Assembly (NCBI GenBank): GCA_964243185.1
Contig: CAXTFX010000001.1
Span: 1-35,233, forward strand
DNA: 35,233 bases
Direction: 5' to 3'
Origin: an uncultured Chthoniobacterales bacterium
GTDB taxonomy: Bacteria; Verrucomicrobiota; Verrucomicrobiia; Chthoniobacterales; SZAS-18
The translations under genes were made by a program, and so were the position numbers. The notes beneath the pieces were generated by a model, which was not told the origin of the DNA, did no database searches, and saw only the letters and a program-made list of their open reading frames with translations. Positions 1 to 35,233 of this stretch are shown piece by piece (the first letter of the stretch is position 1; the number at the start of each line of letters is the position of its first letter).

Positions 1-440
1 ACCGCGATCGGCTCCGGGTAGCGGTCGGCCTCGCGGGCTGCGTCGCTCAAAGCCTGGAGCACCGCCCTTTGCTGGTCCCTCGGCGCGGCCCGTAAAAGCT
101 TCTCCCCGGCCTCGGCTGGGGAAACAAGTCCTAACCGGACCTCTTCCAGCAACCTTACTCTGCGTCTGTCCTCCGGGGTTTTCTCGGCGGCGAGGAGGCG
201 AACATACTGGCCCTCCGCCGCCCAAGCGAGTCGCGCCTTAACGGCGCTCCGGTGGGCATCCTCAAAGCCGGGTAAAAGCCTTGACCATTGTAGTTCCGGG
301 GCAACCTCCGCCGGGATTACCAGGGGCTTCCGAGACAACCATTCCTTTGCGCGCACCACCCCCTGCCGCCCGACCGCGGTGTCCAAGGGCGAGATGCGCG
401 CCTTGCGGGAACGGTTCGGAAGAAGTTTGCCCCTGCCCAT
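1..440 (-). CDS. hypothetical protein, partial (runs off the left edge; C-terminus missing)
   Basis: The minus-strand frame has no stop from 521 down to position 1. It is absent from the ORF track because it leaves the window. ATG candidates lie at 440 and 461. The translation MGRGKLLPNRSRKARISPLDTAVGRQGVVRAKEWL...FEDAHRSAVKARLAWAAEGQYVRLLAAEKTPEDRRRVRLLEEV looks protein-like, but no family was recognised. Confidence 0.35.
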   Translation of the reverse strand, partial: MGRGKLLPNRSRKARISPLDTAVGRQGVVRAKEWLSRKPLVIPAEVAPELQWSRLLPGFEDAHRSAVKARLAWAAEGQYVRLLAAEKTPEDRRRVRLLEEVRLGLVSPAEAGEKLLRAAPRDQQRAVLQALSDAAREADRYPEPIA

Positions 441-616
441 GCTGCCAGCATACCGCGCCATCCCGCGCCACGCTATCCCTCTGCCGCGCCTGTGCGCGTT
501 GTGTGCGCGATACGAACGGGGTTAGCCGCGGAAATGAGTGGGACGGCGCGGAACAGCTAAAAAGATAACTCCCGCATAAGCTGCTTACCCGCAGCATTTA
601 CGAGGTAAAAAGCGGG

Positions 617-689
617 CACTCCCACCGAGAATCGAACTCGGAATATTCGGTTTAGAAGACCGATGCTTTATCCGTTAAGCTATGGGAGC
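617..689 (-). tRNA. tRNA-Arg (anticodon TCT)
   Basis: The reverse complement folds as a 73-nt cloverleaf: acceptor GCTCCCA/TGGGAGT, D stem GCTT/AAGC, anticodon stem TCGGT/ACCGA with loop CTTCTAA (anticodon TCT), T arm CCGAG-TTCGATT-CTCGG. No CCA is encoded. Confidence 0.9.
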
Positions 690-793
690 AAGCGGGGGGC
701 AGACACCGCTGCCTCCGGCGAGCGTGCCTCCCGCACCCGTTCCTGTCAACCGGACCTGACAGCGTGAGCGCTGCGGTCGGGCGCCGGGCGGTC

Positions 794-1204
794 CTACTTC
801 CAGCGCCACTCGGGTTGCAGGTTGATCTGCTCGTCGCCGAGGTCCACGCCGGCGCAGCGCAACAGGTAGAGGACGCCCTCGCGGCTATCCATCGTCTCGC
901 GCAGGCTGCGGGCGAAGAGCTCGATGTATTCCTTGTAGGAGTCCAACGAGAGCTTGCCGTCCGCCACGTAGGCGGCCAGGGCGGCGTCGTGGTGGTCGAT
1001 CAACTCGAACAGGCCCCGGCGCAGGTCGGCGCGCATGGCCGGGTCCACGACCAGGCGGAAGGGGCTGGCGCCGGCGCGCAGGTGACGGGCCGGTGAGGAG
1101 ACGACCGCGGGGGAGGGGCGCGCGACGAGCGCGGCCTCGGCGGGCGTCGGGTTGGCGGCGGCGGCGACGACTTGGTTGATGGTCGGAACGGTTTCGGTTT
1201 CCAT
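794..1204 (-). CDS. hypothetical protein (about 136 aa)
   Basis: This is the C-terminal part of track ORF 794..1465. The internal ATG at 1204 (METETVPTINQ...) avoids overlap with the divergent gene. The well-behaved C-terminal half reads LFELIDHHDAALAAYVADGKLSLDSYKEYIELFARSLRETMDSREGVLYLL. No family was recognised. Confidence 0.55.
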   Translation of the reverse strand: METETVPTINQVVAAAANPTPAEAALVARPSPAVVSSPARHLRAGASPFRLVVDPAMRADLRRGLFELIDHHDAALAAYVADGKLSLDSYKEYIELFARSLRETMDSREGVLYLLRCAGVDLGDEQINLQPEWRWK

Positions 1205-1337
1205 GGGTGGTGTTGGGCAGTTGAACGAACCAGCGGTTCCGGGGGGTCGCGGGCTCGGTCCTAACATCGGGCTCCGGGCACGTCCAACCATTTTTTGGGG
1301 CTTCCGCGCGGCGCGTCCCGATGTTAGTCTGCACGCC

Positions 1338-2159
1338 GTGAACGCCCCGGTTCCCTGCCGCCGAGTCTTGATTATCCCGTTAGTCGCGTTGTGCTTAGCG
1401 TTGCTCCTGTCCGGCGGGCTGGGAGGTTGCGGGGGGAGGAAGGCCAACGAGCTCGTGGTGGGCATGGAGCTGTCCTACCAACCCTTTGAAATGCTGGACG
1501 AGCGGGGGCAGCCGGCGGGCATCGGCGTGGACCTGGCCCGGGAGCTGGCGGCCAGCCTGCACAAGGAAATCCGCATCGAGAACATGGATTTCGGCGCCCT
1601 GATCACCGCGCTGAAAACCGGGCGCATTGACCTCGTCGTCTCCTCGATGACGGTGAACGACGAGCGAAAAAAATCCATTGACTTCTCCATTCCTTACATT
1701 TCCAACGGCTTGGCCATCCTGGCTAACGCCAAGTCGGACATCCGCAACATCGGGGACGTGGACCGCGCCGGGCGCACCGTCCTGGCCAAGAACGCCACGA
1801 CGGGCTACGCCTACGCGCAGGCGCACTTCCGGCAGGCCAACGTCCGGGTGCTGGGTGAGGCGGCGAACTGTGCGTTGGAAGTCAGCCAGGGTAAGGCGGA
1901 TGCGTTCCTCTACGACCAGATTGCGATCTACCGGTTGAACCGTAAGTTCCCGGACACGACCCGTGCCTTGCTGGAACCGTTCCAGCAGGAAAGCTGGGCC
2001 ATCGGCATCCAGAAGGGGCGCGATGAACTGCGTAACGGGGTCAACGCGTTCCTGGCGGACTTCAAGGCGCGCGGCGGGATGGACCGGCTCCTGCAAAAAT
2101 ACCTCGGCGCGGACCCCGCCACGCTGAAGGAGATGGGCGTTTCGGCGGGCGGCAACTGA
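1338..2159 (+). CDS. amino-acid ABC transporter substrate-binding lipoprotein (family 3 SBP), orphan
   Basis: Track ORF 1152..2159. The SBP_bac_3-like core reads ELVVGMELSYQPFEMLDERGQPAGIGVDLARELA...GRIDLVVSSMTVNDERKKSIDFSIPY...WAIGIQKGRDELRNGVNAFLADFKARG. The signal peptide has lipobox LSGGLGGC. The start is uncertain (GTG 1338 or TTG 1368). No permease or ATPase gene is adjacent. Confidence 0.85.
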   Translation: MNAPVPCRRVLIIPLVALCLALLLSGGLGGCGGRKANELVVGMELSYQPFEMLDERGQPAGIGVDLARELAASLHKEIRIENMDFGALITALKTGRIDLVVSSMTVNDERKKSIDFSIPYISNGLAILANAKSDIRNIGDVDRAGRTVLAKNATTGYAYAQAHFRQANVRVLGEAANCALEVSQGKADAFLYDQIAIYRLNRKFPDTTRALLEPFQQESWAIGIQKGRDELRNGVNAFLADFKARGGMDRLLQKYLGADPATLKEMGVSAGGN

Positions 2160-2178
2160 CTGAACCTCCGCCCTGGCG

Positions 2179-2982
2179 ATGCCGTTTTCCCCTGACCCGA
2201 ACCCCGCCGCCGGCGTCGGCGACCCGACGGGCCGTTTTTCCCATCGCGTGGACGATTACGTCCGCTACCGGCCGGGCTACCCGGAGGCCGTGCGGGACGC
2301 TTTGCGGGCGTGGGGGCTGTTGCCGGTGGACGCGGTGGTCCTCGACGTGGGCGCGGGGACGGGGCTTTCCAGCGAACCGTTCCTGCGCGCCGGCCACCGG
2401 GTGCTCGGCGTGGAGCCCAACGCCGGGATGCGCGGGGCGGCCGAGCGGGGACTGGGGGCGCGTTATCCCGAACGGTTTCAGGTCGTGGACGGCCGGGCGG
2501 AGGCCGTTCCGCTGCCGGGGGCGTCGGTGGACCTCGTCGTGGCGGGGCAGGCCTTCCACTGGTTCGAGCCGGAGCGGGCGCGGGCGGAGTTCGTCCGGCT
2601 CCTGCGGCCGGGGGGCGCCGCGGCCCTGTTCTGGAACGAACGGCGTCTGGGCGGCACGCCGTTCCTCGTGGGTTACGAACGATTGCTGCGGACGTTCGGG
2701 ACGGATTACGCGGCCGTGAGCGACCGCTACCCGACGCCCGCGAAGATCGCGGCGTTCTTCCGGACGCCTGGTTTCCTCACCGCGGAGTTCCCGACCGGGC
2801 AGAGCTTCGACTTCGAGAGCCTGCGCGGCCGGCTGCTGTCCTCCTCCTACGCGCCCACCGCGGAGTCGCCCGCCTACGGGCCGATGACGGCGGAGTTGCG
2901 GGCGCTCTTCGACCGTTGCCAGGAGAACGGCACGGTGCGGTTTGAATACCGCACCGTGGTGTATGCCGCCCGGTTGGCCTGA
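2179..2982 (+). CDS. class I SAM-dependent methyltransferase
   Basis: Motif I is VLDVGAGTGLSS. The post-I/II region reads HRVLGVEPNAGM...VDLVVAGQAFHWFEPERARAEFVRLLRPGG, a Methyltransf_11-type layout. Confidence 0.85.
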   Translation: MPFSPDPNPAAGVGDPTGRFSHRVDDYVRYRPGYPEAVRDALRAWGLLPVDAVVLDVGAGTGLSSEPFLRAGHRVLGVEPNAGMRGAAERGLGARYPERFQVVDGRAEAVPLPGASVDLVVAGQAFHWFEPERARAEFVRLLRPGGAAALFWNERRLGGTPFLVGYERLLRTFGTDYAAVSDRYPTPAKIAAFFRTPGFLTAEFPTGQSFDFESLRGRLLSSSYAPTAESPAYGPMTAELRALFDRCQENGTVRFEYRTVVYAARLA

Positions 2983-3017
2983 TGCCCGGCCCGGTGGCCG
3001 CCGCCGCCGCCTCCGCA

Positions 3018-3527
3018 TCAGCCGCCGACGTAGGTGGCGTTGTAGGAGGCGAACTTCACCGTCGAGTCCCGCGGAGGCGTGTCCTTGCAATCATAGACGG
3101 TGTTGTTGACGACCTTCCCGCGCTCGGTGTCATAGACCATGCAGGAGGCCTGGCCCTTGCTCTCCCGGCTGCGCTCGGTCCGCACGGCGATGTAGCGGCT
3201 GCGGCGGCGCACGGCAGCCTTCTTCTCGGCGCTCAGGCGCGCGTAGGCCCGCCGGGCGTTGGCCTCGGCGACGGCCTTCTGCCGCTCGGAGGCCTGGTGC
3301 TCGGCGACGGCGTAGGTGATGCCCGCGGCCAGCAGGCCGACGCCCGCGCCGAGCGCCGCGGCCTGGCCGGTGTTCAACCCGGCGGCGGAGCCGATGAGGC
3401 CGGCGGCGACCCCGGAAACGGCGCCGACGGTGGCGGCGCTCTCCCCGGAGGTCATGCCCTCGCACCCGCTCAGGAGCAGGCAGGCGGCGGTGGCGGTGGA
3501 GGTGAGGCGGATGGCAAAGGGTTTCAT
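3018..3527 (-). CDS. lipoprotein with glycine-zipper segment, unknown function
   Basis: The internal ATG at 3527 gives MKPFAIRLTSTATAACLLLSGC (lipobox LLSGC). It is followed by the Gly/Ala zipper GAVSGVAAGLIGSAAGLNTGQAAALGAGVGLLAAG and a charged C-terminal domain. Confidence 0.7.
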   Translation of the reverse strand: MKPFAIRLTSTATAACLLLSGCEGMTSGESAATVGAVSGVAAGLIGSAAGLNTGQAAALGAGVGLLAAGITYAVAEHQASERQKAVAEANARRAYARLSAEKKAAVRRRSRYIAVRTERSRESKGQASCMVYDTERGKVVNNTVYDCKDTPPRDSTVKFASYNATYVGG

Positions 3528-3659
3528 GGGATCGTTGGGTGAAGCGAAGCCCGGAGCATGACGACCTTGGCGGCCAACCGGCAAGGGAAAAATACGCCTC
3601 GGCGCCCGCTTTTTTCGCCGGGTTCCCCGCGGACCCCGTCGGACTGCCTGGCGGTCAGG

Positions 3660-4196
3660 TCAAGCCAGCCGCCCGCCGGGGTTGCTCTCCGACTTTCGGC
3701 GCTCGCGGGCTTTGCGCCGGATCAAATCCGCTTCCGCCCGCAGCACGTTCCCCGTCAACCGCGACTCGAGCACCAGCAGGGAGGCCCCGGTGATCAACCC
3801 GCCGACGCCGCCCGCCACCGCCGCGAGCGCCAGCCAGAAAGCGGTCTGCCCGGCCGCCACCCACCGCACGAACTCCAGGGCGCTGCCGACCAGGGACGCC
3901 AGCGTGCCCAGGCCGAAGGCCCCGACGGCGAAGTAGAAGGCCGAGAGCGCGCGGATGACCCGCAGCACCCGCAGCTCGGCGCTCTCCAACTGCCACAGCA
4001 ACAGCCGCCCCTCCTCGCTCTCCGGGTCCGCGGGCGGCGCGTTCTCCAGCCGGCTGGCCAGCGCCCGCGCCCGGTCCACCGCGCGGGCGAAGCGGTTAGA
4101 GGTCGCCAGCGTCAGCAGGCTGGAGGTGTTGGTCAACAGCGCCGGCGCGGCGATGAAGCTCAGGACGGCGAAAGGATTGTTGGCGAGGGGGTCCAT
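3660..4196 (-). CDS. DUF2721-like membrane protein
   Basis: The ATG at 4196 gives MDPLANNPFAVLSFIAAPALLTNTSSLLTLATSNRFARAVDRARAL. A central helical region and two C-terminal TM segments follow. The pattern matches my recollection of DUF2721. Confidence 0.6.
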   Translation of the reverse strand: MDPLANNPFAVLSFIAAPALLTNTSSLLTLATSNRFARAVDRARALASRLENAPPADPESEEGRLLLWQLESAELRVLRVIRALSAFYFAVGAFGLGTLASLVGSALEFVRWVAAGQTAFWLALAAVAGGVGGLITGASLLVLESRLTGNVLRAEADLIRRKARERRKSESNPGGRLA

Positions 4197-4203
4197 CGAA
4201 GTG

Positions 4204-4291
4204 GGAAGCGGGAAGGCGGAAGTGGGAAGTGCAGAACTCCCGACCTTCGTTAGCTGCTCCTCTGACTTCCCACTTCCGCCTTTCCGCTTCC
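4204..4291. repeat. inverted repeat built from tandem GGAAGYG heptamers (27-nt arms, 34-nt loop)
   Basis: The left arm at 4204-4230 is ggaagcgggaaggcggaagtgggaagt. The right arm at 4265-4291 is acttcccacttccgcctttccgcttcc, its reverse complement with 1 mismatch. The right arm encodes the last residues (GGSGKAEVGS) of the MBL hydrolase ORF, and the hydrolase stop at 4250-4252 sits in the loop. Confidence 0.9.
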
Positions 4292-5284
4292 GCCTTCCCA
4301 AGTCTCGCCAATCCGCCGGACGCCCACGCGCGCGGGGTCGCCGGCCAGGGCGGCCGTGAACCGGCGGATGGGGTCGTCGAGGGGTTCGCGGGAAAGTTTG
4401 AAGGTTTGGTGGTGGATGGGGAGGATCACGCGGGCGCCGGCGGCGTCGGCCATCGCCACGGCCTGCTCCGGGGTGCAGTGGTTGCCGATCCACGGGTCGT
4501 AGGCGCCGATGGGCATGAGCGCGAGGTCAAAGGGGCCCTCCGCCCGCAGGGCGGCGAACTCCTGCGGGGCGTAGGCGGTGTCCCCGGCGAAGAGGACGCG
4601 GAAGCCGGCGTGCCGCAGCAGGTAGCCGTTGTAACCGCGGTGGTCGTCGGTGCGCAGCCGCGCGCCCCAGTGGCGGACGGCGAAGGCGCGGACCTCCGCG
4701 GGGCCGGTGGGAAAGGCGAAGGTGCGCCCCTCGCCCCAGGCCAGTTCCACGGCGGCGCGGCGCCAGCGGACGCCGGGGAGCAGGTCGCGGGTGGCGCGCG
4801 GGCAGACTACCTGGGGCGGACCGCCCGCGCGGCTCCGGCGCTGGACCCGGCGGCGGGCGAGGCGGCCAAGGGTGAGCGTGTCCCAGTGGTCCATGTGGGC
4901 GTGGGAGAGCAACACGAGGTCGAGGGCCGGCACCTCCCCGACGCCCAGCGCCGGGGCGACGAGCCGTTTCATGCCCACGACCGTCGGCCCGATCTGGATG
5001 CCCACCCGGGGGCCCAGCACGGGGTCGGTCAGGACGCGCAGGCCACCGACGTTGAGCAGCACGGTGGAATGGCCCAGCCACGCCGCCGTCAGCCCGTCGT
5101 CCGACCACGTCGCCGGCTCCGGCCGGGCAGGGGCGGCGGGCAGGGGGGAACGGGCCCCGGCGTAGAGCAGACGCAGGTAGCGGGCATCCCCCCGCGAGAG
5201 CGCTCCCGGCAGGTGCAACCGGGGCCAGCGGGCGGGCAGGGGGAGGCGCGGGAGGGGCATAGGGGACGGCCCGCACGGTAGCAC
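4250..5284 (-). CDS. MBL-fold metallo-hydrolase
   Basis: The HxHxDH motif reads LLSHAHMDHWD. The surrounding Lactamase_B_2-like sequence reads TAAWLGHSTVLLNVGGLRVLTDP...ALMPIGAYDPW...HCTPEQAVAMADAAGARVILPIHHQTF. An alternative start lies at 5260. Confidence 0.85.
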   Translation of the reverse strand: MLPCGPSPMPLPRLPLPARWPRLHLPGALSRGDARYLRLLYAGARSPLPAAPARPEPATWSDDGLTAAWLGHSTVLLNVGGLRVLTDPVLGPRVGIQIGPTVVGMKRLVAPALGVGEVPALDLVLLSHAHMDHWDTLTLGRLARRRVQRRSRAGGPPQVVCPRATRDLLPGVRWRRAAVELAWGEGRTFAFPTGPAEVRAFAVRHWGARLRTDDHRGYNGYLLRHAGFRVLFAGDTAYAPQEFAALRAEGPFDLALMPIGAYDPWIGNHCTPEQAVAMADAAGARVILPIHHQTFKLSREPLDDPIRRFTAALAGDPARVGVRRIGETWEGGSGKAEVGSQRSS

Positions 5285-5483
5285 CGGCTCCGGGCGGGGG
5301 GAGGGGGGCGGGGAAACTTCTTGCGGGGCCGGACGCGGAGGCTCCAGCCCGGTTCGGCCGTCGGCTCGGGGCCGGCCGGCGAGGTCTGACAGGTGGGTTT
5401 CAAGGCCGCCTCCAGAAAGGTTTTCCTCTGGAAAACGGCAAACTCGATCCGCGTGGCGCGATTCCGGCTTGGGCTGTTCCCCG

Positions 5484-6290
5484 ATGTCAGACCCCGCCGT
5501 TCACTCCCTCGATCTCGACGTGCCGTCCGGCGGCGCCCCGGACGGGGCGTTCGCCGACGCGATGCAACAACTCGCCGAAGAGGCCCAGGGCGGCCGTGCC
5601 GCGCCCGGCGGCGCGCCGGTGTCCAAGGCGGCGCGGGCCGAGTTTCTGCTGACCATCGGGCAGATGATCCGCCCGCTAGCCGTGGGCGTGGAGAACCTGG
5701 GCGAACGCTTGGGGAAACTCGCTGCCGCCCAAGCTGCCACGGCCGCGCCGGACCTCGCGCCCGTCCACGCGACGCTGGAGGGCATCCGCGGGCAGCTCGG
5801 TCGGATGGGAAACGTCGAGAGCGCCAACCAGAAGCTTTTCGACGCGCTGCACGCGGAATTGAAAGGTTACAAGGACGGGTTCCTCTTCGACTCCATGCAG
5901 AAGCCGTTCGTGCGCGACCTCATCACGCTGTTCGACGACCTCGGCACCCTGTTCGGGCAGCTCGAGGCGCGCCAGGCCAGGGCGTCCGCCGACCCCGGTG
6001 AGACGGAGTTCCTGACGACGTTTTCCCAGAACTTTGACAACGCCCGCCACGGCCTGCGGGAAACCTTCGAGCGCCTGGACGTGGAGCGTCAGGATACCGC
6101 CGCCGGCGAGCCGGTGGACAAGCGGGTCCATCGGGTGATGAGCTTCGAGCCGACGCCCGACGCGGCGCGGGACGGCCGCGTGGCACGCAGCTTGCGGCCG
6201 GGCTTCCACTGGCGCGGTCGTGCCGTGCGCCCGGAAGAGATCGTCGCGTGGCGCTGGACCGAGCCCAAACCCGAGACCACCGTGAGCTAG
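5484..6290 (+). CDS. GrpE-like nucleotide exchange factor (divergent)
   Basis: The C-terminal part aligns by eye with the GrpE beta-domain pattern: RLDVERQDTAAGEPVDKRVHRVMSFEPTPDAARDGRVARSLRPGFHWRGRAVRPEEIVAW (compare GVE.I...G..FDP..H.A.......G.V.....GY...GR..RPA.V.V). The preceding helical part reads LFDALHAELKGYKDGFLFDSMQKPFVRDLITLFDDL. It lies 54 nt upstream of an Hsp70 gene. Confidence 0.7.
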   Translation: MSDPAVHSLDLDVPSGGAPDGAFADAMQQLAEEAQGGRAAPGGAPVSKAARAEFLLTIGQMIRPLAVGVENLGERLGKLAAAQAATAAPDLAPVHATLEGIRGQLGRMGNVESANQKLFDALHAELKGYKDGFLFDSMQKPFVRDLITLFDDLGTLFGQLEARQARASADPGETEFLTTFSQNFDNARHGLRETFERLDVERQDTAAGEPVDKRVHRVMSFEPTPDAARDGRVARSLRPGFHWRGRAVRPEEIVAWRWTEPKPETTVS

Positions 6291-6344
6291 AGATGCCGTT
6301 CCCTGCCCGAGCCTCTGCCCCGCATTCCCAATCCCTCCGTTTTC

Positions 6345-7973
6345 ATGCAACCGTCCATCCCCTTCAGCACGCCCCTGGCCCCGCCCGCCGCCGGGGCGGC
6401 CACCGCCAAGAAGCGCAAGGTTGTCGGCATTGACCTGGGCACGACGTTTTCGGCCATCGCCCACATTGACGCCTACGGCAAGCCGCACATCATCCCCAAC
6501 TCCGAGAGCGAGCGCATCACGCCGTCCGTCATTCTCTTCGACGGCGGCACGGCGGTCGTCGGCACCCTGGCCAAGCAGAACTCGGTCGCGGAGCCCGAGA
6601 AGATCGTGGACTTCGTCAAGCGCGAGATGGGCAAGAGCAAGGAGGAGTTCGCGCGCGAGTTCTCCGGCAAGACCTACACGGCGGAGGAACTGAGCGCGCT
6701 GATCCTACGCAAGCTGAAGAAGGACGCCGAGCGGTATCTGGACACCGTGGTGACCGACGCGGTCGTCACCGTGCCGGCGTATTTCAACGACTCCGAGCGC
6801 ACCGCGACCATCACCGCCGGTCAGCTCGCGGGTCTGAACGTGTTGCAGGTCATCAACGAGCCGACGGCGGCCTCGCTGTCCTACGGCCTGGACAAGCTCG
6901 ACGAGGACCAGACGGTGTTCGTCTTCGACCTCGGCGGCGGCACGTTCGACGTGACCATCATGCGGATCGAGAACCGGGGCATCAAGATGCTCGCCACCAA
7001 TGGCGACCACCGGCTCGGGGGCAAGGATTGGGACGACGTGATCGTGAACCTCGTCGCGGAGGAGTTCGACCGGCTGCACGGTGAGAACCCGCTGCTGGAC
7101 CTGCAAAGCTACCAGGAACTCCAAACCCGCGCCCTGGCCTCCAAGATCCAGCTCTCCAGCCGCCCGCGCACGACCCTGGTGCATTCCCACAACGGCAAGA
7201 GCATCAAGGTGGAGTTGAGCCGGGACGAGTTCGAGAACTTCTGCGCGCACCTCGTCGAAAAGTGCAAGACCATCTGCGAGATCGTTTTGCAGGAGGCGCA
7301 CATGACCTGGAAGGACGTTGACAAGGTGCTCCTCGTGGGCGGCATGACCCGGATGCCCATGATCCGCCACATGATCGCGGAGGTGTCCGGCCTGCCGATG
7401 GCCGACCAGGTTTCCCCGGACGAAGCCGTGGCCGTCGGCGCCGCCATCCAGGGCATCCTCTGCCTGCTGGCGGAGGAGGAGAAAGCCGCGCCGGAGGAGA
7501 AAACGGTGTCGGAGGAAACACGCGAGCGGTTCTCCACCCGGGAGGGCGGTCTGATCCAGGTCACGAACATCACCAGCCACACCCTGGGCGTCGTGCTCTG
7601 GAACGACGGCACCCTGGAGGAATACGTTTACCCGATGATCAAGAAGATGACGCAGATGCCCTGCGAGTTGAAGAACCGCTTCGGCACCTCCCAGGCCAAC
7701 CTGCAACGGGTGATCGTCCGCGTCGTCGAAGGCGAGAGCACGGTCCCCGGCGAGTGCACCGTGCTGGGCACCTGCACCATTGACCTGCCGGCGTTCCTGC
7801 CCAAGGGCGCGCCGGTGGAGCTGACCTACCAATACGACACCAGCCAGGTGCTGCACGTTACCGTGGATGCGTTTGGCAACCAGAGCAAAGCCACCATCGA
7901 GCGGCACACGGGATTGTCCAAGGACGAGATCGCCAGCGCCACGGCGAGCCTGTCGTTGATCAACGTCGAGTGA
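6345..7973 (+). CDS. Hsp70-family ATPase, paralogous, lacking the C-terminal helical lid
   Basis: The actin-fold motifs are intact: VGIDLGTTFS (phosphate 1), VFDLGGGTFDV (phosphate 2), VLLVGGMTRMPMI (adenosine). A beta-sandwich SBD-like region is present (LIQVTNITSHTLGVVL...VRVVEGES...). The protein ends at 542 aa, so the roughly 100-aa lid of DnaK is absent. Confidence 0.9.
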   Translation: MQPSIPFSTPLAPPAAGAATAKKRKVVGIDLGTTFSAIAHIDAYGKPHIIPNSESERITPSVILFDGGTAVVGTLAKQNSVAEPEKIVDFVKREMGKSKEEFAREFSGKTYTAEELSALILRKLKKDAERYLDTVVTDAVVTVPAYFNDSERTATITAGQLAGLNVLQVINEPTAASLSYGLDKLDEDQTVFVFDLGGGTFDVTIMRIENRGIKMLATNGDHRLGGKDWDDVIVNLVAEEFDRLHGENPLLDLQSYQELQTRALASKIQLSSRPRTTLVHSHNGKSIKVELSRDEFENFCAHLVEKCKTICEIVLQEAHMTWKDVDKVLLVGGMTRMPMIRHMIAEVSGLPMADQVSPDEAVAVGAAIQGILCLLAEEEKAAPEEKTVSEETRERFSTREGGLIQVTNITSHTLGVVLWNDGTLEEYVYPMIKKMTQMPCELKNRFGTSQANLQRVIVRVVEGESTVPGECTVLGTCTIDLPAFLPKGAPVELTYQYDTSQVLHVTVDAFGNQSKATIERHTGLSKDEIASATASLSLINVE

Positions 7974-8000
7974 TGCCTTTGGTGGTTTGTCGTTCCCCCT

Positions 8001-9755
8001 ATGGCGCTCCCTTCCCCCATCCCGGACGACCCACGCAAGTGGGACGGTTGGAACCGCTACGAATCCGATAACCTCTACGACCGGCTCGGGCTGACCCTGG
8101 AGGAGAACCCCAGCGATAGCCTCATCGAGGAGAACTGCCGGCAACTGCTGGTCTGGTGGCAGAAGAAGCTGCCCCTCAAGAACCAGCCCTCCAACCCCAT
8201 CGCCCAACTCCTGCGCGGGGGGATGGATCACGCGCCAGGCCGCCTCTCGGAAGCGCGGGTGGAGCTGCTGAACCCCGCCAACCGCGCCCGCCACGACGAG
8301 CGCCTGCTGGCCGCCCGCCGGGAGGGGTCCATGGTCGAGTTCGACCGGTTCCTCCAGTTCGCCCTGGGCAAGGGCGTTCTCACCGACGAGGAGGAAAAGC
8401 ACCTTTACCGGCTCGGCCGGGCCCTCGGTCTGGGCACCGAGGACATGCGGGGCGCCATCGAAGCCGGCCTCGCGGGCACCGGTGCCCAACGCCAGGCGAA
8501 CCTGCCGCTCCCGACCGCCACCGCTTCGACGGGCGCGCCCACCGTGGAAAGCGTGGCCGCCGCCGTTGCCGTGGCGGGCGCCGGGCCGGGGCGCCCGCCG
8601 GACACCCGCCGCGTGCGCCGGGAGCGGGTGAACGACCCGGCGGAGGAATTCCGGCGGATGCTGCGGCTCTCCGGCCTCGACGGCGACGCGATGACCGACG
8701 ACCAGCGCGACACTTTCATCAACATGGCCGAGAACCTCGGCCTCGACCCCGGTGACGCGGAGGACCTGGTTGACGATTACCTGGAGGACATGGACTCCCC
8801 GGAGGGCGTCGCCCCCGCCGCCCCCGCGCCGGTGGCTGCCGTCAGCCCCGCGCGGATCGGCACCAACCGGATCAACCATCCGCGCATCGCCCTGGCCAAC
8901 GGGAGCCGCCCGCTCGGCGGCGCCCCCAATGGGGCCGCGCCGGGCCGCTCGACCCCGCTGCTGGGCGCGAACGGCACCCCGGCAGAGGAACTCACCCCGG
9001 CGGAGGAGCGCGTCCGGTTCCCGAAGTTCATCAACACGCTCGGGGGTGAGATGCTCCTCATCCCCGCCGGCACGTTTAACATGGGCAGCGACGCGGCGGG
9101 CGCGCCGGCCAACGAGGCGCCGCTGACCCGGGTGACCCTCACGCGCTACCATGTTTCCCGGCAGCCGGTCACCAACGAACAATACGAGAAGTTCGACCCC
9201 GCCCACCGCGCCAAGCGCGGGGCGCGCGCCGGCGACGACCACCCGGTGATCTACGTTTCCAGCCTGGAGGCCATCAAGTTCTGCCACTGGCTCGGCCAGC
9301 GCGAGCGCCGGCGCTACCGCCTGCCGAGTGAGGCGGAATGGGAATACGCCGCCCGCGGGCCGGACGGCCGCTCGTTCCCCTGGGGCGAGGCGTTTGGACA
9401 GGGCAACCTGGCCAATTTCGCCGACCGCAACACCCGGTTCGCCTGGAGCGACCCGGAGATTGACGACGGCTGGGCGGAGACCTCTCCTGTCGGCAACTAC
9501 CCGCTCGGGGCGAGTCCCTTCGGGGTAGAGGACTGCGCGGGCAACGTTTGGGAGTGGTGCCTGGACTACTACGAGCCTTACAAGGGCACGGAGCGCACCA
9601 ACCCCCGCGGCCCGATGCACGGCGCCCAGCGCGTGCTGCGCGGCGGGAGCTGGCAGTCCCGTTTCGCCAGTCTGAAAACCACTACTCGGAAGTTCAACCA
9701 GCCGGCCTTCGCTTCCAGCGACGTGGGTTTCCGCGTGGTGTGCGAGTGCGAGTAG
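8001..9755 (+). CDS. J-like (HPD-less) domain protein with tandem helical repeats and C-terminal FGE-sulfatase (SUMF1/EgtB/PvdO-type) domain
   Basis: The N-terminus NLYDRLGLTLEENPSDSLIEENCRQLLVWWQKKL...ARVELLNPANRARHD has J-domain helix I-IV spacing but no HPD. Two similar 44-aa repeats occur at 8340-8471 and 8649-8783. A Pro/Ala linker follows. The C-terminus reads MLLIPAGTFNMGS...HPVIYVSSLEAIKFCHWL...YRLPSEAEWEYAARG...GNVWEWCLDYY...RVLRGGSW...VGFRVV, the classic FGE-sulfatase signature. Confidence 0.85.
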   Translation: MALPSPIPDDPRKWDGWNRYESDNLYDRLGLTLEENPSDSLIEENCRQLLVWWQKKLPLKNQPSNPIAQLLRGGMDHAPGRLSEARVELLNPANRARHDERLLAARREGSMVEFDRFLQFALGKGVLTDEEEKHLYRLGRALGLGTEDMRGAIEAGLAGTGAQRQANLPLPTATASTGAPTVESVAAAVAVAGAGPGRPPDTRRVRRERVNDPAEEFRRMLRLSGLDGDAMTDDQRDTFINMAENLGLDPGDAEDLVDDYLEDMDSPEGVAPAAPAPVAAVSPARIGTNRINHPRIALANGSRPLGGAPNGAAPGRSTPLLGANGTPAEELTPAEERVRFPKFINTLGGEMLLIPAGTFNMGSDAAGAPANEAPLTRVTLTRYHVSRQPVTNEQYEKFDPAHRAKRGARAGDDHPVIYVSSLEAIKFCHWLGQRERRRYRLPSEAEWEYAARGPDGRSFPWGEAFGQGNLANFADRNTRFAWSDPEIDDGWAETSPVGNYPLGASPFGVEDCAGNVWEWCLDYYEPYKGTERTNPRGPMHGAQRVLRGGSWQSRFASLKTTTRKFNQPAFASSDVGFRVVCECE

Positions 9756-9777
9756 GCGCCGGAGTTCGGTCCACAGG

Positions 9778-10046
9778 TGACGCAGATATCCGCAGATTAT
9801 TTTCTGAGGTGGAGAAAGGCGGGCAAACGCTTCTAGCAGTAGCGGGCGCAACTTGACCGGCGGCGACGGGTAGGGCGGCCTCTATCCCTAGGCCGCCGCT
9901 GGAAAGCGCGCCGAAAGCGGAAAACCGCGGCGGGCGAGGGATAGTCCGCCCTACCCCCGCCGCCGCCGAGGTTGCCAAACTGAGGCCCGATCCCCCTGGT
10001 CGAAACTCCGAACCCCCTCTGAAATAATCTGCGGATATCTGCGTCA
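9778..10046. repeat. nested palindromic (REP/MITE-like) element between convergent genes
   Basis: The outer arms are a perfect 25-bp inverted repeat: tgacgcagatatccgcagattattt at 9778-9802 and its reverse complement at 10022-10046. The inner inverted repeat is gggtagggcgg..ctatccct at 9868-9889 against 9937-9956. No credible ORF lies inside. Confidence 0.9.
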
Positions 10047-10069
10047 TCTGCGGACAAGATTCGCGTGGC

Positions 10070-10342
10070 TTACGCGGTTGCCGGAGCCGCCGCGCTCGGG
10101 GCCGGGCTGGCGGAGGCGCCACCGGGGGCGGCGTTGGCGTTGCCGTTCGGGTTGAAGCGGAACTTCACCTTGTTGCGCTTGGCGTTGGCCTTGGCCTTGC
10201 GTTTAGTTTTTTGGGTGGGCGTCTCATAGGCGCGCAGGCGGCGCACCTCTTCCATGATGCCCTCGCTGTCCATCTTGGACTTCAGGCGTTTGAGGGCGCG
10301 GTCAACGGGTTCCCCTTTGCGGACTTGGACTTCGGCTGGCAT
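10070..10342 (-). CDS. rpsU: 30S ribosomal protein S21
   Basis: MPAEVQVRKGEPVDRALKRLKSKMDSEGIMEEVRRLRAYETPTQKTKRKAKA is the S21 signature. An Asn/Ala/Pro-rich C-terminal tail is appended. Confidence 0.95.
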   Translation of the reverse strand: MPAEVQVRKGEPVDRALKRLKSKMDSEGIMEEVRRLRAYETPTQKTKRKAKANAKRNKVKFRFNPNGNANAAPGGASASPAPSAAAPATA

Positions 10343-10405
10343 GGCTGGTTTTTCTGGTTTGGTGTTCTCTCGGTTTAGTGGAGCGGAATGGTGAAAAGAA
10401 AGGGG

Positions 10406-12886
10406 TCAGGCCCGGGCCGGCAGCACGGGGACCGCCGCGACGGGTGACTTGTTGGGCCGGTTCACCTGCGCGCGCAGGTCGTTGCCCTGGTCGCCGCGGG
10501 AGCGGGAAAGCCACAGCACGATGGGCGAGGCCACGAAAACGGACGAATACGTTCCCACGATGACGCCGATGAGCATGGCGAGCGCGAAATCGTGCAGCAC
10601 CGGGCCGCCGCCGATGAACAGCGCGAACACGGTGATGAACGTGGCGCCCGCCGTGAGGAGGGTGCGGCCCAGCGTCTCGTTGATGGAGGCGTTCATGATC
10701 TCGCGCACGCTCCCGCGCCGGCCCTCCTTCAGACCGGAGCGGATGCGGTCATAGACCACGATGGTGTCGTTGATGGAATAGCCCGCGATGGTCAGCACGG
10801 CGCCGACCATTACCAGCGACAGTTCCCGGCCGAGCAGCGCGAACACGCCCACCGTGATGACGATGTCGTGCAGCAGGGCCACGACGGCGCCGATGGCGAA
10901 GGAGAACTCAAACCGCAGCGACACGTAAGCCAGGATGCCCAGCACGCCGAGCCCGAAGGCCAGGGCGGACTTGGTGGCCAACTGCTTGCCGACGAGGCTG
11001 CCCACGCTGTCCGACTGCAAAGTCTTCAGCCCGGCGGCCGGCAGCGCCGCGCGCAGGGCCTGCTCGATCTTCGGCCCCGAGCCGGCGTTGGCGCGGATGT
11101 CCACGAACTGCTCCTCCCCGCGGCGCTCCAACTGGACGACGCTTTCGCGCTGGTCCGCCGGGAGGGCGGCGCGCACCTGTTCAGTGGTGAGGGTCTGGTT
11201 CGTGGACAGGACCAGGAGGTCGCCCCCCTTGAAATCAATGCCGAAGTTCCGCTGGCCCCGGAGGGTGAACGCCGCGGCGCAGAACAGGATGACGACGGTG
11301 GAAGCGACCAGGCACCAGCGCGCCATCCCCATGAAGTCGAAGTGCCGCTTCGGGGTGAAGTCCAGCATCCGCACCTTCGTCAGCCCACCCACGTCCGTAG
11401 CCCAGGCGAACAGGTTGCGCGTGACGATCAGGGCCGCGAAGAGCGAGGCGATGATGCCCACGGTCAGGGTGACGGCGAAGCCCTTCACCGGCCCGGAGGC
11501 GTAGTAGAACAGGAGGATGGACGTGATGAGCGTCGTGACGTTGGCGTCAATGATGGACGACAGCGCCTTGCGAAAGGCGCCTTCCAACGCGGCGCGGAGG
11601 TTCTTGCCGGCGTGTAGCTCCTCGCGCAACCGCTCGTAAATCAGCACGTTGGCGTCAATGGCCGTGGCGATGGTCAGGATCACGCCCGCGATGCCCGGCA
11701 GCGTCAGCACAAAGCCGAACAGGCTCATCACGCCGAAGAGCAGCGCGACGTTGACCAGCAGGGCGATGAACGCGAGCACGCCGGCCAGCCGGTAGTAGAG
11801 CAGCACGAACCCGAAGGTCAGCGCCAGCCCGAGCAGGCCGGAGACGATGCCGGCCCGGATGGAATCGGCGCCGAGCGTGGCCGAGACGCTGCGTTCTTCC
11901 AGGATGCGGACGGGGGTTTGCAGCGGGTTCTCCAGGACGCTGGCGAGGTTGCGGCACTCCGTTTCGCCCATGGAGCCGCCGGTGATCTGGGCGGAGCCGC
12001 CGGTGATCGCCTCGTTGAGGTTGGGCGCGGACACCACCTTGCCGTCGAGCATGATGGCCAACTGCTCGTGGACGTGCGCGCCGGTCAGTTCCGCAAACTG
12101 CCGGCCGCCCTCCCCGTCGAAGTTCAGCGAGACGCCCCAACCCCGGATGTCGAAGAACGGGTAGGCGCTCTTGACCCGCTCGCCGGTCATGTCGGCGCGG
12201 GCGTGGACGACGATCTCCTCGGTGACTTTCTTCTCGTGCGCGGGGTCCTTGGCCGGGTTGTTCATCAGCGCGTTGGTGCGGCTGAGTCGGTTGGACGGTC
12301 CCGAGGTCGCGCCGTCGGTGCGCTCGGTGCGCTCCTCGACCTCCACCCGGTAGCCCGGCGGGATGATGGGCGTCTGCCCGGCCTTGCGCTGGGCGATGAT
12401 GGAAGCGCTCTGCGGGTGGACCAGGCGGAACTCCAGCTTGGCGACGCGCTGGAGCTGGTCGCGCGCCTCGGCGATCTTGGCCGTGTCCAGGCCGGGAATC
12501 TGGACGAGGATCTGGTCCTCGCCGACCGGGGAGATCACGGGCTCGCCGACGCCGAACTTATCCACGCGGGAGCGGATGACCTCCACGGCCTGCTCCTGGG
12601 CGGCGGGGGAAATCTTGCTGTCCGCGGTTTCGCGCACGAGCCGGATCAGGAACGCCGTGCCGCCCTTGAGGTCCAGGCCCAGGCGGATCTTGCCCGGTTG
12701 AACGAGCTTGCCGCCCGCGTCCCGCACGTCAAAGGGCGGCCAGACGGAGGCCACGCACAGGATCGTCAACAGCGCGGTCAGGGCGAGGCCGAGGATGCGC
12801 TTGAGCCGGCCGGGGTCCGCCGAAAAATACCAGATGAACAGCGCCAGGACGGCGAGGCCGAGGAAGAACGTGACGACCGGGGACAT
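10406..12886 (-). CDS. secDF: protein translocase subunit SecDF (fusion)
   Basis: The 826-aa protein has the SecD periplasmic domain (LGLDLKGGTAFLIRL...) and two 6-TM blocks with SecD/SecF motifs (GIAGVILTIATAIDANVLIYERLREEL; IAGYSINDTIVVYDRIRSGL). Confidence 0.95.
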   Translation of the reverse strand: MSPVVTFFLGLAVLALFIWYFSADPGRLKRILGLALTALLTILCVASVWPPFDVRDAGGKLVQPGKIRLGLDLKGGTAFLIRLVRETADSKISPAAQEQAVEVIRSRVDKFGVGEPVISPVGEDQILVQIPGLDTAKIAEARDQLQRVAKLEFRLVHPQSASIIAQRKAGQTPIIPPGYRVEVEERTERTDGATSGPSNRLSRTNALMNNPAKDPAHEKKVTEEIVVHARADMTGERVKSAYPFFDIRGWGVSLNFDGEGGRQFAELTGAHVHEQLAIMLDGKVVSAPNLNEAITGGSAQITGGSMGETECRNLASVLENPLQTPVRILEERSVSATLGADSIRAGIVSGLLGLALTFGFVLLYYRLAGVLAFIALLVNVALLFGVMSLFGFVLTLPGIAGVILTIATAIDANVLIYERLREELHAGKNLRAALEGAFRKALSSIIDANVTTLITSILLFYYASGPVKGFAVTLTVGIIASLFAALIVTRNLFAWATDVGGLTKVRMLDFTPKRHFDFMGMARWCLVASTVVILFCAAAFTLRGQRNFGIDFKGGDLLVLSTNQTLTTEQVRAALPADQRESVVQLERRGEEQFVDIRANAGSGPKIEQALRAALPAAGLKTLQSDSVGSLVGKQLATKSALAFGLGVLGILAYVSLRFEFSFAIGAVVALLHDIVITVGVFALLGRELSLVMVGAVLTIAGYSINDTIVVYDRIRSGLKEGRRGSVREIMNASINETLGRTLLTAGATFITVFALFIGGGPVLHDFALAMLIGVIVGTYSSVFVASPIVLWLSRSRGDQGNDLRAQVNRPNKSPVAAVPVLPARA

Positions 12887-12904
12887 CGCGGACGAAATCA
12901 GGGG

Positions 12905-13375
12905 TTAACGGACGGGCTTGGCGGCCGTGGGCGAGGGGGCCGCGGCGGACGCCGCGGTCTTGTTGAGCACCGTGGTGACGCTGTCGCGGGACATTACGAC
13001 CTTGACGTTGTCGGCGATGCGAACGGTGACGGTCTTCTTCTCCGGGTTGACGTTGGTGATGGTGCCGTAGATGCCCGAGCTGGTCAGCACCTCGTCACCG
13101 GACTTGACGGAGGAAATGAGCGCGGCCTGCTGCTTGGCGCGCAACTGCTGGGGGCGAATCAAGAGAAAGTAGAAAATGATCGCGATGAAGAGGAACGGCA
13201 CGAACTGCCCCAGGACCGATGCAGGGGCCGGCGCGCTCGGCGCCGGCGCGGCGGGAACGGGTGCGCCGGTGGTGGCCGTCGTGACGGCGGCCGGCGCGGC
13301 GGTGGCGTCCGGCGCGGGTGCGGGGGCAGCCTGGGCCAGGAAAACGGCGAGGGAAACGGGCAGGGTAGCGATCAT
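12905..13375 (-). CDS. yajC: preprotein translocase subunit YajC
   Basis: The YajC core reads FVPFLFIAIIFYFLLIRPQQLRAKQQAALISSVKSGDEVLTSSGIYGTITNV. It lies immediately upstream of secDF (18-nt gap). A long Ala/Pro-rich N-terminal region with a signal-like start is present. Confidence 0.9.
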   Translation of the reverse strand: MIATLPVSLAVFLAQAAPAPAPDATAAPAAVTTATTGAPVPAAPAPSAPAPASVLGQFVPFLFIAIIFYFLLIRPQQLRAKQQAALISSVKSGDEVLTSSGIYGTITNVNPEKKTVTVRIADNVKVVMSRDSVTTVLNKTAASAAAPSPTAAKPVR

Positions 13376-13428
13376 CTTGCGAGCGGGGGACCACGATGCT
13401 GCGGTTCCCCCGTCCCGTCCAACGGATT

Positions 13429-14625
13429 TCAGGGGGCCGCGGACGCGGGGCTTGGGGACGGCGGGGGCACCACCTTGGCCGTCAGCCAGCGTAGGACGCC
13501 CGGCCGCCAGCCGGCGACCGCCAGGGCCGCGTCTGCCAGGACCGGGTGCAGGGCGGCGGCCCGGGCGAGGCGGTTAACCCAAAGCCGGCCCCGCTCCCGG
13601 TAAATCCGCCGGTGTTGCCGGGTATATTCCCGGCCGGCCCGGGCCAGGCTCCACTCCCCCGCCGCGGCGCGCGCGACGCACTCCCCGGCCAGCTCGCCCG
13701 CACGCAGGGCGTAGTAAATTCCCTCGCCCGTGAACGGCTCGACCACGCGCGCGGCGTCCCCGGCCACGAGCACCCGGCCCCCGAGGCCCACGGGGACGCG
13801 CAGCGGCGCGCGGTCCAGGGGCGCGATGGTCTGCCAACCCGGCCAATCCGCCGGCAGCCCGAGCTCCGCCTCCGCCCACGCCCGCATGGCCGGGATGCGG
13901 TCCGGTGCGATGCCCAGGGAAACGTTCAACTCCCCGTCCCCCGTCGGCGCCAGCCCGCCGTAACCCCCGCCGGGGAACCAACGCATCTGCACCAGCCCCC
14001 CCGCGGCGAACTCCGGCGGGCAGAGGTCGCGGGGAACGTGGGTCTGGAAGCCGACGCGGGGAGCGGGCGACGGCGGACGGGTGACAGGTGCGGGCAACAG
14101 GCCGAGCGCGCGGACCACGACGGAATTGCGGCCGTCGGCGGCGATGACGAACCCGGTGTGAACCTCTTCCCCCCCGGTCAAGGTCACGACGATTCCCTCG
14201 GCGGACCCGCCGCCCGCCGCCCGCCGCAGCCCGCAAACCGCCGTCCCCGCCGTGACCTCCGCGCCGAGGTTGGCCGCGTGGGTCAGCAGCGCCGCGTCCA
14301 GGTCCGCGCGCCTGACCGTGCGCTCGCTGCCCGCGGGCAGGGGGAAACCCACCCGGGCGCCGCGCCGGCCGAGGAACTCGACGCGGCGCAGGTCGGCGTG
14401 GGGCAGGGCGGCCACGAGTTCCGCCGCGCCGAGCCGGGCCAGCACGGGCCAGACGTCCGGGTTCAAACAGTCCCCGCAAACCTTGGGGCGGGGGAACACG
14501 GCCCGTTCCACGACCCGCACCCGCAGGCCCGCCGCGGCGCAGACCGCCGCCGCCGCCGCCCCCGCCGGGGCCCCCCCGACGACGAGCACATCGCAGGGGG
14601 CGGCCGCCGGGGTGGGAAAACGCAT
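13429..14625 (-). CDS. FAD-dependent oxidoreductase, geranylgeranyl-reductase-like family
   Basis: The ATG at 14625 gives MRFPTPAAAPCDVLVVGGAPAGAAAA (Rossmann GxGxxG). Later motifs are KVCGDCLNP and VAGDAARVVEPFTGEGIYYALRAG, typical of this family. Confidence 0.8.
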   Translation of the reverse strand: MRFPTPAAAPCDVLVVGGAPAGAAAAAVCAAAGLRVRVVERAVFPRPKVCGDCLNPDVWPVLARLGAAELVAALPHADLRRVEFLGRRGARVGFPLPAGSERTVRRADLDAALLTHAANLGAEVTAGTAVCGLRRAAGGGSAEGIVVTLTGGEEVHTGFVIAADGRNSVVVRALGLLPAPVTRPPSPAPRVGFQTHVPRDLCPPEFAAGGLVQMRWFPGGGYGGLAPTGDGELNVSLGIAPDRIPAMRAWAEAELGLPADWPGWQTIAPLDRAPLRVPVGLGGRVLVAGDAARVVEPFTGEGIYYALRAGELAGECVARAAAGEWSLARAGREYTRQHRRIYRERGRLWVNRLARAAALHPVLADAALAVAGWRPGVLRWLTAKVVPPPSPSPASAAP

Positions 14626-14710
14626 CGCCGGGCACTCTAGCCCGGCCGGGGGAAGCCTGCCCCGCGAACCCTTGAACAATTCCCAACGCCCTCGCGTCCA
14701 AGCCCGCGCC

Positions 14711-15271
14711 ATGAAACCCGCACCGTTCCCCCGTCTGCTCGCCACCCTCGCCCTGCTCACCGCCGCCACCGCCCCGCTCGCGGTGTCATCCCCCGCCCGG
14801 GCGCAGGAAGCCGCCGTAGCCGAGCACCGGCTCCAGGGCAGCTTCTCCTACGTCGCCGCGGGCAGCGACAGCATTGATAAGAGCATCGAAAAGACGGTGG
14901 CCGACCTGAATTTCATCGTCGCCCCCATCGCCAAGAGCCGGCTGACGAAGACCAATTCCATCTACCGGAAAGTCACCTTCGAGTTCAGCGGCAACCAGGT
15001 TTCCATCGTCACGGGCAACCGGGCGCCGATCAAGACCGGTCTGAACGGTGCGCCCATCAAGTGGACCCGGGAGGACGGCGAGGTGCTCGATTACTCCACC
15101 ACGCTCGCCGGCGACACCATCCGCCAGAAGTTCGTGGCCAAGGACGGTCAGCGGGTCAACGAATACACTCCGAGCGCCGACGGCCAGGGGCTGACGATGA
15201 AGGTGACGGTCTCCAGCCCGAAGCTCAAGGAGCCGCTGATCTATCGGTTAGCTTATAAGAAAGGGGCTTGA
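14711..15271 (+). CDS. secreted protein of unknown function
   Basis: The ATG at 14711 gives MKPAPFPRLLATLALLTAATAPLAVSSPARAQEA, a Sec signal with an ARA-QE cleavage-like site. The mature part is beta-rich. No family was recognised. Confidence 0.7.
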   Translation: MKPAPFPRLLATLALLTAATAPLAVSSPARAQEAAVAEHRLQGSFSYVAAGSDSIDKSIEKTVADLNFIVAPIAKSRLTKTNSIYRKVTFEFSGNQVSIVTGNRAPIKTGLNGAPIKWTREDGEVLDYSTTLAGDTIRQKFVAKDGQRVNEYTPSADGQGLTMKVTVSSPKLKEPLIYRLAYKKGA

Positions 15272-15361
15272 GATCATAACGCCGGTTCGCAGACCCCGGG
15301 CCTCCGCCGACCAAAGCGAGCCAAGGCAGCGCCGAAGTGACCTGAGTAGCCGTTTTGAAAG

Positions 15362-15990
15362 CTAAACGAGATTCAACGCAAGCTGGTTGTGCCACTTGCT
15401 TGTCTGCCCCGCCTGTCGGCGCGTGAGCAGCCGAACCGTGCAGACAAACAGGTTTGCTTCCGAGTGTTCACGCTTGGCTTCGGCGTTGCGCCAGAGCGTG
15501 CGACAGCGGTAGAACCGAGCAAAGGCGCGTTCCACGACCCATCGCTTGGGCAAGAGTTGCCAGCCCTTCTTGCCCGGCTCGCGTTGCGCGATCCGCATGT
15601 CCCAGCCAAAGCGCCGCTTAATTTCCGCCGTGAGGTCTTTGCCCCCATAGCCTTGGTCCGCGCGCACCGTTTCCAGCCGCGTGACCGCCGCTTTTGTTTG
15701 GGGCGCCCATAGCCGCCGCCGCTCCAGACGCTCCTGCGGGATCTGCCCCCGGGCGGCGTGAGCGAGCACGCCCATGCGCTCCAGCGCCTTTCGTTCGCCC
15801 AGGGCAAGTTCGGGTCGGCGACCAGCCCCGCGCGCCGGCACGCCCCGGACTTTCCCCGCGCTCCGCCCCGGTGGTGATGTTCAAGGCGCGCACCTCCGTC
15901 GCGCCCATCCATCAAGCATCGGAGCGCTGGCAACGGTGTGCCGGTATCTCCCCACTGTGGAATCCCGGGAGCTCGGCTGGGCGCTGCGGC
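15362..15990 (-). mobile_element. IS5-family (DDE_Tnp_1) transposase remnant, frameshifted and 5'-truncated
   Basis: The C-terminal part is intact in one frame (15362..15841): RADQGYGGKDLTAEIKRRFGWDMRI...LLPKRWVVERAFARFYRCRTLWRNAEAKREHSEANLFVCTVRLL. Upstream catalytic segments (RDSTVGRY..., MDGATEVRALNITTGAERGES) lie in two other frames. Confidence 0.75.
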
Positions 15991-16121
15991 TGACCCATTG
16001 CTAGCCGTGGTCAGCCCCCGGCGCATCCGCCGGCTGCCGGACCGGGTTCCCGGGGTGAAAGGCGGTTGGCTCAGGGGTTGGACACGGGGCGGGAACATTC
16101 GCTTCCCTGGCCGGGGACGGG

Positions 16122-17333
16122 ATGCCGTGCGACGGAGTGCCAGCCGACGTGCATCCCGCTGCTACCGCCGAACCACCCCTCGCCTTCGCCTCCGACGCCC
16201 CCGCGCCCCGGACGCCGTCGCCCGTGCCCTCCCCGGAGGCCACCCCGCCGGCGCTTCCCCTGACGGCCGTCTGTGACCTGGCCGACGTCAACGCCTTCTC
16301 CCACTGCGGTTTCCAGCCCCACGTGCCGGTCCTGGCCGCCTTTGGGGCCGGTCGCTTGCACAAGTATCATACCCCCGGCCTCTGGGATCTGGAGGCCGCC
16401 GTGGCCAGCACCCCGGCCGAGACCCTGTTCCGCTCGGTGCGCGCCGTGGACCCCGAGTCGAAGCTCTCCCGCTGGGAGGCCCTCACCTTCCGCCTGGGGC
16501 CCCACGCCTTCCTCTACGTGGACGCCACCGACCTGACCGGCTACGCCGACACGGCGGCCGGGGCCCAGCGGCTGGTCGAGGACTTCGCGGCCAAGCACGC
16601 CAAAGCGGCGCCGTCCGCGGGCGGCTCCTTCTTCCTCATCAAGACGGACGGCCGGGAGATTGACACCGAGCCCGTGCCCCTCGAAGCGGAGACCCTCCTC
16701 GCCCCCGGGCTTTTCGCCCTGCACTACGGCGAGGAGGGCGCCACCTGGCACCGGGGCTTCACGGAGAAGCTGCGCGCGGCCAGGTGGGGCCTGTGCATCC
16801 TGGAGGGCAGCCCCGGCACGGGCAAGACCTCGTATCTGCGCCACCTCACCGGCGAGTTGAAGGACACCCACCGCTTCTACTTCATCCCGCCGGCCAGCCT
16901 GGAGGTGCTCTCCTCCCCCGACTTCATCGGCTTCTGGGCCGGGGAGCGCCGCCACCACGCCGAGCGCCAGTTCGTCGTCATCCTGGAGGACGCCGACGCG
17001 GCGCTCATGCCCCGGGCGGCCGACAACCGCAGCCAGGTCAGCGCCATCCTGAACTTCTCCGATGGCATGCTCGCCGACTTCCTGCGCCTGGAGGTCATCT
17101 GCACGGTCAACGCCCGCGCGCTGGACCTCGACCCCGCCCTGCTGCGTCCGGGCCGTCTGCTCCGCCACCGCCGCTTCGGCCGGATGGAGGCCGCCCGCAC
17201 CCGCCGGCTGGCCGAGCACCTGGGCCGGAACCTGCCCGCGGGAGAGGACTCCTCGCTGGCCGAGGTGTATGCCGGCGGGGACCGAGACTCCGGGGCGGCC
17301 CCGCGCCGTCCACGCCTGGGTTTCACGGCGTGA
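16122..17333 (+). CDS. AAA+ ATPase (classical AAA clade, BCS1-like layout) with unknown about 200-aa N-terminal domain
   Basis: Motifs present: Walker A LEGSPGTGKTSYL, Walker B QFVVILEDADAAL, sensor-1 VICTVN, arginine-finger region LDPALLRPGRL. The N-terminal half has no recognisable family. Confidence 0.85.
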   Translation: MPCDGVPADVHPAATAEPPLAFASDAPAPRTPSPVPSPEATPPALPLTAVCDLADVNAFSHCGFQPHVPVLAAFGAGRLHKYHTPGLWDLEAAVASTPAETLFRSVRAVDPESKLSRWEALTFRLGPHAFLYVDATDLTGYADTAAGAQRLVEDFAAKHAKAAPSAGGSFFLIKTDGREIDTEPVPLEAETLLAPGLFALHYGEEGATWHRGFTEKLRAARWGLCILEGSPGTGKTSYLRHLTGELKDTHRFYFIPPASLEVLSSPDFIGFWAGERRHHAERQFVVILEDADAALMPRAADNRSQVSAILNFSDGMLADFLRLEVICTVNARALDLDPALLRPGRLLRHRRFGRMEAARTRRLAEHLGRNLPAGEDSSLAEVYAGGDRDSGAAPRRPRLGFTA

Positions 17334-17445
17334 GGCGGGCATCCCCCGACAAAGTTACCGACTACCCCCGAGGGTGACAAATTCGCCTGACGCCGGGTCC
17401 AGACAATGCTTCCGTCCACCTCGATCCCCACCCGCCCCCAGCCGG

Positions 17446-18850
17446 ATGTCCCCTAACATCACCCCCGCGCTCAACCTGCTCTACGGAGCGGAGGAACGCC
17501 GGCTCGGGGCTCGGCGCGCCATCTGCGGGCTGCTCGGCCAGCGCGAGGAGTCATCACTCACGCGCCTGCTCATCGAGGGCTCGCGCCGGCTCGGGCCCGC
17601 GCGGCTGGACGGGCTGCTCGCCGCCGCCGCCAAGTCCGTGGCCGACCACCGCTTCGCGCGCGACGTCAACGACTGGGCCTTCCAAAACTTCTGGGACAAT
17701 CCCCCTCGAGCCGCGCCACTCCAGGCTGCTCGGCTGGTTCCTCGATCCCGACGCGGAGCACGGCTGCGGGACGTTTCTGTTGGGGAGCCTGCTGCGCTTC
17801 CTCCTGAACGAAGGGCGCCCACCCCGCCACCGCTCCCTTCTCTCGGAGGGCTGCCGGGTCATCGTCGAAACCGAATACATGGACCTATGCACCGAGTGCG
17901 ACGAGCCGGAGAGGTTCGCCGTGCTCATCGAAGACAAGGTCAACGGGGCCGTTGACCAGCACATGCAACTCTCCGGGTATGTTACGAAGCTCCTGGCCAA
18001 AGGGTCGAGCCCGGAGAGATCTTCGTCCTCTACGCCCCCCTCAACCGCGGCCGGCAGCCGGCGGCCGATGACCAGGCTGCGCTAAAAGCGTTGGAGGTGA
18101 ACTGGCAGAGCACCCCGTTCTCCACCCACTTCCTGCCCTGGCTGGACGCCGGGCTCAAGGATGGCGATGCCGGCGGGGGAAAGTCGGACGGGGCGGACCA
18201 TCTGGGCCGGGCGATGCGCGAGAACCTCTCCCACTATCGCAACCTTCTGCGTTACCTCGTCAACCAAGGAAAGAAACAACGCATGGACCACAAAATCTTA
18301 CAACAACTCCAACGTGCCCAACGGATAGAAACCTTTCTTACCTTCAAATAGATCGAAGACCTGGCAACCGCGGTTGGCGAACTGCGCGACTGCCTGTAGG
18401 CCAGCTTGCGGGGTAAGCTGCTGCGGCGCATCCATCAGCCCCTACAGGACCGGGGGGAGAACGCGCGCCTCCTCGACAGTGAAGGTAGGGAGGTGTCCGC
18501 TTCCTCGGACGCCGAGCTCAACGAAGCCTTCCTGCAGGAAGTTAACCTCTTTCTGCCGGTCAATGACGCGGTGCACGTCGGCTTCGGCGGCGACCAGGAA
18601 CAAAGCCCCGGGCAGATCTTCGGACCGGCTACTTCCGGGCCGGTGGCAGCCAGGACGAGCAGAAGAAGCTGGAAGCCGTCATCCCCGAGGCCAACCCGAA
18701 GGACAAATACTGGTATGCCGTTTACTACGACGCCCGGATCAACCACGCGAACTGCTCGGAGGAGGCGACGGCGCTCGAGGTCGTGACCACCCTCCTCGGC
18801 ATGCGTGAGAACCTCTTCCAGCGGCTCAAGGAGTCGAGCGGCCTGTCGTA
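17446..18850 (+). pseudogene. PD-(D/E)XK nuclease family gene (PDDEXK_4-like), disrupted
   Basis: The reconstructed reading matches the family pattern E..HS..L.WLLdP...Hg; it gives ...NFWDN(P)LEPRHSRLLGWFLDPDAEHGCGTFLLGSLLRFL...RVIVETEYMD...RFAVLIEDKVNGAVDQHMQLSGYVTKL...EIFVLYAPLN.... Lesions are a +1 shift in the C5 run at 17701-17705, a -1 shift at the G run 18002-18004, in-frame TAG codons at 18349 and 18397, and another shift near 18612. Confidence 0.7.
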
Positions 18851-18935
18851 GCGGCATTTTGTGCTGCGATGACCCGAGAGGTGCCATCGGCACCTCGCCC
18901 CGACGCTTGGTCGCCGTCGGGCGCCGGAAAGCGTT

Positions 18936-19349
18936 TTAGCGCCGTCCACGCATCAACCCGCAGGTCAGCCCCACCAGGCCGCCGAAGAGCAGGGTCAGGG
19001 CGAAGGCGCGCGGCCCCCCGGCGGCGAACTCCCGCCAGTAGGCCGGCGCGTCCTCGCGCAACGGGTAGGGCACGGCTGTGAACACCGCCCCGGGCACGCT
19101 GTAGCCCACACCGGCAAGGAACCCGTGCACGGCGGGGTGCATCCTCGCGGGGCGGGGCAAAAGGCCGACGAGCAGGCCCACGCTGGCGTAGGTCAGCCCG
19201 AGGCCCAGGCCCAGGGTTGTTTTTGCCCGGCCGTCGAGTTCGGCCTGAAAGGCGGGTGACGCCCCGGCCAGGACGCCCCAGAGCAGGCCGAGCAGGGCGG
19301 GACGGCGCACGGTCGAGAGGGCGGTGGGGTGCATGGGTAACAAGAGCAT
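18936..19349 (-). CDS. small integral membrane protein, unknown function
   Basis: An internal ATG (19349 or 19334) gives MLLLPMHPTALSTVRRPALLGLLWGVLAG. About 4 hydrophobic segments follow, and the protein ends GLVGLTCGLMRGRR. Confidence 0.5.
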   Translation of the reverse strand: MLLLPMHPTALSTVRRPALLGLLWGVLAGASPAFQAELDGRAKTTLGLGLGLTYASVGLLVGLLPRPARMHPAVHGFLAGVGYSVPGAVFTAVPYPLREDAPAYWREFAAGGPRAFALTLLFGGLVGLTCGLMRGRR

Positions 19350-19558
19350 ACCGGAGAGGATCACGCCGGGGCAGGGGAAAAGTGTGGCGGGTCCGGGCCA
19401 TGTGGCCCCGCCCAACGTTGCCACTGGGCAGGGGCCGTCCACGCGGCGGGTTTGGAGGGGCGCGCCGGGTGGATCCGAGGACATTAGGCTCCGGTGGTCC
19501 ACTCACCTTGATCCCTCCATGCTGCCGCCACTAAAGGGGGCGCATCCCATCCACACGC

Positions 19559-19786
19559 ATGAACCCCAACCTCGTTGCCATTAGCCGCTACCTTTCCCTG
19601 ATCCTGCGCCACCGGCCCGAAGCGGTCGGCCTAGCCCTGACTTGGTGCAGGCCTTCTACAGCGCGCACCGCCGCGCCCTGCTCGACCCCGCCGTGCAGCC
19701 CAACGCCGACCACCTTGCTGCGCCAACGCGGCTGGGTTGACGTTTTAGGAGCCGTCCTGGCTTTGCGGGAGAAAAATCGTGGCTGA
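19559..19786 (+). pseudogene. RNA 2'-phosphotransferase (KptA/Tpt1) N-terminal fragment
   Basis: MNPNLVAISRYLSLILRHRPEAVGLAL matches the Tpt1 N-terminal motif (SK.LS..LRH.PE..GL.LD). An apparent in-frame insert follows, then RGWVDVLGAVLAL and a stop. The catalytic C-terminal domain is absent. Confidence 0.55.
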
Positions 19787-19822
19787 GTTCCCCCGCGGGG
19801 ATAGGCCCGGCCCGAGGATTTG

Positions 19823-20249
19823 CTATGCTTTGCGCGGTGTTCGGAAGCCTGCACCCCTTGCGGTTTGCAGTTCATCCGCGGCTCGCTGAAGGATCGCCAG
19901 GGTCCGTTGATCCGCATCCGCAAGGGAAGCGTGCCACGCCGCGACCCTGCCTCGTGTTTGCGCCCGCCCCCGCTGGAAAGAGGATTGCTGCTCGTGGGCA
20001 AGCTTTCGTCGGGCGAGCGACCGTCGGAAGACAAGCGCGAAGTCTCTCGCCGCCTCGGTTTGCTCCACCTTTTCGAGGGAGTAGAGCCGCTTGCCGGTGT
20101 AGTTGCGCCAGTAGCTCACCGCCCCCCCAGCGATCAGGCGCGCCGAGGAACCGGACGACCATCGTCTCGGTCCAACCGCGACTCCAGGGCGCGGTGAGGT
20201 CCGGGAATAGGTTGTCGTTCCCCATGATCGCCGACCTGACTTGAGCCAT
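19823..20249 (-). pseudogene. unknown gene split by a frameshift in a G7/C7 homopolymer
   Basis: Track ORFs 19872..20345 and 19823..20119 join as MAQVRSAIMGNDNLFPDLTAPWSRGWTETMVVRFLGAPDRWGG | AVSYWRNYTGKRLYSLEKVEQTEAARDF... across the ccccccc run at 20122-20128. No family was recognised. Confidence 0.35.
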
Positions 20250-20374
20250 TTCTGGGCCGCCCGATAAGCTCACCCGCCGAAACGTGCTCAAGAGTTTCAC
20301 CCGGTAGCTGAACGGTGCCGTTCGCACCGCCGCGCGCCACGCCAAACTCCTGCTCTACGCCCTCCACGAGAGCC

Positions 20375-21700
20375 TCACGCCTCCTCCGTCCATTCGCGCA
20401 CCTGACCGGGGCGGCGCGAGGGCCCGAGCAGGACCACCTTCGGCGTGGGCACCGACCCGTTGCCGCCCGGCAGGGGGGCGTCGCCCTTCTCCTTGCTGAA
20501 CCGAAAGACGCTCTTCACTTTCTCGAACGCCTTGGCCCCCGGCCGGCCGGGGGCCCCCTCGTCGTAGTGGTCGAACCACGGCAGGCCGGCGCGGGCGTAT
20601 TCGCCCGGGGTGACGGGGGGCTGGGGCGGGTTGGCGCCGGTGATCTCCCGCCACACGGCCGAGTTGCACAGGTGCACGAAGCAGCGCGCGCTCACCTCCT
20701 GATCCCAGTCAGGGAGCGGCCGGCGGTCGGCGTGGATCTCCTGGCGCATCTTGCCGCCCATGCCCAGGCCCATGCCGGCGGCGGCGCAAGCGCGGGGTGC
20801 CGAGGGGCAAGGCATCGCCCGGTCAAGGCGCAAAGTCGCCACGGCCGGCACCTGGATCAGCCTGGCCAGCACCTCCGCCAAGGTGCGCGGCAGCCGGGGC
20901 AGGAGGGTTTCCTGGAAGTGGACCGCCGCCCGCAACGGGTGGACCTGGATTTGGATGCCGCCGGTGTCCGCCCGGCCGCTGAGTTGTTCCTCGACGGAGT
21001 GCCCGCCCCCGAGCGGCATGGCCACGAACTGGCGGATGACGCCGCGGGCCACCGCGAAGCCGTCCAGCCACGGCTGGCCGGGCACGACGACGTAGTCCTG
21101 CGCGGGAGATTGGTGCAACCCGGCGCGCCAGGCCTCGGCGGAGACGGCGTTGATCTTTCCCGCGGCGATCTTCACCGCGCACGGGTAGGCGTTCCAGCCG
21201 AAGTTGATCCACAACGCCTCGGCCTGATACATGGGCATCAGCACACCGCCGCGCTCGGTCCACGCCGCGGGCAGCCGGTTGGCGAAATCCTCCGCGTGGC
21301 GCAAGGGGAAACGGCCCAAGCCGGCGGGCAAGGGATAGGTGCGCCCGTCGTCAGGCAGGCGCAGGGTGCGCTGGAACTCGACGGAAAGCGTGGCCGGACC
21401 TTCGTCCCCGCCGCCATCGTCTTCGGGAGGGCTCGCGGCGCTGAATGCCAACTCCCGGAACGTGCGCGCCAGGGTGTCGTCCCGCAAGGCCACCGCCTCC
21501 CGCCCGGCGCGGAGGCGGAAGGCGCTATCCTTGGCGTGCCCACGCCAACGGTCGCGAAAGAGCGCGTCCACGGCGACTTGGCGGTCGCCGGCCAGGATTG
21601 AGGGGAGGCGTTCCTCCACGCAGTCGGCGACGCGGGCGCGCAGTTCGGCGGCGATTTGCGGGAAGGCGAAACGGAGTTGGTCGTGACGGAGTTCGATCAT
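20375..21700 (-). CDS. conserved protein of unknown function (441 aa)
   Basis: The ATG at 21700 gives MIELRHDQLRF. The strongly conserved-looking core reads FQRTLRLPDDGRTYPLPAGLGRFPL...GGVLMPMYQAEALWINF...AVKIAAGKINAVS...QDYVVVPGQPWLDGFAVARGVIRQFVAMPLGGGHSVEEQLSG...GGIQIQVHP. I recall the same motif string in uncharacterised bacterial and fungal proteins, but cannot name a Pfam family. Confidence 0.75.
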   Translation of the reverse strand: MIELRHDQLRFAFPQIAAELRARVADCVEERLPSILAGDRQVAVDALFRDRWRGHAKDSAFRLRAGREAVALRDDTLARTFRELAFSAASPPEDDGGGDEGPATLSVEFQRTLRLPDDGRTYPLPAGLGRFPLRHAEDFANRLPAAWTERGGVLMPMYQAEALWINFGWNAYPCAVKIAAGKINAVSAEAWRAGLHQSPAQDYVVVPGQPWLDGFAVARGVIRQFVAMPLGGGHSVEEQLSGRADTGGIQIQVHPLRAAVHFQETLLPRLPRTLAEVLARLIQVPAVATLRLDRAMPCPSAPRACAAAGMGLGMGGKMRQEIHADRRPLPDWDQEVSARCFVHLCNSAVWREITGANPPQPPVTPGEYARAGLPWFDHYDEGAPGRPGAKAFEKVKSVFRFSKEKGDAPLPGGNGSVPTPKVVLLGPSRRPGQVREWTEEA

Positions 21701-21765
21701 GGCAGGGGCGGGTTCTCTCTGGGTTGGGTGGTGTTTGGGGTGAAGGGAAAGCGGCGACCGGCGGA

Positions 21766-22143
21766 TCACCATTCCCCGTCGCGCACCTCGCGGGCGAGGC
21801 GCACGACGGCGTGGTCGGGCAGGCCGCGCAGCTCGCGCAGCAGTTGGGCGAAGAGTTGCGGGCGGGCGCGGATGATGGCCAGCAGGTCCGCCGAGACCTT
21901 GCCGGCCAGGGCCAGGAGCACGTCGGGGTCCTCGCCCAGGTCCTCGGCCAGCCGGCGGATGACGCCCTCGCCGGGCGGGGGCTGCTCGGCGCGCTCGATC
22001 TTGGAGAGGTAGGAGGGCTCGATGCCCACGCGCCCGGCCACCGCGCGCAGGGAGAAGCGGCGGCCGTCGGTCCCTTGCGCCCGCGCCAGCCGGGCACCGC
22101 GCAGATGTTCAGCGAAGGCGGGGGGAGTCGGAGCCACGCTCAT
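21766..22143 (-). CDS. XRE-family helix-turn-helix transcriptional regulator
   Basis: The HTH_3-like segment reads FAEHLRGARLARAQGTDGRRFSLRAVAGRVGIEPSYLSKIERAEQPP. The ATG at 22143 is preferred over the TTG at 22173. The stop lies 66 nt upstream of the 441-aa gene. Confidence 0.85.
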   Translation of the reverse strand: MSVAPTPPAFAEHLRGARLARAQGTDGRRFSLRAVAGRVGIEPSYLSKIERAEQPPPGEGVIRRLAEDLGEDPDVLLALAGKVSADLLAIIRARPQLFAQLLRELRGLPDHAVVRLAREVRDGEW

Positions 22144-22150
22144 ACGGACT

Positions 22151-22168
22151 GTGTAGTAAACACTACAC
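22151..22168. promoter_or_regulatory. candidate operator palindrome GTGTAGT-N4-ACTACAC upstream of the XRE gene
   Basis: The arms are a perfect 7-bp inverted repeat (22151-22157 and 22162-22168), beginning 8 nt upstream of the preferred ATG of the XRE regulator. Confidence 0.45.
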
Positions 22169-22833
22169 GGCAAGTCTCAGCAGCGCAACACGAAATTTGG
22201 TCCCCCGAAACCCTGCGGTCCCCGCCGTTTACCGAGGGACCTGGGCTGCGGGGAGAGTTGTCGACGACGGTGACATAACCGGCACTTGTGCCGGTTCCCT
22301 TCCGGCTATAACGTCGGGCTTGTTCTGGGGGGAACAGGCAGGGGTCGTCGGGCACTCGCCCGGCGGCCCCTGCTACTTTTCGAGGACAAAGCTCACCGTT
22401 CCCGAGCTCGGTCCCGAACCTCCGCCTGGGCTGCCCCCGGGTGACGAGCATTTCGGGATCCGATCCGGGGCGCCTTTCGAGCAAATCCCGCGCGAGCGCC
22501 TGCCACCGCTTCTGCTCTCCGCGGGTCTGGCTGCCGCTCAACTCGACACCGATCTAGGTTCTATCGGATGGCTCCCAATCGTGATTGATGGCGCCTCCGG
22601 GCGTCATGAGGGCGGCAAAGCCGCCTGGTTCCAGGCCGCGGCGCGGCAGTCGTGCAGGGTTCCCGAGGCGCTGCCCGGTGCTACGATGTGGTTGCCGGAA
22701 TCTTGGCGATCAGCACGGCAACAATGACCATGTAGGCCATGACGTAGAACGCGCCCGCAAAGTCAGTGATGCCAGCGCTCGCCGCGACGTTGATCAAGCT
22801 TACGGCCGTGTTTATCAGCAGATCGGGGTGATT

Positions 22834-22972
22834 GCCTCCCCCGTCGAGCAGCAGGCCGCGCACGTAAGGTGCCCGCCCACGCCCGCCGGTCCCGCCGGCC
22901 CATGAAGCCGGTCAGTTCACCCAGGAACGCCTCCAGCCGCCCCTCCACCGCCGCCAACTCGTTTGCGCGCAT
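22834..22972 (-). mobile_element. IS701-like transposase N-terminal remnant (frameshifted, truncated)
   Basis: MRANELAAVEGRLEAFLGELTGFMGRRDRRAWAGT, then a 1-nt shift, then YVRGLLLDGG. This matches the N-terminal pattern L..FL..F...F.R.E.R.....Y..GLL of IS701-type transposases. The rest of the gene is missing. Confidence 0.45.
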
Positions 22973-23038
22973 CCGCCCATCCTGGGACTCGCTTCCTGAA
23001 ACGGACAGGAGTAACCTGACGCAGCATTAGTAGCGCGC

Positions 23039-23140
23039 GTGGAGCTTCGTCACGTCCGGTATTTCCTGGCGGTGGCCGAGGAACCCAACTTCACCCGGGC
23101 CGCTCTGAAGGTCGGCGTCGGCAGGCCGCCACTCCGGCAG
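23039..23140 (+). pseudogene. LysR-family regulator N-terminal HTH fragment
   Basis: The GTG start gives [27 protein letters not shown], the canonical LysR HTH opening. Similarity is then lost after about 30 residues. Confidence 0.6.
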
Positions 23141-23216
23141 AACACGAACGGCAGCGGCCACCCCGACGGCAGCGCCCGGCAGCAGGGCGCGTCAACCCAG
23201 GCTCACGGGGTGCCGT

Positions 23217-24191
23217 CTAACCCCGGTTGGCGTCCGTCACGAAGGCGGCTAGTTCCCGCCCGAACCGGGTCGGCTCTTCATAGAAGGGACTGTGGCCGCT
23301 GTCCGCATAGACCGAGAGGGGGCGGTCCGGATGGAGCGCCCTGATCCGCTCCGACATGGCCAGCCGGACCAGCCGGTCGTGCGCCCCGTGCGTCAGCAGG
23401 ATCGGACCGGGGTAGGCCCCGAAGACGGATTCCAGGTCGGGCACGCCGGTTTTGACGAAACCCTCGCCCACGGCGCGTGCCGTCATGCCGTTGACGACCA
23501 GCATGCGCTGGAGCTCATCGCCCGTGGGCGGCTGGTGAAAGCAGGCGTCCAGAAAGTCAGCCGTCGCCGCGGTGCGCTCCGCCAGATCGTGTGAGGTGGT
23601 GGTCCGGGCGAAGGTGCCCGCCAGCGGGGTGAGGAGATCCGCCGACAGCTTGGTGACCGCATCGACCAGGTTAACCCCCGCGACGCGCGAGCCGCCATGT
23701 TTGCGGAGATATGCGCCGGCCACGTAGCCGCCGAGCGACCAGCCCACGAGGACGGGGCGGCGGAGCCCCGCCGCGGCGATCACGGCGGCCACGTCGTCTC
23801 CCCAGCGGTCGGCATCCGCATAGGCGTCGGGCGCGGTGGGCTTATCGGAATCCCCGTGGCCGCGAAGGTCGAAGCGGACCAGGCGGAAGCCCACCAGGGC
23901 CGGGTCGGCGAACTGCTTGTCCCAGCTCAACCCGCTCTGGCGCAAGCCGTGGATGAAGAGGACCCCGGGCGCCTGCGGGTCGCCCTGCGCCTGCGCCGCC
24001 AGCGTCAAGCCATCGGGCGTGCGCGTGGAGAAGGCACCGGTGGGTGAGGTCACACCCCCCGATGGCGCCTCGGCGCTCTGACCCCAGCCGCGCCGGGAAA
24101 CGCCCGCGGCCGCCAGCGCAGCCGCGGCGGCGCTCAGGGAGCGTCCCAGGAAAGAGCGGCGAGTGAGCGTGGGTTGATCAGGTGAAGGCAT
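23217..24191 (-). CDS. alpha/beta-fold hydrolase with Tat signal
   Basis: The ATG at 24191 gives [30 protein letters not shown] (twin-arginine motif). Other motifs are the HG oxyanion region VLFIHGL, the nucleophile elbow GWSLGG, and the C-terminal [10 protein letters not shown]. Confidence 0.85.
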
Positions 24192-24272
24192 CGGTGCAGG
24201 GTGTTGTTTAACGAATACTAAATAACTGGCGCGTGCCGGCGTCAAGCTTTTTGCGTATCGTCCGGTCCTGCC

Positions 24273-24899
24273 ATGCCCAAACGTTCTCCGCCTTCTTCTC
24301 CTGCCGCCACCACCAAGGGCGGGCGCCCCCGCGGCTTCGACCGGGACGCCGCCCTGGACACGGCGCTGGCCCTCTTCTGGCAACACGGCTACGACGGGGT
24401 GACCGTCTCCGAGTTGACGGCGGCCATCGGCATCGCCGCCCCGAGCCTCTACGCGGCCTTCGGCAGCAAGGAAGCGCTCTACCGCGCGGCCCTGGAGCGC
24501 TACCAGCAGGCGGGCGGCGCCGCCAGGACGTTGCTGCCGCAGGCGGGCACGGCCCGCGACGCCGTGGCTGCCGCGTTGCGACACGCCGTGAGGGCGGTGA
24601 GCCGGCCAGACCGGCCCCGTGGCTGCCTGGTGTCCAGCGGGCTGCTGGCCTGCGCGCCGGCCACGGAACCACTGGCGCAGGAACACCGGCGGCTGCGTGC
24701 GGCCATGCGGGCGGAGTTCGAGGAACGCATCGCCCGGGGTGTCCGGGCCGGTGAACTGCCCGGGGGCACGTCGGCGGCGGCCCTCGCCCGCTTCTACGTC
24801 ACCGTGCTCCAGGGCCTCTCGGTGCAGGCGCGCGACGGCGCGGCGGCCGGTGAGCTCGACCAGGTGGTCCAACACGCCCTGGCCGCTTGGCCCCGGTGA
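24273..24899 (+). CDS. TetR/AcrR-family transcriptional regulator
   Basis: The TetR_N HTH reads RDAALDTALALFWQHGYDGVTVSELTAAIGIAAPSLYAAFGSKEALY. The gene is divergent from the hydrolase gene, with an 81-nt intergenic region. Confidence 0.9.
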   Translation: MPKRSPPSSPAATTKGGRPRGFDRDAALDTALALFWQHGYDGVTVSELTAAIGIAAPSLYAAFGSKEALYRAALERYQQAGGAARTLLPQAGTARDAVAAALRHAVRAVSRPDRPRGCLVSSGLLACAPATEPLAQEHRRLRAAMRAEFEERIARGVRAGELPGGTSAAALARFYVTVLQGLSVQARDGAAAGELDQVVQHALAAWPR

Positions 24900-25167
24900 A
24901 AAGCGCCCGCCTGAGCACGGTCTTGCGCGGGGCGTTGATCCGCCACGGCCGAAACCCACGCGCCGTGGTGCGGTTCACCCTGCGAGCCGTCAACGGAACC
25001 AGCCAGGGCAACCTCAGACGTGCCGCCGCGACCCGCCTCGGTGCTCGTTCGGTTCGCACGCGCTGGCAACCAGAGCTCGCCAACCGTATCCGTTGTTCCC
25101 CGAAGCCCCCTTACCATAAGGATAACCCTCGCTGAGGATAAAGGCTTTCTTCGTGCATAAATAGGTT

Positions 25168-25345
25168 ATGGCGTGCAGATCGTGCTTGGGCGTGTCTGCT
25201 GATCCGACGCGCATGGTCAGATCGTGCGCTCGGTGTGTCACCTGCGGCCCCGCCGATGCCCTCGAAACCATCGCCGACGCCAGCGTGGACGCCGTGGTCA
25301 TTGACCCGCCTTTCTACGACAACGTCACGTATGCGGAGTTGGCAG
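25168..25345 (+). pseudogene. DNA methyltransferase fragment (DUF1156-like, DPPxY motif)
   Basis: ADALETIADASVDAVVIDPPFYDNVTYAELA resembles the motif IV region (DPPYYD..Y..LSDFFYVW) of DUF1156-type methylases. Everything else of the gene is missing. Confidence 0.45.
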
Positions 25346-25782
25346 CGACCTCGAGGCGCTGGAGAAGCCGCGCCGCCTGGCTTTCTCCGAGCAGGTGGAA
25401 GCGCCGCGGCGGTTGGGGTTGTGGGTGGGCGAAGCGGGGGCAGAAAGGACGTGAGAACAGAAAGCACTTTATGTGATTGATGGTTTTGGTCACATTGATG
25501 GCATGGGCGCAACCAGAATCACGTCGGGCGCCCGGGAGCGGCGGGTGGACAGCGGTGAGCACCTGACGACGGGGGCCATTGCCCCGGGCGAGATCGAGCG
25601 GATCGTTTCCCTGTTCAGGCAACGCCTGGTTTCGGAGGGGCCGCTGTTCCTCAAGGGGTTCTCGTTCACGGTGATCGGCGAAGAGGACGGCAAGCTGCGG
25701 CTGGAACCGGTTGCCCCGGTCACGCCCGCTCCCGGACCTACGCCCGCCCGGCTGGGACCCCTATGAAGCCGGTCGCCGGATC

Positions 25783-26145
25783 GTGAAACAAACCAAGGTG
25801 GCCGAGGGTGGGGCCTGGACGGGAGAGGACCTCTGACAGGAGTTTCAGTTGACCCCCTCCACCCTGCACGCCCGGCGCCGGGACTTTCGCATCGTCTCGT
25901 GGCGGGACGCGCGGGGCCGCTTCCACTACCCGAAGTGGCAGTTCAACGGCGCGGGCGTGCTGCTGCCTGGCATCCAGGAGGTGCTCCAAACCTTTCGCAG
26001 CACGGACCAGTGGGGAGTGATGCGCTACTTCCTGAGTCCTCGGCTCCAGTTGGACGGGCAGACGCCTTTGGCCTCGTTGCGCGCGGGTGAAACCGAGAAG
26101 GTGCCCGCCCACGCGCGCGTCCATGCCCAAGGGAACACCTGGTAG
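25783..26145 (+). pseudogene. Xre/MbcA/ParS-like antitoxin (HTH + DUF2384-type domain) with in-frame TGA
   Basis: The sequence reads ...WTGEDL*QEFQLTPSTLHARRRDFRIVSWRDARGRFHYPKWQFNGAGVLLPGIQEVL...YFLSPRLQLDGQTPLASLRAGETEKV. The TGA at 25834-25836 interrupts the HTH. A TTG at 25849 could restart translation of a 98-aa product. Confidence 0.5.
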
Positions 26146-26326
26146 CCCCAACGTCCCGCCGCCGCGGGCGGAGTTCGACCGGCTGCCCCTGTCGCGGCTG
26201 ACCGCAAAGGTTGCCGGCGTCTTTCACCGGCTGCACACCCTGGACCCGGCGACCGGCAGGCCGTGGGGGGCACTGCACTTCAGCCGCCGGGGAGCGCGCT
26301 TCGATCCGGCGGCCGGCTGGACTCTG
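26123..26326 (+). pseudogene. RES-domain toxin N-terminal fragment (tentative)
   Basis: The start overlaps the end of the antitoxin-like gene. VFHRLHTLDPATGRPWGALHFSRRGARFDPAAG resembles the RES N-terminal pattern (..R.......P..F......GRFN..G). The catalytic R-E-S region is absent. Confidence 0.3.
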
Positions 26327-26516
26327 AACTGGGAAAGCCTGCACGTTTTCTGTTCCTGGAAGGGGGAGGAAGCCGCCGGGCGCGTCGCGGCCGAGGAGGA
26401 TAACTTCGCCCGGCTCTGGGAGGACCGGGCCAAGCACGCCATCACCTTCGACGTGCCGGAGGCCACCCGCGCGGACCGGCTGCGCTTCCTGCCGGAGAAC
26501 GACAAACCGGCCCGTT

Positions 26517-27652
26517 TTGCAGAAGATGAAACCGGTTCAACCAGAGCTTCTTCCCGCAGACCCGGCTCCCCGGCCGGACCCGGTGTCCGCCCCGGACGCG
26601 CCGACGGCCCTGCGCCGGCTGGTCTGGGGATGCATCCAGCAAGCCGCGAAGGTGACCGTTGGCGGCGAGCGGGTGAGGGAGACCACCGCGAACGTCGCCC
26701 CCTGGCCGCACCAGGTCCGCGCCTTCCAGTGACTCTATTCCCACCGGCCCCCACGGCTGCTCATCGCCGACGAGGTCGGTCTCGGCAACAGCGTCCAGGC
26801 CGGTCTGCTGATGCGTCAGGCGTGGCTGGCGGGCCGGGCGAAACGGATGCTCCTCCTGGCCCCGGCCAACGTCGGCCGGCAGTGGCGGACGGTGGGGGAT
26901 CGTTTCGCCCCTCTTTCCCCCGCCGAGGCCACTAATCTTCTACGCGGCGGTCGAGGACTACATCCAGACGACCCACCAGCAGGCCACCGCCAAGGAGGAG
27001 AACGCCGTGGGTTTCGTGATGACCATCTACCGGCGCCGGCTGGCTTCCCCCTTCGCGGCGCTGCGCCAAGCCTTGGAGGAGCGCGGCGCCGGATGCGGGC
27101 GGCCGACCCCGGCGATGATCGGGTCGAGGAGAAAACGATGGGGGATGCGTTCGACGCCGCCGGGGAAATCCTGGGACGCGAGGAGGTGACGGTGTCGAGC
27201 AGGAAGCCCTCGCCCGCGAGGAAGCGGGGGACGTGGCGGCCCTCCAGGAATCCATCCGCACCCTGCCGCCGGACTCGAAGGCCAGCCGGTTGGCAGCGGC
27301 GCTGGAGGAGCTGCGGGCCGCCGGTCACGCTCAAGCGGTGGTGTTCACCCAATACACCGACACGATGGACTTCCTGCGGGAGGAGCTGCTGGCAGGCGCT
27401 GGCGGGGCGGACCGGCGCATCCTCTGCTTTTCCGGCCGCGGGGGCGAGGTCCGCGAGACGGCCGGCTCCTGGAAAGGCGTCTCCCGCGACGAGGCTGAAC
27501 GCCGTTTCCAGGAGGGCCAAGCCGACGTGCTCCCCCGTGCGGACGCTGACACCGGGGCGTTCTGGCACGCCCACTTGCGTGCGCCCCGGCACCGGTCCTG
27601 CAAAGTGACAAAGGTAGAACAGTGCAAGTCCCCCGCGCCGGCCGACGACTGA
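26517..27652 (+). pseudogene. SNF2/RapA-like helicase remnants (stop codon, several frameshifts, deletions)
   Basis: Pieces lie in different frames. They are PWPHQVRAFQ*LYSHRPPRLLIADEVGLGNSVQAGLLMRQAWLAGRAKRMLLLAPANVGRQW (motifs I/Ia, TGA at 26730), FYAAVEDYIQ...AVGFVMTIYRRRLASPFAALRQALEER, and DSKASRLAAALEELRAAGHAQAVVFTQYTDTMDFLREEL (helicase C-terminal domain). Confidence 0.65.
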
Positions 27653-27758
27653 AGCCGCCGCCTTAGACCCAGCGCTCGCTCCGGCGCGTGTCTATCACCC
27701 GCGCCATCGAACGCGGGGTGGACGTAAAAGTCATCGCGGAGGGCCGGGGGCGTGTTTG

Positions 27759-28112
27759 TCATCCCGAATTCGGAGCACCCGTTCGCTCTCGGGGGGGTGC
27801 CCCCCGCGCTTGCTTCTGCGGGTCTTGTCGGCCTTGATGGCGCACCGTGGCCAGGTAGCGCGCGCGCAGATCTGCCAAGCTGGGCAGGTCGCCCGCAGGT
27901 CGCATCCCGCCGAGTTCGGCCTGCGACCCGGCCAGCCGACGCTTGGCCAAGGGGCGGTCGGTGGTGCGTAGGCTGCGGCGCAGCTCCTTGCCCGCCTCCT
28001 CCAACCGGGCATAGTAGATGCCGTTGGACGAATATCCGTAGGGACGCTCCCCGACCTGCTCGAACCTTCCCGCCGACGCGGCAGGGGAACGGGGACGGGT
28101 GGGTGAGTTCAT
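27759..28112 (-). pseudogene. tyrosine recombinase (phage-type integrase) N-terminal fragment
   Basis: NGIYYARLEEAGKELRRSLRTTDRPLAKRRLAGSQAEL...LADLRARYLATV matches the N-terminal arm and SAM-like region of tRNA-associated integrases. The catalytic domain is missing. It lies 80 nt from tRNA-Val. Confidence 0.6.
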
Positions 28113-28192
28113 TGCCGGTAGTTCGTCCCGAGCCGGACAAAACAATTTCGGCGATGAAACGTCTTCCGTAAACATAACAACGGGAATGGCAA

Positions 28193-28267
28193 GGGCGGTT
28201 AGCTCAGCGGTAGAGCGGCTCGTTTACACCGAGTTGGCCGGGGGTTCGAATCCCTCACCGCCCACCA
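28193..28267 (+). tRNA. tRNA-Val (anticodon TAC), CCA encoded
   Basis: The cloverleaf reads GGGCGGT-TA-GCTC-AGCGGTA-GAGC-G-GCTCG-TTTACAC-CGAGT-TGGCC-GGGGG-TTCGAAT-CCCTC-ACCGCCC-A-CCA. All four arms pair, and the anticodon is TAC. Confidence 0.9.
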
Positions 28268-28327
28268 CCTAAACCGCGGCCCCCGCGCGCGACTGCGGCC
28301 TTGAAACGGGGTTTAACCTTTTCCAAC

Positions 28328-29023
28328 ATGACCCACAAAATATCGCTCTTCCTAGCCGCGGGCGCGGCGCTGCTGCTCGCCCCGTTGTCCTCTTCCCACG
28401 CGCAACGTTACGGCGGCGGCGGCAGCCGGCTGGGGGCCTTCGCGGGCGGCGGTGGAGCCCGGTCCGGGGCCGTCAACAGCGCCGCCGGGGCCCGCGGCTA
28501 CAACGGGGCGTCGTTCCGCAACAACCGTAACTTCTACCGGGGCGGTTACGGCGGCTACTACGGTGGCCGTTCCCGCTACTTCTACCGGGGGTCCTACTAC
28601 TACTATGACCCGTTCTTCTTCGGCGGGTTCGGCTACCCTTACTACTACGGCGGTTACGGGCCGGGCTTCGGCGTGGGCTACTACGGCTACGGGGGCTACG
28701 GTTACGGCGACGGCCCCTACGGGGACCGCGTTTACAGCGGGCGCATCGCTTCCGAGGTGAACGGCGGCCGCCGGGGCGGCGGCGACGACGATGAGGACGG
28801 TGACGAGCGGGGCGGCCGCGGGGGACGCTACTCGCCGAACTCAATGGCCCGCGCCGTCCAAAGCGAGCTGAAGGAGCGCGGCTACTACCGGGGTTCCGTG
28901 GACGGGCAGTTCGGCGCCGGCACGGCCAGCGCCCTCCGCAGCTTCCAGCGGGAAAAGGGGCTGAAGGTCACGGGCCGGCTCGACGAGCGCACGCTCAAGG
29001 CGCTCGGCTTCGACCAACGTTAA
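28328..29023 (+). CDS. secreted Gly/Tyr/Arg-rich low-complexity protein with C-terminal peptidoglycan-binding (PG_binding_1-like) domain
   Basis: The signal is MTHKISLFLAAGAALLLAPLSSSHAQ. About 110 aa follow of GGYGGYYGGRSRYFYRGSYYYYDPFFFGGFGYPYYYGGYGPGFGVGYYGYGGYGYG, then an acidic patch. The C-terminus is AVQSELKERGYYRGSVDGQFGAGTASALRSFQREKGLKVTGRLDERTLKAL. Confidence 0.85.
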   Translation: MTHKISLFLAAGAALLLAPLSSSHAQRYGGGGSRLGAFAGGGGARSGAVNSAAGARGYNGASFRNNRNFYRGGYGGYYGGRSRYFYRGSYYYYDPFFFGGFGYPYYYGGYGPGFGVGYYGYGGYGYGDGPYGDRVYSGRIASEVNGGRRGGGDDDEDGDERGGRGGRYSPNSMARAVQSELKERGYYRGSVDGQFGAGTASALRSFQREKGLKVTGRLDERTLKALGFDQR

Positions 29024-31152
29024 ATGGCGGCCGGGCCGCCGCCCCCCGGTGCGGGCAGGCGCAGGTCGTAGGTCAATAGCTCGGGGCTGGACCGCTGGCA
29101 GGAGTTGCCGGGGTCCGGCCCCCGTTCGGGCGACGGGACCCGCTGGAACTGCCGCTGGTTTTCCTCCAGCCGGTAGGCGTCTTGGACCGGGTGGTCCGGG
29201 GTCGGGGAGGTGATGAGCACCTCCAGCGGCAGGTGCGGCGGGATGCCGGGGTGCAGGGACGGGTAGAGGGCCGTGCGCCGGTAGCGCAGGCCGGCCCCGA
29301 CGACATTCACGCTCAACGGGTTGTTCAGCGACAGCTCGCGGCCGTGGACCCAGACGCGGTGCGCCCGCGCCCACCCCGGCGCGGCGGCGAATTCCAGGCG
29401 CTCGATGGACGTGTCCACGAAGCGGCTCGTGCTCCCGCCCTCGCTCGGCGTCTCCGAGAGCAGCGGCCAACCCTCGCAGGCGCGGCGCACGGTGAGGCCG
29501 TCCGTTCGCAGCAAAGCCGGGAAGCGCCACTCCCACAGCGGGCGGAAGGCCGCCTCCTCGAACGCGAACCCCGCGGCGCGCAGGTCGTGGAGGACGCGGC
29601 GGAAGTCTTCCCACAGCGGCGTGGGCAGGAAGTAGGCGTCGTGCAGCCGCAGGCCGTGGCGCGCCAGCGGCGGCAAGGGCTGGCCGGAGCGTTCCAGGGT
29701 CAGCGCGGCCAGCCCGTGCCAGAGCAGGGCGACGAGGGCCATCCAGTCCGCGCGCGGCAGGCTCTCGATGGCGCGGAACTCGATCAGCCCCGCCGCGGCC
29801 CCGACCGGGCCGGAGAGGTTCCAGAATTTATCGAACGACGTCTCGGAGAGGTGCCCGTTGCCGGAAACGTCCACGTGCAGGTGGCGCAGGGTTTCGCCGA
29901 TCTGGTAGGCGTGATTCTCGCCGGCGGGCAGGCCGGCGAGGTGGCGGTAGCCCATCTCGAGGTCGTAGAGGTCGCGGGCGGATTCGTCCGGCCGCGGGGC
30001 CTGCGAGGAGGCGCCGACGTATTGGCCGGTGAAGGCGTAGGCCAAGCAGGGGTGGGCTTGGAAATAGGCCAGCAGCGTTGCCAGCCACGCCGGGCGGGTG
30101 AAGAAAGGGTTTTCCTCGAGGGACGGCCCGCCGAACAGGAGGTGGTTGCCGCCGCCGGTGCCGAGTTCGGCGCCGTCGGGCAGCCGTTTCCACGAGCGCA
30201 GGCCGACGGCGGCCCCGGCCGTTTCCAGGTCGGACAACCAGCGGGCGTATTCGGACCAATTTTCGCAGGGCGGCAGGTTGACCTCCAGCACGCCGGGGTC
30301 GGCGGTCAGCCCGAGGCGCCGCCACGCGCCGGAGTCGCTGGCGGGCACGTAGCCGTCGAGGCGGACGGCGTGGATGCCGGCGTCCTCCAACTCTTCGTAA
30401 ATGGCGGCGAGCAGCTCCCGCCAGGGGGCTTGCAGCAGCGGCGGCAGGAAGACGCGCAGGGCGCCGTCCCCGGGGTCGGTTTCCACCGTCAACGCCCGGC
30501 GCAGGGCGTCGGGCGGCAGCGTCCCCAGCGGCAGCCGCAGCCCCGCCCCCCCGGCGGCGTTGACCAGGGGCAGGAAGCGGGCGCGGCCCGCGGTTCTCAG
30601 CAGCCCGCGCCACGCGCCGGCCGCGTCCGTGAACCAGCGTTCGCCGTCGTGGTCCAGCGGCAGGGCGTGGGCGGTGGCGGCGGCGTGGCGGCGGCCGGTC
30701 GGGGAAACCTCGTCCCGCGCGGGCAGCCAGGCGTCCGCGGGCAGACCGAGGCGGGCGGCGAGGCGGCGGCGGAAGGCGGGCAGGGATTTTAGGTTTTGGA
30801 CTTTGGACTTTGGACTTTCCTCCTCCGCGGGGATGGCCGGCGGGTGGGGGGCGAGCGGGGGGCCGCCGTCCGGGTTCCAGAGGAGGTTGAGCACCCAGCG
30901 CGGGTTTGTCTCGCCGGGGTAACGTTTGCCGGGGGAAAGGACCGCCGCGGCCCCGGGGGTGATGCCCCGGCCGATGAGCGTCCCCGCCAGGCGGTAGGCG
31001 TGTCGCAGCTTGGTGGGGCCGACGGCCGCCACGAGCCACTCGGCGCCCTGCGGGTCGTCGGGGACCAGCGTGGGCTCGCCGCCGAGGGTCAGGCGCACGC
31101 CCGCGGCGGCGAGGCGGGCTTCAATGGCGGCGGCGACTTCGGGGGCGTTCAT
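29020..31152 (-). CDS. DUF2126 (putative amidoligase) domain protein, stand-alone
   Basis: The ATG at 31152 gives MNAPEVAAAIEARL. Motifs recalled from DUF2126 are LGTGGGNHLLFGGPSLEENPFFTRPAWLATLLAYFQAHPCLAYAFTGQYVGASSQAPRPDESARDLYDLEMGY and IEFRAIE. No transglutaminase domain is fused. Confidence 0.8.
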   Translation of the reverse strand: MNAPEVAAAIEARLAAAGVRLTLGGEPTLVPDDPQGAEWLVAAVGPTKLRHAYRLAGTLIGRGITPGAAAVLSPGKRYPGETNPRWVLNLLWNPDGGPPLAPHPPAIPAEEESPKSKVQNLKSLPAFRRRLAARLGLPADAWLPARDEVSPTGRRHAAATAHALPLDHDGERWFTDAAGAWRGLLRTAGRARFLPLVNAAGGAGLRLPLGTLPPDALRRALTVETDPGDGALRVFLPPLLQAPWRELLAAIYEELEDAGIHAVRLDGYVPASDSGAWRRLGLTADPGVLEVNLPPCENWSEYARWLSDLETAGAAVGLRSWKRLPDGAELGTGGGNHLLFGGPSLEENPFFTRPAWLATLLAYFQAHPCLAYAFTGQYVGASSQAPRPDESARDLYDLEMGYRHLAGLPAGENHAYQIGETLRHLHVDVSGNGHLSETSFDKFWNLSGPVGAAAGLIEFRAIESLPRADWMALVALLWHGLAALTLERSGQPLPPLARHGLRLHDAYFLPTPLWEDFRRVLHDLRAAGFAFEEAAFRPLWEWRFPALLRTDGLTVRRACEGWPLLSETPSEGGSTSRFVDTSIERLEFAAAPGWARAHRVWVHGRELSLNNPLSVNVVGAGLRYRRTALYPSLHPGIPPHLPLEVLITSPTPDHPVQDAYRLEENQRQFQRVPSPERGPDPGNSCQRSSPELLTYDLRLPAPGGGGPAAI
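30798..30818. repeat. tandem heptamer tract (GGACTTT)x3 inside the DUF2126 CDS
   Basis: Three exact copies lie at 30798-30818, flanked by degenerate copies from 30787. On the coding strand the tract is translated in frame as EESPKSKVQNLKS. Confidence 0.85.
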
Positions 31153-31955
31153 CAGGCGGGTTCGACGCGGTGGATGGAAGCGGCGCGCACCGTGTCGAAA
31201 AGGTGCTGGCGGTTGCCTTTGACGTTCGCCGGCCGACCGTCCGCGCGCGGGCCGGGGCGCAGGACGGCCAAGGCGAAACCGCCCCACATCTGGCCGGCCA
31301 CGGGGCCGTCGCCGGGGAAGACGCCCGGCGTGTAGTCGAGCTGCACGCGGCGGACGTGCGGGCTGGCGTCCCAATCGGCCCCGGCGATGCCCCGGCGGCA
31401 CTCGGGGTTAAACGAATCGTGCATCAGGACGAACAAGGGCTGGGTGCGCGGCTGGTAGCCGGCGAGGAGGTCCTCGATGTCCCGGCGCACGGCCCCGGCG
31501 GAGTGGTCGCCGTCAATGAGCACGAAATCAATCTCCTCGCCCTCCGCGTTCAGCCGGGCGAGCAGCGCGGGCAGGGTTTCGCGCGAGGGGCCGGCGAGGA
31601 ACTCGACGTTCGGGAAACGTTGACCCAGGGCCGCCTCCCGGTCGGGGCGGATGTCGAGGGTGAACACCCGCCCGGTGGTGTGCCGGGCGATGGCCGAGAG
31701 GCTGCCCCCGTCGGCCGTGCCGATCTCAATGGACACGCGCGGCTTCAGGCTGCCGACGACGTGCAGGAGCATGACCCGTTCAACGATGTCCATCTGCCAG
31801 CCCGTGGTGATCAGACCGGCGAAGACCTCGCTGTCGAAGGAGGCGGTGCCGGGGGCGGGACCGGCTTCGCCAAAATGACGAAGGACGAAGGACGAAGGAC
31901 GAAGGGGATCTGCGGGCGGTTGTTCGCTGCCGCCGTTGGCTGGGAGCTCGCTCAT
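31152..31955 (-). CDS. class I SAM-dependent methyltransferase (Methyltransf_24/CmcI-like)
   Basis: The core reads VSIEIGTADGGSLSAIARHTTGRVFTLDIRPD...FVLIDGDHSAGAVRRDIEDLL. The stop overlaps the DUF2126 start (TGATG at 31150-31154). The start is uncertain (31955 or 31988), and the N-terminal 30 codons run through a heptamer repeat. Confidence 0.75.
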   Translation of the reverse strand: MSELPANGGSEQPPADPLRPSSFVLRHFGEAGPAPGTASFDSEVFAGLITTGWQMDIVERVMLLHVVGSLKPRVSIEIGTADGGSLSAIARHTTGRVFTLDIRPDREAALGQRFPNVEFLAGPSRETLPALLARLNAEGEEIDFVLIDGDHSAGAVRRDIEDLLAGYQPRTQPLFVLMHDSFNPECRRGIAGADWDASPHVRRVQLDYTPGVFPGDGPVAGQMWGGFALAVLRPGPRADGRPANVKGNRQHLFDTVRAASIHRVEPA

Positions 31956-31996
31956 GGTCCCGGTGGTCCTTTTCTCGTCATTCGTCATTCGTCACT
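31877..31996. repeat. imperfect inverted repeat built from GACGAAG / CGTCATT heptamer tracts
   Basis: (GACGAAG)x4 lies at 31877-31904. CGTCATT CGTCATT CGTCACT lies at 31976-31996. The arms are complementary at 6 of 7 positions per unit and are separated by about 70 nt containing the ATG at 31955. The right arm contains the TGase-2 stop (31992-31994). Confidence 0.8.
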
Positions 31997-32879
31997 CCGC
32001 CCGCGGGGCGGCGTCCAGCGGGAACAGATCGACGCTGGCCGTCATCTCGCTCGCCACCTTTTCAGAGCCGTAGTAGGCGCCGCCGATGGGCGTGATGTCC
32101 GCCGGCGTCAGGCCCACAGCCGTGGCGAGGTGGCGTTCGTCGCAGAAGATGCCGTTGGTCGGGTCCAGCCCGAGCCAGCCGGCGCCGGGGAGGAACACCT
32201 CGACCCAGGCGTGCATGGCGCCCTCGGCCCGCCGTTCGCTCGTGGCCACGCCGGCCTCGAACAGGTAGCCGCTGACCAGCCGGGAGGCGAGGCCCAGGCC
32301 GTCGCGCAGGACGGCGGCCTGGAGCACGGCGAAGTCCCGGCAGGCGCCGATGCCCCCCGCCAGGGTCTCCGCCGGGGGGCGCGCCCGGCCGGTGTCCCGG
32401 CGCTCGTATTGGAGGTGTTCCCGAAAGGCCTTGGTCAGTTCCACGAGCATCGGCACGGTGCCGCCGCCGTCCGCCGGGCGTTCCCAGAAGGGCAGGGGAG
32501 CGGCGTGCCGCGCCGAGACCTCCGGCGGGGCGAGATAGACGGCGAGCCGGGCGCGGTCCTCCAACTCGTAGTCGAAGGGGAAGTTCACGGCGTAGTTCTC
32601 CAGCAGGAAATCGAACGGGTTGCGCTCGGTCAGCTCCACCTCGGCCGTGAAGTCGAAGCGCAGGTCGGCCGTCGGTTCGGAGGCGTAGTTGCAGCGGGCA
32701 ACGAGGTTGTCGAACAGGTCGCGCCGGTGGCGGACGGCGGCGCCGGGGTTGGTGACGAGCTCGGCGCGGTGGGCGATGCGCCCAGGTTCGGGTCGGGGGA
32801 AGAGCCGGACGTGGTGGGGGCCGAAGCCGACGGGGCGTTCGTAACGGTAGAGGGTGCGGTGTTCGATGCGGAGGCGCAT
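31992..32879 (-). CDS. transglutaminase-like cysteine peptidase family protein (Bact_transglu_N + Transglut_core)
   Basis: MRLRIEHRTLYRYERPV is the canonical N-terminal domain start. The catalytic Cys is in GACRDFAVLQAAVLR, and the His/Asp are in HAWVEVFLPGAGWLGLDPTNG. An alternative start lies at 32918. Confidence 0.85.
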   Translation of the reverse strand: MRLRIEHRTLYRYERPVGFGPHHVRLFPRPEPGRIAHRAELVTNPGAAVRHRRDLFDNLVARCNYASEPTADLRFDFTAEVELTERNPFDFLLENYAVNFPFDYELEDRARLAVYLAPPEVSARHAAPLPFWERPADGGGTVPMLVELTKAFREHLQYERRDTGRARPPAETLAGGIGACRDFAVLQAAVLRDGLGLASRLVSGYLFEAGVATSERRAEGAMHAWVEVFLPGAGWLGLDPTNGIFCDERHLATAVGLTPADITPIGGAYYGSEKVASEMTASVDLFPLDAAPRAE

Positions 32880-32998
32880 AGGGACCGCGCCGTCCACCAC
32901 GAAGGGAGTTTTGTCCATCGCATTCCGCGTCCGGGCGCTACCCGGGGTTGACAACCGCGGTCCCTCGCTTACATCCCGCGCACCGGTCACCGGTGTTC

Positions 32999-34036
32999 AT
33001 GGAAACCCCTACGCCAGTCTCCGCCCTCCGTCCCGTCTTGGTCCACGACAAAGGCTGCCTCAACGTCTCCACGGTCGCCGCCGAGCTGCGGAGCCTGTGC
33101 CGGCCCCGGCCGCTGCGCGCGTGGCTCGGCGTGGCGGGGGACTGGGCGGTGATCGCCGCGGCCATCATCCTGGCGCGGCTGGTTCCCGGGGTCTGGCACT
33201 GGCCGGCCGTCGTGGTCGCCCTAGCCGTCATCGGCGGCCGGCAGCACGCGCTGCTGGTCCTGATGCACGACGCCGCCCACGGTCGGTTCCTGCGCTCCCG
33301 GCGGTGGAACGATCTGCTGTCGAACGCGCTGTTGGCGTGGCCCGGCTTCGTTTCCACGGAGTCCTACCGCGAGAACCACCTGCTCCACCACCAGCACGTC
33401 AACACGGAGGACGACCCCGACCACCGGCGCAAGGCGGGGCGCGAGGAGTGGGAGTTCCCGAAAACGATGGCGGAGGTGCTCGCCGTCTTCGCCCGCGCCT
33501 TTTTGCTGGGCGAGGCCATCGAGATCGCCCGGATGCTCATCCGCATGGCCTGCGGTAAAGCCCCCGGGCAGGGCGCCAAGGCGGCGGCCCGTTCCCCGTG
33601 GCCGCGGTTGGCGTATTACCTGGGTTGGGCAGGGTTCCTGACGCTGGTCGGGGGCTGGGGCACCTTCGGCTTGTATTGGCTGCTGCCGTTGGTGACGTTC
33701 GCGGCCATGTATGCGCGCATCCGCTCGGTTTGCGAGCACTTCGGGGTGGAGCGCGAGCACGACCTCAACCACACGCGCAACTACCGGGCGTCCTTCCTGG
33801 AGCGGGCCACGGTGGCGCCCCACGGCATCCACTACCACCTCACGCACCACCTGTTCCCGGCCATCCCGTTCTACGCGCTGCCGGAGGCCGACCGGCTGTT
33901 GATGACCGTTCCCCAATACCGCGACGGGGCGCACCTCAACGCGGAGGTGTTCTCCGCCGACGACCGCAGCGTCCTCTGCGACCTGCTGCGCGGCGGTCCG
34001 GCGGGGGACAAACGGCGGTTGGTGCCGGTGGCGTGA
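32999..34036 (+). CDS. membrane fatty-acid desaturase family protein
   Basis: Three histidine boxes are present: HDAAHG, HLLHHQH and HYHLTHH. Flanking hydrophobic segments are also present. The gene is divergent from TGase-2 across 120 nt. Confidence 0.85.
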   Translation: METPTPVSALRPVLVHDKGCLNVSTVAAELRSLCRPRPLRAWLGVAGDWAVIAAAIILARLVPGVWHWPAVVVALAVIGGRQHALLVLMHDAAHGRFLRSRRWNDLLSNALLAWPGFVSTESYRENHLLHHQHVNTEDDPDHRRKAGREEWEFPKTMAEVLAVFARAFLLGEAIEIARMLIRMACGKAPGQGAKAAARSPWPRLAYYLGWAGFLTLVGGWGTFGLYWLLPLVTFAAMYARIRSVCEHFGVEREHDLNHTRNYRASFLERATVAPHGIHYHLTHHLFPAIPFYALPEADRLLMTVPQYRDGAHLNAEVFSADDRSVLCDLLRGGPAGDKRRLVPVA

Positions 34037-34068
34037 CCGGGGGGTTTAAACGCCACCGTTGTCAACGC

Positions 34069-34992
34069 TCATGCGGAGGACCGCGCCGAAGACGCTTTCC
34101 GCCGCATGAACACCTTGACCTTCATCCGTTGGCGGCCGGCGCCCTTGAATGTCCCCCGCACGGGCGTGGCGTCGCGGAAATCCCGGCCGCGGCTCACGGC
34201 GACGTGGCGCTCGCCGCACCACTGGTCGTTGGTCGGGTCCAGCGCCACCCAGGTCAGGCCGGGGACGAGCACCTCCACCCAGGCGTGCGTGGCGATGGCC
34301 CCGACCAGGGTCGTGCGCGGGGCGCCGCGGGCGGGCAGGTCGGCGTCCGCGTTGGCCTCCGGCGGGGCCACGGCCTCGATGTAGCCGCAGACGTAGCGCG
34401 CCGGCAGGCCGGCCGTGCGGAGGACCGAGATCATGACGTGGGCAAAGTCCTGGCAGACGCCGCGTTTCGTCTTCCAGATCTCGTGCAGCGGGGTGGAATT
34501 ATTGGTCGCACCGCTGGCGTATTGGAACTGGGAATACACCGCCCGGTTGAGCGCGAAGAGGGCCGATCCGAGCGGCTCGCGGCCGGGCAGGTAGCGCTTG
34601 GCCCACTGGATGGCTTCCCGCCCGGTGAGGACGACCTCCGTGGGCTGGACATAGTCGAACACGTCCGCCAGCGGCGCGCCGGTGAGGAGTTGGCGGGCCT
34701 CGTTGACGGAGATTTCCAGGGCCTCGGCCGGCCGGGGGACGGGTCGGGTGCGGATGTCCACGCGGCTGGTGATGGTGAGGGACTTGTGCCGGTAGGGCAG
34801 GGTGAAGAACTCGACGGCGTTGCCGAAGAAATCCGTGTAGCCGCTGGTGCGGGTGGCCGGGGAGATTTCCAGGCGTCGGCGTAGGACAGTCTGCCCCGGC
34901 TCGTCCGGCGGGGCGAGGCGGGTTTCGAGATACGCCTCCGCCGCGGCGTTGGCATAGGTGTAGTCGGTGACGTGGGTGATCTCGAAGTCCAT
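34069..34992 (-). CDS. transglutaminase-like cysteine peptidase family protein (Bact_transglu_N + Transglut_core)
   Basis: MDFEITHVTDYTYANAA is the start. The catalytic Cys is in GVCQDFAHVMISVLRTAGLPARYVCGY, and the His/Asp are in HAWVEVLVPGLTWVALDPTN. An alternative GTG start lies at 35013. Confidence 0.85.
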   Translation of the reverse strand: MDFEITHVTDYTYANAAAEAYLETRLAPPDEPGQTVLRRRLEISPATRTSGYTDFFGNAVEFFTLPYRHKSLTITSRVDIRTRPVPRPAEALEISVNEARQLLTGAPLADVFDYVQPTEVVLTGREAIQWAKRYLPGREPLGSALFALNRAVYSQFQYASGATNNSTPLHEIWKTKRGVCQDFAHVMISVLRTAGLPARYVCGYIEAVAPPEANADADLPARGAPRTTLVGAIATHAWVEVLVPGLTWVALDPTNDQWCGERHVAVSRGRDFRDATPVRGTFKGAGRQRMKVKVFMRRKASSARSSA

Positions 34993-35017
34993 GCGGAGAG
35001 GAAGCACGGTCACGGGG

Positions 35018-35233
35018 TTAGCTGCCCGCGTTGGCGGGTAGGTCCGTTTCCCGGATCAGTTGGCTGACACTTTCGTGGTCAAACAGGTGGGGCACCCCTT
35101 TGGGGCTGATGTAAACCGCCGTGCCGCCCCCGACGGCGACCGCCTCCAGGTGATGCACTTCGAAGCGGTCGCCGCTGACCAGTTCCACCGTGAACGGCTT
35201 CGCGTCGGAGAGTGTCCATTCGTGCAGGTAGAT
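35018..35233 (-). CDS. hypothetical protein, partial (N-terminus beyond right edge)
   Basis: The open frame from the window edge to the TAA at 35018-35020 reads IYLHEWTLSDAKPFTVELVSGDRFEVHHLEAVAVGGGTAVYISPKGVPHLFDHESVSQLIRETDLPANAGS. It ends 4-25 nt before the transglutaminase gene. No family was recognised. Confidence 0.5.
   Translation of the reverse strand: MYLHEWTLSDAKPFTVELVSGDRFEVHHLEAVAVGGGTAVYISPKGVPHLFDHESVSQLIRETDLPANAGS

Follow-up and report, generated by a model that had tools for sequence, protein, structure and literature searches.

The locus studied here raises the question of what three adjacent genes, encoding a GrpE-like protein, an Hsp70 without a helical lid and a fusion of a J-like region to an FGE-sulfatase-fold domain, do for a bacterium of the order Chthoniobacterales. 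The triad lies at positions 5484-9755 of the window (the whole stretch of 35,233 nucleotides that was analysed), with all genes on the + strand and gaps of 54 and 27 nt, which reproduces the placement, spacing and shared strand given in an earlier, sequence-only reading of this DNA. GC at third codon positions (GC3 0.84-0.92) indicates that the three frames are coding; codon-position GC, whose tabulated rows do not include the long antisense frame 6705-9851, does not by itself speak against that frame. The features of the locus are as follows:

5285..5483, +: upstream intergenic region, 199 nt, separating the triad from a divergently oriented MBL-fold gene; includes an imperfect inverted repeat (5413-5432)
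5484..6290, +: predicted GrpE-like nucleotide-exchange factor, 268 aa, ATG start (PF01025)
6345..7973, +: lidless Hsp70 paralogue, 542 aa (PF00012, 2.2e-121)
6414..7457, + (residues 24-371): nucleotide-binding domain (NBD) of the Hsp70
residues 373-408 of the Hsp70, +: acidic 30-residue insertion and altered linker IQVTN
7569..7910, + (residues 409-522): SBDbeta of the Hsp70
8001..9755, +: third gene, J-like-FGE fusion, 584 aa
8001..8051, +: N-terminal peptide LPxP(L/I)PDDPxKWDGW; P6, P8, D9, P11, W14, G16 and W17 invariant in 39 homologues; AF2 pLDDT 85-90
8052..8315, + (residues 18-105): HPD-less J-type domain, from Foldseek and hhalign; no PF00226 match
8322..8498, + (residues 108-166): long helix and TerB/DjlA-like hairpin 1; AF2 helices 92-122, 129-141 and 146-160
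8634..8798, + (residues 212-266): TerB/DjlA-like hairpin 2, from hhalign to hairpin 1
8799..9047, +: Pro/Ala-rich disordered linker, pLDDT <50 over residues 268-327; variable in length and sequence across the alignment
9048..9752, + (residues 350-580): FGE-sulfatase-fold domain (PF03781, 4.4e-51)
9741..9752, +: C-terminal CEC[D/E]; C581 and E582 invariant, C583 at least 90% conserved

The profile search proposed by the sequence-only reading returned PF00012, PF01025 and PF03781, and no PF00226 (DnaJ) match in the third protein. Our literature searches found no description of the triad, which is seemingly unstudied; the earlier reading likewise knew of no characterisation.

A lidless Hsp70 and a divergent GrpE-like protein

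The second gene encodes a predicted member of the Hsp70 superfamily (PF00012) with an NBD, the six catalytic residues and an SBDbeta. In DnaK numbering, D8, K70, E171, D194, T199 and D201 are kept in 64/64 orthologues, and the peptide pocket is DnaK-like and hydrophobic, with F426 in all 64 and L and A at the arch positions M404 and A429. Since the PF00012 match covers profile positions 1-509 of 599, the helical lid is absent, as had been noted from the sequence alone. Indeed, in an alignment to E. coli DnaK the protein stops at DnaK residue ~530, within lid helix A, and it closes with a short helix and the residues LINVE some 20 residues past SBDbeta.

The surface on which a J-domain would dock has been rebuilt. 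Among the 64 orthologues, R167 is replaced by Q in 61, K166 by L in 63 and E206 by R in 60, residues 209-212 are deleted, and the interdomain linker VLLLD has become I(Q/E)V(T/R)(N/D).

Only residues 139-250 (nt 5898-6233) of the first gene product match GrpE (profile positions 60-158 of 165; 3.8e-9, 36.9 bits against a gathering threshold of 25.8), and the N-terminal ~138 residues are poorly conserved, which bears out the description of this protein as GrpE-like and divergent outside its core. An alternative in-frame TTG start at 5469 would give 273 aa.

Could the triad then simply be the divergent housekeeping dnaK-grpE operon of this lineage? We consider this hardly credible, in line with the sequence-only reading, which had set the triad apart from the housekeeping dnaK-dnaJ-grpE genes. 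The Hsp70 has 35% identity with E. coli DnaK and 30% with HscC, and it scores 413 and 410 bits against NCBIfam DnaK equivalogs whose cut-offs are 648 (NF001413) and 822 (TIGR02350); the best GrpE equivalog score is 34.5 bits, against 194 for that model and 176-266 overall. The lid and R167 are gone, there is no J-protein with an HPD, and the same type of paralogue recurs in distant gene cassettes, some of which have a second Hsp70 gene alongside. The absence of a canonical dnaK from the window and from about 1.3 Mb of related flanks would fit a housekeeping operon, but it is uninformative. Published surveys also argue against it: derived DnaK paralogues have been reported only in genomes that also hold a bona fide DnaK (PMC13580251), dnaK is present in 98.9% of bacterial genomes (PMC11019930), and DnaK has served as a phylogenetic marker for a set of PVC genomes including Chthoniobacter (PMC3444138).

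The J-like/FGE fusion protein

The sequence-only reading had described the N terminus of the third protein as a degenerate J-like bundle, and both structure and profile comparisons agree with this. When the AF2 model of the N-terminal region (pLDDT 85.8) was compared with the PDB by Foldseek, 7 of the top ten matches were J-domains, with target-normalised TM scores of 0.5-0.77 and individually non-significant E-values of 0.3-5. An hhalign comparison with a J-domain alignment, consisting mostly of the second J-type domains of the protein's own relatives, gave 98.1% probability and an E-value of 8e-14 over 72 columns. Against E. coli DnaJ alone the match was colinear over 66 columns (E 0.05), with KKLPLKN paired to KYHPDRN. 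The N terminus is thus homologous to J-domains, with an invariant WWQKKLPLKNQPSNP at the junction of helices II and III, where LPL takes the place of HPD; this LPL (KKLPLKN) was found in 39/39 homologues, and HPD in none. HPD is regarded as indispensable for the stimulation of Hsp70 ATPase by J-domains (PMC10410713), and therefore the LPL domain may just tether or regulate the Hsp70, or may never touch it.

Two helical hairpins follow, as had been proposed. They are related to each other (hhalign E 3.6e-5); hairpin 1 aligns with DjlA residues 137-172, in its TerB region, at E 3.7e-4, and the other hairpin at E 0.015. A complete TerB was found neither by Pfam (PF05099) nor among the Foldseek matches. 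In distant relatives, the place of hairpin 2 is taken by a second J-type domain (a PF00226 match near residues 180-250) that likewise lacks HPD. At hairpin 1 there is also a weak match to the PADLOC model PDC-S48 (residues 116-160).

The Pro/Ala linker holds no transmembrane segment. Beyond it, Foldseek and phmmer matched the C-terminal domain to human, Streptomyces and Thermomonospora FGE, PvdO and pFGE; 1y1j, 2q17 and 6muj are structures matched by Foldseek. The C-terminal half of this domain is poorly modelled. The segment GGSWQSRFAS pairs with GGSYMCHRSYC of human FGE, so that the catalytic Cu(I)-binding pair (human C336 and C341) is absent, and the segment is cysteine-free in every homologue. 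The domain had been read as an FGE-sulfatase module, of a kind that elsewhere recognises ligands or peptides or acts as an enzyme: the fold stands, while the loss of both catalytic cysteines excludes an enzyme in the FGE sense. Sulfoxide synthases of the EgtB/OvoA/SenA type were considered and rejected, as their C-terminal FGE-like part alone matches (47-91 bits against cut-offs of 360-420); Pfam detected no N-terminal DinB-like iron-binding domain in the third protein.

Gene neighbourhood and the wider cassette family

The triad is a real, intact and co-inherited GrpE-like, lidless Hsp70 and J-like-FGE set. The Hsp70 and fusion genes are adjacent in 66/66 informative Chthoniobacterales loci, with a median gap of 18 nt, and a GrpE-like gene, 33-45% identical to that of the window, is present in 65/66. 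The co-occurrence that the sequence-only reading had put forward as a test therefore holds across genomes.

Directly upstream, on the same strand, hemA-hemC-cobA/hemD precede the triad in 65/65 loci. The cobA/hemD stop and the triad start overlap or lie a few nucleotides apart (median gap -4 to +6 nt), and in most relatives the triad is probably co-transcribed with these genes. Two loci, the window and L091, have kept the triad whole with no hem genes nearby, the link having been lost in the sublineage of the window. The three genes are thus inherited, and were once relocated, as a single unit. The counterpart of 5285..5483 in most relatives is the end of cobA/hemD; in the lineage of the window the triad presumably has its own promoter within this interval, where a consensus scan found no sigma-70-like or terminator-like site. 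Downstream, S21 and SecDF are conserved to the same degree as the hem linkage. In these soil Verrucomicrobia the triad is an operon set among housekeeping genes, inherited vertically and present across one whole order, and it serves a lineage-wide housekeeping function of the Chthoniobacterales; it is not the accessory module that it had been taken for.

Because of the ancestral operon link to hemA-hemC-cobA/hemD, tetrapyrrole or metal-cofactor handling is the leading guess for the cargo of the system, albeit a speculative one. In its most explicit form, the triad would be a cofactor machine like HscA/HscB/IscU, in which the FGE fold and the C-terminal CxC hold a metal or tetrapyrrole intermediate while the Hsp70 binds the LPxPLP of its own partner and drives release to the heme/siroheme enzymes encoded upstream. 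The tight hem linkage in 65/65 loci speaks for it, as do the fully or almost invariant LPxPLPDDP and C-terminal CEC[D/E] motifs. Cu(I) is coordinated by a cysteine pair in genuine FGEs, CCS transfers copper through CxC motifs at its C terminus, and HscA recognises LPPVK of IscU. However, the window and L091 have no hem genes close to the triad, distant relatives carry PDZ, PEGA or RodZ_C in place of FGE and lack LPxPLP, the sequence reveals no metal or tetrapyrrole site, and the C-terminal half of the FGE domain is poorly modelled. We therefore regard this reading, which is a specific version of the private Hsp70 cycle proposed below, as rather unlikely. The hem linkage itself could be an inherited gene order without functional meaning, and it is dispensable in the window.

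The SecDF genes bring in another reading, in which the inactive FGE domain would recognise CxPxR of unfolded sulfatase precursors, as pFGE/SUMF2 is thought to, and the tethered Hsp70 would keep these precursors unfolded for a true FGE/anSME and Sec export. FGE acts on unfolded substrates, Verrucomicrobia are sulfatase-rich, the best sequence and structure matches of the domain are genuine FGEs (E about 1e-29, with pFGE behind at 4.5e-21), and SecDF-YajC adjoins the triad in most loci. Yet SecDF lies on the opposite strand, its presence reflecting shared synteny only, neither the window nor the examined flanks contain a gene for a sulfatase or an FGE/anSME, and relatives exchange FGE for unrelated binding domains. 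Such a holdase role is improbable.

Profile searches placed the triad in a wider family of cassettes, apparently undescribed, that consist of a GrpE-like protein, a lidless Hsp70 and an HPD-less J-type protein. The third proteins of this family are mostly membrane-anchored and combine two HPD-less J-type domains, an Ig-like domain and membrane helices with interchangeable C-terminal binding domains (FGE, PDZ, PEGA or RodZ_C). In the cassettes L083-L087 the genes for GrpE, Hsp70 and the J-like protein follow one another in this order, with 24-51% identity, while the C-terminal domains differ, and the Hsp70s of distant cassettes repeat the residue changes of the window Hsp70. The third protein is thus no one-off fusion; it is a soluble, shortened derivative of this family. 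Distant cassettes sit on unrelated metagenomic contigs.

A role in conflict, finally, would have the FGE/C-type-lectin-like domain sense an invader and the Hsp70 assemble or activate a response. There is a precedent in conflict systems that combine Hsp70 and GrpE with DnaJ- or TPR-fused variable binders, and whose FGS domains bind invaders (Kaur et al. 2020, PMC7159879); the triad resembles this theme of the GAP1-N2 GTPase systems, and one distant cassette (L083) has NACHT/NERD, DUF87 and Hsp70-VWA genes close by. Against this, no GTPase, DO-GTPase, GAP1 or effector domain was found in the window or in the 66 related loci, as far as their gene tables were read, and the FGE domain shows strong conservation instead of diversification. 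The fixed housekeeping position and vertical inheritance, a search of PADLOC-DB 2.0 with nothing significant (weak candidate-model matches at 3e-5 and 0.004) and the lack of relatives in viral contigs leave the ATP-driven sensor/effector or defence option of the sequence-only reading unsupported here, and we judge it very unlikely.

A proposed private Hsp70 cycle and its known counterparts

On balance, we somewhat favour the view that the triad runs a private ("orthogonal") Hsp70 cycle for one specific task rather than for general folding. Dedicated Hsp70s have precedents in HscA/HscB and HscC/DjlC (PMC8215388) and in the 540-aa regulatory StkA (PMC4319316). In the cycle that we propose, the J-type domain and the TerB-like hairpins would tie the fusion protein exclusively to its cognate Hsp70, the interface changes on both partners insulating the pair from DnaK and DnaJ, and the catalytically dead FGE-fold domain would be the part that binds cargo or ligand. 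Driven by ATP hydrolysis and by exchange through GrpE, the substrate-binding domain would repeatedly bind and release a short segment, which may belong to the fusion protein itself or to a client bound by its FGE domain; by analogy with HscA binding LPPVK of IscU, this segment could be the invariant LPxPLP peptide at the N terminus. Hsp70 cycling would thereby remodel or release the cargo. Absence of the lid would make for fast, low-affinity clamping, fitting a dedicated client that is bound repeatedly, and the system, lacking both a signal peptide and transmembrane segments, is cytoplasmic.

More tentatively, and with the odds rather against it, the triad may represent a fourth, unnamed class of bacterial Hsp70 beside DnaK, HscA and HscC, defined by a lidless Hsp70 with its own GrpE and HPD-free J-type partners that work by way of an interface shaped by co-evolution (Q for R167 and the loop deletion on the Hsp70, LPL and WW on the J side). 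The Chthoniobacterales would then have co-opted it, in the form of a soluble pseudo-FGE fusion, for their tetrapyrrole-biosynthesis operon, where it would serve a cofactor or a biosynthetic enzyme.

The third Hsp70 system of E. coli, HscC (YbeW) and its partners DjlB/DjlC, resembles the triad in pairing a specialised non-heat-shock Hsp70 with dedicated, non-canonical J-proteins. The window Hsp70 shares three indels listed for HscC (Mayer 2021), namely the lobe-I deletion (DnaK 76-101), also seen in many non-proteobacterial DnaKs, the small deletion of the J-binding loop at D211 and a 4-8-residue insertion in L1,2 of SBDbeta. HscC, however, retains R167 and a lid in shortened form (550-580 aa), is believed to be GrpE-independent and works with HPE J-domains, whereas the triad has no lid, Q in place of R167, its own GrpE-like gene and LPL; DjlC and the third protein have no detectable similarity.

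With DnaK-DnaJ-GrpE the triad shares the three roles of ATPase, J-type partner and GrpE-type factor, as predicted here, together with the catalytic residues and the SBDbeta pocket. DnaK, in contrast, has a lid, a C-terminal tail (about 640 aa) and VLLLD, where the window Hsp70 lacks lid and tail and has IQVTN and a rebuilt J-interface; the HPD, G/F region, zinc finger and client-binding domains of DnaJ are all missing from the third protein, and the order grpE-hsp70-J differs as well.

The likeness to HscA-HscB-IscU, in which a J-protein brings one cargo to a dedicated Hsp70 that reads LPPVK, would be a functional analogy. In the triad, the J-type module and the candidate LPxPLP sit on the putative cargo-binding protein itself and there is no Fe-S scaffold, while HscB has HPD and HscA, which has a lid, works without GrpE. 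DjlA joins a TerB-type helical unit to a J-type domain, much as the third protein joins TerB-like hairpins to one, but it is membrane-anchored, has the opposite domain order and carries a complete TerB, where the third protein has two single hairpins; its J-domain is canonical, with HPD, and cooperates with DnaK.

In Myxococcus xanthus the DnaK homologue StkA (540 aa), likened here by its description, is not induced by heat and regulates exopolysaccharide in a pathway-specific manner; its neighbours are the SCP2-like StkB and StkC, and a J-like-FGE partner has not been reported. GrpS-SglK (MXAN_6672-6671) of PMC11019930 is, comparably, a paralogous grpE-dnaK bicistron. The GAP1-N2 DO-GTPase systems share Hsp70, GrpE and a fused variable binder with the triad; their DO-GTPase, GAP1 and FNIII repeats are absent from it, and they are found in Actinobacteria and Firmicutes.

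Pam16/Tim16 and DNAJB13 have a J-fold without HPD, as does the third protein, but are eukaryotic and have no private Hsp70 with a changed J-interface. Such HPD-less J-like proteins are regulators or tethers and not ATPase stimulators. DNAJB13 is noted in PMC10410713. Similarly, members of PF03781 that are not FGEs, pFGE/SUMF2 and PvdO among them, have the same C-type-lectin-like fold without the catalytic cysteine pair; none of them is known to be fused to a J-type module or to have an Hsp70 alongside, whereas the FGE family of the triad has its own invariant C-terminal CEC[D/E].

Genes of the triad and its lidless Hsp70

The sequence-only reading had described a chaperone-like set of three same-strand genes. 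This description held, as three plus-strand ORFs occupy positions 5484-9755 of the window with intergenic gaps of 54 and 27 nt:

5484-6290, + strand, GrpE-like gene (ATG start at 5484; the earliest possible in-frame alternative is a TTG at 5469)
6345-7973, + strand, lidless Hsp70 gene
8001-9755, + strand, gene of the third (fusion) protein, 584 aa

The GrpE-like protein scored over the gathering score of Pfam GrpE (3.8e-9; residues 139 to 250 aligned with positions 60 to 158 of the 165-position profile), the Hsp70 matched Pfam HSP70 at 2.2e-121 over profile positions 1 to 509 of 599, and the fusion protein matched Pfam FGE-sulfatase at 4.4e-51 over residues 350 to 580. By third-position GC (0.84 to 0.92), all triad frames are coding. 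An antisense ORF of 1,048 aa (6705-9851, - strand) overlaps the Hsp70 and fusion genes; the codon-position GC rows tabulated for the triad frames leave it out, and because the plus-strand genes match known families strongly, we read it as probably an artifact of the roughly 70% GC content. In the 199 nt preceding the triad, a consensus promoter scan found no sigma-70-like site (the two promoter-like matches in the window both lie outside this region), a terminator scan whose total count was not above chance found no terminator, and no CIRCE-like element was seen by eye. The same region contains an imperfect inverted repeat, CCAGAAAGG..TTCCTCTGG (5413-5432).

That the triad is merely a divergent housekeeping dnaK set is very unlikely. 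Indeed, the Hsp70 reached 413 bits against NCBIfam DnaK equivalog cut-offs of 648 and 822, and the GrpE-like protein at most 34 bits against GrpE equivalog cut-offs of 176 to 266, both far under all of them, so the initial judgment that this is not the housekeeping DnaK was right. In the window and about 1.3 Mb of related flanking sequence, tblastn with E. coli DnaK and with the J-domain of DnaJ as queries returned no lid-bearing dnaK or canonical J-domain, a result uninformative on this question. According to a 2026 review (PMC13580251), derived DnaK paralogues were found solely where the genome also encodes a bona fide DnaK.

Sequence identity of the Hsp70 is 35% to E. coli DnaK and 30% to HscC of the same species. 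We aligned 64 orthologues to DnaK, the numbering of which (used throughout) was checked against the K-12 sequence. The ATPase residues D8, K70, E171, D194, T199, and D201 are invariant, and F426 is kept together with the hydrophobic pocket and arch positions; this retention argues that the protein should hydrolyze ATP and be able to hold an extended peptide. The chain ends about 20 residues past SBDbeta, within lid helix A, and this end, together with the profile coverage, confirmed the predicted absence of a lid. K166-R167 is replaced by L-Q, and R167, in DnaK the partner of D35 in the HPD motif, is a glutamine in 61 of the 64 orthologues. E206 is replaced by arginine in 60/64, and four residues are deleted around D211. 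The interdomain linker, VLLLD in DnaK, reads I(Q/E)V(T/R)(N/D) in the triad Hsp70s. Additionally, about 20 residues are deleted from lobe I, five are inserted in loop L1,2, and about 30 acidic residues are inserted ahead of the linker.

Every complete lidless Hsp70 compared carries a short C-terminal helix and a conserved hydrophobic tail (window 7911-7970); the tails compared, from the window, two related loci (L001 and L002), and three distant cassettes (L083 to L085), read LINVE, KIKVE, KACIT, and TTVTS. Because distant loci have TPR neighbors, this tail may serve for docking, in a manner reminiscent of the EEVD-TPR pairing.

Domains of the fusion protein

The J-domain of the fusion protein is detectable solely by profile-profile and fold comparison: Pfam DnaJ gave no match at E values up to 0.1, and a profile of the N-module (the N-terminal part of the protein) gave only chance TetR matches against PDB sequences. 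An AF2 model of residues 1 to 265 was confident (pLDDT 85.8), and J-domains made up 7 of its 10 best Foldseek matches in the PDB, including the J-domain of DnaK-bound DnaJ (5nro_B), with target-normalized TM-scores of 0.5 to 0.77 and weak single E values (0.3 to 5). The family profile of the domain matched a J-domain alignment with 98.1% probability (E 8e-14, 72 columns), and when aligned with E. coli DnaJ alone it was colinear, with LPL opposite HPD (KKLPLKN/KYHPDRN; E 0.05). Together, these three lines of evidence argue for a true J-type domain without HPD, in good agreement with the degenerate J-like domain first proposed. As judged from the alignments, the canonical J-Hsp70 interface thus differs from that of DnaK/DnaJ on both sides, and the differences are conserved.

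Among 39 full-length homologues (53 to 81% identity), the N-terminal peptide LPxP(L/I)PDDPxKWDGW (window 8001-8051) is invariant, as is WWQKKLPLKNQPSNP in the helical domain. Two conserved helical hairpins are separated by a variable linker, and the Pro/Ala linker is variable and without a transmembrane segment. The FGE-sulfatase domain is well conserved and ends in CEC[D/E] (window 9741-9752), of which C581 and E582 are invariant and C583 is at least 90% conserved. Both the LPxPLPDDPxKWDGW peptide and the CEC[D/E] terminus are without explanation in known domain families.

The hairpins are homologous to one another (E 3.6e-5), and hairpin 1 aligns with the TerB part of DjlA, residues 137 to 172 (E 3.7e-4). 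By this criterion, "TerB/DjlA-like repeats," as they had been called, seems a fair name for the single hairpin units; it does not extend to a full TerB domain. DjlC was rejected as a homologue of the fusion protein on comparison.

In sequence and in fold, the best matches of the FGE domain are real FGEs. The catalytic copper-binding cysteines are missing (GGSWQSRFAS opposite GGSYMCHRSYC), the segment being cysteine free in every homologue, and the domain is predicted to be catalytically dead. The DinB domain of EgtB-type enzymes was not found in the protein, and DGR-type diversification was rejected because the FGE domain is highly conserved. The full-length AF2 model had a mean pLDDT of 70.8, with the C-terminal half of the FGE domain poorly modeled.

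We hypothesize that the Hsp70 and the fusion protein would form an orthogonal chaperone cycle, with the fusion protein acting as an adaptor, as a client, or in both roles. Specific cargo would be bound by the FGE-fold domain and remodeled or released by the Hsp70 cycle, and LPSPIPDDPRKW of the fusion protein is a candidate peptide for the Hsp70 SBD. That the protein is instead a holdase for sulfatase precursors is a lesser alternative.

A housekeeping setting for the triad

More than 120 full-length homologues of the fusion protein were found, all annotated solely as "formylglycine-generating enzyme." When one genome per species was scanned, 177 relatives were recovered, the best 80 of which come nearly all from Chthoniobacterales/Verrucomicrobiota metagenome-assembled genomes. 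Chthoniobacterales are known mostly from such genomes recovered from soil.

Synteny was counted in 66 loci having sufficient upstream DNA. The lidless Hsp70 gene lies immediately upstream of the fusion gene in 66/66 (median gap, 18 nt), and the GrpE-like gene is present in 65/66, so that co-occurrence as a conserved triad was borne out. In the exception, L035 (5000-6450), the Hsp70 and fusion genes are present and a small ORF and an opposite-strand gene replace the GrpE-like gene; the small ORF is pterin-dehydratase-like, assigned by eye on an HHPD-type motif. Syntenic identities were 67 to 80% for the Hsp70 (full-length matches), 49 to 58% for the fusion protein, and 33 to 45% for the GrpE-like protein. 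At the sequence level, the triad is shown to be an intact three-gene unit, inherited together, that encodes a lidless Hsp70 predicted to be ATPase competent, a GrpE-type factor, and an HPD-less J-type/dead-FGE protein.

The setting of this unit is housekeeping, and the term "accessory" applied to it at first was wrong. Indeed, the neighborhood is fixed: cobA/hemD lies immediately upstream on the same strand in 65/65 loci, preceded by hemC in 60 and hemA in 58. The hemD stop and the GrpE-like start overlap or almost touch (median, -4 to +6 nt). This arrangement probably makes the triad the distal half of a hem operon in most of Chthoniobacterales. A ccsA/hemX-like gene stands ahead of hemA-hemC-cobA/hemD, on the same strand, in nearly all Chthoniobacterales relatives (L001 596-4259, L092 1485-6276, and 65 further loci, such as L005 4091-5611). 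Downstream, S21 and SecDF are convergent in most loci, including the window, and YajC is found there too in L092.

Hem linkage is absent from the window and from L091, the closest relative (80% identity). Upstream of their triads are genes for a solute-binding protein, a methyltransferase, and a divergent MBL-fold protein, and the triad is unbroken through this change of context. The L091 contig begins with an integrase-core (rve) fragment (4-447), a few kilobases upstream of the rearranged region, and this fragment may be related to the loss of hem linkage in the window's sublineage. The remainder of the window is ordinary chromosome, in which an Rfam scan found two tRNAs and nothing else:

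614-690, - strand, tRNA-Arg(TCT)
10070-12886, - strand, ribosomal protein S21 and fused SecDF
28193-28267, + strand, tRNA-Val(TAC)
29020-35013, DUF2126 (putative amidoligase) gene, two transglutaminase-like genes (Bact_transglu_N), and a methyltransferase gene, interrupted by a fatty-acid desaturase gene; unrelated to the triad

A defense role has no support in this lineage: a defense-island reading was rejected on the genomic context, a PADLOC scan without significant match, and the absence of any relative from IMG/VR viral contigs. By analogy, a cofactor-handling role like that of HscA/HscB/IscU is suggested, speculatively, by three features: linkage to the hem operon, the invariant CxC terminus, and the LPxPLP peptide.

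The wider cassette family and known Hsp70 systems

Against 1.84 billion representative proteins, the N-module profile gave 258 matches at E values up to 1e-3, many of them fragmentary. A homologue search with the alignment of distant N-modules (A3) gave one match, a result limited by the word-index search. Full-length distant members share the N-terminal J-type domain (WW motif) and a hairpin. Their second domain matches Pfam DnaJ (E down to 3.8e-22), yet it is HPD-less (for example, YINDRN or WNSRASNP). In the sequences inspected, an Ig-like domain with an NGGGG motif follows, then hydrophobic stretches that by eye resemble membrane helices; the variable C-terminal domain is FGE-sulfatase, PDZ, PEGA, RodZ_C, or lectin-like. 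On this comparison, the Chthoniobacterales protein is a soluble, shortened derivative of the wider family, having no second J-type domain, no Ig-like domain, and no membrane part.

Five distant cassettes (L083 to L087) were examined at the locus level. In each, a lidless-type Hsp70 (40 to 51% identical to that of the window) is encoded immediately upstream; the complete ones (L083 to L085) stop at the same point as the window Hsp70, and the GrpE-like gene precedes wherever the contig extends far enough. These Hsp70s share with the window Hsp70 the indels, the non-hydrophobic linker, the loss of R167 (Q/A), and the short conserved C-terminal tail. Two of the five cassettes harbor an Hsp70-VWA fusion gene (Hsp70 NBD, partial SBD, and von Willebrand A) adjoining the lidless Hsp70 gene, and two have downstream TPR genes:

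L083 3743-5779, Hsp70-VWA
L085 1994-4039, Hsp70-VWA
L083 10648-11688, TPR-repeat gene after the J-like gene
L086 3384-6050, TPR-repeat gene after the J-like gene

The L083 cassette lies between DUF87 (HerA-like) ATPase and rhomboid genes (1-1789) and a NERD-NACHT (STAND) gene (15123-18482), a hint that, within the wider family, some members occur in conflict-type neighborhoods. The triad also points to membrane-anchored cassettes whose extracytoplasmic binding domains are interchangeable and which may couple envelope sensing to a cytoplasmic chaperone. The family appears to be undescribed; in full-text literature, we found no description of the triad or of the wider cassette.

For chaperone biology, the interest of the triad lies in the pairing of an HPD-less J-type domain with a matching Hsp70. 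It is a compact example from nature of a J-Hsp70 interface altered on both sides, with the "indispensable" HPD turned into an invariant LPL. If functional, the pair would directly test HPD as a universal requirement and could supply orthogonal modules for engineering. The triad is also a conserved, unexplained, probable operon partner of heme biosynthesis in Chthoniobacterales.

HscA/HscB, HscC/DjlC, and other dedicated Hsp70 systems, few in bacteria, offer the best models of a generalist motor turned specific. Among published themes, those closest to the triad are HscC/DjlB/DjlC and HscA/HscB (PMC8215388), the regulatory Hsp70 StkA of 540 aa (PMC4319316), the Myxococcus xanthus grpE-dnaK2 bicistron (PMC11019930), and an Hsp70-GrpE-DnaJ-fusion theme within GAP1-N2 GTPase conflict systems (PMC7159879). 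The GAP1-N2 systems are defined by GTPase and GAP1 genes, neither of which is found at the triad. Three indels that Mayer gives as characteristics of HscC (PMC8215388) are common to HscC and the triad Hsp70: the deletion in lobe I, that in the D211 loop, and the insertion in L1,2. However, HscC retains the lid and R167 and is thought to be GrpE independent, whereas the triad Hsp70 is lidless, has R167 replaced by glutamine, and comes with its own GrpE-like gene. Overall, the triad is a variant of the dedicated-Hsp70 kind, belonging to a wider, apparently undescribed family.

Follow-up and report, generated by a model that had tools for sequence, protein, structure and literature searches.

A predicted peptide-ligase system built from circularly permuted (CP) ATP-grasp, Alpha-E and transglutaminase-like proteins, with or without DUF2126 or the Anbu peptidase, has been described (Iyer et al. 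2009, via PMC5666114) and summarized as a putative, non-essential peptide-synthesis module (PMC5666114). An earlier note on the DNA studied here regarded the function of this system as still unknown, in agreement with our literature search, in which no mention of DUF2126 was found in the searchable library and no experiments on the amide-ligase activity or its product came up.

Fused Bact_transglu_N-Transglut_core-DUF2126 proteins of 1105-1234 aa occur in other Verrucomicrobiota, and Rv2566 of M. tuberculosis is presumably of the same fused type. In the cultured species Chthoniobacter flavus Ellin428 (GCA_000173075.1 ABVL01000024; L005, L006), two transglutaminase-like genes (TG1 and TG2) and a stand-alone DUF2126 gene, encoding a protein of 670 aa that is 53% identical to the one described here, lie on one strand at a locus annotated 'transglutaminase-like protein'. 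The same three genes are found in the present window, which is a complete contig of 35,233 bp with its end lying 220 bp upstream of TG1; unlike the window, the C. flavus locus lacks a methyltransferase, a desaturase and a small ORF, and has Peptidase_M1 directly upstream instead of an ATP-grasp/Alpha-E fusion.

The locus is a new member of this known, functionally uncharacterized and widespread bacterial operon. Our main reading, to which we assign a probability of about 80%, is that it comprises the downstream two thirds of a normal operon of CP-ATP-grasp/Alpha-E fusion, TG1, TG2 and stand-alone DUF2126, conserved throughout this order of Verrucomicrobiota, and that the methyltransferase and desaturase are incidental insertions. 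As in the system of Iyer et al. (2009, via PMC5666114), the locus has members of all four component families, which become co-linear when a second contig (C365) is joined, the transglutaminase triads are intact, and ATP-grasp and Alpha-E are fused, as in many members. The locus differs from that system in that DUF2126 is separate rather than C-terminal to a transglutaminase fusion, and in carrying three unrelated inserted genes; there is no Anbu peptidase gene in the operon.

The conserved DUF2126 and transglutaminase-like genes

The five gene calls (DUF2126, methyltransferase, TG2, desaturase-family and TG1) proved correct and their coordinates hold. A tblastn search with the window proteins revealed the arrangement fusion-TG1-TG2-DUF2126, with order and strand kept, in 14 of 23 related loci, and a contig-cut or incomplete version of the operon in three more; across the related loci, orthologues of TG1 are 51-76% and those of TG2 42-63% identical to the window proteins.

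The last gene of the operon (positions 29020-31152, minus strand) encodes a stand-alone DUF2126 protein of 710 aa that matches PF09899 with 403 bits (cut-off 27; E 3.7e-120), so that both the domain call of the earlier note and its description of a separate polypeptide stand. The match covers two separate segments of the profile (positions 33-176 and 328-755 of 826), the profile's middle part (176-328) being largely absent in this clade. Compared with the fused proteins, the window protein shares the DUF2126 core, and the neighboring ATP-grasp/Alpha-E and transglutaminase genes are also common to both (L037); here, however, TG2 and DUF2126 are separate genes, and the window DUF2126 has ~85 fewer residues around profile positions 176-328, with a score of ~400 bits against ~1300 bits. 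Its start coincides with the start of the DUF2126 part in the fused proteins, which keep 68 of the 95 clade-invariant positions, among them almost every invariant Glu, Arg, His, Asp and Lys residue.

The earlier note had treated the stand-alone protein as a rearranged oddity and the split layout as unusual, neither of which was borne out. Of 24 genomes of the same family, 23 have a single DUF2126 gene, each in the stand-alone form (~700 aa), and in an evenly sampled set from the phylum this form accounts for seven of 20 DUF2126-positive genomes, the remaining 13 having fused frames. Stand-alone homologues (660-730 aa) number more than 120, >120 database clusters are 50-86% identical to the stand-alone protein, and the layout is already in public records, including those of the cultured C. 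flavus.

TG1 (34069-35013, minus strand; 314 aa), the second gene of the operon, and TG2 (31992-32990, minus strand) both contain Bact_transglu_N (PF08379) and Transglut_core (PF01841). The motifs GVCQDF/THAWVEV/LDPTN in TG1 and GACRDF/MHAWVEV/LDPTN in TG2 retain the catalytic residues, confirming two stand-alone transglutaminase-like proteins with intact Cys-His-Asp triads, as noted previously. In relatives, orthologues of TG1 directly follow the ATP-grasp/Alpha-E fusion, while those of TG2 adjoin DUF2126 directly upstream. TG2 probably starts at M38, near 32879, giving ~295 aa; this and the start revisions proposed below are based on the alignment starts of homologues and a drop in GC3. TG2 is closest to the transglutaminase part of a 1192-aa fused frame (G030) and is orthologous to the N-terminal module found in the fused transglutaminase-DUF2126 proteins, a fission-fusion relation that supports the idea that TG2 and DUF2126 act as one unit.

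The DUF2126 protein is a predicted glutamine-synthetase/GCS-like carboxylate-amine ligase. A search of PDB sequences with it gave no match; an AF2 model (pLDDT 81.8) returned glutamine synthetases (5dm3, 4hpp, 8x6z, 9qur) and the YbdK-type structure 1tt4 as the top Foldseek matches in the PDB, all non-significant (best E 0.23, TM 0.15-0.37). From family knowledge, the system is expected to be cytoplasmic and to make and cut amide bonds. The circularly permuted ATP-grasp, with Alpha-E as its partner domain, would activate a carboxylate with ATP and join it to the amine of a peptide or small molecule, DUF2126 would serve as a second ligase of the glutamine-synthetase/GCS type, and the papain-fold proteins TG1 and TG2 may trim or transfer the product, TG2 presumably working jointly with DUF2126, since other lineages have them joined in a single polypeptide.

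The ATP-grasp/Alpha-E fusion and the contig end

The earlier note had found neither ATP-grasp nor Alpha-E; this is correct for the window, but the partner is not missing from the assembly, its absence from the window probably being due to the assembly break at the right end. Extension to the right, as had been proposed, led to C365 of the same assembly, which carries S9, L13 (minus strand), a gene for an 888-918-aa CP-ATP-grasp/Alpha-E fusion and the start of a small gene. The fusion protein matches CP_ATPgrasp_2 (PF14403) with 316 bits and CP_ATPgrasp_1 (PF04174) with 252 bits, and has Alpha-E (PF04168; 165-168 bits) at its C-terminus. The last 52 nt of C365 are 94% identical to the right end of the window, with 17 identical residues in common, and the unbroken orthologous contigs of L058 and L057 have the fusion gene upstream of TG1; on these two grounds we infer that the fusion gene adjoins the window's right end.

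An unbroken 71-kb contig of a close relative has the same gene order. In the unbroken contig L058 the order is S9, L13 (minus)/fusion/87-aa ORF/TG1/desaturase (minus)/TG2/methyltransferase/methyltransferase/DUF2126/PG_binding (minus); L057 has the fusion gene immediately next to TG1. The small gene (~79 aa) is split by the contig end, its 3' part lying at 35018-35233 (minus strand) and its 5' part probably at the end of C365, after the fusion gene. It has no Pfam match, but 351 representative homologues are present in a library of 1.84 billion proteins; the 87-aa ORF of L058 is a homologue at the same position, and the gene is absent from L057 and all other related loci compared.

Inserted genes and alternative explanations

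Relative to the conserved operon, three unrelated genes have been inserted at gene junctions in the genus-level lineage: the ~80-aa ORF between the fusion gene and TG1, an antisense FA_desaturase-family gene between TG1 and TG2, and a Methyltransf_24 methyltransferase between TG2 and DUF2126. With the antisense gene in place, the old operon probably yields two transcripts, fusion-small gene-TG1 and TG2-methyltransferase-DUF2126.

The methyltransferase (31152-31988, minus strand; longest ORF 278 aa) is a class I SAM enzyme of the Methyltransf_24/CmcI-like type (PF13578, 42.3 bits against 26.3), and its start probably lies 35-55 codons inside the longest ORF. It shares the class I SAM-methyltransferase fold with the CmcI/rhamnosyl O-methyltransferase family (PF04989), for which it gives a borderline RMNT_CmcI match exactly at the cut-off (23.2 bits). 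Assignment as a rhamnosyl O-methyltransferase orthologue was rejected (NCBIfam, 21 bits against a cut-off of 400).

The desaturase-family gene (32948-34036, plus strand) encodes a membrane di-iron enzyme (PF00487, 136 bits, E 2.3e-39) with the His boxes HDAAH(107), HLLHH(144) and HLTHH(297). Its start is probably M18, near 32999; with this start and M38 of TG2, the apparent overlap of the two genes is really a divergent spacer of ~119 bp. Its family, His boxes and divergent strand are as described earlier, whereas the label of lipid desaturase is uncertain: the best curated match, nearly full length, is to the guanitoxin L-arginine gamma-hydroxylase GntB (NCBIfam NF041365, 151 bits, E 3.9e-44), likewise a three-His-box membrane di-iron enzyme, and lipid desaturases match with only 23-24 bits. 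The GntB score lies far below the 380-bit equivalog cut-off, and there are no guanitoxin genes nearby.

Both genes were previously taken to hint at a modified product, and it is conceivable, though unlikely, that the methyltransferase, possibly with the di-iron enzyme, was recruited in this genus and methylates (or hydroxylates) the ligase product or a substrate amino acid to give a lineage-specific modified peptide or small molecule. We consider slightly less likely still that two tailoring enzymes, a DUF2126-coupled SAM methyltransferase and a GntB-like membrane di-iron hydroxylase, were recruited to yield a methylated or hydroxylated amide-linked product. Recruitment would fit the co-directional methyltransferase, whose TGA (31154-31152) overlaps the DUF2126 ATG (31152-31150) as TGATG, the overlap previously reported at 31150-31154; an ATGA-type overlap in L003; the tandem duplication of the methyltransferase in L058; the action of GntB on a free amino acid; and the retention of both genes in all four genus-level contigs (the window, L003, L057 and L058) with dN/dS of 0.13-0.33. 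However, the DUF2126 proteins of L003, L057 and L058 are 82-87% identical, and at such shallow divergence (dS ~0.4) synteny is little informative. Beyond these genus-level relatives the two genes are not kept with DUF2126: 40 relatives contain no linked methyltransferase orthologue, the single homologue (54%) having DUF2126 on a different contig, and no desaturase orthologue (identity ≤34%). Distant methyltransferase homologues sit in unrelated neighborhoods, as do the 63% and 52% desaturase homologues, two of only four above 50% identity in a large protein database. Moreover, the desaturase lies on the opposite strand, and the methyltransferase shows the weakest constraint among these genes (dN/dS 0.31-0.33). 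Finally, sister genera have unrelated inserts at the same junctions, PTS_EIIA and a CLC channel between TG2 and DUF2126 and DUF2147 between TG1 and TG2, for which reason the inserts are most likely passengers, not parts of the pathway.

Improbable by a wider margin is the proposal that the locus is an incomplete or rearranged remnant working without ATP-grasp/Alpha-E, C365 not being adjacent and its fusion belonging to a separate system. The overlap of the contig ends is only 94% identical, C365 and the window diverge over the window's outermost 33 nt, a second, separate CP_ATPgrasp and Alpha-E pair is located on C301, and in C. flavus TG1-TG2-DUF2126 are not immediately preceded by the fusion gene; yet the fusion proteins encoded upstream of TG1 in L058 and L057 are 87-90% identical to that of C365, the S9/L13 left flank of C365 recurs in L004 and L058, and the fusion gene and DUF2126 each occur just once in the genome. 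The imperfect overlap may reflect a mixture of strains or a duplicate of the small gene. The least probable explanation is a decaying, pseudogenized operon: three insertions do interrupt the ancestral operon, but all five frames are open with catalytic residues intact, and dN/dS across the genes against two relatives indicates purifying selection, which largely refutes decay.

If recruitment were true, the locus would give a first clue to the chemistry of the system's product, because tailoring enzymes constrain substrate chemistry. Under the preferred reading of incidental insertion, it matters little beyond correct annotation. As recent insertions found in the closest relatives only, the methyltransferase and desaturase say little about operon function, and because stand-alone DUF2126 is common and present in public records, including those of a cultured species, the locus opens no new route to the function of the system. 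The operon junctions repeatedly accept unrelated inserts, so neighbors should not be regarded as pathway members without deep synteny support.

A heptamer-array inverted repeat, (TGACGAA)x3 ... (CCTTCGT)x4, lies at 31877-31996 (minus strand), in the stretch that separates the stop codon of TG2 from the conserved core of the methyltransferase. It occurs once within the window and is predicted to form a long-range RNA hairpin (MFE -55.7 kcal/mol, z -2.9), with none of 200 shuffled sequences as stable.

Gene content of the region and selection on it

Region 29020-35013 is a member of a known, functionally uncharacterised system; the locus has received three most likely incidental gene insertions, and its first gene is probably hidden by an assembly break. 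The window is the complete 35,233-bp contig C1 of an assembly of 697 contigs (4.77 Mb, roughly 70% GC), and the region holds five open frames. The minus strand encodes two transglutaminase-like genes, TG1 (34069-35013) and TG2 (31992-32990), each matching Bact_transglu_N and Transglut_core and retaining Cys, His and Asp, followed by a methyltransferase gene (31152-31988; Methyltransf_24, 42.3 bits) and a DUF2126 gene (29020-31152), whose 710-aa product matches PF09899 (E 3.7e-120) over profile positions 33-176 and 328-755 of 826. The TGA of the methyltransferase gene and the ATG of DUF2126 overlap as TGATG, and a desaturase-family gene (32948-34036; FA_desaturase, E 2.3e-39), whose product has three His boxes, lies on the plus strand between TG1 and TG2. 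The earlier note described the sequence correctly and its observation is confirmed; its interpretation, a split and rearranged cluster whose methyltransferase and desaturase hint at a modified small molecule or lipid-linked product, is only partly supported.

Alignments to homologues, together with falling GC3, suggest that the true starts of three genes lie inside the longest ORFs, 37 codons in for TG2, 17 for the desaturase-family gene and about 35-55 for the methyltransferase. All five genes are under purifying selection (dN/dS 0.13-0.33), and a pseudogenised remnant is rejected on this ground. Downstream, a PG_binding_1 gene (28301-29023, plus strand) converges on DUF2126, the two stop codons overlapping at 29020-29023. 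The same convergent neighbour is present in L003 and L058, two contigs of genus-level relatives, and in the further loci L021, L025 and L033; the adjacency is therefore older than the genus.

A conserved operon and the probable contig join

Comparison of the window's proteins with 23 loci of relatives by tblastn revealed the order CP_ATPgrasp/Alpha-E fusion gene, TG1, TG2, DUF2126 in 14 of them, on a single strand and with the genes mostly abutting; orthologues in related loci are 51-76% identical for TG1 and 42-63% for TG2. TG2 and DUF2126 are a fission/fusion pair, because in one relative genome a TG2-like module and DUF2126 form a single 1192-aa frame.

Absence of an ATP-grasp or Alpha-E gene, as read from the window earlier, is most likely due to an assembly break. 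Both domains are encoded in the same genome on contig C365, which probably abuts the window's right end and where a 918-aa frame matches CP_ATPgrasp_2 (316 bits), CP_ATPgrasp_1 (252 bits) and Alpha-E (165 bits). The order on C365 is S9 (minus strand), L13 (minus strand), the fusion gene and a small gene that the contig end cuts off after 36 codons. An exact end-to-end overlap between C365 and C1 was not found, the match of the last 52 nt of C365 to the window's right end being 94%; in translation, 17 residues of the overlap (KPFTVELVSGDRFEVHH) are the same as in the partial ORF at 35018-35233. In L058, a 70.9-kb contig of a close relative (DUF2126 87% identical), the whole arrangement is unbroken in the order S9 (minus), L13 (minus), fusion, 87-aa ORF, TG1, desaturase (minus), TG2, two methyltransferase genes, DUF2126 and PG_binding (minus), and in L057, from another genus-level relative, the fusion gene directly abuts TG1. 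On these sequence comparisons, the joining of C365 to the window's right end is well supported, but it is unproven base by base, as the 33 nt at the window's very end (35201-35233, reading IYLHEWTLSDA) mismatch the C365 part (SVRQLARRVPF). Differences between strains or an artefact at the contig end likely account for the mismatch, which is probably why the assembly breaks here.

From family knowledge, the ATP-grasp domain would use ATP to ligate a carboxylate and an amine, DUF2126 would act as a second carboxylate-amine ligase, and the transglutaminase-like Cys-His-Asp proteins may hydrolyse or transfer the amide-linked product. These ligase and transglutaminase role assignments are those of Iyer et al. 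2009 as summarised in PMC5666114, a source that also describes a related Anbu-type operon as non-essential in other bacteria. In the literature library searched, no paper names DUF2126, and no experimental work on this domain was found. At the start of contig C301 of the same assembly (2-3350), a second set is present with separate CP_ATPgrasp (508-aa frame) and Alpha-E (354-aa frame) genes, the transglutaminase partner of which, if any, lies past the contig break.

Stand-alone DUF2126 proteins

The split layout had been regarded as unusual. Stand-alone DUF2126 is instead a large, ordinary clade, and its architecture is standard for the bacterial family: among 40 relatives searched, the stand-alone form is found in 23 of the 24 same-family genomes, 19 with one full-length match and four in pieces. 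Among 5.8 billion proteins, more than 120 cluster representatives were retrieved with 50-86% identity, each 640-780 aa long and with PF09899 as the only domain; those with names are annotated 'transglutaminase family protein' or 'DUF2126 family' and belong to Verrucomicrobia, Chthoniobacteraceae and Chthoniobacter flavus Ellin428, the last of which has the stand-alone layout free of inserts. Across an even sample of the phylum, DUF2126 occurs in 20 of 151 genomes, as fused frames in 13 (1105-1234 aa, full profile, about 1200-1340 bits) and as stand-alone frames in seven (686-795 aa, profile in pieces, 320-490 bits). The start of the stand-alone protein coincides with that of the DUF2126 part in fused proteins, and 68 of 95 clade-invariant positions are common to both forms, among them almost every invariant Glu, Arg, His, Asp and Lys; judged from these residues, the two forms would be expected to share the same chemistry.

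AF2 models DUF2126 confidently (pLDDT 81.8, pTM 0.84). Foldseek against the PDB gave no significant match (E at least 0.23), and neither the protein itself nor a profile of 34 sequences found a meaningful sequence match there. The top folds, all non-significant, were glutamine synthetases and a YbdK-type ligase, a weak agreement with the proposed ligase fold. A GGACTTT heptamer tract (30787-30820) encodes residues 111-122, of which residues 111-120 form a low-confidence segment of the model (mean pLDDT 59).

Inserted genes and the repeat array

Only the window and three contigs of the genus-level clade, L003, L057 and L058 (DUF2126 82-87% identical, dS about 0.4), have the methyltransferase and the desaturase-family gene within the operon. 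In the 40 relatives, no desaturase orthologue was found (best identity 34%), and the single methyltransferase homologue (54%) lies on a contig other than that genome's DUF2126. The desaturase subfamily is rare (only four homologues exceed 50% identity); those at 63% and 52% (L053, L055) sit in unrelated surroundings, where an aldo-keto reductase gene is found no more than about 3 kb away in both cases. Homologues of the methyltransferase, 55-56% identical, adjoin a glycosyltransferase or lie among unrelated genes. Sister genera carry other inserts at the same junctions, namely PTS_EIIA_2 and a CLC chloride channel between TG2 and DUF2126 (L004, L022, L023, L031, L038) and a secreted DUF2147 protein between TG1 and TG2 (L021, L033); the operon junctions take up unrelated genes repeatedly.

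The functional link of both genes with DUF2126 proposed in the earlier note thus fails the synteny comparison, with no conservation beyond the genus-level clade, and the two genes are lineage-specific, most likely incidental insertions. A link of the methyltransferase, or the desaturase, to the operon retains a small residual probability, since the methyltransferase gene runs in the direction of DUF2126, whose start it overlaps, shows purifying selection, at dN/dS 0.31-0.33 the least stringent in the set of five, and is tandemly duplicated in L058 (10001-11562, Methyltransf_24 copies of 242 and 237 aa). In L057 it is present as two fragments. As for a lipid desaturase, the family match and His boxes stand, but the lipid role is doubtful: among curated models the L-arginine gamma-hydroxylase GntB scores highest (151 bits, cut-off 380), versus 40 bits for CrtR and 23-24 bits for the lipid desaturases DesA and DesB. 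The protein is predicted to be a membrane di-iron oxygenase, not demonstrably a lipid enzyme.

The small gene between the fusion gene and TG1 comprises window positions 35018-35233 and the end of C365 (4886-4994), with a counterpart at L058:6692-6955. Its 79-87-aa product has no Pfam match and holds this position in its own genome and L058 only; absence from L057 and all 20-odd other related loci rules it out as the ligase system's precursor peptide. The family has 351 representatives in a 1.84-billion-protein library, mostly of 70-110 aa; some, at 150-250 aa, contain the module twice or three times in tandem.

The antisense desaturase gene probably splits the old operon, and the divergent spacer at 32880-32998, roughly 119 bp long, may drive TG2-MT-DUF2126, MT being the methyltransferase gene. 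Scans of 28000-35233, uninformative at 70% GC, found no sigma-70 promoters; the only terminator-like site lies within the desaturase gene, and shuffled sequences yield more. The stretch from the TG2 stop to the conserved core of the methyltransferase contains inverted heptamer arrays, (TGACGAA)x3 and (CCTTCGT)x4, at 31877-31996, so that the methyltransferase start is uncertain. The arrays, which occur once in the window, fold into a long-range hairpin with a stem of about 25 bp and a 70-nt loop (-55.7 kcal/mol, z -2.9), which could serve in regulation or be the scar of an insertion.
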